Assembly: GCA_022709525.1 (NCBI GenBank)
Contig: JAKLIQ010000004.1
Location: forward strand, 9,260-73,259
DNA from: Candidatus Omnitrophota bacterium
GTDB lineage: Bacteria > Omnitrophota > Omnitrophia > Omnitrophales > Aquincolibacteriaceae
Direction: 5' to 3'
Length of the DNA stretch: 64,000 nt
The notes below the pieces were generated by a model, which ran no database searches, had not been told where the DNA came from, and saw only the letters and a program-made list of their open reading frames with translations. Each line of letters begins with the position of its first letter. The stretch's first letter is position 1. A program made the position numbers and the translations under genes. Shown here piece by piece: positions 1-64,000 of this stretch.

Positions 1-3000
1 CTTATCGCGCGGCTTTCAAGAAGTACCCCGAAGACCTTGCGATCCTAGAGGCCTTTGCCGAGACCCTGAACTTAAGAAGCAAGCACCATGAAGCCATTGA
101 GATTTACGACCAAGGGCTTGCGATCGATGAGAAAAGATCAAGCTTCTGGAGCGGCCGGGCCTGGGCCTGGTATTGGCTCGATATTAAGACGAAGGCGGCG
201 CAGGATGTCAATCGCGCCCTTACGCTTGATCCCAAAAACGCATCGGCGCTTGAGCTGCAAAAGCAAATTCCTTTCTTTGATATCGAAAAGTATGAAAATC
301 CGCTAGCTGTGGCCGATGATTTTCTCGACAAGAACGATTATATGGTCGCTTTGCGGATGTATGAGGCGATCCTCCAAAAGGATCCGAAGAACCTCAAGGC
401 AAAGGCCAGAAAAGCGCTTGCCTACGCCCGAAGCCGCGATTATGAAGCGTCTCTGAGGCTTTATAATGAGCTATTGGCGGAAAGACCCGAAGACCTGGAC
501 CTGATAGCGCAAAAGGCGGATGTGATGCGCTGGCAAGGAAATCTGGAAGAAGCCGAAAAGTTTTATTGGCAGGCCTTTGACAAAAATCCCGAAAACGTTC
601 AGGTGGCGGAAGGCCTTGCGCAAACGCTGAATCTTCTTGGAAAATACGAATCGGCGCTCGAAGTTTGTAACAAAGGGATCACGGTGGATAAAAAGAACGT
701 CATATTTTGGCTAACCCGCGCTTGGGCGTGGTACTGGATGGGAGAAATTGAGCGATCAAGGCAAGATCTCAAAAAAGTGTTTCAGCTCGATGTTAACAAT
801 CGCTCGGCCTTTGAGCTGCAGGAAAAGATCCTGCGGGCTCGGACCGATTTTTTGATCACGAGCGCGGATAAGGATCTTTGGGCCAAGGAATTTGACGCGG
901 CGATCAAAAAATACGATGAAGCGTTGGTGCGCGACCCTGAGAATTTTCAGGCATTGAACCATAAAGGGCTGGCTTATTCTCGTTCCGGACGACAGGCGCA
1001 GGCGCTGGCTATTTTTGAGAAACTTCTTGAAGTCTATCCCGACAATCCCGAACTGCTTCTCAACAAAGCCAACGCCCAAAAATGGGGCGGGGACCCGCGG
1101 GCTGCCGAGATCACATATTGGAGCGCGCTTGAGAAGCGTCCGGCAAGCATCGAGGTTCGCGAAGAGTTGGCGGATGCGCTGAACCGGTTAGGAAAGCACA
1201 AGGAAGCCATTGAGCTCGCCAATGAGGGGATTGCGATCAATCCGCAAAGCGTCAAATTATGGCTGGTTCGCGCCTGGGCCTGGCGATGGCTGGGTCAGCC
1301 GGAGAAGGCGCTGGAAGACCTCGGCCAGGCCTTGCAGATTGACGCGGAAAACCGCTGGGCGCTTGAGCTTCAAAACCAGATCTTAAAGTCAGAATCGCGA
1401 TTTGTTACGGAAAAGGCGGATGAGCTTCTTTGGAAAGGAGAGTTTGCGGAGGCCATCAGGGCCTATGACGATATTCTTACGGGAGATCCAAAAAGTTTTG
1501 ACGCCCGGTCCCACAAGGCCCTCGCTCTTGCCCGTAGTAAAAACTACGTCCAAGCCATTGAGCTTTATGACGAGCTTTTGGGCGAGCGTTCCGATGATGT
1601 GGAAGTTCTTTTCAATAAAGCGGACGCCCTAAAATGGAAAAAAGATTTTCCAGGAGCCCAGTTGGCTTATCGCAAAGTCCTGGAAAAAGACCCCAAGAAT
1701 ATCAGGAGCTTCGTCGGGCTTGCCGATGTCCTGAATCGGCAAGGCGATCACACGCAAGCTGTCGAAGTCTGCGACCAGGGACTGCTCGTCGACGAAAATA
1801 ATCCGGAGCTTTGGGTGACGCGCGCTTGGGCGTGGACATGGTTGCAAGAGTACGACAAGGCCTTGCAGGATGTGGAGCAAGCATTGAAAACGGCCCCCGA
1901 TCTGATTGTGGCAAAAGAATTGCTGGAAAAGATCCCCCAGCTTAAAGCCGAACAATTGCTTTTTGAAGCTGACCAGGCGCTTTGGGCCGAGGATTTTGCA
2001 AAAGCTCTCACAAAATATGAAGAAATTTTACAAACCGATCCCGGCAACATCAGGGCCCAGTCCCGAAAAGCGTTGGCTTATGCCCGGAGCGGCGACCATG
2101 ACAAAGCGATCGCGATCTATGAAGATCTTCTTATGAGCTACAACGGAGATACGACATTGCTTCCGGGATTGTTGTTGGATTACGGGAACACATTGAAATG
2201 GAAGGGCGAGCTGGCCAAAGCGGAAACCGCTTACAAAAACGGAATCACTCGGTTTCCAAACGATCTGCCGCTCATCGAGGGCTTGGCAGAGACTTTGAAT
2301 CTTGAGGGGAAGCACAAGGAAGCGATCGAACTTTATGACCGGGCCATTGCCATACGGTCCGATCAGGTCAGTTTTTGGGTGGGTAAGGCCTGGGCTTTGA
2401 GATGGCTTGAAGATTTCGAATCATCCAGGGAAGTTCTCCGCAAAGCCCTTGAGATCGATCCCGAAAATGTTTCCGCAAAACAGCTTAAGGATCAACTTGA
2501 GATCGCCGAAGCGGACTCGGTTCTTTGGAAAGGGGATTATGTTCGCGCGATCGCTTTGTATGGCGATATCTTGGAAAAAAATCCGGGGAATTTTATCGCT
2601 CAATCGCACCAGGCGCTTGGCTACTCATGGTCGGGTCAATATAAAAAAGCCCTGAAAATTTATGAGCATCTTCTTAAGGAACATCCCGACGACCCCGATC
2701 TATTGCTGAATCGCGCCAAAACCGAGAGCTGGCGCGGTCGCTTTATAACGGCTGAAAAAAAATATAAACAAGCGCTGAAGCTTTACCCGCTGAATGTTGA
2801 CCTCCTCTGCGGGTTAGCCGAAACCCAAAGCTGGCAGGGAAAAAATCAAAAAGCGGCCAAAACCTATGGGCAGGCGCTCAAGGTCAACGAACAGGATCCC
2901 CGGCTTTGGGCGGGCCGCGGGTGGGAGCAGTATTGGCTCGGCATGTTTAAGCGGGCCGAAAGAGACCTTGATCGCGCGCTGCAGGTCAACGAAAAGAGCT

Positions 3001-3959
3001 CTGCCGCGCTCGCCTTGCAAAAGAAATTAGATGCGACGATCGGGCCGTATGTTGCTTACGATTTTTCCTATTTCACGGATTCCAATAATCTGAAGACTTA
3101 TTACGACGAAGTCCGTACAGGATGGAATTTTTCGTCCTCGACAGACCTGTCCTTCTCGTATCGCAACCGGATCTTTCGCCAGCGAGGCGTTGAAAGAACA
3201 ACTGCGAATGGCGCCGGCATCTATTTGACCCAACGCCTTCACCCCATCTTGCAGGTGAACAGCCAGGTCTTTTTAGACCATTACAGCCATGATTGCCCGA
3301 CCGAATCCTTCACGACGAATAACTGGATCACGCTGACTCCCGTCGATTTCTTCCGTTTGGATCTCGGCTATGAGCGCAATACCTTCGATACGCTTGAAAG
3401 CTTAAGAAATAATGTGATGCGGAATATTTACAAGGTCGGCATGGATATCCGGCCCTGGCATTTCCTGACCTGGCGCGGCAGTTATAATTTTGAAGCGCTG
3501 AACGACAGCAACCGCCGGAATGTGCTTTTTTCGCAGCTTGAGTGGAAAGCGCTGAGCCGGAGACCACGCTTGTGGCTGGATTACCATACCTATTATTTTA
3601 AATATAGCGAGGAAAAGCCGGGAAGCTGGACGCAGGAGGGGAGCAATTGGCAGTGGAATTCAGAGGGTTATTGGAACCCCAGCTCTTTCTTAAGCCAGGG
3701 CCCGGGGCTCAAGCTCGAAGTGCCTCTGGATAGAAAAGAACGCCTCGTGCCTTTTATGTATACGGCGCTGAATTATGAGATCGAAAATCCCGGCGAGCAT
3801 AAATTCGGATGGATGATCAATGGCGGCTTGGACGTGAAGATTTCTGAAAAATGCACCCTGCGGTTCAGCTATAATTACCTTGATTCGCGCGTCGGCTACG
3901 ATAACGATAACGCCTACGACTCGCAGCGGTTCAGCGTGTCTTTGAAAAATAATTTTTAG
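1..3959 (+). CDS. TPR-repeat protein with C-terminal beta-barrel-like domain (PgaA/BcsC-like outer-membrane export porin). It is 5'-partial: the frame is open from nt 3 at the window edge.
   Basis: More than 20 TPR-like repeats with recurring AWAWxWLG motifs. The last ~300 aa are rich in alternating aromatic residues (YDFSYF...FSVSLKNNF), as in OM beta-barrels. The frame in phase with ATG 309 is open back to position 3, so the Met at 309 is internal. Confidence 0.7.
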   Translation, partial: YRAAFKKYPEDLAILEAFAETLNLRSKHHEAIEIYDQGLAIDEKRSSFWSGRAWAWYWLDIKTKAAQDVNRALTLDPKNASALELQKQIPFFDIEKYENPLAVADDFLDKNDYMVALRMYEAILQKDPKNLKAKARKALAYARSRDYEASLRLYNELLAERPEDLDLIAQKADVMRWQGNLEEAEKFYWQAFDKNPENVQVAEGLAQTLNLLGKYESALEVCNKGITVDKKNVIFWLTRAWAWYWMGEIERSRQDLKKVFQLDVNNRSAFELQEKILRARTDFLITSADKDLWAKEFDAAIKKYDEALVRDPENFQALNHKGLAYSRSGRQAQALAIFEKLLEVYPDNPELLLNKANAQKWGGDPRAAEITYWSALEKRPASIEVREELADALNRLGKHKEAIELANEGIAINPQSVKLWLVRAWAWRWLGQPEKALEDLGQALQIDAENRWALELQNQILKSESRFVTEKADELLWKGEFAEAIRAYDDILTGDPKSFDARSHKALALARSKNYVQAIELYDELLGERSDDVEVLFNKADALKWKKDFPGAQLAYRKVLEKDPKNIRSFVGLADVLNRQGDHTQAVEVCDQGLLVDENNPELWVTRAWAWTWLQEYDKALQDVEQALKTAPDLIVAKELLEKIPQLKAEQLLFEADQALWAEDFAKALTKYEEILQTDPGNIRAQSRKALAYARSGDHDKAIAIYEDLLMSYNGDTTLLPGLLLDYGNTLKWKGELAKAETAYKNGITRFPNDLPLIEGLAETLNLEGKHKEAIELYDRAIAIRSDQVSFWVGKAWALRWLEDFESSREVLRKALEIDPENVSAKQLKDQLEIAEADSVLWKGDYVRAIALYGDILEKNPGNFIAQSHQALGYSWSGQYKKALKIYEHLLKEHPDDPDLLLNRAKTESWRGRFITAEKKYKQALKLYPLNVDLLCGLAETQSWQGKNQKAAKTYGQALKVNEQDPRLWAGRGWEQYWLGMFKRAERDLDRALQVNEKSSAALALQKKLDATIGPYVAYDFSYFTDSNNLKTYYDEVRTGWNFSSSTDLSFSYRNRIFRQRGVERTTANGAGIYLTQRLHPILQVNSQVFLDHYSHDCPTESFTTNNWITLTPVDFFRLDLGYERNTFDTLESLRNNVMRNIYKVGMDIRPWHFLTWRGSYNFEALNDSNRRNVLFSQLEWKALSRRPRLWLDYHTYYFKYSEEKPGSWTQEGSNWQWNSEGYWNPSSFLSQGPGLKLEVPLDRKERLVPFMYTALNYEIENPGEHKFGWMINGGLDVKISEKCTLRFSYNYLDSRVGYDNDNAYDSQRFSVSLKNNF

Positions 3960-3973
3960 ATCGGAGAAAATAT

Positions 3974-4132
3974 ATGAAAAACCTGGTTTTCTTTACGATG
4001 TTGCTTGCCGTTGTGTTTGCGGGGTGCTCAAGCGCAAGAGAAGCAGTTCCGTCGTCGGCCGACGCGCCTCTTGGCCGGAATCCCGGATTTACCGGGGATT
4101 ATCAAGTTTTACGTGACATGGACAGCCGTTAG
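3974..4132 (+). CDS. Small lipoprotein (52 aa), not in the ORF track
   Basis: RBS GGAGAAAAT precedes the ATG. The signal peptide MKNLVFFTMLLAVVFAGC carries a lipobox FAGC. Confidence 0.45.
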   Translation: MKNLVFFTMLLAVVFAGCSSAREAVPSSADAPLGRNPGFTGDYQVLRDMDSR

Positions 4133-4169
4133 CTTTTTGTTTTAAAACATCCAGCGGAGCCAGATTCTT

Positions 4170-5516
4170 ATGGTGAAAACATTACGGGGTTATTTACGCA
4201 AGGCGATGTTTGTCTTCGCGCTTATTTTTGTGGCCATGTTCAGTATCATCAATCTCAAAGGCCAGATGGACCTGATCGATAAGCTTTATTTATACAAAGC
4301 CAATATGGGCGCATTTGCGGTGAGGCAGTCGCTTGTTTCGAGACTTGCTCAATTGGACACCTCGTCCGCGGAAGGATTGCAACAAACCTTTCAGGCGGTT
4401 CTCAAGCCGCTTTTCGATGTGGATATAGTTCAGCACGCCGCGCTTTTTTCAGCCGATGAAAAACTTAGAGCGACCGTCGGACCTCTGGAAGGCGATCTTT
4501 TTTTTGAAAAACCCTTGAGTGTTCTCGGTAAAGCGACAGCGGTTTCCTCCGAAAAAAAACCGTTCGTGACTTTTGTCGACCGGAAGCATCGCTCGATCGA
4601 GATCATGATGAAATTGGCCGGCAAAGAGGTTTATTATGTTGTTCTTCACTACCCGCTTGGAACTTTTCAAGAGGTTTGGGAGCATGTGCGGTGGCTTTTC
4701 ATCCTTACGATCGCCCTGGTCCTGATCGGCGTCTTGATCCTCGGGTCTTTTCTTTATGGCGGGATGATCGCGCCGATCAAGAAATTCAACTATATGGCGC
4801 GGCAGGTTGCGGCGGGGAATCTGGACATGAAGATTGAAGTGGATATGAAAGATGAACTGGGGCAGCTGGGCGATACCTTCAACCAGATGACGAGCCAGCT
4901 TGCGGAGATGAAGAGACGCGCCGAAGATGTGAACCCGCTTACCAAATTGCCGGGCAATATCGTCATCATGCAGGAGGTCGAGCAGCGTCTGCGGCATAAC
5001 GCGGTTTTTACGATCATTTACTGCGACCTGAATTATTTTAAGGCCTTTAACGACAAATACGGGGTGCATGACGGGGACCGGGTGATCAAGATGACGGCGG
5101 ACGTGCTTCAGGAAGCCGTGATGACGGAGGGGAATCCGGAAGATCTGGTCGGACATGAAGGCGGGGATGACTTTATTCTCGTGACAACGCCGGACAAGGC
5201 CGATGCGATCGCAAAAAAGATCATCAAGCTTTTCGACGCCAGGATCAAATCTTTTTTTGTGCCGGGCGATCTCCAGCAAGGATCGTTCACGGCGACGGGG
5301 AGGGACGGCCAGATCCACCAGTTCCCGATCACGGGGATCTCCTTAGCGGGGGTTTCCAATCAGCAGCGCAAGATCCAAAGTTATGCCGAGGCGACCAATA
5401 TCTGCGCCGAAGTGAAGAAGAAGGCAAAATCTTTCACGTCGAGCGCCTGGTGGCTGGATAAGCGGACGGAACGTCCTAATCGCGCTGGAAGCGAAGCAGG
5501 TCCTGCAACGAAATAA
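4170..5516 (+). CDS. Membrane HAMP-GGDEF domain protein with a variant active-site motif GGDDF
   Basis: N-terminal TM segment, internal TM plus HAMP-like linker, and a GGDEF fold (IYCDLNYFKAFNDKYGVHDGDRV ... GHEGGDDFILV). Confidence 0.8.
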   Translation: MVKTLRGYLRKAMFVFALIFVAMFSIINLKGQMDLIDKLYLYKANMGAFAVRQSLVSRLAQLDTSSAEGLQQTFQAVLKPLFDVDIVQHAALFSADEKLRATVGPLEGDLFFEKPLSVLGKATAVSSEKKPFVTFVDRKHRSIEIMMKLAGKEVYYVVLHYPLGTFQEVWEHVRWLFILTIALVLIGVLILGSFLYGGMIAPIKKFNYMARQVAAGNLDMKIEVDMKDELGQLGDTFNQMTSQLAEMKRRAEDVNPLTKLPGNIVIMQEVEQRLRHNAVFTIIYCDLNYFKAFNDKYGVHDGDRVIKMTADVLQEAVMTEGNPEDLVGHEGGDDFILVTTPDKADAIAKKIIKLFDARIKSFFVPGDLQQGSFTATGRDGQIHQFPITGISLAGVSNQQRKIQSYAEATNICAEVKKKAKSFTSSAWWLDKRTERPNRAGSEAGPATK

Positions 5517-6300
5517 CCTGGAATCCTTCCTTTTCAAGCTTCGGGATCTCGTCCTTAAGGACTTCCAGGGTGTTTTTCCGGTAGTGTCCGATCCCGATCG
5601 CGTTTCCTTTTTCCCGCGCGAGGGCTTTGAGCTTCCGGACCTCTTCGCGAACCGCAGCCTTCGTATTCAGGTTATCCAAAAAAACGCCGCGCGTAAGAAT
5701 GGGAAGGCCGACTGCGCGGCCCACTTCCGCGACCGTGGAATCCTTGGTCGTGTAGCTGTCCAGAAAGAACAGCTTCCGCCGTTTTAATTCCGTGAGGATC
5801 ACCGTCATCATCTCCCGGTCCGCCGTTCCCCGGGAGCCCATGTGATTATTGACCCCGACATGATGGGGAACGGAAGCAAGATCCCGGTCCAACATATCCA
5901 GGATATCGGCCCGGCTCATGGTGCTAACGATCAGTCCCCGGCCGGGGATCTTATCCTGGACCGTGTCAAGCGGAAGGTGGAGGATGACCTCCGCTCCCGT
6001 TTTTTGGCCCAACTCACTGAAATAACGCGAATAGGGAAGGAGCGGAAGGATCGCGTAAGTGACATGATCCCCCAGGGCTTGGAGCGGCTCCTTGTAGCGG
6101 TCATGATTTCCAATATCATCGATCACGAAGACGATCTTAGGGTGTCGTGTGAACCGCTGGGCAACGCTTTTGAGGGGGCCGACGGGACGAGCGAACATCC
6201 AGAAGATGGCGCACGCGCAAAGCGCCGTCACGGAAAAAACGAGCGCTTTTTCCTTTTGTTTTTTGGTGAGCTTGAATTTGAATGGTTTTCTGTAAGCCAT
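5476..6300 (-). CDS. Divergent polysaccharide deacetylase (YibQ-like). The longest ORF extends to 6405; the ATG at 6300 with a GGGG RBS is the more likely start.
   Basis: VFVIDDIGNH ... NNHMGSRGTADREMM ... LFFLDSYTT motifs of the YibQ/DUF610 family, with an N-terminal TM. The 3' end overlaps the convergent GGDEF gene by about 40 nt. Confidence 0.7.
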   Translation of the reverse strand: MAYRKPFKFKLTKKQKEKALVFSVTALCACAIFWMFARPVGPLKSVAQRFTRHPKIVFVIDDIGNHDRYKEPLQALGDHVTYAILPLLPYSRYFSELGQKTGAEVILHLPLDTVQDKIPGRGLIVSTMSRADILDMLDRDLASVPHHVGVNNHMGSRGTADREMMTVILTELKRRKLFFLDSYTTKDSTVAEVGRAVGLPILTRGVFLDNLNTKAAVREEVRKLKALAREKGNAIGIGHYRKNTLEVLKDEIPKLEKEGFQVISLQDLLRFQRD

Positions 6301-6419
6301 AAAGCCCCTTTTATACCACAAAAACGGCAAAATGCATGCGAGATTAAGGCGAAACCGCGCATTCGCTCCTTGAAAGTCGCGGCTTGGCTTGATAGGATAG
6401 CTCACTTTGAGGGTCTTTT

Positions 6420-6974
6420 ATGAGTACGAAAGCGGCATCGATTCAAGGTTGTATCGACGGTCTGGTCAGGCTTCTTGTTGATCCGGAAGGGGACCGACGG
6501 GTCTTTCTTGAGCTTTGCCGCCGGGATCCCAAACTTGCAAAAGATAAACCCGAGGTTTTTTATACCGAGTATAAGCCCTCGAAGCTGGCGCTTGGCTGTG
6601 TCTACTGGGTAGGGTGCTGCGCAAATCACCGGATCGACCATAAAGAGTTCAAAAACCTCTATTTCAAGAACGTGATGCAGTTATTCCAGACACCCGATTC
6701 GCTCGCGCAGGCCACGCGGTTCAGCGAGGGTCTTTACGCTTCGAACGCCGACACGGAACAATCGCCGGTGCTTGGCGTGTTGGTGTATTTATTCCACAAA
6801 CTGGGGCTTCAGCCCACGAACGATGCCTCACCGGGAGGCGGGGAAGTAAGCGCGGGTTTTCACTTTATGATGGAGGTGGCCGAAGCGCTCAAGGTCGCCT
6901 TTGAAGCGCAATTTGACGATTTTTTTTACGCGCATAAAGATTTGTGCACCGCGGGTGCCGGAAAGAAAGGGTGA
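6420..6974 (+). CDS. Hypothetical protein (184 aa)
   Basis: Long ORF in gene-dense context with no recognisable motifs. Confidence 0.4.
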   Translation: MSTKAASIQGCIDGLVRLLVDPEGDRRVFLELCRRDPKLAKDKPEVFYTEYKPSKLALGCVYWVGCCANHRIDHKEFKNLYFKNVMQLFQTPDSLAQATRFSEGLYASNADTEQSPVLGVLVYLFHKLGLQPTNDASPGGGEVSAGFHFMMEVAEALKVAFEAQFDDFFYAHKDLCTAGAGKKG

Positions 6975-6975
6975 T

Positions 6976-7521
6976 ATGACCTCGAAGATGCATCGCAACA
7001 ACATGGTCTGGATCGATATGGAAATGACGGGCCTTGATCCGGAAAAAGACAGGATCCTCGAGATCGCCACGATCATCACCGACGGCGACCTGAATATTCT
7101 GGCCGAGGGGCCGGACCTTGTGATCCACCAGCCCGCCGCTATCCTGAAAGGGATGGACGAATGGAACCAAAAGCATCACGCCAAATCCGGCCTGATCGAT
7201 GCCGTTAAGGAATCCGCGATGACCGTCAAAAAAGCCGAACATTTGACGCTGGAGGTGATCCAGGAATATTGCAAGCCGAAGAAAGCCCCTCTTTGCGGCA
7301 ACACGGTTCACCACGACCGCAGGTTCCTTGTCAACTATATGCCCAAGATCGACGCTTACCTGCATTATCGCCACGTCGACGTCAGTTCGCTCAAGTCGCT
7401 CATTGCCCGCTGGTATCCGAAGGATAAAGAGCCGCCCAAAGCGAAATCGCACCGGGCGCTTTCCGATATCCATGAATCCATCGCCGAGCTCAAGTTTTAC
7501 AGAGAGCGTTACTTTAAATGA
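6976..7521 (+). CDS. orn: Oligoribonuclease
   Basis: MVWIDMEMTGLDPEKDRILEIATIITD ... HYRHVDVSS ... HRALSDI are DEDDh exonuclease motifs. Start ATG 6976 lies just after the upstream stop and an RBS AAAGGGTGA. Confidence 0.9.
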   Translation: MTSKMHRNNMVWIDMEMTGLDPEKDRILEIATIITDGDLNILAEGPDLVIHQPAAILKGMDEWNQKHHAKSGLIDAVKESAMTVKKAEHLTLEVIQEYCKPKKAPLCGNTVHHDRRFLVNYMPKIDAYLHYRHVDVSSLKSLIARWYPKDKEPPKAKSHRALSDIHESIAELKFYRERYFK

Positions 7522-7579
7522 GCCTTCCCGTCGAGACTGATTTTCATCCATCTCAGATAACCGAACAAAGGAGAAAGCC

Positions 7580-7942
7580 ATGAAAGATTACATCATCGCC
7601 GCAGCTTTTACCCTCGCCATCATTGTTTCCGCCGCGCTTGTCAAATCGGGCCTCCAGCATTCCAGCCAAGCGCCGTCCTCGAAAATTTATTCTCTTTACG
7701 GGTATGAGGGGGTTTTGTACCGGCTCAATAAGCAGAATGGCCGCATCGATGTGCTGGTGCCGAGCAATGAAGCGGCGCTTCTGTTCCCGGTCGGCCAGAT
7801 CCAGCTTCCCGGCGCAAATGAGAAATTGACCGACGAACAGAAAACGAGCTTCTCGCAGAACATCAAGACGCTTTCGCAATATATCCAGATGGAGCGTTCC
7901 CGTTCCCTGGGAAAAGAGGAGAGTCTCTCGGAGCAAAAATGA
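7580..7942 (+). CDS. Small secreted hypothetical protein
   Basis: RBS AAGGAGAAAG. Signal peptide MKDYIIAAAFTLAIIVSAALVKSG. Confidence 0.5.
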   Translation: MKDYIIAAAFTLAIIVSAALVKSGLQHSSQAPSSKIYSLYGYEGVLYRLNKQNGRIDVLVPSNEAALLFPVGQIQLPGANEKLTDEQKTSFSQNIKTLSQYIQMERSRSLGKEESLSEQK

Positions 7943-7980
7943 TCCGGCGCCGGTGATCTTTTAACCGGATCGTATTTCCG

Positions 7981-8871
7981 ATGACCCGTATGAAAAAGCG
8001 AGCGGCCCAGAACATTATCGCGATCGTCTATGATTTTGACGGGACGCTTTCTCCGGGCAACATGCAGGAAGAGACGATCTTCCGCGCTTATGGGATCGAT
8101 AAGAAAAAATTCTGGGCCAAATCGCGGGCGCTTGTCGACCGGCGCGGTTATGAGAAAACACTCGCGTACCTGAAGCTCCTGATCGACGATCCCGTTTTCA
8201 AGCGCCATCCTCTCACAAAGCAGAAGCTCAGGGAATTCGCCGTTCATACGCCGTATTATCCGGGCGTGGGCAGCGGATACTTTGACCAGTTGCGCGCGTT
8301 CATGCGCTCTCTTCCGGAAGTTGCCGAGGCGGGGATCACGCTTGAGCACTATATTATCTCAAGCGGGCTTGAGGAGATCCTCGAGCATGTGAGCATCCGA
8401 AAATATTTCAAAAAGATCTACGCGTGCGCTTATGATTTTCAGCGCGGCCGTCCGGTATTTCCCAAGCTCGTCATCAACGATACCAATAAGACCCAATTCC
8501 TCTTTCGCATCAACAAAGGGAAATTCAAGTTAAGCGAGAGCATCAATCAGCACATGCCGGAAGAGGAGCGGCGCATCCCTTTCCGGAACATGATCTACAT
8601 CGGGGACGGGATCACGGATGTGCCGTCGATGACGGTCATGCAGAAGGCAGGCGGGAATTCGATCGCCGTCTATGATCCCGCTAGGCGCGTGCCTCGCGAA
8701 GTCAAAGTCATGGTGGCGGAGCGTCGCGCGCAACATTTCGCTCCCGCCGATTTCAGGCCTCAATCACTTCTGATCAAGATCCTTCATCAAACCCTGAAGA
8801 AGATCATTGCCTCGATCGTTTACCGCTCATCCGCCGAACGCTCTTCGGATTGGGTGCGGCGGCATATGTAG
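7981..8871 (+). CDS. HAD-superfamily hydrolase
   Basis: Motif I VYDFDGTL and C-terminal motif IYIGDGITDVPSM. Confidence 0.7.
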   Translation: MTRMKKRAAQNIIAIVYDFDGTLSPGNMQEETIFRAYGIDKKKFWAKSRALVDRRGYEKTLAYLKLLIDDPVFKRHPLTKQKLREFAVHTPYYPGVGSGYFDQLRAFMRSLPEVAEAGITLEHYIISSGLEEILEHVSIRKYFKKIYACAYDFQRGRPVFPKLVINDTNKTQFLFRINKGKFKLSESINQHMPEEERRIPFRNMIYIGDGITDVPSMTVMQKAGGNSIAVYDPARRVPREVKVMVAERRAQHFAPADFRPQSLLIKILHQTLKKIIASIVYRSSAERSSDWVRRHM

Positions 8872-8891
8872 CCCGGGCGGGATCCTCTTGC

Positions 8892-9866
8892 CTAATTTCC
8901 GAAATCTTTTATCAGGGAGACCAATTCGTCCAGCGCGGTTGCGCGGTTGATCTTATCGCGGAACTGGGCAACGTTCGGGAAGCCTTTGAAATACCAAGTC
9001 GCGATCCGCCGGGCGCAGAGAACGCCCATCTTCTTTCCTTCATGTTTGATTTCAAGACGGATATGGTCGAGCGCGGCGGATTTTTTTTCCTTAAAGGATG
9101 GCTCCTCCGGAGCGCGTCCCTCAAAAATGGCGCGGATCCCGTCATAAAGCCAGGGATTCCCAAGCGCGCCGCGGCCGATCGCGACCCCGTCGCAGCCCGT
9201 GAGCTCCATCATGCGCTTGGCGTCTTCGGGACGAAAGACATCGCCATTCCCAAACACAGGGATCGATACGGCTTTTTTGACGCGTCCGATCACATCCCAA
9301 TTTGCTTTTCCGGTGTAGCCTTGGGCCCGCGTCCGGCCGTGGACCGTGACGGCGGCAAGCCCCTCAGCTTCGGCGAGGCGGGCCAGCGCGACGGCTTCTT
9401 GGCCCGTAGGGTCCGTAAAACCGGCGCGGGTCTTTACGGTCACGGGAATCTTTTTGATATTCGTCATCACGGCATTCAGGATCTTTTGGGCAAGGTCGGG
9501 GCGCCGCAATAGCGCCGCGCCGCCGCCCGGAGTTGTTACTTTTCGCACAGGACAGCCGAAATTAAGGTCCAGGATCTCGAAGCCGGCCTTTTCGATCATG
9601 GCCGCCGCTTTTCCCATAGAGGCGGGATTATGCCCGACCAGTTGGGCGCCGAGCGGTTGATCTCCCGGGACGCGGCGAAGCAGCGGGAGCGTGCGCCGAT
9701 TTTCCCTGGCAAGCGCCTCCGCGGAGATCATTTCGGTGAAGGCAAGTTCGAGGCCGAATTTTCGGGCGATGAGGCGGAAGGCGATATCGGTGCAGTCCGC
9801 CATCGGGGACTGGAAGACGGGGGTTTTTAACGAGAGTTTTCCGATTTTTATCATGGTCGATCGCAA
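8892..9866 (-). CDS. dusB: tRNA-dihydrouridine synthase
   Basis: SPMADCTDIAFR ... LDLNFGCP ... KTRAG are typical DusB/FMN TIM-barrel motifs. Confidence 0.9.
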   Translation of the reverse strand: MRSTMIKIGKLSLKTPVFQSPMADCTDIAFRLIARKFGLELAFTEMISAEALARENRRTLPLLRRVPGDQPLGAQLVGHNPASMGKAAAMIEKAGFEILDLNFGCPVRKVTTPGGGAALLRRPDLAQKILNAVMTNIKKIPVTVKTRAGFTDPTGQEAVALARLAEAEGLAAVTVHGRTRAQGYTGKANWDVIGRVKKAVSIPVFGNGDVFRPEDAKRMMELTGCDGVAIGRGALGNPWLYDGIRAIFEGRAPEEPSFKEKKSAALDHIRLEIKHEGKKMGVLCARRIATWYFKGFPNVAQFRDKINRATALDELVSLIKDFGN

Positions 9867-10110
9867 ACGGCCGCTTGAAATAAAATGGATACGGCACTAG
9901 CACTGTGTCAGATTTAAATTTAAGGGTTCACAGTACCGTACCGTGTACCCCTAAAATTAATATGATACGGCACTAGAAAAATTTTGAAGGCGGGGTATAA
10001 TACCCGAAATCGGTTTGGCCCGCCCGAACTTTTTCATGTTCCGCCGGAAGCGGTTCGGGTCATTTTCAAAAGCAGGACTGAAATATTCATTCAAAAGGAA
10101 AGGCGACGCT

Positions 10111-11535
10111 ATGTCCATGAACGAGCCAAGATCCATCCACGCCGCAGAAGATTGGGGAGTGGTGCTTCAGTCGGTCCCCTCCAAGCACAAAAAAGAGGTC
10201 GTCAAGCGCCTCGGCGAGATCTTCCAGATCGAAAAACGCGACGCCGAACAGGTGCTCGCCAATATGCCCCTTATCCTGCTCGACAACATCTCCTTCGGGC
10301 TTGCCGCCCGGATCAAGAAATATTTCCAAAAGATCGGCGCCGTCGCCGAAACGACCAACCACGACATGATCAAGAAGAACTGTTTTCAGATCGTGTGGCC
10401 GCAGACCCCCGACCTTTCGTTCTTCCTTAAAGATGAAGTGAAGGGCGAGGAAACGGGCAAGCCCGCCGAAAAGAAATCCGCCGAGGCCCCCGCGAAACTT
10501 GTCCGTGAAGAGCCCCCGCCGGTGACGCCGCCTTCTTGGGCAAAGCCCGAGCCGAAGTTCGAGGCGCGTCCGGAACCGAAATATGAGCCCAAATACGAAC
10601 CCAAATATGAGCCCAAACCGGCGCCCGCCGCGCCGACGGGCGGAGATTCGGATTGGGAACGCCGCGCCAACGAATTGAATGAACGCCTCAAAAAGATCCA
10701 GGACGAAAAACAGCAACTTCAGGCGCAGCAAGCCGAGGTCACGGAACGGGTGACCAGCGAATTCCAACAGCGTTTGGATCAGGAAAAACAAAAACGCGAT
10801 GAGGTCGAACGCGCGTACCAGGACCTCCAAAAAGAGGCGCAAAAGCAGGAAGCGCTTACCAAGGAAGGTGAAGACTGGCGCACGAAAGCCGTATCCTTAG
10901 GCGAGAAGGTTCGCGAACTTGAGAACCAGTTGATCCAGAAGAATTCGGCGATCGAGCATCTTATTCAGGAGAAGGATCAGCTGGCGATGGCCCAGGGTGG
11001 CGAAAAAGACGCTCTTCAAGGCCGTCTCGATGAAGTGCAGCGGGAACTTGAAACCCTGAAGAACCGCGAAAGGGAAGCGGCGCAACGGGCGGCATCGCTT
11101 GAACGAGGCGCCCAGGAAATGAAAGAAGCGCTTCGCAGCCGGGATGCGGTGCTCTCGCAATTTGAAAAACAGATGACGGAGCTCGCGGACAGAGTTCAGG
11201 AAGCCGAGGCCTTGCGCAAAGAACACGCGCAACTGGTTCAGGAGCGGGCCACGATCCGCAAAACCTATGACGCCAAGCTCGTCGAGCAGGAAGTCCGTTT
11301 GGCGAAGGTCGAGGAAGAGCATCGCCGTTACCGGAGCCGCGCAGACCGTAAGACTGCGGCCGCAACGCGCGAACTCGGCGAGTGGGTCCGCGGCGTCGAT
11401 ACGATCCGACAGGGCCTTCAGAAGCTGATCCTTTTCCTCGGCAGCGAATCCGCTGTACTGGATACCGAAAAAAAGTCCCCTTTAAAGTCGCCTTTGACCC
11501 GGGGATCGGACGCTTCTCACGCCGACAAGGATTAG
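10111..11535 (+). CDS. Coiled-coil protein with N-terminal ribosomal L7/L12-CTD-like domain and a (EPKY)n linker
   Basis: RBS AAGGAAAGG plus ATG at 10111. N-terminus ...VLQSVPSKHKKEVVKRLGEI... resembles the L7/L12 C-terminal fold. Then EPKYEPKYEPKYEPK, then about 300 aa of Q/E/K/R-rich heptad-like coiled coil. Confidence 0.6.
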   Translation: MSMNEPRSIHAAEDWGVVLQSVPSKHKKEVVKRLGEIFQIEKRDAEQVLANMPLILLDNISFGLAARIKKYFQKIGAVAETTNHDMIKKNCFQIVWPQTPDLSFFLKDEVKGEETGKPAEKKSAEAPAKLVREEPPPVTPPSWAKPEPKFEARPEPKYEPKYEPKYEPKPAPAAPTGGDSDWERRANELNERLKKIQDEKQQLQAQQAEVTERVTSEFQQRLDQEKQKRDEVERAYQDLQKEAQKQEALTKEGEDWRTKAVSLGEKVRELENQLIQKNSAIEHLIQEKDQLAMAQGGEKDALQGRLDEVQRELETLKNREREAAQRAASLERGAQEMKEALRSRDAVLSQFEKQMTELADRVQEAEALRKEHAQLVQERATIRKTYDAKLVEQEVRLAKVEEEHRRYRSRADRKTAAATRELGEWVRGVDTIRQGLQKLILFLGSESAVLDTEKKSPLKSPLTRGSDASHADKD

Positions 11536-11544
11536 ATCGTCGGC

Positions 11545-12225
11545 ATGATACGGGCCCAACCCGTCAAGGCCGATGAAATGAGCCGCCTCGATCAGGCGGC
11601 CATCCGCGATTACGGTATCCCGGCGCTTCTTCTCATGGAAAATGCCGGCCGGGCTGTTGCCGATGTGATCTCCCGTTCGTATTCTTCCCCGGCCAAGGTC
11701 CTTATTTTTGTCGGAAAAGGCAATAACGGCGGCGACGGACTTGTGATCGCCCGCCATCTCGCGAACCGCTCCTTTCAAGCCCAGCTCGTTCTTCTCGAGG
11801 ACCCCGCAAAGTTTAAACCCGACCCCTCGGTCAACTTCGCCATCATCCGGCAAATGAAATTATCCGTGATCCCGTGCTGGGAGGGTCTGGATGAAGAAAA
11901 GCTGGCGGAGCACTGCCGGGCAGCCGATCTTTTGGTGGATGCGATCTTCGGCGTCGGGATCCGCAGTCTCTTGACCGGTGTTTTTGAACAAGCGGTTCGC
12001 GTGATCAATGAAAGCAAAAAACCGGCCATAAGCGTCGATATTCCTTCGGGACTTGATGCCGATACGGGCGCGGTCCATGGCGTCGCCGTGAAAGCGGCGC
12101 GCACTGTAACGCTGGCGTTGCCCAAGGCCGGCCTTTTCACCGGCCACGGCCCGGAATATGCCGGAAAGGTCGAGTGCGTTGATATCGGGATCCCGCGTGA
12201 ATTGCTTTTACCGTTCTTGAAGTAA
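11545..12225 (+). CDS. nnrE: NAD(P)H-hydrate epimerase (YjeF N-terminal domain)
   Basis: VGKGNNGGDGLV ... DAIFGVGI ... IPSGLDADTG are YjeF_N motifs. Confidence 0.85.
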   Translation: MIRAQPVKADEMSRLDQAAIRDYGIPALLLMENAGRAVADVISRSYSSPAKVLIFVGKGNNGGDGLVIARHLANRSFQAQLVLLEDPAKFKPDPSVNFAIIRQMKLSVIPCWEGLDEEKLAEHCRAADLLVDAIFGVGIRSLLTGVFEQAVRVINESKKPAISVDIPSGLDADTGAVHGVAVKAARTVTLALPKAGLFTGHGPEYAGKVECVDIGIPRELLLPFLK

Positions 12226-12286
12226 CGCCCGCCCCCGCAATAAGTTACGGTTTTTAAATTCTTTTGCGCCGGTTGCCGTATGACGC

Positions 12287-13267
12287 TTGACACGCCGTTT
12301 GCTTTCTGCTAGAAACTCTCGTTTTCTTGATGATGTTGCCAAACATTTCCGGAGAAAGATCCACGTGCGATCCTTTAGGCGTTTTCCCGACTGGTTGAGG
12401 CGTTCCCTGCCGGAAGATTCTTCCCAAAAAACCCGCGCCATTTTGCATAAATATAAACTGAACACGGTTTGCCGGTCGGCCATGTGCCCGAACAGCCATG
12501 AATGTTTCTCCAAGGACACGGCAACCTTCATGATCCTGGGCGGGATCTGCACGCGCCACTGCGGTTTTTGCGCGGTGCCGACGGGGCAAGGCGAAGCGCT
12601 GCGTCATGACGAGCCGGAGCGCGTCGCGTTTGCGGCCAAAGAGCTCGGCCTTCGCTATGTCGTGGTCACCTCTGTCACCCGCGACGATCTCGCGGATGAG
12701 GGGGCGGAACATTACGCACGGACCATCCAGGCCGTTAAAAGGGAGATCCCCGGTTCGCATGTGGAGGTTTTAACGCCGGATTTTCATTCGAGAGAAGAGT
12801 TGGTGCGCCGCGTCGTGGAAGCCGAACCGGAAGTGTTCGATCATAACCTCGAGACGGTGGAGCGATTGCAGCCCACGGTCCGGCCGCAGGCGGATTATCA
12901 CCGCTCGCTTAGAACGCTCGAGATCGCCAAACGGCTGGCCCCCCGGCGCGTCACTAAAAGCGGTTTGATGCTTGGGCTTGGGGAAACCGTTCCCGAGATC
13001 CTGGATGCCGGGCGCCATCTTCTGTCGGTGGGCGCGAGCATCCTGACGCTTGGGCAATATCTTCAGCCGAACATGCAAAGTCTTGAAGTGCAGGAGTATG
13101 TGACGCCGGAAAAATTTGAGGATCTTTCCCGGAAACTCCGGGCCATGGGTTTTGAAAAGGTGGTAGCCGGCGCCTATGTGCGCAGTTCCTACCACGCGCG
13201 CGAGACTTTTTCGGACCTCGGCGACGCTCAGACCTGCGGGAATTCCGAAACCAGTACAAGCATCTAA
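12287..13267 (+). CDS. lipA: Lipoyl synthase (the start may instead be the internal GTG near 12366)
   Basis: PDWLR ... CPN(x)EC ... CTRHCGFC radical-SAM motifs, conserved throughout. Confidence 0.9.
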   Translation: MTRRLLSARNSRFLDDVAKHFRRKIHVRSFRRFPDWLRRSLPEDSSQKTRAILHKYKLNTVCRSAMCPNSHECFSKDTATFMILGGICTRHCGFCAVPTGQGEALRHDEPERVAFAAKELGLRYVVVTSVTRDDLADEGAEHYARTIQAVKREIPGSHVEVLTPDFHSREELVRRVVEAEPEVFDHNLETVERLQPTVRPQADYHRSLRTLEIAKRLAPRRVTKSGLMLGLGETVPEILDAGRHLLSVGASILTLGQYLQPNMQSLEVQEYVTPEKFEDLSRKLRAMGFEKVVAGAYVRSSYHARETFSDLGDAQTCGNSETSTSI

Positions 13268-13284
13268 GAGAGGAGAAGCGGACC

Positions 13285-13575
13285 ATGTTCGAAGTGCTGG
13301 CGAAAGGTTTAGGAAAGAATGTGGATGAAGCGACCGTGAAGACATGGTTTTTTGAGGAGGGGGATTCAGTGACGGAAGGTGACGACCTTGTTGAATTGGC
13401 GATGGAAGACGCTTCTATCACGATCACCGCGCCGGTCTCTGGCATCTTGACGGAAGTATGTATTGATGAAGACGAAACGGTCCAGCGCGACGAAGTCCTT
13501 TGTATTATCGATGATGAAGAAGGCGACTTGAGCGACGGAGAGGATGAAGAAGAAGGCGAAACCAAAGAGGAATGA
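13285..13575 (+). CDS. Biotinyl/lipoyl-attachment-like domain protein that lacks the acceptor lysine (K->D/E) and carries an acidic C-terminal tail
   Basis: EEGDSVTEGDDLVELAMEDASITITAPVSGIL aligns with lipoyl and BCCP domains, but the ...DK... / AMKM lysine is replaced (AMED). The tail is DDEEGDLSDGEDEEEGETKEE. Confidence 0.6.
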   Translation: MFEVLAKGLGKNVDEATVKTWFFEEGDSVTEGDDLVELAMEDASITITAPVSGILTEVCIDEDETVQRDEVLCIIDDEEGDLSDGEDEEEGETKEE

Positions 13576-13597
13576 TGAGCCCATCATTGGTTGAAAA

Positions 13598-14665
13598 ATG
13601 AGCGAGATCCTGCCACTTAAAAGCCCAGCCGATTTTATCGGCAAACAGGGGAATGGCGTTATCAGTTTCGGTTCCGGACAGCCAGACCTGCCTCCGCCCA
13701 AGGAAGCTTTTCAGGGGATCGATCTGACGCGCGACCTGCGCTACGGCCTCATCCAGGGTGAAGTCAAATTGCGCGAAGCGTTGGCCCGGGAATATCCCGG
13801 TTCGACCGCGGAAAATTTTGTTATCACCAACGGCGCCTCCGAAGCGCTCGATCTTATTTTCAGGTGCTGGGGCAAAGGCGAGAAGGTGCTGCTTCCCCGG
13901 CCGTATTACTATTCGTATCTGCCCATTGTTGAATTGGCGGGAATGACGCCGGTCTTTACCGACCTCGTGGACGGCCGGATCGATCTGGACGATTTTAAGA
14001 AAAAGATCAAGGATTGCCGCGCCGTTTTGATCAACTCTCCTTCCAATCCGACGGGGAGGGTCGAGGCCATCGAAACGCTCAAAGAGATCGAGAGGATCAC
14101 CCAGCAACTCGGCGTTTATGTGGTTTCCGACGAGGTCTACAAGGACCTGATCTACGAGCGCGAGAATTATCACATTAACGGCGATCATGTGATCACGGTC
14201 AATTCTTTTTCCAAGACCTACTGCATGTGCGGCGTCCGGGTCGGCTATCTCTGGAGTTCGGATAAAAAGGTCGTCGAAAATGTCTGCGAGATGAAAACGC
14301 ACACCTCCATGAACACGAATCTGGTGGGCCAGGACATGGCGCTTGCCGCGATGAAAGCCCCAAAAGAATATATCAAAAAACAACAGCAAGTATGGCGCGA
14401 ACGCCGGGATTATATTTACAAAGGCCTGGTCGACCTGGGGTTCGATCTCTGGAAACCGGAGGGCGCTTTCTACGTGCTTCCGAAGTGCAAGAACGCGCGG
14501 CAATTTTTGTCCGTACTTTACAATGATTTCAAGGTCATTACCTACCTCGGAGAATGGTTCGGCGCGCCGGACAGGATCCGCCTGAGCTATGCCCTCGATA
14601 TCAAGCAGATCGAAGAAGGCCTTGGTCGCGTCCGGCAGGCCATGAAAAAGATCGCCGTACTTTAA
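13598..14665 (+). CDS. PLP-dependent aminotransferase, class I/II (aspartate aminotransferase family)
   Basis: NSPSNPTG ... SFSKTY (PLP lysine) ... R near the C-terminus. Confidence 0.85.
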   Translation: MSEILPLKSPADFIGKQGNGVISFGSGQPDLPPPKEAFQGIDLTRDLRYGLIQGEVKLREALAREYPGSTAENFVITNGASEALDLIFRCWGKGEKVLLPRPYYYSYLPIVELAGMTPVFTDLVDGRIDLDDFKKKIKDCRAVLINSPSNPTGRVEAIETLKEIERITQQLGVYVVSDEVYKDLIYERENYHINGDHVITVNSFSKTYCMCGVRVGYLWSSDKKVVENVCEMKTHTSMNTNLVGQDMALAAMKAPKEYIKKQQQVWRERRDYIYKGLVDLGFDLWKPEGAFYVLPKCKNARQFLSVLYNDFKVITYLGEWFGAPDRIRLSYALDIKQIEEGLGRVRQAMKKIAVL

Positions 14666-14672
14666 TCCCCCT

Positions 14673-15515
14673 ATGGCGACCCGCTTTCATAAAAAAACGA
14701 AAGCGTTGCAGCGATCAGCCGGTTCGCCGATCGGCGTTTTTGATTCGGGCCTGGGCGGTTTGACGGTGGTTCGCGAGCTCCGTCGTTTGCTGCCTTCCGA
14801 AGAGATCCTCTATTTGGGCGACCTGGCCCACCTTCCTTACGGCACTAAATCCACCGGTGAGATCCGCCGCCGTTCCGCCGAGTGCGCCCGTTTCCTTATG
14901 AAAAAAAAGATCAAAGCCCTCGTGATCGCCTGTAATTCGGCCTCAAGCGTCGCGCATAAAGACCTCGCCCGGATCCTGCCGGTGCCGGTGCTCGATGTGA
15001 TCACCCCGGCCGTCGAAGAAGCTCTGGCAACGACAAGGAATCAGCGGGTGGGCGTGATCGCGACCTACGCGACGATCGAAAGCCGAAGTTACGCCAAGGC
15101 CCTTGAGGCGCGCTCTCCGGAAGCGCAATATTTTCTCAAGCCGTGCCCGCTTTTTGTGCCCCTCGCCGAAGAAGGATGGCTGGACGGTAAGATCGCGGAA
15201 GGCGCCGCCGAAAAATACCTCGCGCCGATCCGCCGGAAACAGATCGATACGCTGATCCTGGGATGCACGCATTACCCGCTTCTTAAAAGCGCGATCGCGA
15301 AAGTCATGGGGCCGAAGGTCCGCCTTGTGGACTCGGCGATCCCGACGGCGCTCCGGCTTAAAACGCTTCTTCAAAAAAAAGGCCTTCTCTCGCCGCGCCC
15401 TCGGCGCGCGCCGCTTAAGATCTTCGTGACCGATTACGTCCGCAATTTTGCCAGGATCGGCGAATCGTTCCTGGGTGAAAAACTGAAAACCGTCAAACTC
15501 GTCAAAGTCCCATGA
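14673..15515 (+). CDS. murI: Glutamate racemase
   Basis: GVFDSGLGGLTV ... IACNSAS ... LGCTHYPLL. Confidence 0.9.
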   Translation: MATRFHKKTKALQRSAGSPIGVFDSGLGGLTVVRELRRLLPSEEILYLGDLAHLPYGTKSTGEIRRRSAECARFLMKKKIKALVIACNSASSVAHKDLARILPVPVLDVITPAVEEALATTRNQRVGVIATYATIESRSYAKALEARSPEAQYFLKPCPLFVPLAEEGWLDGKIAEGAAEKYLAPIRRKQIDTLILGCTHYPLLKSAIAKVMGPKVRLVDSAIPTALRLKTLLQKKGLLSPRPRRAPLKIFVTDYVRNFARIGESFLGEKLKTVKLVKVP

Positions 15516-16180
15516 AAAAAGCGGTCTGTCTTTTTTCCGGCGGGATGGATTCCGCCGTCTGTCTTTATTGCGCCCGCAACGAAGGTTATGACGCCGTGGC
15601 GCTTTCGTTCGATTACGGCCAGCGCCATGAAAAAGAAGTCGAAGCGGCGCACCGCCTGACCCATGATCTCGGGGTGCCGCATCATGTGATCCGCTTCAAA
15701 CTTCCATGGAAGGGGAGCGCGCTGCTTGAGCGTGACGGCAAATTGCCGGAATACCGCGATCCTGAAAAAATGCCAAAAACCATCCCCGCCACTTATGTGC
15801 CCGCGCGTAACAGCATCTTTCTTTCCTTCGCGTTCTCCTGCGCGGAGGCCGAAGAAGCGGAAGCGATCTTTTTCGGAGCGAATGTTCTTGATTACAGCGG
15901 CTATCCCGACTGCCGTCCGGAATATCTGGAAGCTTTTACGGAAGCCATGCGGCGAGGTACGAAAGCCGGCGCTCAAGGGCGAGCGATCGAAATAAAAGCC
16001 CCCCTGATCTGTTTGAGCAAAAAAGAGATCGTCCTGCTCGGCCGGAAGCTCGGCGTTCCTTTCGAAAAAACATGGTCCTGCTACGCGGGCGGCGAGAGGC
16101 CTTGCGGGGTTTGCGATTCCTGCGTTCTTCGCGCCAAGGGTTTCCGCGAAGCGGGGCTGGAAGACCCTCTCCTTTCATGA
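15512..16180 (+). CDS. queC: 7-cyano-7-deazaguanine synthase
   Basis: CLFSGGMDS PP-loop and C-terminal CGVCDSC zinc motif. Confidence 0.9.
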   Translation: MKKAVCLFSGGMDSAVCLYCARNEGYDAVALSFDYGQRHEKEVEAAHRLTHDLGVPHHVIRFKLPWKGSALLERDGKLPEYRDPEKMPKTIPATYVPARNSIFLSFAFSCAEAEEAEAIFFGANVLDYSGYPDCRPEYLEAFTEAMRRGTKAGAQGRAIEIKAPLICLSKKEIVLLGRKLGVPFEKTWSCYAGGERPCGVCDSCVLRAKGFREAGLEDPLLS

Positions 16181-16881
16181 CGAACCCCGTTTCGGCGCGC
16201 ATCACGGAGATCTTTTCTTCCTTTCAGGGAGAAGGCCCTCTGACCGGCGAGCGTCATATCTTTATCCGTTTCGAATCCTGCCATATGGCCTGCGTCTATT
16301 GCGACGAATCCGGGAAAAAGGGCCGGTCGATGTCGCTTCAGCAAGTTCTCCGAAAGATCAAAGAGCTTGAGAAAAAACACGGCCCGCACTCCTGCGTCAG
16401 TCTTACGGGCGGCGAACCGCTTCTTTATCCCGATTTTCTGCGGAAGCTCTGCCCGGCGCTTAAAAAAATGAAGCTCCGCGTCCTTCTTGAGACGAGCGGG
16501 GTCCTGTGGCGGAACCTCTCGAAGGTTTTGCCTTGCTGTGATATCATCTCCATGGACCTGAAGCTTTCGAGCGTGACCGGGCAGAACGGTTTTCTTAAGG
16601 AGCACGAAGCGTTCCTCAAGATCGCCAAACGCAAGGGGCTCTATATCAAGATCGTCGTTTCAAACGATCTGGACCGCCGGGAGTATGACGCGCATGTCCG
16701 GATGGTCGCGAAGGAAACCCCGTGGGCGCCGGTGTTTTTGCAAGCGGCGGCGCGGGGCCGTAGGGTTTGTCCGGACAAACGGCTTTGGCGTCTTATGGAG
16801 GATCTGCGCCGGCGCGGCGCCGGGCGCCTTCCCGGGTTGCGGATCGGGATCCAGCTTCATAAATTACTCAATATCACTTAG
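16177..16881 (+). CDS. queE: 7-carboxy-7-deazaguanine synthase (radical SAM)
   Basis: ITEIFSSFQGEGP ... ESCHMACVYCDE. The ATG overlaps the queC stop (ATGA). Confidence 0.85.
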   Translation: MTNPVSARITEIFSSFQGEGPLTGERHIFIRFESCHMACVYCDESGKKGRSMSLQQVLRKIKELEKKHGPHSCVSLTGGEPLLYPDFLRKLCPALKKMKLRVLLETSGVLWRNLSKVLPCCDIISMDLKLSSVTGQNGFLKEHEAFLKIAKRKGLYIKIVVSNDLDRREYDAHVRMVAKETPWAPVFLQAAARGRRVCPDKRLWRLMEDLRRRGAGRLPGLRIGIQLHKLLNIT

Positions 16882-16912
16882 TATATTCATTCAAACTTGA
16901 GAGGGAGATAGC

Positions 16913-17623
16913 GTGAGGATCGATAAAAGAAAAAATAACGAACTTAGGTCTGTTACGGTCCGCACGAAATACCTCAAGCACGCACACGGATCCTGCCTGA
17001 TCGAAATGGGTGATACGAAGGTCGTGTGTTCGGCGACCGTCGAAGAGAAGGTCCCGTTTTTCTGCAAAGAAGAAAAAAAAGGATGGATCACGGCCGAGTA
17101 CGGCATGCTGCCGGCCTCCTGCAGCGAACGCATTGTCCGCGAGGCCGCCAAAGGCAAGCTTTCGGGCCGTACGCAGGAGATCCAGCGGCTGATCGGGCGG
17201 AGTATCCGTTCCGTCGTCGACCTCAAAAAGCTCGGGGAACGCACGATCTGGCTTGACGCGGATGTGATCCAGGGAGACGGCGGGACCCGCACAGCGTCCA
17301 TTACCGGTTGTTACATTGCACTGAAGCATGCGATCAAAAAATTGATCGAGGACGGCCTTCTCGCCAAAGATCCCGTTCGCGATTCCGTCGCGGCCGTGAG
17401 CGTCGGCGTGGTGCGGGGAAAACCGATGCTCGACCTTTGCTATGAGGAAGATTCCAAAGCCGAAGTGGATATGAACATCGTCATGACGGGTTCCGGAAAA
17501 CTTGTCGAGGTCCAGGGAACGGCGGAAGGGAAGCCGTTTTCCGAAGCCGCCTTAAAACAGTTGATCCAACTCGGTAAAAAGGGCATCCGCGAACTTACGG
17601 GGATCCAGAAAAAACATGTCTGA
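16913..17623 (+). CDS. rph: Ribonuclease PH
   Basis: [21 protein letters not shown] ... [13 protein letters not shown] ... [21 protein letters not shown] start. Confidence 0.9.
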
Positions 17624-18227
17624 ACCGATAAGACTTTTACTTGCGACGACCAACTTGAAAAAGCTCGGCGAATTGCAGGACCTTCTCAAAGGCCTGCCGT
17701 TCCGGTGTTTCAGTCTTCAGGATGTTCCGGAGGCGGTGGATGTCGAGGAGACCGGAGCGACCTTTGAAGAGAACGCGAAACTGAAAGCCACCGGTTACGC
17801 TTTCCAGACGGGCATGTTGACCCTGGGGGAGGATTCCGGGATCTGCTGCGATGCGCTGAACGGCGCCCCCGGCATATTATCCGCGCGTTTCGCGGGGCCG
17901 GAAAAGAACGATGAAGCGAACAATCAAAAGCTCCTTGATCTTATGAAGGATGTTCCGGCCGAAAAGCGCACAGCCCATTATGAATCTGCGATCGCGATCG
18001 CGGAACCGGACCGGCTGATCGGCGTGGTCAAAGGGCAGGTTTTCGGGCTGATCGCCAAAAAGCCCGCCGGAACGGGCGGTTTTGGATATGACCCCCTATT
18101 TTTCTTTCCCGAATTCAATAAAACGTTCGCGCAGGTGACGCCGGAAATGAAACACAGCGTTTCCCACCGCGGCCGCGCCTGGGCCCAGGCCCTTGCGTTG
18201 CTGAAGGAATACCTTCGGGACAGATGA
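17616..18227 (+). CDS. rdgB: dITP/XTP pyrophosphatase (Ham1/RdgB)
   Basis: [11 protein letters not shown] ... GFGYDPLF ... SHRGRA. Confidence 0.9.
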
Positions 18228-18321
18228 TATTTTGGCTCTAGAGAGCGGTTTTTTTGCCGATACTATTTGGCAGCAGCAGTTCGGTTTGAAAGATTATGAA
18301 TATATACTTTAGGAGCGGGCT

Positions 18322-18705
18322 ATGACGATCCCCGGAGCAAAAAAGAAGATCCTTGTGATCGAGGATGAACCGGATATCCAGATCCTCGTCACGCATCGCT
18401 TGAGCGCGATGGGTTATGAGACGCTTGTCGCCTCGGACGGCCAGGCCGGGCTGACCATGGCGCGCAAAGAAGTGCCCGACCTGATCCTCTTAGACCTCAT
18501 GCTTCCCAAGATCGACGGCTTCAAGGTTTGCCGCATGCTCAAATTCGACAAAACCTGCGAGAATATCCCGATCATTGTTTTTTCTTCTCGCTGCTCCGAA
18601 GCGGACCGGAAGCTGGTCGAGCAAGTGGGAGCAAATGCATTTTTAGCGAAACCCTTCGAGTGGGAAACCTTCACGGCGCTTATCAAGAAATTCGTCTTAT
18701 CGTAA
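18322..18705 (+). CDS. Single-domain response regulator (CheY-like receiver)
   Basis: ILVIEDEPD ... LILLDLMLP ... receiver fold, with no output domain. Confidence 0.85.
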   Translation: MTIPGAKKKILVIEDEPDIQILVTHRLSAMGYETLVASDGQAGLTMARKEVPDLILLDLMLPKIDGFKVCRMLKFDKTCENIPIIVFSSRCSEADRKLVEQVGANAFLAKPFEWETFTALIKKFVLS

Positions 18706-18736
18706 AAGAATCCTTTGTGACCGCGCGGGAGACTTT

Positions 18737-20407
18737 ATGATCCAGCAGGAAAAGATCCTGGAACGGGTTTTAAAACAGGGTCTTCTCGACGCCGAACAGA
18801 TCGAAAAAGCCAAAAAAGAGGCCGCCCGCGTCGGCCAACCCACGGAAGTGATCCTGATCCGCAGCGGCCTGGTGGGGGAAGAGGAGCTGGCGGATATCAA
18901 GGCCGGCATCCTGGGCCTTCCGTATGTCGATCTCAATAATTACCGCCTGGACCGCGAACTCATCAAGCTGATCCCCGAAAAGATCTCCAAAAAATTCAGC
19001 GTGATCCCGCTTTTCGCCACCGGCAACGCCCTCTCGGTCGGCATGGTCGATCCCCAGAACATCATGGCGATCGATCAGATCCGCAAGCTTACCAAATTCG
19101 ACGTGATCGACCCCGTCCAGGTCTCCTTTGCGGGTTTCCAAACCGCTTTTAACGCTTGCTATCACTCGCACGGCTCGGTGGATGAGATCGTCAAATCCAT
19201 CGAAAAAGAAAAATCGCCGCACATGCAGGAAGACCTGCTCGGCGAGATCACCGAGCAGACGCCTGTCAGCAAGCTGGTCGACAATCTTTTGTTGCAGGCG
19301 GTCCAGTCCCGCGCTTCCGATATCCATATCGAACCGGAGGAAACGATCGTTTCGGTCCGCCTTCGCGTGGACGGGCTCTTGCATCACATCACGACATTCC
19401 CGCTTACGATCCAGAGCGCCGTCGTCTCCCGCGTGAAGATCCTGGCCGGCATGGACATCACCGAGAACCGGAAGCCCCAGGACGGCAAGATCCGCACGGA
19501 GCTCGAGGGCAAGGACCTGGATATCCGCGTTTCGACCTTCCCGACACTTTTCGGAGAAAATGTGGTCCTGCGTCTTCTGGATAAGCGCGCGATGCTTCCG
19601 AACCTGCCGGAACTCGGATTTTCCAAAGAAACCCTCGAACTTTTCACCAAGCTGATCACGCGCCCGCACGGGATCATCCTTGTTACCGGCCCGACCGGGA
19701 GCGGCAAAACGACCACGCTCTACGCCTCGCTTTCTAAGATCAATAGCGAGGAAAAAAACATCGTCACGATCGAAGACCCGGTCGAATTTGTCCTGCCCCG
19801 CATCCGCCAGACCCAGGTCAACCCCAAAGCCGGCATTACTTTCGCTAACGGACTACGCGGTTTTCTGCGTCAGGACCCCGATATCATGATGGTGGGCGAG
19901 ATCCGCGACAGGGAAACCGTCGAGATGGCCATCCAATCCGCCTTAACGGGTCATCTGGTTTTTTCAACCCTGCATACGAACGATGCCCCTTCCGCGCTCA
20001 CGCGCCTGATCGATATGGGCGCCGAACCCTTTTTGATCTCAAGCTCCGTGATCGGTATCCTGGCTCAGCGTTTGGTGCGGCTAAACTGCATGAAATGCCG
20101 CGAACCCTACACGCCGCCGGCGGAAGTGCTGCGGAGCGTCGGGCTTCCCGAAGGCACCCAGGTCATGCACGGCAAGGGGTGCCCCAAGTGCAATCAGAGC
20201 GGTTTTTCCGGACGCACCGGCATTTTTGAACTTATGGCGCTGACCGATGAGATCAAGACCCTCGTGGATACGCGCCATTCCGCCGTCGACATCAAAAAGA
20301 AAGCGGTCGAGCAGGGGATGAAGACTTTGCGCCAGGACGGCCTTGAGAAGGTCCAAAAAGGCCTGACGACGCTTGAAGAAGTCCTCAGGGTCACCGAGAT
20401 CGAATAA
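18737..20407 (+). CDS. Type IV pilus assembly ATPase (PilB/MshE/GspE family)
   Basis: N-terminal T2SSE_N domain, Walker A GPTGSGKTT, and tetracysteine motif CxxC...CxxC. Confidence 0.9.
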   Translation: MIQQEKILERVLKQGLLDAEQIEKAKKEAARVGQPTEVILIRSGLVGEEELADIKAGILGLPYVDLNNYRLDRELIKLIPEKISKKFSVIPLFATGNALSVGMVDPQNIMAIDQIRKLTKFDVIDPVQVSFAGFQTAFNACYHSHGSVDEIVKSIEKEKSPHMQEDLLGEITEQTPVSKLVDNLLLQAVQSRASDIHIEPEETIVSVRLRVDGLLHHITTFPLTIQSAVVSRVKILAGMDITENRKPQDGKIRTELEGKDLDIRVSTFPTLFGENVVLRLLDKRAMLPNLPELGFSKETLELFTKLITRPHGIILVTGPTGSGKTTTLYASLSKINSEEKNIVTIEDPVEFVLPRIRQTQVNPKAGITFANGLRGFLRQDPDIMMVGEIRDRETVEMAIQSALTGHLVFSTLHTNDAPSALTRLIDMGAEPFLISSSVIGILAQRLVRLNCMKCREPYTPPAEVLRSVGLPEGTQVMHGKGCPKCNQSGFSGRTGIFELMALTDEIKTLVDTRHSAVDIKKKAVEQGMKTLRQDGLEKVQKGLTTLEEVLRVTEIE

Positions 20408-21627
20408 TGGAAGTCCGCTACCGCTACAAAGCCCGCGACAAGTTCGGACGGTCCGCCGACGGACAGATGGCCGCTGAATCCGAGAATGAGGTCGCCGCGA
20501 AACTGAAAGAAAAGGGCCTTACCCCGTTCCTTATCGAACCCATCGAAGAAAACGTCACCGTTAGTTTTTTTGAAAAATTCCGCCGCTTCAAGCAAAGCGA
20601 TGTGAACGCTTTCACCCGGGAATTTTACACGCTGACCAAGGCCGGCCTCACGGTCCTCGCCTCGTTGGAGGTGATCGGCGAACAGGACCGCAATCCTATC
20701 TTGAAAAAGATCGTCAACGGGCTGATTCAGAGTATCCGGGGCGGCGCGGGCATCGCCGACAGCTTGGCGCGCTATCCCAAGATCTTCAGCCCGCTTTATG
20801 TCAATATGTTCCGCGCGGGGGAGGTCTCCGGACGGCTTGAGCAGATCCTGGAGCGTCTGATCTATCTCGGAGAAGCGGAAGAAAAGCTCCAGATGCGCGT
20901 GAAAGCGGCTCTCCGTTATCCGGCCATCGTGCTGATCGCGCTCGCGCTCGCGTTCCTTTTTATCACGAATTTCGTGATCCCGCGCTTTGCTGTCCTGTTC
21001 ACGAAGGCCAGTGTCGAACTGCCCCTGCCGACCCGCATCCTGCTCGGGATCAATTATGTGAGTTCTCATTACTGGTGGCTTATCGCGTTATTGGCCGTTG
21101 GAGTCGGGGTATTCATCTATAAGTTCGCTAAAACGCCTTTCGGAAAGCGCTGGAAAGATAAGTTAATGCTCAAGCTGCCGGTCTTCGGGCCGTTAATCAT
21201 CAAAGCCGAAATGTCCCGTTTCGCGCGGGTGATCGCGCTTCTTGTTCAAAGCGGCATTCCGGTGCTCCGCGCCCTTGAGATCTCGGTCGGAAGCGCGCAG
21301 AACGAGATCGTCGCCGAGGCGATCGATAAGATCCGCGTGAGCGTGACCGAGGGGAGCGGGATGACCCAGCCGATGAAAGAGGCGGGGATCTTCCCGGTTT
21401 CGGTGATCCGGATGGTCAGGGTCGGCGAAGAGACCGGAAAAATTGATGAGTTGCTTTTAAAGGTCTCGGAGTATTATGATATGCAGGTCGAGTATACGGT
21501 CAGCAACCTCACGGTGCTGATCGAGCCCATGCTGATCGTGGGGATGGGCGCGATGGTGCTTTTATTGGCCCTCGGGATGTTCCTCCCGATGTGGAGCATG
21601 ATCAAGGTCTTTCAGCATACAACATAA
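20407..21627 (+). CDS. Type IV pilus platform protein (PilC/MshG/GspF family)
   Basis: Two GspF repeats and three TM segments. The ATG overlaps the stop of the upstream gene. Confidence 0.9.
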   Translation: MEVRYRYKARDKFGRSADGQMAAESENEVAAKLKEKGLTPFLIEPIEENVTVSFFEKFRRFKQSDVNAFTREFYTLTKAGLTVLASLEVIGEQDRNPILKKIVNGLIQSIRGGAGIADSLARYPKIFSPLYVNMFRAGEVSGRLEQILERLIYLGEAEEKLQMRVKAALRYPAIVLIALALAFLFITNFVIPRFAVLFTKASVELPLPTRILLGINYVSSHYWWLIALLAVGVGVFIYKFAKTPFGKRWKDKLMLKLPVFGPLIIKAEMSRFARVIALLVQSGIPVLRALEISVGSAQNEIVAEAIDKIRVSVTEGSGMTQPMKEAGIFPVSVIRMVRVGEETGKIDELLLKVSEYYDMQVEYTVSNLTVLIEPMLIVGMGAMVLLLALGMFLPMWSMIKVFQHTT

Positions 21628-21652
21628 ATCAAGCAGTAAGAGGAGGAGTTTC

Positions 21653-22039
21653 ATGTTCAAACAACGACAAAAAGGTTTTACCCTTATTGAACTGATCATG
21701 GTCATCGTGATCCTGGGCCTTTTGGCGGCCGTGGCGATCCCGCAATATTATGATCTTCAGGCGCAGGCGGAAGAAGCCGCGGAGCAGGGCGTGGTTGGCG
21801 GTGTCCGTTCGGGGATCTACACATGGCACGCTAATTCCATCGCCACCGGCGGCGCGGAGTGGCCTACCGCAGCGCAGTTATGCACCAATGGCACGGCGGT
21901 TTGCACAGGATGCTTTGATGGTGTTCTCGAACAAGGCGGTCTCAACGACGCAAACTGGACCAAGGCAAGCGCCACAACCTGGACCGGACCGACGGGAACC
22001 ACATACACCTACGTTCCAGCCACAGGCGAATTTTCATAA
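21653..22039 (+). CDS. Major type IV pilin (prepilin, class III signal)
   Basis: MFKQRQKGFTLIELIMVIVILGLLAAVAIPQY has the G/FTLIE cleavage motif. A strong RBS precedes it and a terminator follows directly. Confidence 0.9.
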   Translation: MFKQRQKGFTLIELIMVIVILGLLAAVAIPQYYDLQAQAEEAAEQGVVGGVRSGIYTWHANSIATGGAEWPTAAQLCTNGTAVCTGCFDGVLEQGGLNDANWTKASATTWTGPTGTTYTYVPATGEFS

Positions 22040-22063
22040 GGTTTTCCGCTCCGATCTTTTTTC

Positions 22064-22100
22064 AAAAAAAGCTGGCGCTCTTTCGAGCGCCAGCTTTTTA
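22064..22100 (+). terminator. Intrinsic terminator after the major pilin gene
   Basis: AAAAAAGCTGGCGCTC-TTTC-GAGCGCCAGC followed by TTTTTA. Confidence 0.75.
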
Positions 22101-22118
22101 GTATGAAAGGGTGACGCT

Positions 22119-23246
22119 TTGAAGAATAAAGGCTCGGCCCTCATGACGGTGCTCCTGATCGTCGTTCTTGTCCCCATCATTATTTTCGGCGTTACTCATT
22201 TTGTTACCTCTTCTCTCGTTCGCTATTCCACGCAGAACCGCAACGCCAAGGCCGAGTATCTTGCCCAGGCCGGTATCCACCGCGCGATCTATAACCTCGA
22301 GGCCGGCGTCACGCCCTATACCAATGTTGGTAATTTTGGCGGATCAGATACGATCACAGTGACCGATGTTCCTTACACGCCAAGCTGCGCCGGGATCTAC
22401 CAGATGACCTCCCAGGGAACTTCGGTATCATCAAGCTATCCGACGCAAGTTTCCAGGACGGTTTTTGCTCAATACAATATGAACACGAATACCGTGAACC
22501 GGTATTTGCAGGGTTCCGGCACCGGCGTGCCTGCGCCTTCCTGTTGCGATACGATCTGGTGGCCTTTTAGTGAAGGGGCAGGTAACACAACGGGAACTGC
22601 GCCTTATCAAGGAACTTTGACGCCGGCCTCTCCCAATCCGCAGTGGGTGGCTGGAGTTATCGGAAACGCTTTGCGTTTCAACCAGAATAATCCAACAAAT
22701 TATGTACTTGTTACCGACCCGCTTCCTGCCCCGAGCTTACTTGATCTAACAACGGCTGGGACCGTGATGGCATGGATCCGTCCCGCAAGCATACCCAATC
22801 AGGCGCAGCAGACCGTTGTTCATAAAGGCGGGAACACCGTGGCGACAAATGCTTACGCTCTCTTTCTTTTTCGACAAAGCAATAATAACGGCAGGGTTCG
22901 GTTCTGGATCTATAACGCGGCAGGGACCCAATATGTCGCGAGCGGCGGTACAAATATGACTCTTAACACTTGGTATCATATAGCCGGGGTTTGGGATTCG
23001 ACAGGTCTTCGCGTTTATCGTAATGGAATACCCGACGGAACTACTGCGACCGCTAATCGAGTAGCAAGAACGAACAATAATAATTTATATATCGGCGCGA
23101 GCGGAACTTTGGCGGCAGCGCAGGAGTTCAACGGGAGAGTCGATGAAGTTTATGTGTACAATTGCCGGAAAACCGATGCTGAGGTTAAGGCCTATTACAA
23201 TGCCACCTGCGCCGGTAGCGGCGCGACCCCCTGTCCGCAACCTTAA
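22119..23246 (+). CDS. PilX/MshQ-like minor pilin with C-terminal LamG/concanavalin-like domain (putative tip adhesin)
   Basis: N-terminus MKNKGSALMTVLLIVVLV resembles PilX. The C-terminal ~180 aa (WYHIAGVWD ... GRVDEVYVYN) resemble a LamG fold. Confidence 0.6.
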   Translation: MKNKGSALMTVLLIVVLVPIIIFGVTHFVTSSLVRYSTQNRNAKAEYLAQAGIHRAIYNLEAGVTPYTNVGNFGGSDTITVTDVPYTPSCAGIYQMTSQGTSVSSSYPTQVSRTVFAQYNMNTNTVNRYLQGSGTGVPAPSCCDTIWWPFSEGAGNTTGTAPYQGTLTPASPNPQWVAGVIGNALRFNQNNPTNYVLVTDPLPAPSLLDLTTAGTVMAWIRPASIPNQAQQTVVHKGGNTVATNAYALFLFRQSNNNGRVRFWIYNAAGTQYVASGGTNMTLNTWYHIAGVWDSTGLRVYRNGIPDGTTATANRVARTNNNNLYIGASGTLAAAQEFNGRVDEVYVYNCRKTDAEVKAYYNATCAGSGATPCPQP

Positions 23247-23260
23247 GCTAGGGAATAAAA

Positions 23261-23632
23261 ATGCTGACGAAAATCGAACGCGGCGTGACATTGGTCGAGT
23301 TGATCATGGCGATGGTGATTCTGTCGGTGGTCGCGATCGCGACAGCGGCCATGATCGGCGCCCAGATCGAAGGCGCGGCAAAATCCGCCGATGTCGTGGC
23401 AGCAGGGAATCTTGCCCGGCGGGAAATGGAGCGGCTACACAATATTGCATACGCTTCCGTTGCTAATGGCAACACAACTTCCGGGCCTTTTTCGATCACC
23501 TGGACGGCTGTGCAGAGCACAAGCGGCTCCGCTGCTCGCAAGGATATCACGATGACTGTCACGCGAAGCGGGACTACTCTTTTGACTGTCTACGGCACGA
23601 TCACCAACAACATCACTTACGCGACAGCATGA
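23261..23632 (+). CDS. Minor pilin / pseudopilin
   Basis: GVTLVELIMAMVIL prepilin N-terminus. Confidence 0.8.
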   Translation: MLTKIERGVTLVELIMAMVILSVVAIATAAMIGAQIEGAAKSADVVAAGNLARREMERLHNIAYASVANGNTTSGPFSITWTAVQSTSGSAARKDITMTVTRSGTTLLTVYGTITNNITYATA

Positions 23633-24186
23633 GAAACGCCAAGGGGTTTACCCTGATCGAGCTCATCATGGTGATCGTGATAGCGGCAGTGCTGGGCACG
23701 GCCGGTTATCATCTCATGACGTTTATGACCCGCCACACGTTTTATCTTCCTAACCAGCTCAGGACCGATCTTGCCGTCGCCGAAGCGCTCGAAGTCATGG
23801 TCGAAGGAGATTCCTCAGGCAGCGCGACAGCCGCCAAGGGGCTGCGTTTTGCGAGCGCGGTCACCGCCGCTACCGCCAGCTCCGTGACCGTGACCAACCA
23901 GGACGGCCAGACCGCCACTTATACTTTTTCGGGCGGCGGTCTTACGCGGACGATCGGCGCGAGCACGGTCAATTTGCCCTACTTCATGCCAGCCGATGTG
24001 GATTTTACGGGTTCTTTTTCGTACTTTAACTCGACCGACGCTTTGTTGTCCTTCCCCATAGCGGATCCGACTCTGATAAGGCGCATCCAGATTAGTCTGA
24101 GCGCCACGCAGGGCACCTCGGGTGATTTTGACCGGTGGGAAGGATCCAGCGGGCAAAGCACCTCGGTGAAGCTTTACGGCGTCTGA
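23629..24186 (+). CDS. Minor pilin / pseudopilin
   Basis: KGFTLIELIMVIVIAAVLG prepilin N-terminus. Confidence 0.8.
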   Translation: MRNAKGFTLIELIMVIVIAAVLGTAGYHLMTFMTRHTFYLPNQLRTDLAVAEALEVMVEGDSSGSATAAKGLRFASAVTAATASSVTVTNQDGQTATYTFSGGGLTRTIGASTVNLPYFMPADVDFTGSFSYFNSTDALLSFPIADPTLIRRIQISLSATQGTSGDFDRWEGSSGQSTSVKLYGV

Positions 24187-24318
24187 CAGTTGCCGGAAAA
24201 CAAGTATTTTTCAGCGATTTTCCTCTTCAAAATGGCATCGGCGATGCCGATAAATTAAGAGACCCGGAAGCGGGCATTTTAAACGCGGCAGACTATCAAT
24301 CATGCGACAAGGATCCTG

Positions 24319-25902
24319 ATGCCTTTTCTTTCCATCGAACTCGGGGTTGGACAGCTTTATGCGGCCCTGCTTGAAAAAACCAAGGATGGTTTGTCGCTCC
24401 GCTATGATCTTGCGTTAGCACTCCTGCCGGGCGAAGATCCCCAAGCCAAGATCCGCGCCGCCCTTAAAGATTTCATCCGGCAACACGATGTGACCGACCG
24501 GAAGGTTTTTCTCAACATTGCCGATCCCGGCATCATCACTCTCCGGAACGCGATCCTTCCCGCCATGCCAGCTTCCGAGCTTGTCGCGGCGATCGTCTGG
24601 CACGCCAAGGAGGAGGGGACGCTCAATCAGGATACCGAGCTTTTTAGTTATGAGAGCGTCAAGGAATTCGAGGATGCCGATGGCGCGAAAAAGATCGCCG
24701 TGACCTTTTCCATCGTTAATTCCGAACTTCTCGAAAATTCGGTCCAGATGTTGAATCGTCTCGGGCTTGAAGTGCTCCAGATCACAACGCCAGCGCTTAA
24801 TGCCCCGAAGGTCCTTGGAAGTTTGGACGGCAGCGGGTCCCTTCAGATGCTCTTACGGCTCGGTTTTGATTCGTCGGTTTGCGCGATCTACAAAAAAGAA
24901 AAATTGCTTTTTATCCGGGATCTTTCCTTTTCCTACGCGAAAGCCCGCCTGGGCCTGAATGACCCGCTTTTTTTGGGCCCTAAGTTCCGCACGCCCGAAG
25001 CCGAAGCCGACATTGATCAAGCCATCAACTCGATCGTCCTGCCCAGCGAAGACGCGATGTCCGAGGGGGCTACGAACCGGGCCGGACAATTTTTTGTGCT
25101 GGTGCGGCCGGCGCTTGAGGTCCTGATCCGGGAGCTCCGGTATTCGCTGACCTATTTTACGACCAACTACGAGGAAGAGCGGCCCGCCGCCATGTTTTTG
25201 ACCGGCTATGGAACGAAATTCCGCGGAGTTGACGCTTTTCTCGCCAAGGAATTGGGCATGCCGGTTTCCATGCTAAAGTTCCCGCCGCAGATCCATTGCG
25301 ATCAGGCATCCATTCTTGAGGATCCGGTTCGATTAAGTCATTCTGTCAGTATCGCGGCCGGGGCTTTTGCAAACGGCCGCACAGTGGATTTTATGCCGTT
25401 CAAGCTCAAGCGTCAGAAATGGGAGGCGTTCCAGCGCAGCATTTTGAAAATGGTCTCGCTTGTCGCGATAGGGCTTTGCGCGATCTCATTCGCCACTTCG
25501 AGTCTGCGGCGCGCGTATTACAACGACCGCCTTCGGATCGGCGAGAAGCATCTCCAGGCGCTTGGGAAGTTCGGTCAGGCCTCGGCGAAGCCATTCCCGA
25601 AATATTATCTGACCCGGGAGCTGGAAAAGGCCACAGTTCCGCCCGACCAATTTCTGCGCCTTTTGGGCCATTTGATCCCTTCGGGATTGGCAGTGCGGCA
25701 TTTCGCGATCGACTCGGATAGTCGCGCTCTTTCTTTGGAGCTTGAGACTTCCGGGCTTGATGAGGCGGAAGGCAACCCGCTCATTGAGGATCTTCTTGCC
25801 CGGCTCCGGGATAGCGGATTTTTAAAAGATCTTCATGTGAAGCCGGTTCCCGGATACGCCGTATCGGTATACCGGATCGAGGGAGTTTTTCGCGATGATT
25901 AA
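24319..25902 (+). CDS. PilM-PilN fusion (MshI-like): actin-like ATPase fold, then TM, then periplasmic PilN-like domain
   Basis: A ~360-aa PilM-like region (FLTGYGTKFRGVDAFLAKELGMPV), then TM ILKMVSLVAIGLCAISFA, then a ~130-aa periplasmic domain. Confidence 0.7.
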   Translation: MPFLSIELGVGQLYAALLEKTKDGLSLRYDLALALLPGEDPQAKIRAALKDFIRQHDVTDRKVFLNIADPGIITLRNAILPAMPASELVAAIVWHAKEEGTLNQDTELFSYESVKEFEDADGAKKIAVTFSIVNSELLENSVQMLNRLGLEVLQITTPALNAPKVLGSLDGSGSLQMLLRLGFDSSVCAIYKKEKLLFIRDLSFSYAKARLGLNDPLFLGPKFRTPEAEADIDQAINSIVLPSEDAMSEGATNRAGQFFVLVRPALEVLIRELRYSLTYFTTNYEEERPAAMFLTGYGTKFRGVDAFLAKELGMPVSMLKFPPQIHCDQASILEDPVRLSHSVSIAAGAFANGRTVDFMPFKLKRQKWEAFQRSILKMVSLVAIGLCAISFATSSLRRAYYNDRLRIGEKHLQALGKFGQASAKPFPKYYLTRELEKATVPPDQFLRLLGHLIPSGLAVRHFAIDSDSRALSLELETSGLDEAEGNPLIEDLLARLRDSGFLKDLHVKPVPGYAVSVYRIEGVFRDD

Positions 25903-26482
25903 CGTGCAAAAAGAAAAGATCACGGCCGCGCAGATCGCTATCTTTATTTGGGCTTCTTGCATCGCGGTTACGGTTTGGCTTTTTTCGCTTATCGTCATGG
26001 GGCCGGCCCATCAGCGGGTCGTGGAGGCCAAGGATAAGGTTGATATTCTCGAGAGCCGGTTGAAATGGGTGACGCGGGTCATCGAATCCAGGCAGGAACC
26101 CGCTAAGGTTTTTGAATATTTTGTGGCGGTGGACCGCGACCTCGTCCGCCGTTTTCCGAATTCCGTCGAAAAATCCCTGATCGCTCTCGCCGACTACGCC
26201 AATAAGTTCGGCGTTAGGATCGAGCGAGTCCAGGCAGATAAACCGCGGAAAGTGGTCACAGCCCGGGGCATTCCGCTTGGCGCCGATGAGAAAGTTTGTA
26301 CCGGAGTTTCGGTGACTTTCAAATTCAAAAGCGAGTATGACAATCTTCTCAAATATCTCGAAACGCTCCGAAAGGTATTGCCCGCCTATACGGTGGTTCG
26401 GAACATGACCGCGGAAAATAATTTTGCCAACGCGTCCCGGATCGAGGGGCATGTCGATCTGACGCTTTATCTCCTGGAGTGA
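25895..26482 (+). CDS. PilO/MshJ-like pilus assembly protein
   Basis: N-terminal TM followed by a periplasmic domain. Its position is between the PilM/N and PilP homologues. Confidence 0.6.
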   Translation: MINVQKEKITAAQIAIFIWASCIAVTVWLFSLIVMGPAHQRVVEAKDKVDILESRLKWVTRVIESRQEPAKVFEYFVAVDRDLVRRFPNSVEKSLIALADYANKFGVRIERVQADKPRKVVTARGIPLGADEKVCTGVSVTFKFKSEYDNLLKYLETLRKVLPAYTVVRNMTAENNFANASRIEGHVDLTLYLLE

Positions 26483-26483
26483 T

Positions 26484-26963
26484 ATGCAAAAGAAAGAGAA
26501 GATCCAGCTAGGCGTGATCGCGGTGGCCGGCATCGCTTTGCTTTTGATGCTCCCGCCGTTTTTTCAAAAACAAGAGGCGAGGGGAAAGAAGGGGAAGGTA
26601 CCGCAAGCCCCGGCCGCGGCCGCCACTTCGGTCAAAGCGGCCAGTCCGGGCCCCGGCGAACAAGTCATAAAGCTCCCGGCCATAAAGGACGATAAATTCT
26701 ATGAGCGGTTAAGCCGGGTCGCTGAAGTTTTACCGCTGGAGCGCGACCCGTTCTTTTTCGCCTATACGGGGCCCCGGAGCCCGCGCGACGGACTGGATCT
26801 GACAGGGATCTTATGGGAAGGGACGCAACCAACCGCCATTATTAACCAGTCGTTTTTGAAAGTGGGCGATACGACGGAACAATTCAGCGTTGTGAATATC
26901 CTGCAGGACAAAGTTATATTAAAAGATGCTAACGGCGAATTCGAACTCCGTTTAAAAAAGTGA
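26484..26963 (+). CDS. PilP/MshK-like protein
   Basis: Signal/TM N-terminus, and a C-terminal beta domain (...TAIINQSFLKVGDTTEQFSVVNILQDKVILKD...) that is paralogous to the C-terminus of ORF 29338-29778. Confidence 0.55.
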   Translation: MQKKEKIQLGVIAVAGIALLLMLPPFFQKQEARGKKGKVPQAPAAAATSVKAASPGPGEQVIKLPAIKDDKFYERLSRVAEVLPLERDPFFFAYTGPRSPRDGLDLTGILWEGTQPTAIINQSFLKVGDTTEQFSVVNILQDKVILKDANGEFELRLKK

Positions 26964-26982
26964 TCAGGATCGGGGGGAGCTC

Positions 26983-28541
26983 ATGAAGGTTTGGGCAATC
27001 ATGTTAGTTTTGTTGATGTCAGCCGGGTTTGCCGCGCCCGTTCTGGCCGCGGACGCGCCGCTCAGCAGTTTAAAATTCAAGGACACTGAGATCGCGACGG
27101 TCCTCAAAGCGATCGAAAAAAAGCCGACCAAGAGGGCAAGAATATCACGATCGTGACGACGCCCGAGGTGTTTGGCCTTGTGACCGTGGACCTTGAGAAT
27201 GTCGATTGGAAAACCGCCTTTAAGGTGATCCTCAAGATGTACGACCTGGGTTATGTCCAGGACGGCAACATCATTACCGTATCCTCGCTTTCGAAGCTCC
27301 AGGAAGACCAGAAAAAAGAAGACGAAGCCCTTTTTGCCTCGGGCGGCATGAAGATCGAGGCCTTCAAGCTCAAGCATGTGGAAGCGGCGGATGTCGCGAA
27401 AATGGTCCAGCCATTCCTCTCCAAAGAGGGCAAGGTGTCCGTGCTGGATGTCGTCAATAAGCAGGGATGGGGTTTTTCAGCGAGCACAAGCGGCACCATG
27501 GATGTCGGTAACGACGGCGGGTCATCTTCTTACAACAGCGGTTCAAACCAGCAGAATAATACGCCTCAAAATACGACGCGTATGAACCGGACGAAGATCC
27601 TCGCGGTTTCCGATACGCCCGCGATCGTCCGCCAGATCGCGAAGCTGATCGAAGAGGTCGATATCGCGCCCAAGCAGATCTTGATTCGCGCGGTTCTTTT
27701 GGAGGTGAACGAGAATACGGTGTTTGACCTCGGCCTCGATTTTGGCTCTCCGAACGACAGTTTCGGCTCGACAGATTCGTTTCTTGAAAAAGTTTTTGTC
27801 GCGGGGACTCAAAGCGGTTTTCAAAGCATTACTCCTAACGCATTCATCCCTCCTGAAGGCACGGCCGCCACGATCGACCCTTACTCTGCCGGCTTGAATT
27901 TCTCCATGGCGAAGGTCAAGGGCACGAAGTTCCAGGTGGTTTTGCACGCCCTGCAGGAGGATGAACGTACCAACACGCTCTCAACGCCGACGATCCTTAC
28001 GATGGACGGCCGGGAAGCCACGATCCTTGTCGGCACGCAGTTTCCGATCATTGAGACCAACTCAAGCACTTACACGGACAATACGGTCGGCGGCTCGCTT
28101 TCGTTTTATCAAAATATCGGCATCCAGCTCCGGGTGGTGCCGCAGGTGGTCGGCGATGAAGAGAATATGGTGAATCTGCTTGTGCACCCGACCGTTTCCA
28201 ACCAAAATGGCACCGTTTCCATCTCAAGCGGCGGCACCACCGATGTGGTCCAGTATCCGATCATCGAGACCCGCGAAGCCGAAACCCAGATGGTGGTCAA
28301 TGACGGCGATACGGTCGTACTGGGCGGCCTTTTGAGCGACGCCAAGACCAAAGAGATCATGGGAGTTCCGTTTTTAAGCAATATCCCGCTCATCGGGAAA
28401 CTGTTCGACCGCGACACTAAGAACGGGGCTAAAACGGATCTTTTGATCTTTCTGACCGTTCGCATTGTTCGCCCGGCGGAAGTGCTTTCGGCAGACGTTT
28501 TGGAGCGAACCAAGATCGACCAGAAGGCCATGATCGCATGA
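26983..28541 (+). pseudogene. Secretin (PilQ/MshL family), interrupted by a single-base frameshift in an A7 homopolymer at 27116-27122
   Basis: The signal peptide plus N0 start (MKVWAIMLVLLMSAGFAAPVLA...LKFKDTEIATVLKAIEKK) is in one frame and stops at 27153. The rest of the secretin (ADQEGKNITIVTTPEV ... secretin domain GVPFLSNIPLIGKLF) continues in another frame. Inserting one A into the run restores a single ORF. Confidence 0.8.
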
Positions 28542-29341
28542 CAGCGCTTCAGGAATTCTACGGTTTCAAGACCCAGCCCTTTAACATCACGACCGACACC
28601 GAACTCTTCTTTGAAGGATCCTCTCACCGCGAGGCCTTGGCGTCGCTTCTTTACGGGATCGAAGAGCGCAAAGGATTGATCCTGATCACCGGGGAAGTGG
28701 GGACCGGCAAAACGACGCTTTGTAAGGCGCTTTTAGACCGGTTGCCGCCATCGGTCCGGACCTCTTTGATCCTCAATCCTTACTTCAGCGAGGTCCAACT
28801 TCTTCAAGCTATTGTGGAGGATTTCGGTCTTGAGCCGGAGAAGACGACGCGGCTGGATATTGTAAAAAAACTGGACGCTTTTTTGATCGACCTGAGCTTG
28901 AATCAGGGAAATGCGGTTTTGATCATTGATGAGGCGCAGAACCTCAAGGCCCGCCAGCTGGAGCAGATCCGGCTCCTTTCGAATCTCGAAACAAAACACG
29001 GAAAGCTTCTCCAGATCGTGCTGGTGGGGCAGCCGGAACTGAAGGCCAATCTTGAGCGGTACGAATTACGCCAAATCTACCAGCGGATCGTCGTCAAATA
29101 CGAGCTTCGCCCGCTTGATTTCGCGGACGTGAAGGCCTATGTGGATTTCCGCATCGAACATTCGGGCGCAGCGGGGATCGTGATCATGCCGGAAGGGTAC
29201 CGGATGATCCATGAGTTTTCAAAAGGGGTCCCGCGTCTTATCAATCTGCTCTGCGACCGGGCGCTTCTGCTGGGTTTTGTCAAAAAGGAGAAAGTGCTCG
29301 GGACGGATGTCCTTATTGCGGCCATGGAAGAGATGCGATGA
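28538..29341 (+). CDS. ExeA/GspA/MshM-like AAA ATPase
   Basis: ITGEVGTGKTTL Walker A plus the AAA_22 pattern. It lies directly downstream of the secretin, as mshM does in MSHA clusters. Confidence 0.8.
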   Translation: MTALQEFYGFKTQPFNITTDTELFFEGSSHREALASLLYGIEERKGLILITGEVGTGKTTLCKALLDRLPPSVRTSLILNPYFSEVQLLQAIVEDFGLEPEKTTRLDIVKKLDAFLIDLSLNQGNAVLIIDEAQNLKARQLEQIRLLSNLETKHGKLLQIVLVGQPELKANLERYELRQIYQRIVVKYELRPLDFADVKAYVDFRIEHSGAAGIVIMPEGYRMIHEFSKGVPRLINLLCDRALLLGFVKKEKVLGTDVLIAAMEEMR

Positions 29342-29778
29342 GCATTGTCTATGACTATCTAAAACAGATCCAAGCTTCCAAAGAAACAAAAAAGCCGGTT
29401 CCGGAACCGGCGCCTCCCATTTCGTCTCCGTCCAAACGGTCCCCGAGAATTTCTTTTGCCCTTGTGGCCGCTGTCAGTATCGCCGCGATCGTTGTTGTCG
29501 GGATCATCGTCTATTTGCTCTTCGGAAGGCCCGAGAAGACCATCGTCAAAGTTTATCAGCCTGCCGCTTCGCCGCAACCTGCCAAGACCGAGCGCTCCGA
29601 TCCCGGATATGTCCTCGAAGGCATCATCTATAATCCCTCCCGCCCCTTCGCCATTATTAACGGGAAAATGCTCGAGAAGGGGAGCCGGATCGGGGATTTC
29701 GAGGTCGCGCAGATCACGCCGGATTCCGTGTCCCTCAAAGACGCCCGCGATGGTACCTCCCGCACCATCCAGCTCTAA
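29338..29778 (+). CDS. GspB/ExeB-like membrane protein with PilP-like C-terminal domain
   Basis: TM VAAVSIAAIVVVGIIVYLLF. The C-terminus ...AIINGKMLEKGSRIGDFEVAQITPDSVSLKD... is paralogous to 26484-26963. Confidence 0.5.
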   Translation: MSIVYDYLKQIQASKETKKPVPEPAPPISSPSKRSPRISFALVAAVSIAAIVVVGIIVYLLFGRPEKTIVKVYQPAASPQPAKTERSDPGYVLEGIIYNPSRPFAIINGKMLEKGSRIGDFEVAQITPDSVSLKDARDGTSRTIQL

Positions 29779-29828
29779 CCCGCGTTTTCTGCAGAAAAGA
29801 TAACGCGAAATTTCTCTGGAGTCCTGAG

Positions 29829-30026
29829 GCGCGCTCGCGAGGCGTAGCGGGCATGGCGCCCTTGAGGTCTTGGCTTGGCATCGACGGTGCTCGAGTCCAG
29901 CGACTCTCGCCCGTCTGCGGTCTCATCCCGTAAATTCCCCTTAAAATGCAGGGGAAACCCTGCTTTACGGGATTCCGACAGCTGCTTCGCCAGAGACTCA
30001 AGGGCGAGCGCAGCCGAGCGCGCGAG
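29829..30026. repeat. Long imperfect inverted repeat / structured element with a nested central hairpin (CCCGTAAA...TTTACGGG at 29927-29971)
   Basis: Paired arms GCGCGCTCGCGA/GAGCGCGCGAGT, CGCCCTTGAG/CTCAAGGGCG, GAGTC.../...GACTC and CCCGTAAA/TTTACGGG. A non-coding GC-rich stretch upstream of tRNA-Val. Confidence 0.5.
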
Positions 30027-30192
30027 TGCGTCCCGCCTCGCTGGGGCGGGAGAAACGCTGACGAAGAATCCTGAGAAATTTTGCGAGTTTGGAGTCAATC
30101 GGCAAAAAAAACAAGAATGGTTAAATCCGTTTTTTCCGTTGAAATCCCTTGGCGAGCAGTTTATGATGTGCGCTCTTCCGGCGACTTTTCAT

Positions 30193-30266
30193 GGGCAGTT
30201 AGTTCAGTTGGTTAGAACGCTTCCTTGACATGGAAGAGGTCAGAGGTTCGACTCCTCTACTGCCCA
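30193..30266 (+). tRNA. tRNA-Val (anticodon GAC); no encoded CCA
   Basis: Acceptor GGGCAGT/ACTGCCC, D-arm, anticodon stem CTTCC/GGAAG with loop TTGACAT, and T-arm AGAGG-TTCGACT-CCTCT. Confidence 0.9.
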
Positions 30267-30299
30267 GATTCTCAAAAAGACCCAGGCCTTTTTATCCCT

Positions 30300-30701
30300 A
30301 TGGAACCGAACAAAAAAGATTTTTTGACCTTTGAGCTTCCGCCGCTCTTGTGGATGGGGGTCATCTTCTGTCTTTCGTCGATCCCCGGGTGGTATTTTCC
30401 GCCGAACCAGCTCTTTCACCAGGCCGCCCATTTCCTTGAATACTCCGTTTTCGGGATCCTGCTGGCGCGCGGGCTTGCGCACCTGAAAATAAAACTGAAC
30501 GCGGCCTCTCTTCTCTTTCTATCCCTCGGCCTCATCACGCTTTTCGCCGTCTTTGACGAATGGCGTCAGGGTTTTGTTCCCGGCCGCATGAGCAATCCCA
30601 AAACCGTATTCTTCGACGCGCTCTACGCGCTCGCCGGCGTTTTTATTTACGAAGAGTTCGCCTTTAAGCTTTTCAAGAAAAAAGACAAAACTCAGCCGTA
30701 A
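30300..30701 (+). CDS. VanZ-like family membrane protein
   Basis: The track ORF begins inside the tRNA. The realistic start is ATG 30300 (MEPNKKDF...). It has 3-4 TM segments and the VanZ-like pattern AVFDEWRQGFVPGR. Confidence 0.6.
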   Translation: MEPNKKDFLTFELPPLLWMGVIFCLSSIPGWYFPPNQLFHQAAHFLEYSVFGILLARGLAHLKIKLNAASLLFLSLGLITLFAVFDEWRQGFVPGRMSNPKTVFFDALYALAGVFIYEEFAFKLFKKKDKTQP

Positions 30702-30861
30702 ATACGAGTTATTCTAATTAAAGCAGGCATAAGGAGTTAGGAAAACTATTGCGGCTTTTGAGAAGCAAAGGTAGAATACGATCCTTCAAATATTATGTAT
30801 CATGGAGGTATTGAATTAAAGGGCGAAGCGTTTCGAACGCCCATCCAAACAATGAATCAGC

Positions 30862-32595
30862 ATGTCAGACGCTAAGAATTACGAACCGCTGTACCGCTTG
30901 CGGCATTCCGCTTCGCATGTTCTCGCCCAGGCAGTCCTCGATCTCTTTCCCGGCACAAAACTCGCGATCGGCCCCGTGATCGACGAAGGGTTTTACTATG
31001 ACTTCGACTCGAAGACGGCCTTTCAGGATGACGACCTTCCGAAGATCGAAAAAAGGATGCAGGAGATCATCAAGGAGCGCCAGCCGTTCAAGCAATGGTC
31101 GGTCTCCAAGGACGAAGCGAGGAGGATCTTTAAGGAGAAACAGGAACCTTACAAGCTCGAGATCATCGACGGGATCGAAGGGGGCACTGTCAATTTCGTG
31201 CAGAACGGCCCCTTTGTGGACCTTTGCGGCGGCGGGCATGTCGAGAATACCGACGAGATCAAGGCTTTCAGGCTTCTCTCGGTGGCGGGGGCTTATTGGC
31301 GCGGGAATGAAAATAACCCCATGCTGCAGCGCATCTACGGCACCGCGTTCTTTTCGCAAAAAGAGCTGGATGCGTACTTAAAGCAACGCGAAGAGGCGCA
31401 AAAGCGCGATCACCGCAAGGTCGGCAAACAGCTCGGCCTTTTCAGTTTCCATGAAGAGGGGCCGGGGCTTCCTTTTTGGAAACCCGACGGGCTTATTTTA
31501 AAGAACCTCCTCATCGCGTTCATGCGCGAGAAGCTCGCGGCTTATGGCTACGTGGAGATCGAGACGCCCACGATCCTTCGTGACAAACTTTGGCGGATCT
31601 CGGGGCACTGGGACAATTACCGGGAGAACATGTTCTTTCTCGAACGCGAGAAGGAGGTTTATGCCTTAAAGCCCATGAATTGTCCCGGCGGGATGCTGAT
31701 GTATCAGGAGGAGAAGCATTCTTACCGCGAGTTGCCGCTGAAGGTGGCGGAATTCGGCAAGGTGCACCGTTATGAACGCTCCGGCGTTCTTTCCGGCCTT
31801 TTTCGCGTGCGCGGCTTCACGCAGGATGATGCCCATATCTTCACGACGCCCGAGGCCTTGCGCGCAAGCGTTGTCGAGACCATCCGGTTCACGGATGAAG
31901 TATACAAAACGTTCGATTTTGATTATCATGTGGAGCTTTCCACGCGGCCTCCGAAGTCCATGGGGACTGACGAACAGTGGCATGTCGCGACCGAAGGGTT
32001 GCGGGGCGCGCTCGATGAGATCCAAGTGCCCTACAAGGTCAACGAAGCCGACGGCGCTTTTTACGGCCCCAAGATCGATTTTCATTTGAAGGACGCCATC
32101 GGGCGCACGCTCCAGTGCGGGACGATCCAGCTGGACATGAATTTGCCGGAGCGTTTTGACCTGAATTATACGGGCGAAGACGGCAAAGAGCACCGCGTGA
32201 TCATGCTGCACCGGGCGATCTTTGGCAGTCTGGAACGCTTTATCGGGATCCTGGTGGAGCATTACGCCGGAGCGTTTCCGGTCTGGCTTTCGCCGGTCCA
32301 GATCCGCGTGGCGACCATCACTGAGCGGCATGACGTTTACGCCAAATCGCTTGTGGCGAAGCTCAAGAAAGAAGGCTTCCGCGTCGATTCGGATCTGCGG
32401 TCCGAGAAGATCGGCTATAAGATCCGTGAAGCGGAAATGATGAAAATACCCTACGTGTTCGTGGTCGGCGATAAGGAAATGGAAGCCGGCCAGGTAGCCG
32501 TCCGCATGCGGGGCCGCCAGGACCTGGGCCCGCAGGCCGTGGGCGCGATGATCGAGCGGATCAAGCGCGAAATTGCGGAAAAAAGCAGCACTTAA
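30862..32595 (+). CDS. thrS: Threonine--tRNA ligase (lacks the N-terminal TGS domain)
   Basis: HSASHVLAQAV (editing domain), class II motifs, and the anticodon-binding C-terminus. Confidence 0.95.
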   Translation: MSDAKNYEPLYRLRHSASHVLAQAVLDLFPGTKLAIGPVIDEGFYYDFDSKTAFQDDDLPKIEKRMQEIIKERQPFKQWSVSKDEARRIFKEKQEPYKLEIIDGIEGGTVNFVQNGPFVDLCGGGHVENTDEIKAFRLLSVAGAYWRGNENNPMLQRIYGTAFFSQKELDAYLKQREEAQKRDHRKVGKQLGLFSFHEEGPGLPFWKPDGLILKNLLIAFMREKLAAYGYVEIETPTILRDKLWRISGHWDNYRENMFFLEREKEVYALKPMNCPGGMLMYQEEKHSYRELPLKVAEFGKVHRYERSGVLSGLFRVRGFTQDDAHIFTTPEALRASVVETIRFTDEVYKTFDFDYHVELSTRPPKSMGTDEQWHVATEGLRGALDEIQVPYKVNEADGAFYGPKIDFHLKDAIGRTLQCGTIQLDMNLPERFDLNYTGEDGKEHRVIMLHRAIFGSLERFIGILVEHYAGAFPVWLSPVQIRVATITERHDVYAKSLVAKLKKEGFRVDSDLRSEKIGYKIREAEMMKIPYVFVVGDKEMEAGQVAVRMRGRQDLGPQAVGAMIERIKREIAEKSST

Positions 32596-32610
32596 CCATA
32601 AGGAGGATCA

Positions 32611-33219
32611 TTGTCACTCAGTCCACAAAAAGTTCGGGCCAATGAGCGTATCCGCTCGCCGCAGATCCGGTTGATCGGGGCTGCGGGGGAACAGTTCGGC
32701 ATCGTCACGCCGCAGGAAGGCCTGGCGCGCGCGCAGGAAGCGGGATTGGACTTAGTCGAAGTTGCGGCTGCAACGACCCCGCCGGTGTGCCGCATCATGG
32801 ACCTCGGTAAATATCTTTACACGCTCGGCAAGAAGGAAAAAGAATCGCGGAAGAAGCAAAAGACGATCGATATCAAGGAAGTCAAGATGACGACCAAGAT
32901 CGACGATCACGACTACCAGACCAAGCTCCGCAATGCGCGGCGGTTCATCGAACGCGGCGATAAGGTCAAGCTGGTAGTTTTCTTTCGCGGGCGCGAGATC
33001 GTCTATGTGGACAAAGGGCGAAAACTTGTGGACCGTTTTGTGCAGGACCTTTCGGACGTCGCGATGATCGAACGCAACGACGGCCTGGAAGGCAAAGCCA
33101 TCCTCCTTTATTTGACCCGGATCGCTCCGGTAAAGAAAAAAGAGAACGCACCCGCTTCATCAACAGTTCCGGCAAGCCCCAGCGCTGGGCCGGCGAAGAC
33201 AGCACCTGATTCACATTAA
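32611..33219 (+). CDS. infC: Translation initiation factor IF-3 (non-AUG TTG start; low-complexity P/A/S C-terminal extension)
   Basis: IRSPQIRLIG ... VEVAAATTPPVCRIMD ... KEVKM(T)TKIDDHD. RBS AAGGAGGA precedes the in-frame TTG. Confidence 0.9.
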   Translation: MSLSPQKVRANERIRSPQIRLIGAAGEQFGIVTPQEGLARAQEAGLDLVEVAAATTPPVCRIMDLGKYLYTLGKKEKESRKKQKTIDIKEVKMTTKIDDHDYQTKLRNARRFIERGDKVKLVVFFRGREIVYVDKGRKLVDRFVQDLSDVAMIERNDGLEGKAILLYLTRIAPVKKKENAPASSTVPASPSAGPAKTAPDSH

Positions 33220-33304
33220 AAAATAATCGGAAATCAGTGCAGTCCAAGTCGCCATTCATGAAAAGAAATAAAGACTTGGACAGAATAAGGGAAAAGGAAA
33301 CGTT

Positions 33305-33505
33305 ATGCCAAAGTTAAAGACACGGAAAGCCATGAGAAAGCGTTACCGCATCACCAAAAAAGGGAAGGTCTTGGCCAACAAGACCTTGCGCCGGCATATG
33401 ATGACCGATCGCAGCCCCAAAAAGAAACGGCAGCTCCGGCGCAAGATGCGGATCGAGCCGATGTATGTCAAAGCCATCAAGCTTCGCCTGCCGTACAACC
33501 AGTGA
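33305..33505 (+). CDS. rpmI: 50S ribosomal protein L35
   Basis: MPKLKTRKAMRKRYRITKKGKV... Confidence 0.95.
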   Translation: MPKLKTRKAMRKRYRITKKGKVLANKTLRRHMMTDRSPKKKRQLRRKMRIEPMYVKAIKLRLPYNQ

Positions 33506-33540
33506 GTTTCTAACGCATTCATTAAACAAGGGAGTGTTTT

Positions 33541-33891
33541 ATGCCAAGGTCCACGTACGCCGTAGCTTCTCGTAAACGAAAGAAAAAGATCTTCAAGCGC
33601 GCCAAAGGGTTTGTCGGCGGCCGCGGCCGCCTGCTCCGGACGGCCAAGGAGACCATCGCCCGCGCGATGGCCTTCGCGACCCGCGACCGCAAACAGCGCA
33701 AGCGCCATTTCCGCCAGCTTTGGAACGTCCGCATCAACGCGGCGTGCCGCGCCGGGGGGATCTCTTATTCGCGCTTTATCGACGCCCTCAACAAGGCGAA
33801 GATCCGCCTGAACCGGAAATCGCTCGCCGAGATCGCCGCGCGCGACGAGAAGACCTTCCAAGATCTCATTAAACTCGTCAAAAAATCTTAA
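33541..33891 (+). CDS. rplT: 50S ribosomal protein L20
   Basis: VASRKRKKKIFKRAKGF...RQLWNVRINAACR. Confidence 0.95.
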   Translation: MPRSTYAVASRKRKKKIFKRAKGFVGGRGRLLRTAKETIARAMAFATRDRKQRKRHFRQLWNVRINAACRAGGISYSRFIDALNKAKIRLNRKSLAEIAARDEKTFQDLIKLVKKS

Positions 33892-33899
33892 GCTATGCA

Positions 33900-33950
33900 C
33901 CCTGTACACACCCGGTGTGTACAGGGTGCCACACCCGGTGTGTACAGGGT
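33900..33950. repeat. REP element: a full 27-nt palindrome CCCTGTACACACCCGGTGTGTACAGGG (33900-33926) plus an adjacent truncated copy (33928-33950)
   Basis: Perfect 11-bp arms around a CCCGG core. The same sequence recurs at five or more other intergenic sites in this window. Confidence 0.9.
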
Positions 33951-33955
33951 AATCT

Positions 33956-34927
33956 ATGAAAGACCAGATCAGCCGCATTGAGCAGGAAGCCCGCGAAGAG
34001 CTTGCCCGCGTCGATTCCGCGGAAAAGAACGAGCTATTCCGCGTCGCGTATCTCGGTAAAAAAGGGAAGTTGACCGAACTTCTGAAGCAGCTCGGCGCCC
34101 TCGTGCCGGAAGAGAAGAAGGCGGTCGGAGCGGAGCTGAACCGCGTCAAACAGTGGATCGAATCTTCGGTCGAGGAATTCCGCCGCAAATCCTCTTCCGC
34201 CGGAAATTCTTCCGAAATATTCGATGAGACGCTTCCTGGGATCCGTCCGCCGCGGGGGTCGATCCATCTTCTCCAGCAGACCATTCAGGAGATCTCCGGT
34301 ATTTTTAACCGCATGGGCTTTGAGACCGTCGAAGGCCCCGAGATCGAGACCGAATTCCATAATTTTACCGCGCTCAATATCCCGCTCGATCATCCCTCGC
34401 GCGACGCGTTTGACACTTTTTATACGACGCGCGGGCAACTGCTCCGTTCCCAGACCTCGACGGTGCAGATCCGGGTCATGAAGGAGCGGAAGCCGCCGCT
34501 TAAGATCATCGCGCCCGGCCGGGTGTACCGCCCCGACACCGTGGACGCCAGCCATTCTTTCATGTTTCACCAGATCGAGGGGTTGATGGTCGATGACCGC
34601 ACGACCTTCAGCGACTTGAAGGGCGTTCTGCATCTTTTCTTGCGCGAACTTTTTGGATCCAGCACCAAGATCCGTTTCCGGCCGCATTTTTTCCCCTTTA
34701 CGGAGCCGAGCGTTGAGATCGATATCCAGTGGGGCAAAGGGTGGCTTGAGATCCTCGGCGCCGGGAGCGTGGACCCCAATGTGTTCCGGGAAGTGGGTTA
34801 TGACGTCACCACGACTCGCGGGTTCGCGTTCGGCCTTGGCGTCGAGCGGATCGCCATGCTCCGGCATGGCATTACCGACATCCGTCATTTTTATGAGAAT
34901 GATCTGCGTTTTTTGAGGCAGTTCTGA
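33956..34927 (+). CDS. pheS: Phenylalanine--tRNA ligase alpha subunit
   Basis: Class II aaRS motifs (FRPHFFPFTEPS, GLGVERIAML). Confidence 0.95.
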   Translation: MKDQISRIEQEAREELARVDSAEKNELFRVAYLGKKGKLTELLKQLGALVPEEKKAVGAELNRVKQWIESSVEEFRRKSSSAGNSSEIFDETLPGIRPPRGSIHLLQQTIQEISGIFNRMGFETVEGPEIETEFHNFTALNIPLDHPSRDAFDTFYTTRGQLLRSQTSTVQIRVMKERKPPLKIIAPGRVYRPDTVDASHSFMFHQIEGLMVDDRTTFSDLKGVLHLFLRELFGSSTKIRFRPHFFPFTEPSVEIDIQWGKGWLEILGAGSVDPNVFREVGYDVTTTRGFAFGLGVERIAMLRHGITDIRHFYENDLRFLRQF

Positions 34928-36984
34928 TGAAGATCTCAACGAACTGGTTGAAGGATTTTGTCGAGCTTGCGCCGCCGGTTTCCCGGACGGCCGAGCGCCT
35001 GACCATGGCCGGCCTTGAAGTTAAGAAATGCGAGGTTTTGAAGACCCCTTCCGATACGGTTTTTGAGATCGAGATCACTTCGAACCGTCCTGACTGGCTT
35101 TCCCACTGGGGGGTGGCCCGCGAGATCGCGGCCGTCGAAAACCTTTCGCTTAAAAATCCCGTCGTCGATGCCGAAAAAAACCGCGTGCCGCCCAAAGGTT
35201 GGGACGTCAAGATCAAGGACGCAGAAGGATGTCCCTATTACACCGGCGTCCTGATCGAAGGTATTGTGCCCGCCAAAACACCGGATTTTATCATAAACCG
35301 TCTTCTCGCCTGCGGGATCCGTAGCATCAATTTGATCGTCGATATCACCAATTATGTCCTCTTGGAGATCGGCCAGCCGCTTCACGCCTTTGACGCCGAC
35401 CTGGTCCGCGGGCAGGAGATCCAACTGCGGAAGCCCAAGGCGGGAGAAAAATTCCTGGCGATCAATGGCGCGGAGATTGCATTGCAGCAGGACGATCTCG
35501 TGGTCGCCGACAGCGAACGCGCGGTCGCGCTTGCCGGGGTCATGGGCGGGAAGGATTCTGAGATCAGCGACCGCACGCGAAACGTGTTTCTGGAGTCAGC
35601 ATTCTTTAACCCTATTCGTGTTCGGAAGACTTCGCGCCGGCATCAGCTCGCCTCGGATTCTTCTTACCGTTTCGAGCGCCGCGTGGACCCGGAAGGGGTC
35701 GATCTTGGATGCCGCCGCGCGCTCTGGCTCATCGAAAAATACGCCAAACCGCGCAGCATCAGCGCGGTGATCAAGGCCGGGGAAAAACCCCAGCTTGAAA
35801 TCAAAACGGTCCACCTGAAAGCCGAAGAGGTCAAAAAGACGCTCGGCGTTGAGATCAAGCCCAACCAGATCGTTTCGATCCTCGCGCGTCTCGGGCTCGA
35901 TGCCAAACCTCATTCCGAGGAGATCTGGAAGGTCGCGATCCCGTCTTTTCGTCCCGATCTGACAAGGCCCGTCGATCTCATCGAGGAGATCGCCAGGATC
36001 TATGGTTATGAAAATATCCCCGAAACCCTGCCCGCGCGGGAGCCGCTTTCGGTCACGGAATCGCCGCGGCTTGCGCTGGAACGGAAAGTCCGTAATCTTT
36101 TAAGCGGCGCCGGATGGAATGAGACCGTCACTTTCAGTTTGATCGGCGATGAAGGCCTGGATGCGGAAAAGGACTTAAAAAACGCCGTTCAGATCGTCAA
36201 TCCGCTGCATCACGGCCTTCACTGGATGCGCCCGACGCTTGTGACAAGCCTGCTTGATGTGATCCAGCGTAACGTCAATGCCGGAGCGGATTCCCTCCGG
36301 TTTTTTGAGATCGCCAATGTCTACGTGATGCCCGATATCCATAAACACCCGGTCGAAGAGCGGGTCTGCGCCATTGTGCTTTATGGTAAAAGATCCGCCC
36401 AAAGCTGGCTTGATGCCGCGCGCCCCGTCACTTTTTATGATCTCAAGGGTGTGGTGGAAACGGTTCTGGCCGCCGCCGGCTGTTCGGAGATCTGCACGGC
36501 CAAAGCTTCAAAAAGCTATCTCATCCCGGGAAAATCGGAAGAGCTTCGCGCCTGGCAAGATCCACTCGCTTTCTTGGGCGAGGTGGCTCCCGCCCTTTGC
36601 AAGGTTCGCGGACTTAAAGAACCGGTTTACTATGCTGAGATCTCGCTTGAGAAGATCCTGGCCCATGCGCCGGCGATCCGCGCATTTAAAGAATGGCCTA
36701 AATACCCGACCATCGAGCGTGACCTTTCGCTCGTCGTGAAAGAGACGGTCAAAGGCGGGGAACTGATGGGCGAGATCCGGGGGATGGGGCAAGGGCTTAT
36801 CCGGGTTGTGGAGCTTTTTGATCTTTTTCGCGGCAAGCGCGTTCCGGCCGGATACAAAAATCTCGCATTCCGCGTGATCTATCAATCTACGGAGCGGACG
36901 CTTGTTTCAGACGAGGTCCAAAAACTTCACGAAAAGATCGCCGCGACCCTCGTCCAGAAATACCAGGCATCATTCCAGGCTTGA
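34927..36984 (+). CDS. pheT: Phenylalanine--tRNA ligase beta subunit (short form, 685 aa)
   Basis: N-terminal tRNA-binding domain, B3/4 and B5 domains, and FDxxxxxG C-terminal region. The ATG overlaps the pheS stop. Confidence 0.9.
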   Translation: MKISTNWLKDFVELAPPVSRTAERLTMAGLEVKKCEVLKTPSDTVFEIEITSNRPDWLSHWGVAREIAAVENLSLKNPVVDAEKNRVPPKGWDVKIKDAEGCPYYTGVLIEGIVPAKTPDFIINRLLACGIRSINLIVDITNYVLLEIGQPLHAFDADLVRGQEIQLRKPKAGEKFLAINGAEIALQQDDLVVADSERAVALAGVMGGKDSEISDRTRNVFLESAFFNPIRVRKTSRRHQLASDSSYRFERRVDPEGVDLGCRRALWLIEKYAKPRSISAVIKAGEKPQLEIKTVHLKAEEVKKTLGVEIKPNQIVSILARLGLDAKPHSEEIWKVAIPSFRPDLTRPVDLIEEIARIYGYENIPETLPAREPLSVTESPRLALERKVRNLLSGAGWNETVTFSLIGDEGLDAEKDLKNAVQIVNPLHHGLHWMRPTLVTSLLDVIQRNVNAGADSLRFFEIANVYVMPDIHKHPVEERVCAIVLYGKRSAQSWLDAARPVTFYDLKGVVETVLAAAGCSEICTAKASKSYLIPGKSEELRAWQDPLAFLGEVAPALCKVRGLKEPVYYAEISLEKILAHAPAIRAFKEWPKYPTIERDLSLVVKETVKGGELMGEIRGMGQGLIRVVELFDLFRGKRVPAGYKNLAFRVIYQSTERTLVSDEVQKLHEKIAATLVQKYQASFQA

Positions 36985-36991
36985 CTTGGGA

Positions 36992-37050
36992 CCCTGTACA
37001 CACCGGGTGTGTACAGGGTTTTGTAATGTACACACCCGGTGTGTACAGGG
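36992..37050. repeat. REP doublet: a full palindrome (36992-37018, CCGGG core, so opposite orientation to the copy at 33900) plus a truncated copy (37027-37050)
   Basis: Same 27-mer family as at 33900. Confidence 0.9.
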
Positions 37051-37059
37051 TGAGGGCAA

Positions 37060-38412
37060 GTGATAAATTCTAAAGACGGCGTTCCCACAGACGAATTATT
37101 TTCCCAAGCCGAAATCGAAGAGTCTTTCCAGATCCCGCCGGATGCGCCGCTTCCGGTCCGGATGCGTCCCGCCGTCCTTGAGGATATTGTCGGTCAGGAG
37201 CATCTCCTAGGACCCGGGCGATTGCTGCGACGGACCCTTGAATCCGACCGCCTCACGTCGCTTATTCTCTACGGGCCTCCCGGTACCGGAAAGACGACGC
37301 TTGCCCTTGTGATCGCGCGGAAGACCGCCGCGCGCTATGTCTCGATCAATGCTGTTTTAAGCAACGTCGCGGAAATGCGCAAGATCCAGGAGGAAGCCCG
37401 CAAACTCCTGCGGCGATCCAAACGCAAAACCGTCCTTTTTATTGATGAGATCCACCGTTTCAACAAGGCCCAGCAGGACATCCTGATGCCCGATGTGGAA
37501 TCGGGCGTCATCATCCTGATCGGGGCCACGACGCAGAATCCCTCGTTTGCCATTCGCGGCCCACTTCTTTCCCGCTCGATCGTCTGCGAGCTCAAGCCCC
37601 TGGAGGAGCGCCATCTGATCGCCGTCATGCGGCGCGCTCTCACGGACAAGGAACGCGGGCTTGGGAACCTTCAGATCAAGGTCGAGGCCGGGGCGCTAGA
37701 ACACATCGCCAAACAAGCGTCCGGTGATGCCCGGCGGGCTTTGAACGCGCTTGAGGTCGGCGCGATGACGACGCCGCCGGATGAAAAAGGCGCGATCCAT
37801 TTTACCGCAGGCGTTGCCGAAGAATCCTGCCAGAAAAAGATCGTTCAATACGATTGGGACGAAGATTTTCATTATGACACGATCAGCGCTTTCATTAAAA
37901 GTCTCCGCGGCTCTGACCCGGACGCCGCGATCTATTGGTTAGCCAAGATGCTTTACGCAGGGGAGGACCCTCGTTTTATCGTTCGCCGTATGGTAATCTT
38001 CGCGAGCGAAGATATCGGCAACGCCGACCCGCAGGCGCTCATCCTTGCCGCCAGCGCTTTTACTGCCGTGGAGTTCGTCGGCATGCCGGAATCGCGGATC
38101 ATCCTGGGCCAGCTTGTAACGTACCTTGCTCTGGCTCCAAAAAGCAACGCGAGCTATATGGCGATCGAAGGCGCCCTTGAGGATGTCAAAACCCAGAAAA
38201 CCGAGCAGGTTCCGCAGCACCTGCGAAGCACTGCCTATTCCGGCGCCAAGAAGCTGGGTCACGGCGAAGGGTATATTTATCCTCACGATCACCCCGGGGA
38301 GAAGATCGACCAATCCTACCTTGATAAACCCGCCCAGTACTACAAGCCAAATCCCGTCGGTTTTGAGAAAACGCTCCAGGAACGCCTCAAGCAGCTTCGC
38401 CCGGCCCAATAG
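37060..38412 (+). CDS. rarA: Replication-associated recombination protein A (MgsA/RarA AAA+ ATPase); GTG start
   Basis: [15 protein letters not shown], sensor motifs, and the C-terminal MgsA helical domain. Confidence 0.9.
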
Positions 38413-38479
38413 CCCTAGCTCCTCCTGAGCTGGCCCTTTAGAGACCCCGATCTCTTCATGATAATGGACAAATGTTTAA

Positions 38480-38680
38480 GCCTAAGTGTGCCTTTTTGGC
38501 TCAAATTACTATATTAATTGATAGTAATTGATATATATATTTATAAAATATAGCTATATAAAATATATTAAAATATATTGAGTTTCAATATTGACAAATG
38601 ATTATGCATGGGCTAGGGTTTTGTTGGGAAGTAATAGAAGTGGTTTTTGAAATAATAAAATTTCAAGCATAGGAGACAGA
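38480..38680 (+). promoter_or_regulatory. Strongly AT-rich (roughly 20-25% GC) intergenic block containing TTGACA at about 38594 and multiple (AT)n / A-tract runs. It is the likely promoter/regulatory region and the left border of a compositional island.
   Basis: TAATTGATATATATATTTATAAAATATAGCTATATAAAATATATTAAAATATATTGAGTTTCAATATTGACAAATG, against a ~57% GC background. Confidence 0.5.
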
Positions 38681-38683
38681 GAA

Positions 38684-38857
38684 ATGACACATGACCTATA
38701 CGCGATTCGAAGCGCCAAACTGAACGGAAGAGGCGGCCCTCTTGCGCTCTGCGTGATGCACCACGGCGATCTGCTTTCGGGGTATATCTCGCCCAAGATC
38801 CATCGGGGGTTCCGCCGGGCCGAACGCTTCAGAAAGAGGAAGATGCGCTATGAATAA
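38684..38857 (+). CDS. Possible small leader ORF (57 aa) overlapping the start of the STAS-PilZ gene by 8 nt
   Basis: RBS AGGAGACAGAGAA plus ATG. It is GC-rich coding-like sequence, with no homology recognised. Confidence 0.3.
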   Translation: MTHDLYAIRSAKLNGRGGPLALCVMHHGDLLSGYISPKIHRGFRRAERFRKRKMRYE

Positions 38858-39590
38858 ATTTCACTACTCAACGCGGGAGATCGGAGGGGTTGCGGTCTTT
38901 GACCTCAAAGGCGCTCCGACCTTTGAATCTGTCCAGGAAGTGGCCTGGAAGATCCAGAAGAATATCCGGCGCCATCATTTCCATCAGATCATCCTGAACT
39001 TCAAGGAGGCGGGGCCGATGGACACCATCGAGCTCAGGCGGTTACTTACCGTCTGTATCCGCCCCAAGCACAGCGTGATCTATGGGGCGTCGCCGGACAT
39101 GGCCCATTTTCTCGAGGAGAACTGCTTCTCCGGGAAAGTGGACATCTGCGCGGACGAGAAGGAAGTGGCCGAAAGCTTCGGTCCGTTCCTTTTCGATAAG
39201 GATCCCGACAAGAGGTATCTCGATAAGGGGGCGAAGACCACGCGAGAATCGCTCGGCTATCAGCTGGAGAGCCGGCGCAGCCATCGCATGCACGTGGCCA
39301 TACCCCTGGAGCTCCGGATCACAAGTCCGCAGAACGAGATCGTGACGACGAAAGCCATCGCCACCAATATCAGCGAAGGCGGCATGTTCGTCGAATATCT
39401 CGATCTTGAGTCCGCGGGCAAGATCACACGTATGGAGCCAGTCGAGAACCTCCCCGTCGAGATTCATATTTTTAAGAGCGCGAATTTCCCTGACGAGTAC
39501 CATGTAGCGGGGAGGATCCGCCGCAAAGAAATTCGCAAAGAACAGCTTGGTTTGGGCATTGAGTTCCAGGAGAACCTACAGGGTTTATAA
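38850..39590 (+). CDS. STAS-domain / PilZ-domain fusion protein (putative c-di-GMP receptor)
   Basis: The N-terminal ~110 aa resemble an anti-sigma-antagonist fold (VAVFDLKG...HQIILNFKEAGPMDTIELRRLL). The C-terminus has PilZ motifs RRSHR (RxxxR) ... NISEGG (D/NxSxGG). Confidence 0.65.
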   Translation: MNKFHYSTREIGGVAVFDLKGAPTFESVQEVAWKIQKNIRRHHFHQIILNFKEAGPMDTIELRRLLTVCIRPKHSVIYGASPDMAHFLEENCFSGKVDICADEKEVAESFGPFLFDKDPDKRYLDKGAKTTRESLGYQLESRRSHRMHVAIPLELRITSPQNEIVTTKAIATNISEGGMFVEYLDLESAGKITRMEPVENLPVEIHIFKSANFPDEYHVAGRIRRKEIRKEQLGLGIEFQENLQGL

Positions 39591-39766
39591 TGGAAAAGTT
39601 ATATCATGTTATGAATAAAGGGGTTAGGTTGGTTTTAGCGCGTAGGATTTTTTTGTAAGGATTGCGGATAAAAGCTTGATTTTTTCGAGAGATGTGTTAA
39701 ATTTCTTTAAGATTTATTATTGCTTAAAAAAGTATTAATTAATGAGTTTAACAAGGAGGGCAAACG

Positions 39767-42700
39767 ATGCATAAGGGCCTTAGGGCGGTCTCAATAGCCA
39801 CCTTGGTGTGCTTTTTGACGACGCAGTGTGCCTGGGGCGCTCCCGGGGCTTCCATCGAATTAGCTGGGGCGCGCGAGTTGCCCGGCTATCTAAGCATCGA
39901 TGTTCCGGCCGAATTCGGGACCGTTGATGCGCTCTACGAAGCTCCTTCTTCCGCCAACCCTCAATTCGTCCTTCATATCCAGAACGCCCACGCGAATTAT
40001 CAGGCCCAGATGAAGATCAAGCAGCTGCTGGGCTACATGAATAAAAAATACGGCTTCAAAACTATTTTCGTGGAAGGCGCCTCCGAAAAACTCGATCCGG
40101 ATTATCTGCGTCTTTTCCCCGACGAAGAACGCAACCTCAAGCTTTGCGATGAGCTCGCCAAACAGGGAGAGCTTACCGGCGCGGAACTTTATCTGATGGA
40201 GGCGGACAAAGATATCGAAGCGCTCGGCATCGAACAAGCCGCGCTTTATAGATCGAATTATGAAGCGCTCAAAAAAGTATTCGGCGCTGAAGCCGATGTG
40301 AATCGATTTTTCAAAGGGTTTGACGGAAAACTCGACCGCATTGCTTCAAAAACCTTTACGCCCGAAACCCGCGAACTGATCGCGGATTGGAAGCGATTCG
40401 AGCAGGGCCGCCGGGAATTCATGCCGTTTGTCAAATCTCTCGCCCAGAAATCCAAGAAGATCCTGAACGTCGATCTTGAAAGCCTCTTTGCGCAAGTTGG
40501 CTGGCCGCAGATCACGCGCCTGTTGGTGGTCCAGCAGATGGAAAAAGAGCTGGACCGGGCCAAAGGTGTCGCCGAAAAAGAGACGCTTCTTAAAGCCCTT
40601 CGCGAGAAGGGGGCTTCCAAAGAGCTTATCGCGGCGGTCGAGAATTTCAGCGAAGGCTCCATCAGCGTCGGAAAGTCCACGCAGGAAGTTTCGCCGCGCG
40701 AGGTGCTCGAGCGGCTTGCTTCGGAAATGGGCCCCAAAGGCTTTAAATTCAGCGATTATCCCGCGTTCAGTCTTTATGCCGGTTACGTGACCCTCCGTTT
40801 CGAGCTCGATGCAAAAGTCCTCTTCGAAGAGATCGAATACCTTTTTACGCAGATACTCGATACTCTGGCGACAGAGCCTCAGCAAAAAACGCTTTTGGCT
40901 CTTTACCGGGATGGCGAGCTTTTGCGTAAATTGCTCCATCTTGAACTCAACCGGACGCAGTGGCGTGAAGTATCCACGGCTCAGGACCGGATCGCGGTTC
41001 CGTCACTTGTTGCACGCCTCAAAGCGGCGGTGCAGACCACAGACCGCAGACCACAGACTACTGACCAAAGCAAAAAAGATTCTGAGCTCCAGTCTCCAGT
41101 CTCCAGTCTCCAGTCTGTTGGCGATGTCATGCCTCCCGCATTCGCCAAAAAAATGGGTGAGATCTTTAACGCCGGAATCGAGTTCTATGGGTTTGCCCGT
41201 CAGCGCGAAAGTGTTTTCTATAAAGAGATGCAGACGGCGATGAGCGAGCGGAGGATCACGAAAGCCGTTCTTATCACCGGCGGTTTCCACACCGACGGCA
41301 TGAGCGACCTTTTCCGTGAGAACGCCGTCAGTTACGGCATCGTCACCCCGCGTCTTTCCGAAAGATCCAACGAAGGCCTCTATCGCCGCATTATGTTCCA
41401 GGATGAACATGTGCCTTTTAATCTGTCTTATTTAGAAGCGGCTCCTCATTTAGCCGACCTTGCCACGATTGAAAATCAGGGCCTTGTTCCGCTAGATAGT
41501 CTCAAGCCGATTCTTAAACAATTTATCGATGTCGGAAATTTCGGAAATCTTAACGAAGCTGCTATCGCAGCGTTTAATGCCATTACTACCGGTCCAAGAT
41601 ATAACGGCGTCAAAGTCACGCTCGAGCTGCGAGGGGATTATGTCAAAGTGAATGTCGTGGAAAAAGCGATCGAAGGTGGCGTTGCAATTGAATTCGGGTC
41701 GATGGCCCAAATGGCAACTCCGGAAGTTGCTGTTGCAAGGCAAGTGGCGCCTACTACACGTGCTTCTTCGCTCTGGAATTCATTGATGATCGGTTTGAGC
41801 TTATTTCTCGCAGCTCTCAATGGGTATGCGCAGGATGCCGGAGAATTTGTGGAATCATTTCTTTTGAATGGCCGGCCAGCGGCTCTTTATATTGTTAATA
41901 ATGATTACACCGGTGTTGAGAAAACGACGAATTTCTATAAATCCTGGGTAGCGACAACCCCAAAAACTTTAATGAAGGGCGATGCTGCCGTAGCGCTTGT
42001 TGAAGGAAATGGAATACGTTTAGGTTCAACCGGAGAGGTGGCTGTTGCAAGCGCCAAAACATCTGAGCCCGGATCTGACACGCAGAAGATGACGGCGCCC
42101 CTTGTGACCGAAACGGCGCTTTCTACGATTGAGATTGATACTACGCAAATTCCTGACTATATCGCAAATGAGATAGTTGGGAGGACCGGGAGCAACGTTG
42201 TTCAAATTTTTGACCCGAAGACAGGATCTTTTACGCCAGTCGCATTAACTCCTAAGTCTAGAGGCAAGAGAGGTCGCTCCGAGCTAAGAAAGATCATCCC
42301 CGTTGTGATCGCTGCTGCGCTTACCGCTAGCGCAGTTTTGGCTCAAGAATTAGCCAAAACTGCCACAGCAAAAGAAACGCAAAAGAAAGAATTTGTAGCC
42401 CCAGAAGTTAAAGAGCAGCCGATTCCCGTTGCTGCTGACGGAACGGTTAAGGTTCCTCAAGATCCAGAAAAAAATACGGATTATTATTTTATAGTGGGTG
42501 ATACCAAATTTGTTTTGTATTTAAATGATCCCAAACAGATCATCATTCATCCGGAAAGCGCCCCGGAAGATAATATGGGCTTTCCATACGAAAGCATTCG
42601 CATTTCAAAAAAGGATGTCGTAGGTTTAAAAGTTTCAACTGATGTAAGAACCGGACATCTTTTTGGTATTGGAAATGGGACCTTTAATATCGTTGTTCCC

Positions 42701-45700
42701 CTTTTAACCGATGGAACGACAGGTAGGCCCAAGGAAGCTCCCGCAACACGTCGTAAATTTGGAAGCGGCTATGCCGCTGCTAGGATGACGATGTTTCAGA
42801 CTTTGTTTTTGGTCGGGCTAATTAATTTCATGTCGGCAATAACAGTCAAAGCCCAAGATGCCGGAGAGTTTTTGGAGACTTTTCTTATGAATGGTAAGCC
42901 GAGAGCTGCTTTTATAGTCAATAGAGATTACACTCGCGTTGAATCAACTACGAACTACGTCTCATGGCAGGGCCAAACTCCTAATTATCCTTTGATGGCG
43001 GGGCAAGGCGGAGTTGTGCCTATCTCGGGAAATGCAATACGTTTGGCTTCAACCAGTGAGGTAGCAGCTGCAAAGTCGGCATCTCGACTTGCTACCGATT
43101 CAACTTCAAAAGCGATATTTGATCCCACTCGAGTTCCTGCCGACATCAGAGATAAATTTCTTGGAGCTGGCGCAACCGTTGTGCAAATTTTTGATGAAAA
43201 CACCGGAACATTTACGCCGATATCCTTGGTTCCAGTAGCCCCTGAAGAAGCAGCTGCTCCGGAAGCTGCCACGGCAGAGCCCGGCCTTGAAACACCCGTA
43301 GAGCCGGTCGGAATGGATGCCGAAAGGATTAGCACAGCTATTGATGAGATGGCTGTAGAAGAAATGCCTAGCAATATTACTTTGTCCGCCGAAGGCGATG
43401 CTTTAAGCGTTAATGTGTCTGTCCCCACTTCGGATTTTGGAAATCCTGTGATCCGGCCGCTACTGATTTCGCCGGTGCTTGCATTTGCCGCTTATGAAGG
43501 CGCGCTTTACGTGGTAGAGAGAAACGGGGTTTTTGACAAGTTTACTTCAGAAAACGTTTTGGTCGAACCTGTCAGCGAAGAGACGCCCATTACAGATGGA
43601 CGCTTTCAAATTCCTTTCGAAGAACTTCCTGAAGATCTTCAAAAGGAATGGTCCGGTTTTCGCTCCGAGGCGCGAGATGAAATTTCTCAATTAATCAAAG
43701 ATTCTGAAGCTTTCTTGGATTCGGAAGAGATAGAATCTCTTTTAGAACTTTGGGTCGAAACGGGTGACATCAGCAAGGTGTTAGAGTCATTACAAAAAAT
43801 GAAAGAAGATCCTGTGCCAGCCGTAACAAGTTTTGTGCCTATTTTGGCGGGGGTGGCGGGGAGTCTGGTCGCGGCCTTCATGTTGTTCCATCTTATATTT
43901 TCTGGTGCAATGCTTCATTCTGCTATATCAAGTCTAGGAACCACCGGACCAATAATGTTTGTTGGCGTGACGTCGATATTTGCAGGAGTGTGGCTGGGGG
44001 CAAAAGCCGCCGTAGAAACAATGGATAATAATACTCAGATCAGGGAACTAAGTGAAAAAATCCGGGAAACGCATCGCTTCGAAAAAGATGTCCCATTCGC
44101 GAATCTTAAACCGATATCCGGGGATACTCGTGAGATATTGAGAGATAAGCTAAACAAAATCAATGTGGTTATACGCGAACTTCTTGAAAAATATGAATCA
44201 AGGGATAATCTTCCAGAGGTTGAACGTCAATCCGTTTTGCCGGAATTGGCGCAAGCCCGAAACATTCACACTTCGATCTTGGAAGCTCTCAGCCGCTCCG
44301 AGGCGAGGGAATTGCCGGAAGAAACGCGGTCGCAGGTAACGCAAGGGTTAAAAGAACGTTCGCGAAGCACTGTCTTATATGTAACCCAAGCATGGCTAAA
44401 TGCTTCACAAGGGTTAGTGGAGTTTCTTCGAAGCACTGCGCAGTATACGGTTCGGGGCCCATGGGTCGTGATGTCTGTGTTGGCTGTTCTCGGCGCCGTC
44501 TTTATAGGCCCCGCATTTTTACTGATGGCGCTTCCCGTCTTGGTAGCAAGTATGTTGGCTCCGATTGCCGATCGTCTAACGCCTCAGCGAGCGCCTGCCG
44601 TCGTTCTCGATGAAGGGAATACCGTGCCGGCAACAACCTTTGCTCAGCTGGGATCGGCGGCCCAGACTATTATGCAGCCCATTTTTGGGTCAATGGCCAG
44701 GATGCCGGAGATCGTTGCAAGCCGAGAAGCTGTATGGAACGCGGTTAGCCGGCTTTATAATACGAATGAAAGGCAATATCCCTCCATCGAGGTGGTTGTG
44801 GTCAATGAAGGCATTCCTGATTTTAAGCAACAATATGCCGCAGGCCTATTTAGTGAACTAGAAAAACGCTTAGCGGAATTAGAAAACCAATCGCCGAAAA
44901 TTTACTCGATCCAATTTTTACCTGATGTCGACGGAAAAGCGTCGATCCGGGTTAACGTTTCTCCCCGCGCCGAGGCGAGATTGACCGATATGGACAAGGC
45001 CACTCTCAATATAGCGCTAGGTCGCGTTGCCACGGATAGAAACTTTAGCCGTTCTCTTCAACAAAAGGCCGGCGAATTAGCAAAAAAGCTGGATTCACCG
45101 GAGGGCATTTCAGAAGCCGAGTTAGCTGCCCAAATCGAAGGATTGCTTGCAACGATGCCGCGTGGTTTTACCTCAGATAATCAAATGCGACTACCCAACC
45201 CATGGTATGACCTGTTATCCAACGTCTTGGGCAAAATTGATCCCACAGCTACGGATCGTTTAATTCGTCCTTTTGCGATCGAACCCGGTCCGACTATGCC
45301 CGCCCTCGCCGAGGCGAGAGAGGTGCTTACAGCGGCTGATCTGCGGATGCTTTATATGAGCCGCGGCGGTGAACAGGATTATCGAGATGGAGTTGCTAAG
45401 TTTCATGATAGAGCTGATGCAGTAACGGGGCTTATTCCTCAGGGGGATACGGTTGCGGAACTTTCAAAGTTTACTGTTTACCCGGAAATGCAGTCGCTTT
45501 TCATCAACAAGATGAGATTGATTTTGGGGATGCTGCCCGGCGGCCTCGATGTTAGCGGCAGAAAGATTCTTTCGATTGGTCTCGGGGAAGGATCTTTTGA
45601 GAAAGCTATAAAAGATGAATTTCAGGCGCAGATATCAGGTTTTGAAATCTCAAAGGAGCTCGCCGCGCGCGCGCGTACAAAAGGCATCCAGGTTTCGGAA

Positions 45701-48403
45701 GAGCCCGCGGAGATCGGCATGCCAAAGTTGCCGGCCGCGTCGCAAGATGTTGTTTTGATCTCTGAGGCGATCGGATATTTGGATCTATCCGTAGTTTTCG
45801 CTGAAGCATATCGCGTTTTAAAACCGGGAGGGATGATCTTGATAGTACAATACCCCGTAACGTCCCAAAATGCGGGGAATATTTCGCCGACAGGGTTTAT
45901 TGACTACCCCTTCGACGATACGGTGACAGAAAATGGAGCAGTGGTCCAAGGGTACAAAATGGACCTAACAAACCTTCGTTTTGAGAACCCGAGTACTATC
46001 GCTCTAACAAGCCAGGAAGTTAAGAAGAAGGAGGAAGATGAAGGAATAACTTCGGATTGGTTTAAATATTTTAAGCGTGACGTTGTGGTTAATTTTCATT
46101 CTATGCAAAAGCCCGCCCGCGCCGAGGCGAGGACAGTATCCCCGCAACTGCTGGTGGTTGCGGCAAACGAGCGGCTCAGAAACGGAAATGTACCGCTTGC
46201 CGAACAAATGCCGTGGCTTACTGAGGAAGTGGGGTTTGGGAACAGATCTCAAGACCAACAGGAAGCAATATTAACTCGGATATTGTGGCTTAGAGAAAGA
46301 TCGGAGAATATCGAGAAGGTTCTTGCAAAACAGGATACGCCTCCTTCCGAAAGAGATTCTTTAACGCGTCTTTTTCAGAATTTTCAAAGCGAGCAAGTTT
46401 CCCTTGAATCCCGTCTTCCTCAGGGAGTGCTGGCCGCGCTTAATGTTGTTCGCGCCGAGGCGAGAATTCTTTCTGTAAAAGAAATTAATGAGGCAATCGA
46501 AGAGCACACGAGGAAAGTTCGCATTTTAACAATCGCTCCAAATGGGTCCAAAGTTTATACGGAGCCTTTTGAGGTTTCTTCGGCGGCAGCAGGAGCAACA
46601 GAAGGAACAAAAGACTTAATCCTATTTCGTTTAGCAAAATATGGTCGAGAGACCGGTGAAATTCGAAGTTTTCCTTCCGGAGAAATTTTGGGCATTGTGA
46701 GCGGATGGACCATGGAGACGCTGCGTGTTTATGATATTTCGCAGAAGCTTTTGTCGGAAAATCCTGAGTCGGAACTTTATATTGAAACCTACAAGCCGGT
46801 AAACGGGGGATATTTTGCAGATGTGAGATCGGGCAAGGTTAGATCGCTCGAATTTAATCCTGACAGTGGCTGGCTGACCGTTATTTGGGCCGATGGAGAT
46901 AAAAGTTTTTATCATGATACAGACCAACCTATTGCCGACACCGTGAGAACGTTGCCCTCAACGCAGGTTCCGATTCGCGCCGGGGCGAGGGGGCAAGCGA
47001 TTATCCTTGACGAGGGAAATGCCATTACACCAGAAAGTTTAAAAGTCATTTTAGAAACGGCTGGAAGCAACAATGTTACCTTATCTCAAGGACAGGTTTC
47101 TTATTCAGCGCCTGCAACCTCAGTAAGGGCGCAGTTAGATTTATTGAAGCCAAAAGGTCCTTTGACGCAAGCGGAGGTCATCAAGCTTTTGAATCTTGCT
47201 TCGGCTCGCGCGGACTTTGGAGTGGATCGGCCAAGTTCTTTTCCCGCTGATCTGAGCCCCGCAGTTTTCCAGAGGAGGGCGCCGGTCGTTCTTGATCCGG
47301 CCAACATCACTTCAGCAACGAGTTTAAAAATTGTATTAGAGGCAGCAGGAAATGCAGATGTGACATTATCTCAAGGAGAAGTGTCCTATTCGGCGCCAGC
47401 AACCTCAGTTCGGGAGCAATTGGATTTATTGGGAGCAAAAGGCCCTCTAACGCAGGAACAGATAATTAAATTATGGAATCTCGCATCGCCCCGCGCCGAG
47501 GCGAGGTCGATCGTGCAAGAGCGGCAGGATCTTGAAAAAGAGGTAGAAAATATTTTGTCTCAGGAGTATCCCGAGGAACTTCAAAAACTAAAGGAAAAAG
47601 CTTTGGAATTCGGCCTCGGGTCGCTCGATGAGGTTTTTGCGTATATTACGATACCAAGCTCTGGGGAAATGACGGCCAGGGGAGTGGTGGATAATCTGTT
47701 ACGTCTTGTTCAGGCCAAGCCGGGTGAAGTCAATTGGAAACATTTCTTCGCTGCGGCAATAGCTGCTCTTAAAGGTAATCCAATGATGGCGGTGTCCGAT
47801 ACTCCCGGCGGCACTGTGATCATGCGGGCTGCGGCGTTTGATTCAGTTGAACTTGAAAGTATGGCAACACGCCTCGAGACGAACACAGAATTAGTGGAAG
47901 GATATGTCATTCCCAGCGATGGCTCCGGGATAGATCAAGATAAGATCAGAGCCGATATTAATCGCATCAAGAACACTTTTGATCATAAGGGCCGTAAGAT
48001 CGGCGATCGTCTCAATGTTCAATTTGAAAAAGCTTCCAAGCTTTCCGAAAAGGCTCGAGCTCAAGCCGCAGCCATCAAGCGCGCGAATTCCATGAAAGAA
48101 AATTTTGCTGTGGCATTCCTGGTTGAAGAAGGTATCCAGACTACGGGTCAGTTCAACGGCACGGTTCTGCGCACCCAAGAAAAAGCAGCGAGGCAGAATG
48201 CGCCCGTGCGCAGTTGGCTTGCTTCCATGGTCGCGTTGAACGGCGTCGATCAGGTGAACCAATTGTTATTTAAACAATTGAATGACAGAAATGTTCTTAA
48301 ACCGAAAGGCGATGGGTACGAGATCGATGAAGCTTTGCTCAGTGGCCTCGCCAAGCTCTGGTCGGATATCTTGACCCAAAAAGCCACTTCAATCGCAGCA
48401 TAA
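39767..48403 (+). CDS. Giant (2878 aa) secreted/membrane multidomain protein of unknown function. It has a signal peptide, a TraB/GumN/Tiki-like N-terminal region (inference), two sets of tandem internal repeat modules, two TM clusters, and an embedded class I SAM-dependent methyltransferase domain.
   Basis: Signal peptide MHKGLRAVSIATLVCFLTTQCAWGAP. HIQNAHANY...IFVEGASE and ...LITGGFHTDG resemble the TraB/Tiki GTxH...E...GxxH motifs. Module A is at nt ~41828-42250 and ~42850-43235 (AQDAGEF..SFL.NG.P...VVQIFD..TG.FTP). Module B is at nt ~46996-47210 and ~47282-47505 (..LDEGN.ITPESLK..LE.AG...VTLSQG.VSYSAPATSVR.QLDLL...GPLTQ), with a partial copy at ~44596. TM clusters are at nt ~43815-44020 and ~44455-44580. 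MTase motifs ILSIGLGEGSFE / DVVLISEAIGYL / LKPGGMILIV are at nt ~45480-45900. GC content of the gene is lower than in neighbouring genes. Confidence 0.8.
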   Translation: MHKGLRAVSIATLVCFLTTQCAWGAPGASIELAGARELPGYLSIDVPAEFGTVDALYEAPSSANPQFVLHIQNAHANYQAQMKIKQLLGYMNKKYGFKTIFVEGASEKLDPDYLRLFPDEERNLKLCDELAKQGELTGAELYLMEADKDIEALGIEQAALYRSNYEALKKVFGAEADVNRFFKGFDGKLDRIASKTFTPETRELIADWKRFEQGRREFMPFVKSLAQKSKKILNVDLESLFAQVGWPQITRLLVVQQMEKELDRAKGVAEKETLLKALREKGASKELIAAVENFSEGSISVGKSTQEVSPREVLERLASEMGPKGFKFSDYPAFSLYAGYVTLRFELDAKVLFEEIEYLFTQILDTLATEPQQKTLLALYRDGELLRKLLHLELNRTQWREVSTAQDRIAVPSLVARLKAAVQTTDRRPQTTDQSKKDSELQSPVSSLQSVGDVMPPAFAKKMGEIFNAGIEFYGFARQRESVFYKEMQTAMSERRITKAVLITGGFHTDGMSDLFRENAVSYGIVTPRLSERSNEGLYRRIMFQDEHVPFNLSYLEAAPHLADLATIENQGLVPLDSLKPILKQFIDVGNFGNLNEAAIAAFNAITTGPRYNGVKVTLELRGDYVKVNVVEKAIEGGVAIEFGSMAQMATPEVAVARQVAPTTRASSLWNSLMIGLSLFLAALNGYAQDAGEFVESFLLNGRPAALYIVNNDYTGVEKTTNFYKSWVATTPKTLMKGDAAVALVEGNGIRLGSTGEVAVASAKTSEPGSDTQKMTAPLVTETALSTIEIDTTQIPDYIANEIVGRTGSNVVQIFDPKTGSFTPVALTPKSRGKRGRSELRKIIPVVIAAALTASAVLAQELAKTATAKETQKKEFVAPEVKEQPIPVAADGTVKVPQDPEKNTDYYFIVGDTKFVLYLNDPKQIIIHPESAPEDNMGFPYESIRISKKDVVGLKVSTDVRTGHLFGIGNGTFNIVVPLLTDGTTGRPKEAPATRRKFGSGYAAARMTMFQTLFLVGLINFMSAITVKAQDAGEFLETFLMNGKPRAAFIVNRDYTRVESTTNYVSWQGQTPNYPLMAGQGGVVPISGNAIRLASTSEVAAAKSASRLATDSTSKAIFDPTRVPADIRDKFLGAGATVVQIFDENTGTFTPISLVPVAPEEAAAPEAATAEPGLETPVEPVGMDAERISTAIDEMAVEEMPSNITLSAEGDALSVNVSVPTSDFGNPVIRPLLISPVLAFAAYEGALYVVERNGVFDKFTSENVLVEPVSEETPITDGRFQIPFEELPEDLQKEWSGFRSEARDEISQLIKDSEAFLDSEEIESLLELWVETGDISKVLESLQKMKEDPVPAVTSFVPILAGVAGSLVAAFMLFHLIFSGAMLHSAISSLGTTGPIMFVGVTSIFAGVWLGAKAAVETMDNNTQIRELSEKIRETHRFEKDVPFANLKPISGDTREILRDKLNKINVVIRELLEKYESRDNLPEVERQSVLPELAQARNIHTSILEALSRSEARELPEETRSQVTQGLKERSRSTVLYVTQAWLNASQGLVEFLRSTAQYTVRGPWVVMSVLAVLGAVFIGPAFLLMALPVLVASMLAPIADRLTPQRAPAVVLDEGNTVPATTFAQLGSAAQTIMQPIFGSMARMPEIVASREAVWNAVSRLYNTNERQYPSIEVVVVNEGIPDFKQQYAAGLFSELEKRLAELENQSPKIYSIQFLPDVDGKASIRVNVSPRAEARLTDMDKATLNIALGRVATDRNFSRSLQQKAGELAKKLDSPEGISEAELAAQIEGLLATMPRGFTSDNQMRLPNPWYDLLSNVLGKIDPTATDRLIRPFAIEPGPTMPALAEAREVLTAADLRMLYMSRGGEQDYRDGVAKFHDRADAVTGLIPQGDTVAELSKFTVYPEMQSLFINKMRLILGMLPGGLDVSGRKILSIGLGEGSFEKAIKDEFQAQISGFEISKELAARARTKGIQVSEEPAEIGMPKLPAASQDVVLISEAIGYLDLSVVFAEAYRVLKPGGMILIVQYPVTSQNAGNISPTGFIDYPFDDTVTENGAVVQGYKMDLTNLRFENPSTIALTSQEVKKKEEDEGITSDWFKYFKRDVVVNFHSMQKPARAEARTVSPQLLVVAANERLRNGNVPLAEQMPWLTEEVGFGNRSQDQQEAILTRILWLRERSENIEKVLAKQDTPPSERDSLTRLFQNFQSEQVSLESRLPQGVLAALNVVRAEARILSVKEINEAIEEHTRKVRILTIAPNGSKVYTEPFEVSSAAAGATEGTKDLILFRLAKYGRETGEIRSFPSGEILGIVSGWTMETLRVYDISQKLLSENPESELYIETYKPVNGGYFADVRSGKVRSLEFNPDSGWLTVIWADGDKSFYHDTDQPIADTVRTLPSTQVPIRAGARGQAIILDEGNAITPESLKVILETAGSNNVTLSQGQVSYSAPATSVRAQLDLLKPKGPLTQAEVIKLLNLASARADFGVDRPSSFPADLSPAVFQRRAPVVLDPANITSATSLKIVLEAAGNADVTLSQGEVSYSAPATSVREQLDLLGAKGPLTQEQIIKLWNLASPRAEARSIVQERQDLEKEVENILSQEYPEELQKLKEKALEFGLGSLDEVFAYITIPSSGEMTARGVVDNLLRLVQAKPGEVNWKHFFAAAIAALKGNPMMAVSDTPGGTVIMRAAAFDSVELESMATRLETNTELVEGYVIPSDGSGIDQDKIRADINRIKNTFDHKGRKIGDRLNVQFEKASKLSEKARAQAAAIKRANSMKENFAVAFLVEEGIQTTGQFNGTVLRTQEKAARQNAPVRSWLASMVALNGVDQVNQLLFKQLNDRNVLKPKGDGYEIDEALLSGLAKLWSDILTQKATSIAA

Positions 48404-48414
48404 GGCTTGATTTC

Positions 48415-48456
48415 CAAAAAGAGGGGTATGGAGCTTTCCATACCCCTCTTTTTTGT
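48415..48456 (+). terminator. Intrinsic terminator after the giant gene
   Basis: AAAAAGAGGGGTATGG-AGCTTT-CCATACCCCTC followed by TTTTTTG. Confidence 0.85.
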
Positions 48457-48496
48457 TTAAAATCTCTCTTGTTCTCTTTCCATCTTCTGCCTCTCA

Positions 48497-48524
48497 CCCT
48501 TGTACACACCCGGTGTGTACATTG
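48497..48524. repeat. Degenerate REP copy (CCCTTGTACACACCCGGTGTGTACATTG)
   Basis: Same family as 33900, with 3 mismatches. Confidence 0.8.
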
Positions 48525-48585
48525 TCGATAAATATATAAAATATTTACTTTAAATAATAATCATGTAGACTGTCTCCGCCGATAC

Positions 48586-48611
48586 CGCGGACACACCCGG
48601 TGTGGACAGGG
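48586..48611. repeat. Degenerate REP copy (CGCGGACACACCCGGTGTGGACAGGG) immediately 5' of the RAYT gene
   Basis: Same family. Confidence 0.8.
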
Positions 48612-48630
48612 TTTGAAAGGAGGGGAGAGC

Positions 48631-49278
48631 ATGGGATATCGAAAGGTCGCGTTAAAGACCGGGTGTCTTCATCATGTTTTTTCGAGGAGCATTGCGGGAT
48701 TTGAGATTTTCCGCTTTCGTGAAGAATATCTGAGAATGATGGAGACTCTCAAATTTTATCAAGTCGACAGGAGTGGAATCCGCTTTTCGAGAAAAAGCGC
48801 CGCTGACATTCAAAATTCATCGCATCCTAAGCCGGAGTTTCCCCATGTCCGGCTTATTGCATATTGCATCATGTCTACTCATGTTCATTTTATGCTTGAA
48901 CAGGTTATGGATGACGGGATCTCGAAATTTATGCGGTTAGTTCTTAACAGCTACGCCCGATATTTTAATACGAAAAGTGGTCGAAAGGGGCCGCTCTGGG
49001 AGTCGAGATTTGAAAATCGCCTTATTGAAACGGATGAATATGCGCTTCATCTTTCTCGATATATTCATCTCAACCCAACTTCTGCGGGGCTTGTGACGCG
49101 TCCCGAGGATTGGGAATTCTCATCCTATCTCGAATATCTGGGGGAAAACTCCGGCTCCCCACTTTGTGAATTCAAAAACGTCGTTTCCCTTTCGCCGGAA
49201 CTCTATAGGAAATTCACGGAGGACCGAAGCGATTATCAACGCGCGCTGCAGATGCTCAAAGCCCATCTGATCGATTGA
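48631..49278 (+). mobile_element. REP-associated tyrosine transposase (RAYT; IS200/IS605-like HuH Y1 transposase). The longest ORF starts at 48613; ATG 48631 with RBS AGGAGGGGAG is the more likely start.
   Basis: HuH motif (MSTHVHFML), catalytic Tyr region (LSRYIHLNPTSAGLV), and about 215 aa. It is flanked on both sides by REP palindromes (48586-48611 and 49280-49306). Confidence 0.85.
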
Positions 49279-49279
49279 A

Positions 49280-49306
49280 CCCTGTACACACCGGGTGTGT
49301 ACAGGG
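49280..49306. repeat. REP element (full 27-mer, CCGGG-core orientation) immediately 3' of the RAYT gene
   Basis: CCCTGTACACACCGGGTGTGTACAGGG. Confidence 0.9.
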
Positions 49307-49329
49307 TGAAAAAGGGAAGGAGAGGGGCA

Positions 49330-49357
49330 TTGACACCCGGAGCCCGGGGAGTATAAT
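49330..49357 (+). promoter_or_regulatory. Near-consensus sigma70 promoter (TTGACA, 16-nt spacer, TATAAT)
   Basis: cATTGACAcccggagcccggggagTATAATacg. Confidence 0.6.
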
Positions 49358-49363
49358 ACGCCC

Positions 49364-49444
49364 ATGCGAGACTTACGGGTCTCGACTCACCTGCAGAGGT
49401 TCGTGGCCACCAGATCCCCACTCGGTCACGAACCTCTTTTTTTT
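49364..49444 (+). ncRNA. Candidate small RNA (~80 nt) running from the consensus promoter to an intrinsic terminator
   Basis: A 5' hairpin CGAGAC-TTACGG-GTCTCG, then a terminator GAGGTTCGTG...CACGAACCTC plus T8 at 49396-49444. No ORF. It lies between two REP copies. Confidence 0.45.
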
Positions 49445-49572
49445 CAGCCATGAGCCGTTTTTTGCGAATGGACTGATCCGCCACGCTTTATGGCGGATGC
49501 TCAAAATGAGCTTTTTATGCGAATGGACTGCATTGACTTTGGTTTGTAATTTAACGGTAGTCAAGACTGCCC

Positions 49573-49639
49573 CATCCCGCCTCTGTGACGGCGGGATGAT
49601 AAGAATTGGGACTGATCCCCGCCTACCGGCAGGCAGGCG
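49573..49639. repeat. Second repeat family, copy A: hairpin CATCCCGCCTCTG(TGAC)GGCGGGATG plus GCCTACCGGCAGGCAGGCG
   Basis: A related copy lies at 57761-57821. A TTGGGACTGATCCCCGCCTACC-like motif is also found at 57888-57907. Confidence 0.6.
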
Positions 49640-49649
49640 CCAAACAGCA

Positions 49650-49676
49650 CCCTGTACACACCCGGTGTGTACAGGG
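49650..49676. repeat. REP element (full 27-mer, CCCGG core)
   Basis: CCCTGTACACACCCGGTGTGTACAGGG. Confidence 0.9.
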
Positions 49677-49707
49677 TATATTAGACCGCAGGATGGGAGA
49701 GTGACCT

Positions 49708-50079
49708 ATGGAACCCGATAAAGACATACGATTTACCGAAAAAAAGGTCGATGAAAGCTGGAAAGAACAGGCGGAAAGCGTCAAGGCGAAAGCCGCCCCG
49801 CCGCCGTCCGCGGCTGGCGCCAAACCCAAAACGGTCGAAACTTCGAAAGCGTTTTTAAATCTTGTCCAGTCTCTTGGGTATCAGGCGCTGATGCATTTGG
49901 GCGAGATCCCGGATCCCATGACGCAGCAGCGTGAGGTCAATACCGACGCCGCAAAAGAAACGATCGATCTTCTGGCCATGCTCCGCGATAAAACCCAGGG
50001 CAACCTGAGCGATGAAGAGAAGAAGATCCTCGAAACGCTCCTGGCCCAACTGCAGATCAAATTTTCCCAAAGCGTATGA
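49708..50079 (+). CDS. DUF1844-family protein
   Basis: ...FLNLVQSLGYQALMHLGEIPDPMTQQREVNTDAAKETIDLLAMLRDKTQGNLSDEEKKILE... matches the DUF1844 pattern. Confidence 0.6.
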   Translation: MEPDKDIRFTEKKVDESWKEQAESVKAKAAPPPSAAGAKPKTVETSKAFLNLVQSLGYQALMHLGEIPDPMTQQREVNTDAAKETIDLLAMLRDKTQGNLSDEEKKILETLLAQLQIKFSQSV

Positions 50080-51074
50080 GCGCCCTCGGCAAGCATAAGG
50101 GGAAGATCCTCCGGTTCGCCATCAGTTTTGCCGCGATCGGGGTTATTGTCTATGTCATGCGGGATAAGATCCATGATTCCATGGCGATCCTTCGCCACGA
50201 GGTCTTGTGGGGCTGGTTCGCTCTCGCGGCCGCGGGGTATTTCGCCGGGCTCGCGATCCTGGCCGTCCGGCTCCAGTGGGTCTTCCGTGTCCAGAATATC
50301 CACATGAGCTTTCGCGAGTCCTTCCATCTCGGCGTTGTGGGGCTTTTTTATAATCTGATGCTGCCCTCCGCGGTGGGCGGGGATGTCGCCAAGGCGTTTT
50401 ACGCTTACAAGTATTCAGGCAAGAAGATCGAATCGGCAACCTCGATCCTCTTGGACCGCTTGATGGGCTTTGTCGCCCTCATCATTATGGCCGTGATCGG
50501 GCTGGTTTACTTCAGCAAAGAGGCCTCGAACGCCTATATTGATTACGCCGTCTACGGAGCGCTGGGCGTCCTCCTGTTTTGCATCGCTTTTTTCTCAAGC
50601 CGCCGCTTTGCCCGGCTTTTTAAGGGGTTCGCCCGCCTGATCCCGAGCGAGAAATGGAAGGCGCGCCTCGCGGAGATCTACCACGCGATCTACGGTTACC
50701 GGCATCATCACGGCCCCGTCCTGATGGCAGTCCTTCTTTCTTTTGCCGGCCAAGCGCTTTTCATCTCCGTCAACTACTGGCTGACCTTGAGTTTGTCGGC
50801 CGGTATCGATTACTGGAAATTTTTTATCTTGATACCCGTTATCTCCATCGTTAGTATGGCACCTTCCATCGGCGGCCTCGGCGTCCGGGAAGGTTGTATC
50901 CTGCTTCTTTTCGGGCGCTATTTGCCTCCGGAACGGGCCGGCGCGCTGATGATCCTGATGTTCATCATGACCTACGCCTTCAGCATCGGCGCCGGTATCT
51001 GGTACGCGTTCCGGGGCGGCCTTAAGCCCAAAGCCCTCAACGAAATGGAAATGATGCAATCCCCAAAGGGATAG
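50076..51074 (+). CDS. UPF0104 / lysylphosphatidylglycerol-synthase-TM-like (flippase-like) membrane protein
   Basis: About 8 TM helices, with GGDVAKAFY and PSIGGLGVREG motifs. Confidence 0.6.
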   Translation: MSALGKHKGKILRFAISFAAIGVIVYVMRDKIHDSMAILRHEVLWGWFALAAAGYFAGLAILAVRLQWVFRVQNIHMSFRESFHLGVVGLFYNLMLPSAVGGDVAKAFYAYKYSGKKIESATSILLDRLMGFVALIIMAVIGLVYFSKEASNAYIDYAVYGALGVLLFCIAFFSSRRFARLFKGFARLIPSEKWKARLAEIYHAIYGYRHHHGPVLMAVLLSFAGQALFISVNYWLTLSLSAGIDYWKFFILIPVISIVSMAPSIGGLGVREGCILLLFGRYLPPERAGALMILMFIMTYAFSIGAGIWYAFRGGLKPKALNEMEMMQSPKG

Positions 51075-51103
51075 TTTAAAATAACGGCGGAGAACATGTT
51101 TTT

Positions 51104-51583
51104 ATGATGAAGATCCTCGTGATCCATGGCCCGAACTTGCAGCTCCTGGGGGAGCGGGAAGTTTCGGTCTACGGCAAAGTGACCCTGAAACAGATCAACG
51201 CGGCCCTGGAAAAGGAAGCGAAAACGCTCGGCGTCGCGCTTGCGATCGAGCAAAGCAACCATGAGGGCGCGATCGTTGACCGTGTCGGAAATGCGCGCGA
51301 GAGTTTTGACGCGATCCTGATCAATCCCGCCGCCTACACCCACACGAGCGTTGCCATCCGGGACGCTTTAGCCGCTTGCGGCCTTCCCGCCGTCGAAGTC
51401 CACTTAAGCCACATTTACCGCCGCGAGGATTTCCGCCAGCATTCCATGACCGCCCCGGCATGCGTTGCCCAGGTAACGGGGTTCGGCAAAGACAGTTATC
51501 TTCTGGGCCTGCGCGGCCTCGTCGCCTACGCATCTCAAATGAAACCCAAGAAAAAAACATCCGCCGTGAGGAAAAGAAAATGA
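51104..51583 (+). CDS. aroQ: 3-dehydroquinate dehydratase, type II
   Basis: [21 protein letters not shown] ... [16 protein letters not shown] ... EVHLSHI. Confidence 0.9.
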
Positions 51584-52047
51584 ACATCAAAGAGATCCGC
51601 GAACTTTTAGAATTGATGGCCGAGCACAATCTCGGAGAGATCGAGGTCGAAAAAGACGACATGAAGATCAAGCTTCGCAAGCTCGCGAACGGCCGCATCA
51701 TGGTCGAGGGCGCGCCGCAGATGGCCGCGCCGGCCCCGGCGGCCATGCCGGCTTCGGCTCCAGCGGCTGCCGCGGCTCCCGCCGGACAACCCGCCGTCGA
51801 GGAGGGTGTGACGATCGTCCGCTCGCCGATGGTCGGGACCTTTTATGCCGCGCCGGCGCCGGACCAGCCGCCTTATGTGACGGTTGGGAAGGTCATCAAG
51901 GAAGGCGACGTCCTCTGCATCATCGAAGCCATGAAGCTCATGAATGAGATCAAGGCGGAGTTGGGCGGCACGGTGATCGAGGTCATGGTCCAGAACGGCC
52001 AGACCGTCGAATACGATCAGCCGATCTTCAAGATCAAAAAATCCTGA
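51580..52047 (+). CDS. accB: Acetyl-CoA carboxylase biotin carboxyl carrier protein
   Basis: C-terminal biotinyl domain with the EAMKLMNEI motif, and an Ala/Pro linker. The ATG overlaps the aroQ stop. Confidence 0.9.
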
Positions 52048-52087
52048 TCCCGGCATTCAACCCCTAACGACTTAAACGGAAAAAATC

Positions 52088-53473
52088 ATGTTCTCAAAAG
52101 TCCTTATTGCAAATCGAGGCGAGATCGCGGTACGCATCATTCGCGCCTGCCACGAACTGGGCATCAAGACCGTGGCGGTCTTCTCCAAGGCCGATCGCGA
52201 GTCGCTCCATGTTAAATTGTCCGATGACGCCATTTGTATCGGGGAATCCCCAAGCGCTGAAAGTTATCTGAATATCCCGGCGCTTATTTCGGCCGCCGAG
52301 ATCGCGGATGTCGAAGCGATCCATCCCGGTTACGGGTTCCTGGCCGAGAATGCGCACTTTGCCGAGATCTGCGAATCCTGCCAGATCAAATTCATCGGCC
52401 CCAGGCCCGAAAGCATCCGGCTCGCGGGCGATAAATCCGTCGCGCGGCTTGAAATGAAAAAAGCCGGCGTTCCCATCATTCCAGGGAGCAAGGGCACGAT
52501 CAAGGACCAGGAAGAAGCGTTGAAGCTCGCCAAAAAACTCGGCTACCCCGTGATCATCAAAGCGTCCGCCGGCGGCGGCGGGAAGGGCATCAAGATCGCC
52601 CATAATGACGGCAAGCTTATCAGCGCTTTTCTCACGGCCCAAACCGAGGCCGAAGCCGCGTTCGGGAACGGCGAGGTCTATATCGAAAAATATATCGAAG
52701 AGCCGCGCCATATCGAAGTCCAGATCATGGCCGACAGCTTCGGAAACATCGTCCATTTGGGCGAACGCGACTGTTCGGTCCAGCGCCGCCATCAAAAACT
52801 GATCGAAGAATCGCCGGCCCCGGGTGTGAGCGCCAAGCTCCGGCGCAAGATCGGCGAGGCCGCGACCCGCGCCGCCAAAGCGTTCAAATACGAGAACGCC
52901 GGCACGATCGAATTCCTTCTCGACAAGAACGATGATTTTTATTTTATGGAAATGAATACGCGCCTTCAGGTCGAACATCCCGTGACGGAAATGGTAACGG
53001 GGCTCGACCTTGTCAAAGAACAGCTTCGTGTCGCGGCGGGCGAGAAATTGAGTTTTACTCAGGAACAAGTGGAGATCACAGGGCACGCGATCGAATGCCG
53101 CATCAATGCCGAAGACCCGGATAATAATTTTATGCCGTCTCCCGGAAAGATCGAAGTGTGGCGCATGCCCGGCGGCCCCAATGTCCGGCTGGACAGCCAT
53201 GTTTACACGGGATATTCCATCCCTCCTTTTTATGACTCCATGATCGCCAAGCTGATCGCTTACGGCAAAAACCGCCAGGACGCGATCACGGTCATGCTCC
53301 GGGCGCTTCGCGAGATCGAAGTAAAGCCCGTGAAAACCACGGCGCCTCTTCACACGCGCATTTTAAGCCACCCGCGTTTCCGGCAGGGCGGGGTCAACAC
53401 GAATTTTATCGAATCGACCATTTTCGGGACCGGAAAAGTGGAAGAGCCGGGAGCCGGTAAAGAGAAGAAATGA
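52088..53473 (+). CDS. accC: Acetyl-CoA carboxylase biotin carboxylase
   Basis: ATP-grasp fold and biotin carboxylase motifs ([24 protein letters not shown]). Confidence 0.95.
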
Positions 53474-54036
53474 AGGTCGCCTCCGCATTCGCCCAGCTTT
53501 TTGCGATCCTTGCTTTTTTGACGCTGGGCAGTTTGATGATCATCGTTTCGCTTCATCTTCTGGCGTTCGATGACGCGATCCTGAAGGTTCAGGAGATCTA
53601 TCAGAGCTCTTGGCGTTCGGGCCAGGTCGGAGTCGTAGGACTGATCTTTATCGGGCTCGGCCTCGCGTTCGCCAAGATGCTCGTCAAGTCGGGCCGGCCG
53701 AATGAAGCGATCATTTTTCAAAGCGAGGTAGGGCCGATGGTGGTGTCGGCGGCGACGCTCGGGAACGCGGCCGCGAAAGCGATCAAACATTTTCCGCTCG
53801 TCAAGGGCGTGAAGGTCAAAGTCAATATCATCGGCAAGAACGTCGAGATCAAGCTCCGGCTCGCGCTTTGGGCCGGCGGCCACGTACCGACGGTCTTGTC
53901 GGAATTGCAGCAGGAAGTCCAGCAGCGCGTCAAACGTCTGCTCGGGGCCGAAAACCAGCTTACGGTGATCTGCGACGTGAAAGAGATCGACGAAGCAGGA
54001 ACAGGCCTTCAGGATTTCGGAAACTTAAGAAAATAA
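53470..54036 (+). CDS. Asp23/Gls24-like envelope stress protein with an N-terminal TM anchor
   Basis: TM N-terminus, and ...[21 protein letters not shown]...[10 protein letters not shown] resembles Asp23. Confidence 0.45.
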
Positions 54037-54069
54037 CGCAATCTTAACTTGAAGAAGGAGAATATAGAA

Positions 54070-55098
54070 ATGAAGCGTATTGGTATGTTGACGGGTGGCG
54101 GGGATTGTCCGGGTCTTAACGCGGTATTGCGCGCGATCGTAAGAACCGCAAAACTGGAGCATTGGGCTTGCCTCGGTTTCAAACGCGGCTGGAAGGGGAT
54201 GATCCAGAACGATTTTGAAGAGTTGACGCTCGCTTCGGTGTCCGGGATCCTGCCGCGCGGCGGAACGATCCTGGAAACTTCGAGGACGAATCCTTGCAAA
54301 AAAGAAGAGGACATGCAGAAAGTCCGCGAGACCATTAAAAAGAACAAGCTCGATGCGTTGATCGCGATCGGCGGCGAGGATACCCTTGGGGCCGCCAACA
54401 AGCTTTTCAAGGAGGGGCTGCCGATCATCGGGGTTCCTAAAACGATCGATAATGACCTGAACGCGACCGATTATACCTTTGGTTATGATACGGCGCTCAA
54501 TATCGCCACCGAATGCATCGACCGCCTCCATACAACGGCAGAATCGCACGAGCGCGTGATGGTGGTCGAGATCATGGGACGCCACGCAGGATGGATCGCG
54601 CTTGAATCCGGGATCGCCGGAGGCGCGGATGTGATCCTCATTCCGGAAGTGGCGGTCACGGCGGATGAGATCTGCGATCACATCGTGGCTCGCCACAAAC
54701 GGGGAAAACATTTCAGCATCGTGGCTGTTGCCGAGGGTTTTTCCATCAAGGGCGAAGACCTTGTGACGGCCACTAAAGAGCTTGATGCGTTCGGGCATGT
54801 ATTGCTCGGCGGCGTCGGAGATCGGTTAGCGAAGCTGATCGAGAAGAAGACGGGTTATGAAACCCGCTGCACGGTGCTCGGCCATATCCAGCGCGGTGGT
54901 TCACCTACGGCGTTCGATCGCGTCCTTGGAACTCGTTTTGGCGTGAAGGCCGTCGAGCTCGTGAAGTTGAACAAATTCGGTTATATGGTCGCCCTTAAAG
55001 GGCGGGACATCGTGGAAGTGCCGCTTGCCGACGCGGTGGGGGCGTTGAAGACGGTCCCAATGGACATGTACGAACTCACCAAGATCTTTGCGGGTTAG
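54070..55098 (+). CDS. pfkA: 6-phosphofructokinase (PfkA family; the GGED variant of the GGDG/GGDD motif leaves phosphoryl-donor specificity unresolved)
   Basis: GMLTGGGDCPGLNA ... IGGEDTLG ... PKTIDNDL. RBS GAAGGAG precedes ATG 54070. Confidence 0.85.
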   Translation: MKRIGMLTGGGDCPGLNAVLRAIVRTAKLEHWACLGFKRGWKGMIQNDFEELTLASVSGILPRGGTILETSRTNPCKKEEDMQKVRETIKKNKLDALIAIGGEDTLGAANKLFKEGLPIIGVPKTIDNDLNATDYTFGYDTALNIATECIDRLHTTAESHERVMVVEIMGRHAGWIALESGIAGGADVILIPEVAVTADEICDHIVARHKRGKHFSIVAVAEGFSIKGEDLVTATKELDAFGHVLLGGVGDRLAKLIEKKTGYETRCTVLGHIQRGGSPTAFDRVLGTRFGVKAVELVKLNKFGYMVALKGRDIVEVPLADAVGALKTVPMDMYELTKIFAG

Positions 55099-55101
55099 TC
55101 G

Positions 55102-55674
55102 ATGAAAACCACTTTTGAGACGCTCATCAAAGGGCATCAGGAAGCTTTTCAGAAGACGTTCGTTCCGGCCCAATTCGAAGTTCTTGAAAAGATGGCGAAC
55201 GCCGTCATTCACGCCCTCAAGGCGGGAAACAAGATCCTTCTTTGCGGGAACGGCGGTTCGGCTTCGGATTCGCTCCATATCGCGGCGGAATTTGTCGGCC
55301 GCTTTGAAAAAAACCGCATGAGCCTTCCGGCGATCGCGCTTACGGCGGACATCGCCGCGCTGACGGCGATCGGCAATGACTTCGGGTTCGATAAGGTTTT
55401 TTCGCGCCAGATCGAAGGCCTCGGGAAAAAAGGCGACATTTTGATCGTGCTTTCGACGTCCGGCCGGTCTCCGAATATCCTTGAGGCGATCACGCAGGCA
55501 AAACAGCAGGGGATCTTGACGCTCGGATTTACGGGCAAAGACGGCGGCATCCTAAAAGACGCCGTTGATATTTGTTTTATCGCAAAGGCGCAGAAGACCA
55601 CTTATATCCAGGAGGCCCACATCGCCGCTCTCCACGCCCTCTGCGAGATTGTCGAAACGATCCTGTTTGGTTAA
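55102..55674 (+). CDS. gmhA: Phosphoheptose isomerase (SIS domain)
   Basis: LLCGNGGSASDSLHIAAEF ... LSTSGRSPN. Confidence 0.85.
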   Translation: MKTTFETLIKGHQEAFQKTFVPAQFEVLEKMANAVIHALKAGNKILLCGNGGSASDSLHIAAEFVGRFEKNRMSLPAIALTADIAALTAIGNDFGFDKVFSRQIEGLGKKGDILIVLSTSGRSPNILEAITQAKQQGILTLGFTGKDGGILKDAVDICFIAKAQKTTYIQEAHIAALHALCEIVETILFG

Positions 55675-55693
55675 CCGTCCGGTTGGTTTCACT

Positions 55694-56167
55694 ATGATCT
55701 CAAAGATCCTGACACAGCGTGATCTCCTGAAAACAGTCCGGCGCCTGAGGGCGCGTGGCAGGCGCATCGCTTTCACGAACGGGACTTTTGATATCCTGCA
55801 TCTCGGCCATGTGACCTATCTCCAAAAGGCCAAGGCGGCGGCGGACGTGTTGATCGTTGGCGTCAATACGGACCGTTCGGTCAAAACCTACAAAGATCCA
55901 AGCCGTCCCGTCAATCCCCAGCAAGACCGGATCAAGGTTTTGACGGCGCTTTCCTGTGTCGATTATGCGATTCTTTTCGACGAACCTACGCCCCTTCGTC
56001 TCATCAAGCAGATGAAGCCGAATGTGCTTGTTAAAGGCGCGGATTGGGCGATCAAGGATATCGTCGGCGCCAAGGAAGTGATGTCTTGGGGCGGAAAAGT
56101 GAAGCGTATCCCGCTCGTCAAAGGGCGTTCTTCGACCCGGGTGATCAAATTGCTGAAGCTTGCCTAA
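55694..56167 (+). CDS. D-glycero-beta-D-manno-heptose 1-phosphate adenylyltransferase (RfaE domain II / HldE C-terminus, cytidylyltransferase fold)
   Basis: FTNGTFDILHLGHVTYL (HxGH) ... VNTDRSV ... ISSTRV-like C-terminus. Confidence 0.8.
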   Translation: MISKILTQRDLLKTVRRLRARGRRIAFTNGTFDILHLGHVTYLQKAKAAADVLIVGVNTDRSVKTYKDPSRPVNPQQDRIKVLTALSCVDYAILFDEPTPLRLIKQMKPNVLVKGADWAIKDIVGAKEVMSWGGKVKRIPLVKGRSSTRVIKLLKLA

Positions 56168-56819
56168 CCTCATGGGCTGGCGTGAAAAAGTTTTTGAAAA
56201 TTTCCGGCTTTACGGAGTTACCGACCTAAAAAGAGAGACCCCCGATATGCTTTGGCGGATCGAACGGGCTTATCAGGGGGGAGCCGATATCGTCCAATTG
56301 CGCTCAAAAGAGCTGTCTGATGCGGCGCTTTTGCGGCTTGGGCGTAAGGTCCGGAAGCTCGCTTTGCGCTACCGGAAACTTTTTTTTATCAACGACCGGG
56401 TCGATCTTGCTCATGCGCTCGAAGCTGATGGCGTCCATCTGGGCCAGGACGATATGCCGCTTGATATGGCTCGGCGTTTAGCGGCGCGGGCGGGCCGGCG
56501 GATCCTGATCGGGAAGTCGACGCACAGCTTGAAACAGGCGATTTCGGCCGTTGCCGAAGGCGCGGATTATATCGGGATCGGCCCCGTTTTTAAAACACCG
56601 ACCAAGCAGCACACAAAGCCCGTTGGGCTTAGCTTTATAAGACAAGTCGCCGCGAAGGTCCGCGTCCCTTGGGTTGCGATCGGCGGGATCGATCTCGCGA
56701 ATATCCAAAGCGTGATCGAGGCCGGCGCGACAAGGATCGCTGTGGTTCGGGCGCTTTTTGCTGTCAAGGATCCCAAAATGGCAGCGAAGGAATTTAAACT
56801 TCAATTGGAAGGAAAATGA
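56160..56819 (+). CDS. thiE: Thiamine-phosphate synthase
   Basis: GADIVQLRSKE ... VHLGQDD ... IGIGPVFKTPTK ... AIGGI. Confidence 0.85.
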   Translation: MPNLMGWREKVFENFRLYGVTDLKRETPDMLWRIERAYQGGADIVQLRSKELSDAALLRLGRKVRKLALRYRKLFFINDRVDLAHALEADGVHLGQDDMPLDMARRLAARAGRRILIGKSTHSLKQAISAVAEGADYIGIGPVFKTPTKQHTKPVGLSFIRQVAAKVRVPWVAIGGIDLANIQSVIEAGATRIAVVRALFAVKDPKMAAKEFKLQLEGK

Positions 56820-56820
56820 A

Positions 56821-57735
56821 ATGTCAAAACCGCCTATATTGATCGTGATCGGCACCGTTGCCATCGATGAGCTCTCAACCCCGTTCGGCGCCCAGCAGAC
56901 GGTTTTTGGAGGCTCGGCTTCTTACTTTTCCTACGCCGCAAGTTTTTTCACAAAAGTCGGCGTTGTCGCCGTGGTGGGACAAGATTTTCCTGAAGAATAT
57001 CGCAAGGTTCTCGCGGAAAAGGATGTCGATTTAAGCCATCTGGTAACGCTGCCCGGCAAGACATTCCATTGGAAAGGCAAGTATGAGGCGGACATGAATT
57101 CGGCTATTACGCTCCAGACAGATCTGAACGTACTGTTGGATTTCAAGCCGGAGCTTCGCTATACCACGATGCCGGAATTTGTTTTTCTCGCGAATGTCGA
57201 TCCGGCGCTCCAGTTGAAAGTCCTGGACCAGGTTCAAGGATCGAAACTTAAATTCGTCGCGTGCGATACGATGAATTTCTGGATCCAGAACAAACGGCCC
57301 CAAGTTGAGCAGGTTTTGCGCAGAGTCCATGCGGTTTTCATGAATGACGGCGAGGCCCGGCAGCTCACTGGAGAGGTCAATTTGATCAAAGCCGCCCAGG
57401 CGATCCACAATATGGGGCCAGAATACGTGATCATCAAGAAAGGGGAGCACGGAGCGCTTCTTTACAGCCATGAAGGGGTTTTTATTTATCCCGCCTATCC
57501 TTTGGATAGCGTTTATGACCCGACTGGCGCCGGAGACAGCTTTGCCGGAGGCGTCATGGGTTATCTGGCCGCAGCGCGGAACGTCAATCTCAAGACCATG
57601 AAGACCGCGATCGCCTACGGCACCATTGTGGCGTCTTTTACGGTCGAAAAATTCGGCCTGGAACGGCTGCGGGAAATAAAGCGCGAGCACTTCGATAAAC
57701 GGCTGGAAGTTTTAAAGAAAATCTGTAAAATTTGA
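56821..57735 (+). CDS. PfkB-family carbohydrate/pyrimidine kinase
   Basis: Ribokinase-like fold with C-terminal DPTGAGDSFAGG motif. The ATG is 1 nt after the thiE stop. Confidence 0.75.
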   Translation: MSKPPILIVIGTVAIDELSTPFGAQQTVFGGSASYFSYAASFFTKVGVVAVVGQDFPEEYRKVLAEKDVDLSHLVTLPGKTFHWKGKYEADMNSAITLQTDLNVLLDFKPELRYTTMPEFVFLANVDPALQLKVLDQVQGSKLKFVACDTMNFWIQNKRPQVEQVLRRVHAVFMNDGEARQLTGEVNLIKAAQAIHNMGPEYVIIKKGEHGALLYSHEGVFIYPAYPLDSVYDPTGAGDSFAGGVMGYLAAARNVNLKTMKTAIAYGTIVASFTVEKFGLERLREIKREHFDKRLEVLKKICKI

Positions 57736-57760
57736 GGGAAGGCGCAGTTTGCCGGACGTT

Positions 57761-57821
57761 CATCCCGCCTCTGGCGGGATCAAATTCCTGCAATAACTTG
57801 CGCCTGCCTGCGGTAGGCAGG
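57761..57821. repeat. Second repeat family, copy B (CATCCCGCCTCTGGCGGGAT ... GCGCCTGCCTGCGGTAGGCAGG)
   Basis: Matches 49573-49639 (the second hairpin is inverted). Confidence 0.55.
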
Positions 57822-57849
57822 TTTCGCAATTTATGCAGTCATTTGACAA

Positions 57850-57901
57850 GCGGGATTAGCCCCAACTCCATCAAATCTTCAAGGAGGTTGGGACTATCCC
57901 G
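57850..57901 (+). other. tRNA-Gly-derived fragment. The 16-nt tRNA 5' end plus leader (TGACAAGCGGGATTAG, 57844-57859) is duplicated 79 nt upstream of the real tRNA, paired with a matching ATCCCGC 3' end.
   Basis: Direct repeat 57844-57859 and 57923-57938. The fragment GCGGGATTAG...ATCCCGC lacks the tRNA body. Confidence 0.5.
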
Positions 57902-57928
57902 CTTACCAATCAAGCTTTTAGATGACAA

Positions 57929-57999
57929 GCGGGATTAGTACAATGGTAGTACAACAGCTTCCCAAGCTGTGGACACGGGTTCGATTCCCGTATCCCGCT
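57929..57999 (+). tRNA. tRNA-Gly (anticodon CCC)
   Basis: Acceptor GCGGGAT/ATCCCGC, anticodon stem ACAGC/GCTGT with loop TTCCCAA, and T-arm ACGGG-TTCGATT-CCCGT. Confidence 0.85.
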
Positions 58000-58086
58000 G
58001 ATTTCCAATAAATCAGCACGATGCCGTCACGTCCTAAGGTGGGACGTGTACGGCAATCGCGCTCTTTTTTAAAAACAGCGAGACAA

Positions 58087-58120
58087 AGCCCGCCCTTATC
58101 GCGGCGGGCTTGTTTTCTTT
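58087..58120 (+). terminator. Intrinsic terminator downstream of tRNA-Gly, ending at the Nudix gene start codon
   Basis: AGCCCGCC-CTTATCG-CGGCGGGCT followed by TGTTTTCTTT. Confidence 0.7.
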
Positions 58121-58660
58121 ATGGCGAAAAAACGATACCGGGTTCTAAAAAAGAGAATTATTTTTTCGAGAGGGCCCATCCATCTCGTCGACTGCGATAT
58201 CCATACGCCGCACGGCAAAGTGCTCTCCCGGCAGATCCTGGAGCATCCCGGTTGCGTGGTGATCATTCCCAAAACAAAAACGGGGAAGTATATTCTTGTA
58301 AGGCAATACCGGTTTCCGCTAGGGAAGCATCTCTGGGAGTTTCCGGCGGGCGGCAGGGAATCGGGCGAGTCGTTTCCGGCGGCGGCGAAGCGCGAACTAA
58401 TGGAAGAAATCGGGATGTGTCCGGGGCGTCTTAAGAAACTCACGGCGTTTTACCCGACACCCGGGGTTTCCGCGGAGAAGATGCACCTTTTTTTGGCATG
58501 GGAATTGCTTCCTAAAATAGCGGAAAAGGATGAAGATGAGGAGTTTGAAATAGGCCAGTTTACGCTCGCTCAATTGGGGCGTATGATCGCTAGGGGGCAG
58601 ATTGTCGATGGGAAGACCCTCGTTGGGTTTAGCTGTCTTCAGAAAACTACAAAATTGTAG
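58121..58660 (+). CDS. Nudix hydrolase (ADP-ribose pyrophosphatase-like)
   Basis: Nudix box GGRESGESFPAAAKRELMEEIG. Confidence 0.85.
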   Translation: MAKKRYRVLKKRIIFSRGPIHLVDCDIHTPHGKVLSRQILEHPGCVVIIPKTKTGKYILVRQYRFPLGKHLWEFPAGGRESGESFPAAAKRELMEEIGMCPGRLKKLTAFYPTPGVSAEKMHLFLAWELLPKIAEKDEDEEFEIGQFTLAQLGRMIARGQIVDGKTLVGFSCLQKTTKL

Positions 58661-58674
58661 GGGAAAACGACAAA

Positions 58675-61600
58675 ATGCGCGAATTCGGGCTTTACCATCC
58701 CAGTCTAGAACATGACGCTTGCGGCGTAGGATTCGTCGTTAAGGTCGACGGAACACGCTCGCATCAGATCGTCCGCGACGGGGTCCAGATCCTTAAAAAC
58801 CTTGTCCACCGCGGGGCGGTCGGCGGCGATCTGAAAACAGGGGATGGCGCCGGGATCATTCTTCAGATCCCGCATAAATTTTTCACCAGGTCTTCGAAAT
58901 TCCAGTTGCCCGCCGAGGGCCAATACGGCGTCGGAATGTTGTTCCTGCCTCAGCAGGAGAATGATGCCGAGCAGGCGAGGAAAATGATCGCCGAACAAAC
59001 GGCCAAGGAAGGCGGAAAAGTCCTTGGGTGGCGGGAAGTCCCGGTCCATCCGGATTGCTTGGGGGATATGGCCCGCGCCGCCATGCCGTCGATCTGGCAG
59101 GTGTTTGTCAGCTTCAAGGGGCTTCAAGGGGCCGGACTTGAGCGCCGACTTTATATTCTCCGAAAAGTTCTCGAGAATGAAGCCGTAAGGCTCGGCTGGA
59201 AACTAGAAGATTTTTACATTCCCTCGCTTTCCGCCCGGACGATCGTCTACAAAGGCATGTTTGCGGCGCCGCAGTTCGATCAGTTTTTCCCCGATCTTTT
59301 GGACCCTGAATTTGTCAGCGCCCTCGCGGTCGTCCACCAGCGTTATTCCACCAACACTTTCCCGTCATGGCCGCTCGCACATCCGTTCCATTTTATCGCG
59401 CATAACGGGGAGATCAATACGCTGCGCGGCAACATCAACAAGATGGCCGCTCGGGAGGTTCGGATCTCGTCGGAGCTTTTCGGCGACGAGATCAAAAAAC
59501 TGCTTCCGATCGTCAACCCTTCTTTGAGCGACTCCGGCATTTTTGACAATGTTTTTGAACTTTTAACGATGGGCGGACGGTCCATGGAACACGCCATGAT
59601 GATGATGGTTCCCGAGGCGTTCGGCGTGAAATACCACATCAGCGAAGCAAAACGCGCGTTCTTCGAATATCACTCCGCGATCATGGAGCCGTGGGACGGG
59701 CCCGCGGTCGTTGCCTTTACGGACGGAACGAAGGTCGGCGCGATCCTGGACCGCAACGGCCTCCGGCCGGCGCGTTACATTATTACCAAAAGCGGGCTGG
59801 TGATCATGGCCTCCGAAGTAGGTGTCTTGGACCTTAACCCGCCGGATGTGCTTGAAAAAGGCATGCTCTCGCCGGGGAAAATGCTTGTGGTCGATACCGC
59901 TTCGAACCGGGTGATCAAGGATAATGAGATCAAATCGGCGATCGCCCGCCACCGCCCTTACCGCCGCTGGCTTGAAGAGAACCGGATCGAGCTTCGGGGG
60001 TTGCTTCAGGTCCCCGGACCGGTAGAGATCGACCAGAAGACTCTCGCACTCCGCCAGCGTATTTTTGGCTACACGCTGGAAGACGAAAAAATGATCCTGC
60101 TTCCCATGGCCGAGAACGCGCAGGAACCTGTCGGGTCGATGGGTAACGACGCCCCGCTGGCGGTCCTTTCGAAGCGGCCGCAGCTTCTGTATGATTATTT
60201 CCGCCAGCTTTTTGCCCAGGTAACCAATCCGCCGATCGATCCTTATCGCGAGAATCTTGTCATGTCCCTTATGAGTTTTGTGGGACGGCAGGGCAATCTG
60301 CTCGATGAAACACCGGAGCACTGCCATCAGTTGAAATTATCGCATCCCGTGCTTACCAATGATGACATTGAGCGTCTTAAATCCTCCAATCTTGCCAGTT
60401 ACCGCGTCGCGACCGTTCCGATGTTTTTCAGCCCGAAGGACCCTCAGGATGGTCTTGAAATAGCCATTCAAAGACTTTGCGAAAATGTTGAGCAAAAACT
60501 TGATGAAGGGAATTCGCTCGTGATCATGAGCGATCGGGAGGTTGGGCCGGACAAAGCTCCGATCCCCGCGCTTTTGGCCACGGCCGCGGTGCATCAATAT
60601 CTCATCAAAAAGGGGAAGCGTTTCTTGGGAGGGCTCGCGCTGGAAACGGGCGAAGCGCGGGAGGTGCATCATTTTGCCTGCCTGATCGGATACGGGATCA
60701 ATGCCATCAACCCTTATCTTGTCTTTGAAACGCTCGCGGAGCTTGAAAAACGCGGGCATTTTTCAAAAGGATTAGCGCTTGAAACGGCCATTGAGAACTA
60801 TATTACCGCTATCAAAAAAGGCCTCTTGAAAGTCATGTCCAAGATGGGCATTTCTACGATCCGGAGCTATCGCGGCGCGCAGATCTTTGAGGCGGTTGGT
60901 CTTCATCCGGAATTTATCGAGCAATATTTTCCCGGGACCTCATCGCGTATCGGCGGGATCGGCCGGGAAGGCGTTGAGCGTGAGGCGCTTGCTCGGTTCA
61001 CGGCTGCTTTTGAGTTTCCGCGGGCCAATACCGAGACTCTGGACCCCGGCGGCAAGTACCATTACCGGAGCGATGCGGAAAAACATTTATTCTCCCCGCA
61101 AGCGATCGTCAATCTTCAAAAGGCGGTCCGGGAAGGGGATTACGCGGTCTTCAAACGCTATTCTTCCGAAATCAACGATATCAGCAAAAATCTTTGCACG
61201 CTCCGGGGCCTGTTTCAATTCAAGAAAGGTCATCCGGTTCCGATCGAGGAAGTGGAACCGGAGGATTCCATCGTGAAACGCTTTGTTTCTTCTGCGATGT
61301 CCTTCGGCTCGATCAGTAAAGAAACGCACGAAACCATCGCGATCGCGATGAACCGCCTTGGCGCGGCGAGCAATTCCGGCGAGGGCGGCGAAGACGAATC
61401 CCGCTATGTTCCGTTGCCGAACGGGGATTCCAGCAAGAGCATGATCAAGCAGGTGGCTTCGGCCCGCTTCGGTGTGACGATCTCTTATTTGGCTAATTCG
61501 AAAGAACTTCAGATCAAGATGGCGCAGGGCGCAAAGCCCGGGGAAGGCGGACAGCTGCCGGGGCATAAGGTCGATGAAACGATCGCAAGGGTCCGTCACT

Positions 61601-63198
61601 CGACACCCGGCGTTATGTTGATATCGCCACCGCCCCATCACGACATTTATTCGATCGAAGATTTGGCGCAGCTTATTTTTGATCTTAAAAACGCGAATCC
61701 GGAAGCCCGTGTCTCGGTTAAATTAGTTTCCGAACTAGGCGTGGGAACCGTGGCCGCGGGTGTCGCCAAGGGAAAAGCCGATATGGTCCTGATCAGCGGC
61801 CATGACGGCGGGACCGGCGCATCGCCCATTTCGTCGATCAAATACGCTGGGTCTCCATGGGAGATCGGGCTCGCCGAAACGCAGCAGGTGCTTATTATGA
61901 ACAAATTACGCGACCGCATTCGTGTTCAAGTGGACGGCCAGATCAAGACCGGACGGGATGTGGTCATCGGCGCCATGCTGGGCGCGGAGGAATTCGGGTT
62001 TGGCACCGCGTCGGTCGTGACGCTGGGCTGCATCATGATGAGAAAATGCCATCTCAACACGTGCCCCGTGGGGGTTGCGACGCAAAATCCCGAATTAAGA
62101 AAGCGTTTTGCCGGCAAACCCGAACATTTGATGAATTTCATGAAATTCGTAGCCCGCGAGGTCCGCGAGATCATGGCGGAGCTCGGATTCAGGAAATTTG
62201 ACGATATGATCGGCCGCGTCGACAGGATTGAAACGCTCGAGGCCGTCGAACACTATAAAGCCCAGGGGCTTGATTTCTCAAAAGTCCTGACGCCCCCCGA
62301 AGTTCCTTCCGGCGAAGCCGTTCGCTGCGTCACGCAACAAACGCATGATCTTTCATTTTCCCTTGATCCCGACTTGGTAAAAAAAGCTAAAGCGGCAATC
62401 GAATTCAAACAGCCCACTGTTCTCGAGCAGAAAATAAAGAACTGCAACCGAACGGTTGGAGCGACCCTAAGCTACGAGATCGCCAAACGCTACGGCCTTA
62501 AGGGGCTTCCGGAGGATACGATCCGCGTTAAGTTCGAGGGTTCCGCCGGGCAAAGCTTCGGCGCATTCCTCGCGCATGGGGTCATCTTCGAGCTTGAAGG
62601 GGACGCGAACGATTATTTCGGAAAAGGACTTTCCGGCGGACGGCTTATTGTTTACCCGCCGCGGTCGGCGACTTTCCGACCCCAGGATAACGTCATTACC
62701 GGAAACGTCAATCTTTTTGGCGCAACAGGCGGTGAGGCTTACATTCATGGCCGCGCTGGTATGCGATTCTGTGTCCGCAATAGCGGCGCTCTGGCGGTAG
62801 TCGAGGGTGTGGGCGATCACGGCTGCGAATACATGACGGGCGGACGCGTGATCATCCTGGGGCAGACCGGCGTGAATTTTGCGGCCGGTATGAGCGGCGG
62901 GATCGCTTACGTGCTCGATGAGAATCAGCTTTTTGATACCCGGTGCAATCTTGAAATGGTCGACCTGGAACCTGTGGTCGAAAAAGAGGACAGGGAATTT
63001 CTCAAAACGACGATCGAACGGCACGTGAAGCTCACGGGAAGCCAGCATGCCAAATCGATCCTGGCGAGTTGGGATGAAATGCTGCCACGATTCGTCAAGG
63101 TTATGCCGACGGATTACAAGAAAGCCATGGCGCGCATCAAGGAGCGCCAGATCAAGGGTTCGGAGTCGGCGGAAATGACGGAGGAGGTCTTCCTCTAA
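58675..63198 (+). CDS. gltB: Glutamate synthase large subunit
   Basis: N-terminal amidotransferase CGVGFV, FMN and 4Fe-4S central domains, and the C-terminal GXGXG domain; 1507 aa. Confidence 0.95.
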
Positions 63199-64000
63199 TG
63201 GGAAAATCTGATGGTTTTTTAGAATATAATCGAACCCTAGCCCCGAAACGGCCCATTCCGGAGCGGTTGAAGGACTATCGAGAGATCTCGAAGCCGCTTC
63301 TAAGCGAAGAGATCAACAGGCAAGGCGCCCGTTGCATGGATTGCGGGATTCCGTTCTGTCATGCGCTCGGTTGCCCCATCTACAATCTGATCCCGGAGTG
63401 GAATGACGCTGTCTATCGCGGACAGTGGAAGGACGCTTATGAGCGTTTGGCGCTTACGAATAATCTTCCTGAAGTGACCGGCCGTGTTTGCCCTGCGCCC
63501 TGCGAAGCGGCGTGCACTTTGGCGATCAATGTCGCGCCGGTAACGATCGAGCAGATCGAGCTGGCGATCATCGAAAAAGCGTTTGCCGAAGGCTGGGTTG
63601 TTCCGAAACCGCCGGCGAAAGAAACCGGTAAAAAAGTCGCGGTCATCGGTTCCGGACCAGCCGGTTTGAGCGCCGCCCAGCAGCTTCGCCGTGCAGGGCA
63701 TCAGGTAACGCTTTATGAAAAATCTCCAAAGATCGGCGGCTTATTGCGTTACGGGATCCCTGATTTCAAATTGGAGAAATGGGTTTTGGATCGCCGGATC
63801 GACCAAATGAAGGCCGAGGGAGTTCAATTCGAGGCGGGCATCCATGTGGGTGAAACGATCACAGCCGAAGAGCTCCGGAAAAAGTTTGACGCGATACTCT
63901 TGACGATGGGCGCAGGAGAACCCCGCGATCTTAAAGTGCCCGGCCGCGAGCTGCAGGGCGTACATTTTGCGATGGAGTATTTGACCCAATCCAACCGGTT
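63198..64000 (+). CDS. gltD: Glutamate synthase small subunit (NADPH), 3'-partial at the window edge
   Basis: [11 protein letters not shown] ... CPAPCEAAC Fe-S motifs, and [11 protein letters not shown] dinucleotide-binding motif. The ATG overlaps the gltB stop (TAATG). The frame is open to the window end. Confidence 0.9.

Follow-up and report, generated by a model that had tools for sequence, protein, structure and literature searches.

A near-invariant RNA of about 80 nt as a candidate terminating 5′ leader of the DUF1844-accBC operon in Candidatus Omnitrophota

Introduction

In a 64,000-nt stretch of a Candidatus Omnitrophota contig (the window, throughout this report), a consensus promoter and a terminator-like hairpin enclose about 80 nt between a RAYT gene and a gene cluster that includes accB and accC. 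The first-pass annotation suggested that this unit could be an independent sRNA, a RAYT-associated regulatory RNA or a toxin-antitoxin-like RNA, which raises the question of what such a short RNA does, and whether it belongs to the sequences upstream, to the genes downstream, or to neither. Acetyl-CoA carboxylase carries out the first committed step of fatty-acid synthesis, and the RNA stands ahead of genes for that step. To our knowledge, how accBC is autoregulated has not been solved even in E. coli. Bacterial tuning of accBC is still poorly understood (PMC11602165), and the Omnitrophota themselves are ultra-small, host-dependent bacteria (PMC10066038). The literature that we found described no regulatory RNA in this phylum.

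Results

Promoter and predicted transcription start

On both strands of the window there is only one perfect match to the sigma-70 consensus, TTGACA-16-TATAAT at 49330-49357 (12/12), exactly where the first-pass annotation had placed it, and 100 dinucleotide shuffles of the window gave 0 matches to TTGACA-N16-18-TATAAT. The promoter is also present in relatives. Of 61 distinct homologous upstream regions, 54 have TTGACA as the -35 hexamer, at a constant distance to the RNA, and all 61 contain a TATAAT-like hexamer at 16-18 nt spacing, often as TGnTATAAA. Promoter scores were at least 9/12 in every one of these regions and at least 11/12 in 48 of them, and in all 61 the promoter lies a fixed 8-12 nt before the first hairpin of the RNA (P1). 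In relatives, conservation sets in at the predicted transcription start (CATGCGAG...), and the bases between the -10 hexamer and this start are variable. Close relatives have a similar GAAAAAAG block at the same offset as the A-tract that might serve as an UP-like element (Table 1). In one Logan contig (L124) the sequence opens 1 nt upstream of the predicted start and continues through the terminator into aroQ; we did not count it as transcript evidence, because assemblies are expected to break at conserved sequence such as this, sister contigs end at other points of the RNA, and the type of library is not given.

Table 1. Positions in the window of the RNA, its promoter and the neighboring features
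Feature	Position	Strand	Basis
A-tract, possible UP-like element	49309..49313	+	about 51-55 nt 5′ of the predicted start; suggested by position only
-35 hexamer TTGACA	49330..49335	+	12/12 consensus promoter, unique in the window
-10 hexamer TATAAT	49352..49357	+	16-nt spacer after the -35 hexamer
Predicted transcription start, A	49364	+	7 nt past the -10 hexamer, +/- 1-2 nt; from promoter geometry
P1, 5′-terminal hairpin CGAGAC-UUACGG-GUCUCG	49367..49384	+	MFE fold, covariation
C-box 1, unpaired linker ACUCACC	49385..49391	+	unpaired in MFE and consensus folds
Terminator hairpin, 14-bp stem and 15-nt loop	49395..49437	+	MFE and consensus folds, covariation
C-box 2, UCCCCACU, 3′ side of the terminator loop	49415..49422	+	conserved in relatives and in the alignment
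U8 tract, predicted 3′ end of the short RNA	49437..49444	+	sequence
Variable spacer, 2-3 GCGAAYGGACTG(ATCC)+hairpin modules	49445..49646	+	insertion-prone 5′ UTR, outside the conserved RNA
REP palindrome, secondary insertion between leader and first gene	49647..49677	+	family D1
DUF1844 gene, first gene 3′ of the RNA in every locus	49708..50079	+	Pfam PF08899, 1.4e-26
Rest of the cluster: flippase-like (TIGR00374), aroQ, accB, accC, amaP, pfk	50076..55098	+	order and strand kept

Predicted structure of the RNA

The 5′ hairpin described in the first-pass annotation was recovered, with arms CGAGAC (49367-49372) and GTCTCG (49379-49384) around a TTACGG loop, followed by C-box 1 and a variable tail of 2-6 nt (49392-49394 here). 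The terminator was also present with its T8 run, although its stem, formed by AGAGGTTCGTGGCC (49395-49408) and GGTCACGAACCTCT (49424-49437), is 14 bp long, rather than the 10 bp first proposed. A simple terminator scan missed this hairpin because the scan was limited to loops of 8 nt and the loop has 15 nt. A stable, G+C-rich hairpin directly followed by a U run is the anatomy of an intrinsic terminator, and in every homologue a run of at least five U residues follows the stem, with similarity ending there. The minimum free energy of the RNA region was -33.6 kcal/mol, compared with -18.7 +/- 2.95 for shuffled sequences (z = -5.0), and 0 of 200 shuffles were as stable.

In these predicted folds, neither C-box has a pairing partner inside the RNA. 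When the alignment was cut before the 3′ arm of the terminator, RNAalifold recovered P1 alone and no conserved competing antiterminator fold. Pairing between the 3′ arm of P1 and the 5′ arm of the terminator (2:3-type) is possible in all sequences, but it is weak, at -2 to -11.5 kcal/mol, and is not backed by covariation in the alignment. A mutual information search for tertiary or pseudoknot pairs returned the known helices and phylogenetic signal only, and one candidate association, between columns 31 and 79, failed in register. A likeness to the T-arm of tRNA-Val, in a common CAGAGGUUCG, is probably due to chance, since the UUC takes part in base pairing and conservation is lacking at positions 57/58; ARAGORN found no tRNA or tmRNA at the region. 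There are no direct repeats inside the RNA, and TRF found no tandem repeats in 49250-49750.

Open reading frames across the region

The first-pass annotation stated that the stretch contains no ORF. Mechanically defined ORFs do cross the region (an ATG ORF of 29 codons at 49364-49453, a TTG ORF of 148 aa at 49275-49721 that a public gene caller annotates, and two on the minus strand), but none of them is conserved, and so the non-coding call holds. We regard it as hardly credible that the region encodes a leader peptide or small protein, be it the 29-aa ORF, translated leaderless from the ATG at 49364, or the 148-aa ORF. Although the ATG of the shorter ORF coincides with the predicted transcription start, it is changed to ATT or TTG or is missing in relatives, insertions and deletions in the loops shift its frame, and its stop codon lies past the terminator. 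The public gene call spans the longer ORF from end to end, but that ORF covers a REP, the promoter, the RNA and a spacer that varies from 11 to 351 nt, and neither Pfam nor PADLOC gave a match to it. The comparative data already contradict both coding readings, and the RNA explains the spurious 148-aa gene call.

Homologous loci, covariation and conservation

Approximately 60 distinct homologous loci were found in Candidatus Omnitrophota MAGs and metagenomes. The metagenomes were scanned with an RNA-only pattern, which returned about 60 true loci; this pattern included C-box 1, whose invariance within the metagenome set is thus by construction, and the search itself accounts in part for the constancy of both C-boxes in that set. 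The RNA is a site where metagenome assemblies are prone to break. C-box 1 is also kept in three loci found via the protein alone (L024, L025 and L028, with DUF1844 42-57% identical), and C-box 2 is conserved in the protein-anchored relatives L007-L025 and L028, as well as in the alignment.

Covariation in homologous loci, which had been proposed as a check on the original prediction, is strong in both helices. Compensatory changes occur at 13 of 21 pairs and 97.3% of cells are paired, values reached by 0 of 500 shuffles, and slid controls were 35-53% paired. P1 tolerates G-U wobbles, has compensatory changes at six of seven pairs, and is paired in 94.6% of cells; for the terminator stem the corresponding figure is 98.6%, with seven covarying pairs. 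The inner 6-7 pairs of the terminator covary heavily, one pair being CG in 14 cases, UA in 13 and GC in 9. The base of the stem (GAGGUUC/GAACCUC) does not vary, not even in L026 and L027, two distant forms in which the promoter, the terminator and the site before DUF1844 are kept and the C-boxes are missing. Conservation and covariation in about 60 other loci place the predicted feature far beyond chance.

Across 15 close relatives the RNA is 99.3% identical, stems included, and this identity is bounded by the predicted start and the U8 end. At the same 15 loci, amino-acid identity of DUF1844 is 79%, its third codon positions agree to 51%, and identity in the promoter spacer is 44%. The difference between 99.3% in the RNA and 51% at third codon positions argues that selection acts on the RNA itself. 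Invariance of the stems despite saturated synonymous sites exceeds that of ordinary leaders, and could reflect a function of the free RNA. No second copy of the RNA was found in the 64-kb window, and there were no orphan copies among the homologous loci.

Searches against Rfam 15 at the gathering threshold, which covered the whole window and eight divergent homologous loci, matched no family, and therefore the RNA is not a known one. With the threshold relaxed to E <= 10 in a 551-nt region, the best score was 20.8 bits for STnc390 (gathering score 50), aligned to the terminator alone, and RsaE was not matched.

Linkage to the downstream operon

DUF1844 is the next gene on the same strand in 82 of 82 RNA loci with enough downstream sequence, a count that includes duplicates, and in relatives DUF1844 and the flippase-like, aroQ, accB, accC, amaP and pfk genes follow the RNA in the same order and on the same strand. 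The U tract lies no more than 25 nt from the start codon in 19 of 58 distinct loci (minimum 11-16 nt), too short a distance for another promoter to fit. The distance is 263 nt in this window, where the spacer contains weak 9/12 promoter matches at 49653-49682, and in such long-spacer loci a secondary promoter is conceivable. In a relative that lacks the RNA (L032), the promoter-like sequence TTGACT-16-TAGACT immediately precedes the start of DUF1844, consistent with the view that this position is the promoter site of the operon. Thus, the first-pass annotation's alternative, that the region is part of a longer mRNA or UTR, largely describes what was found, since the RNA is always at the DUF1844-accBC operon and often leaves no promoter space.

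DUF1844 itself is widespread without the RNA. Its AlphaFold model (pLDDT 75.6) predicts a disordered N-terminus and a three-helix bundle. Foldseek found no PDB match to the model at E <= 0.001 (the best, a tubulin-cofactor complex entry, had E = 0.72) and no nuclease-like fold, and the PDB holds no sequence relative. The protein has no NCBIfam name, PADLOC gave no match, no defence or toxin family was recognized, and a literature search returned nothing relevant on function.

The upstream side

REP copies lie on either side of the region (49277-49307 and 49647-49677), as the first-pass annotation reported, and the RAYT stop is 52 nt before the RNA. It is nevertheless very improbable that the RNA has a regulatory role tied to RAYT or REP, or that it is the RNA component of a toxin-antitoxin-like pair. 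A few relatives (L012, L019/L071, L023/L074 and L085) have a RAYT homologue at the same offset, whereas most carry the RNA with neither RAYT nor REP nearby, and the gene 5′ of the RNA varies among unrelated types (a giant protein; in others DnaK-, HflX-, CorC-, RarA- or PilZ-like, as read by eye). REP family D1 has eight copies in the window and the RNA is not a member of it, and the copy at 49647-49677 is absent from that position in most relatives. This copy belongs to a spacer of 11-351 nt across loci between the U tract and the first gene, in which close relatives have modules related to GCGAAYGGACTG(ATCC)+hairpin, in varying number, at the same place. The order of promoter, short RNA, terminator and protein does resemble that of type III toxin-antitoxin loci, but the locus lacks tandem repeats, and DUF1844, for which the model is a three-helix bundle and no toxin or defence match was obtained, occurs widely without the RNA and is embedded in a housekeeping operon. 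The distribution of the RNA already contradicts both ideas, and neither association suggested by the first-pass annotation survives the comparison of loci.

Discussion

A terminating 5′ leader

We propose, with somewhat more confidence than doubt, that the RNA is a terminating 5′ leader (attenuator) of the DUF1844-accBC operon in one large clade of Candidatus Omnitrophota. The proposal starts from the promoter, the two helices, the terminator-like anatomy, the conservation boundaries, and an operon linkage that leaves no space for a second promoter, all of them visible in the aligned sequences. The first-pass annotation's independent sRNA stands in part: the comparisons point to a discrete, structured, non-coding unit with a strong promoter of its own and an intrinsic terminator. 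This unit is, however, glued to the operon, and because the linkage is constant and promoter space is often lacking, it is best called the operon's terminating 5′ leader. As a predicted 81-nt RNA it appears to be a previously undescribed, near-invariant family of a known kind.

In our model, the near-consensus sigma-70 promoter would fire at about 49364, and the nascent RNA would form P1 and so protect its 5′ end. The 14-bp hairpin and U8 would then end most transcripts at about 49444, freeing an abundant RNA of about 80 nt, and the polymerases that read through would make the operon mRNA. The invariant linker box ACUCACC and loop box UCCCCACU could together form the site where a trans-acting factor binds and so determines how much transcription reads through. 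Candidates for this factor include a protein (possibly an operon product, e.g., DUF1844 or BCCP), an RNA rich in G, or a small-molecule ligand. We infer actual termination, read-through that is regulated rather than fixed, and the identity of the regulator from these features, and since no competing fold is conserved, regulated attenuation is a conjecture. It is possible that the released RNA also has a function of its own.

Alternative readings

The last of these points leads to an alternative that is unlikely but deserves serious consideration: a trans-acting sRNA, in which the terminated RNA of about 80 nt is the functional product and its C-boxes pair with G-rich Shine-Dalgarno regions, as in the RsaE/RoxS type, with read-through into DUF1844 a by-product or a route to co-expression with the operon. 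A near-consensus promoter combined with a strong terminator is sensible if the short RNA is wanted in bulk, the conservation boundaries coincide with the transcript boundaries, and the architecture (5′ hairpin, single-stranded conserved box, terminator with U tail) is typical of base-pairing RNAs. Identity of 99.3%, stems too, is also easier to understand if a free RNA contacts conserved partners, and UCACCU presumably resembles the conserved 3′-end sequence of bacterial 16S rRNA. Yet a single gene lies downstream in 82 of 82 loci, often too close to have a promoter of its own, which marks a cis element; there are no orphan or duplicated copies, and L026 and L027 retain promoter, terminator and DUF1844 position without the C-boxes. 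Moreover, no target rose above background among the 50 translation-initiation regions of the window (best RNAduplex energy -20.2 kcal/mol; background 1% quantile -19.1), exact anti-box heptamers were not enriched in the window, and neither RsaE nor any other Rfam sRNA was matched.

Two further readings keep the element in cis, and we consider each of them improbable. One is a riboswitch in the style of HMP-PP (thiS), with an aptamer embedded in the terminator, where a small molecule bound at the linker and loop would change termination and thereby control acetyl-CoA carboxylase; the ligand might be linked to fatty acids or biotin (biotin, acetyl- or malonyl-CoA, or an acyl carrier). The RNA is compact (81 nt), with conserved unpaired nucleotides beside covarying stems, and it has two of the four features that flagged thiS, a conserved terminator loop and one exclusive gene set (PMC6478431). 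No alternative aptamer configuration is supported by covariation, however; the boxes are short, C-rich and linear, whereas aptamers usually show a junction or internal-loop pattern, the stems are invariant in the close clade, unlike those of typical riboswitches, and no Rfam riboswitch matched. Since the first two genes of the operon are of unknown function, the ligand is not deducible. In the other reading the element is passive: the promoter drives the operon, the hairpins are a 5′ stabilizer and a constant "governor" terminator that lowers expression, there is no sensing, and the short RNA is functionless. That no competing structure was found, that insertions of REPs and hairpin modules are tolerated downstream, and that a 5′-terminal hairpin is a known design for stabilizing mRNA all fit this idea. 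A fixed hairpin needs only pairing, however, yet the linker, the loop and every nucleotide of the stems stay constant while synonymous sites are saturated, and a weaker promoter would be simpler than a consensus promoter and a strong terminator kept in 61 lineages. In a further reading, also improbable in our view, the leader would itself sense a signal and thereby control expression of accB-accC together with the linked genes for membrane lipids, either as a terminator-embedded riboswitch or through a site for an operon product such as apo-BCCP; its signal would be a metabolite of the fatty-acid or biotin pathway, or the carrier protein itself. We know of no RNA sensor for acetyl-CoA carboxylase or the fatty-acid pathway.

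Significance

The RNA represents a structured family not described before, from a phylum that has yet to be cultivated, with unusually clean sequence evidence in its conserved promoter, covarying helices and sharp conservation boundaries. Its 81 nt are essentially frozen amid saturated synonymous sites, a degree of constraint expected of tRNA or rRNA and not of an ordinary leader, which suggests contact with a conserved partner. The element also provides a ready covariance model for annotating Omnitrophota genomes.

Comparison with known systems

The thiS motif (HMP-PP riboswitch) is a classic terminator with an abnormally conserved loop and an exclusive association with one gene set (Atilho et al. 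2019, PMC6478431), and a conserved terminator loop is unusual (compare PMC6478431). The Omnitrophota RNA is similarly compact, with a textbook intrinsic terminator fold, a 5′ leader location, an abnormally conserved hairpin loop and one exclusive downstream gene set. It differs from thiS in its extra 5′ hairpin and conserved single-stranded box, in its DUF1844/acetyl-CoA carboxylase rather than thiamin context, and in that neither an Rfam 15 match nor an alternative aptamer fold was detected for it.

For the E. coli accBC operon, transcriptional autoregulation by AccB has been proposed (cited in PMC11602165). The Omnitrophota leader would likewise place a regulatory layer between the promoter and accB-accC, although no comparable RNA is reported for E. 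coli and the Omnitrophota operon starts with DUF1844.

RsaE and RoxS of the Firmicutes are short, highly conserved sRNAs with a strong promoter of their own, a Rho-independent terminator and unpaired C-rich motifs. Their own promoter and terminator, C-rich motifs (here in the linker and the hairpin loop) and high conservation are shared by the Omnitrophota RNA, which belongs to another phylum, is tied to one operon without space for a second promoter, and gave neither an Rfam match at E <= 10 nor a target in the window. In the phage lambda PR′-tR′ "6S" transcript and in ToxIN, a strong promoter yields a short terminated RNA and the genes are expressed by read-through. By analogy with their order of parts, the terminator would set the ratio of short RNA to downstream mRNA here as well, although the Omnitrophota locus, unlike these, has no RNA repeats, no toxin-like protein and no sign of a dedicated antiterminator. 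Many ribosomal-protein operons of the Firmicutes have a structured 5′ leader that ends in a terminator, and the predicted Omnitrophota RNA shares that arrangement.

Anatomy of the predicted RNA

The promoter, 5' hairpin, terminator and run of eight T residues described in the first-pass annotation were all found where it had placed them, and REP copies bracket the region as it had said (see table). The promoter scored 12/12 in a promoter scanner, and an exact search for TTGACA-N16-18-TATAAT returned a single site on both strands of the 64 kb and 0 in 100 shuffles. The fold of the 81-nt RNA had an energy of -33.6 kcal/mol, versus -18.7 ± 2.95 for shuffled sequences (z = -5.0).

Features of the RNA region and its surroundings (window positions)
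Feature	Position	Strand	Remarks
2,878-aa ORF	39767-48403		Directly upstream; methyltransferase-domain matches
RAYT gene	48613-49278		NCBIfam REP_Tyr_transpos, 64 bits (under the 80-bit cutoff)
REP palindrome ACCCTGTACACACCSGGTGTGTACAGGGT, ~30 nt, eight copies	within 33897-33950, 36989-37051, 48495-48612, 49277-49307, 49647-49677		Last two intervals bracket the RNA
-35 TTGACA	49330-49335	+	Read from sequence (48700-50100)
-10 TATAAT	49352-49357	+	16-nt spacer to -35
Predicted transcription start (A)	49364	+	7 bases past -10
P1 hairpin CGAGAC-UUACGG-GUCUCG	49367-49384	+
Unpaired linker ACUCACCUGC	between P1 and terminator hairpin	+
Terminator hairpin, 14-bp stem AGAGGUUCGUGGCC / GGUCACGAACCUCU	49395-49437	+	15-nt loop, includes UCCCCACU
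U8 tract	last base 49444	+	Follows the 14-bp hairpin
DUF1844 gene	49708-50079	+	Pfam PF08899

Homologues, covariation and conservation

Loci were fetched from species-representative genomes with the neighbouring DUF1844 protein as query, whose close matches were all Candidatus Omnitrophota MAGs, and the RNA was located directly 5' of DUF1844 by blastn and nhmmer in L007-L010, L012-L025 and L028. JGI metagenomes were scanned with an RNA-only pattern, ACTCACC-N2-6-AGAGGTTC-N8-20-CCCCAC, which yielded 68 loci; invariance of the two C-rich boxes in these is partly by construction. Eight (L057, L064, L079, L084, L097, L101, L109 and L114) were chance matches that lacked the promoter and terminator anatomy. 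The true loci and the genome loci together comprised 56 distinct sequences; counted from P1 on, the distinct RNAs number 39. With the covariance model R1, the window contained a single copy (92.4 bits), and two distant forms, weak yet correctly placed, were detected (L026, 33.9 bits; L027, 29.2 bits). In these the C-rich boxes are missing, but the promoter, the GAGGUUC...GAACCUC-U tract hairpin and the location ahead of DUF1844 are retained. R1 found no RNA at 27 further, more distant DUF1844 loci (other Omnitrophota, Planctomycetes and others), and at many RNA-less distant loci another gene immediately precedes DUF1844.

Covariation, which the first-pass annotation had proposed examining, was strong in both helices. 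In a model-guided alignment of 41 distinct rows, standard pairs filled 97.3% of cells and both sides had changed in 13 of 21 pairs. Not one of 500 shuffles attained any of five measures, and pairing fell to 35-53% when partners were slid by 1-3 columns. In P1, six of the seven pairs covary and G-U wobbles are tolerated, which favours RNA pairing over a palindromic DNA operator. Covariation is heavy in the inner half of the terminator stem (one pair is CG 14, UA 13 and GC 9 times), and the base of this stem, GAGGUUC/GAACCUC, is invariant.

Across 15 close-clade loci the 81-nt RNA matched the window with a mean identity of 99.3%. For DUF1844 in those loci the figures were 79% (amino acids), 75% (nucleotides) and 51% (third codon positions), and for the promoter spacer 44%. 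Identity sets in at CATGCGAG, where transcription is predicted to start, and stops at U8. The promoter is kept in all 61 distinct upstream regions, with TTGACA in 54, a TATAAT-like -10 (often TGnTATAAA), a spacing of 16-18 nt and 8-12 nt from -10 to P1.

Contigs from metagenomes and Logan often start or stop in the RNA or at its edge (L020/L106 and L105, start; L103, end; also L108, L124 and L126), as expected if co-occurring species have identical 81 nt. One of these, L124, starts 1 nt upstream of the predicted transcription start and extends through the terminator into aroQ, which would be informative if its run is a metatranscriptome.

Coding potential and known families

The earlier statement that the region contains no ORF stands as regards its non-coding character in comparison, but not literally: mechanical ORFs traverse it and one is annotated. 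In the ORF from ATG 49364, relatives have ATT or TTG in place of the start codon or lack it, the frame is shifted by differences in loop length, and the stop lies past the terminator. The public assembly's gene caller annotated a 148-aa gene at 49275-49721 (2568-3014 in contig L001) over the REP, promoter, RNA and spacer. This ORF includes the spacer, whose length in other loci is 11-351 nt, and has no Pfam or PADLOC match; because it lacks a family match and cannot be conserved, it is a spurious call. On these comparative grounds a coding role for the region is excluded.

The suggested Rfam search matched no known family: Rfam 15 at gathering thresholds found two tRNAs and nothing else in the entire window, and eight divergent homologous loci gave no match at the RNA. 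At E ≤ 10, the sole match in the RNA region was STnc390 (20.8 bits; gathering score 50), with the terminator alone aligned. A survey of Omnitrophota genomes, in which RNA annotation was by Rfam only, describes no such element (PMC10066038). One relative, L072 (1052-1139), has a sub-threshold match to the Francisella sRNA FtrB (33.3 bits against a gathering score of 66; E = 0.029) that lies about 200 nt 5' of the RNA promoter and is probably due to chance. The T-arm UCAGAGGUUCGACUCCUCU of tRNA-Val(GAC) (30193-30266) has CAGAGGUUCG in common with the 5' arm of the terminator (49393-49402) and UCGACUC with the P1-linker junction (49381-49388), a likeness that is probably fortuitous since UUC lies in a helix of the RNA and there is no conservation of positions 57/58.

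Genomic surroundings

The RNA had also been proposed to be RAYT-associated. The RAYT gene is flanked by one good and two degenerate REP copies, and homologues lie upstream of the RNA in some relatives only (L012, L019/L071, L023/L074 and L085), being absent from most others; these are 52-70% identical and at the same offset, ~760 nt upstream, in otherwise divergent genomes, which suggests an old, vertically inherited RAYT with repeated loss at this site. The gene 5' of the RNA differs among loci, with a giant surface protein and DnaK-, HflX-, CorC-, RarA- and PilZ-like ORFs read by eye, and with RAYT in only some relatives the proposed association was rejected. The toxin-antitoxin-like reading was also judged wrong. 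The 2,878-aa ORF is in keeping with reports of large ORFs in Omnitrophota (PMC10066038), and weakly conserved homologues of it (27-66% identity) precede the RNA in several relatives. Intergenic positions 38531-38576, before the ORF at 38850, contain an imperfect palindrome (ATATATATATTTATAAAATATAGCTATAT...) that is extremely rich in A and T.

Downstream, a same-strand DUF1844 gene comes next in all 82 RNA loci with a continuing contig, the other three ending at a contig edge, followed by the same cluster, encoding a flippase-like TIGR00374 protein, aroQ, accB (BCCP), accC (biotin carboxylase), amaP and phosphofructokinase. The U tract lies a median of 46 nt from the DUF1844 start codon, and 19 of the 58 distinct loci have a gap of no more than 25 nt (L094, 11 nt; L056, 13 nt; L058, 16 nt). 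Since such a gap is too short for a sigma-70 promoter, the operon in those species must be transcribed from the promoter 5' of the RNA, through the terminator. RNA-less L032 has a promoter-like TTGACT-16-TAGACT immediately before the DUF1844 start. The window's 263-nt spacer, occupied by GCGAAYGGACTG+hairpin modules and a REP, is a secondary expansion. The 2-3 modules (49464-49640) consist of GCGAAYGGACTG(ATCC) and a hairpin, e.g., GATCCGCCA-N7-TGGCGGAT, and occur in varying number at the same intergenic position in L007, L008, L010, L012, L015, L016, L017 and L021; L032 has a similar CCGCCA...TGGCGGAT hairpin before DUF1844. The linkage of DUF1844 with aroQ, accB and accC (49708-53473) reaches RNA-less Omnitrophota and Planctomycetes MAGs (L029-L053), in which DUF1844 often directly follows an ORF ending ...VVGYAGIII, hinting that its role is tied to an ancient aroQ-accB-accC cluster.

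A probable terminating leader and its possible partners

Judged from sequence and comparison, the element is real, functional and undescribed. It has the anatomy of a terminating 5' leader, and most likely serves the operon as one. A very strong promoter would fire, P1 would form at the 5' terminus, and the strong intrinsic terminator would stop most transcripts, so that an abundant ~80-nt RNA is expected and operon mRNA would be supplied by read-through. A 5'-terminal hairpin is a recognised RNA-stabilising design. No conserved competing structure was found, and the alignment cut before the 3' arm gives P1 alone; the 3' arm of P1 could pair weakly with the 5' arm of the terminator, without covariation support, and mutual information revealed no tertiary pairs.

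A less probable but serious alternative is that the free ~80-nt RNA acts in trans: the promoter and terminator layout maximises the short product, the total invariance, stems included, is above the usual level for leaders, and unpaired C-rich boxes are typical of RsaE/RoxS-type sRNAs, in which they pair with Shine-Dalgarno regions. However, the RNA is absolutely linked to one gene, DUF1844, no orphan copies occur among the loci and window examined, the distant forms L026 and L027 lack the boxes, and no target signal was found within the available sequence. The two roles are not mutually exclusive. The proposal of an independent sRNA is only partly upheld: it holds for a discrete RNA with its own promoter and terminator, but not for independence, since the RNA is always linked to the DUF1844 operon, most likely as its leader. 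The element represents a new RNA family, most likely a terminating operon leader that probably also yields a small RNA, and it stands out for its extreme conservation and its site ahead of the genes for acetyl-CoA carboxylase.

Nothing inside the RNA pairs with the two invariant, unpaired C-rich boxes, which makes them the leading candidates for the contact site of a trans factor; this might be a protein, a small ligand or a G-rich RNA. The DUF1844 model combines a disordered, conserved N-terminal peptide with a three-helix bundle; it has no significant fold match and offers no clue to the factor. A protein would have precedent because acetyl-CoA carboxylase subunits are implicated in regulating their own expression: AccB, with no DNA-binding motif, is proposed to autoregulate accBC transcription, and carboxyltransferase is reported, in a contested account, to bind its own mRNAs (PMC11602165). 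For a small ligand the precedent is the HMP-PP riboswitch, a seemingly "plain terminator" whose loop is abnormally conserved and which is associated exclusively with one set of genes; it proved to be a terminator-embedded aptamer (PMC6478431).
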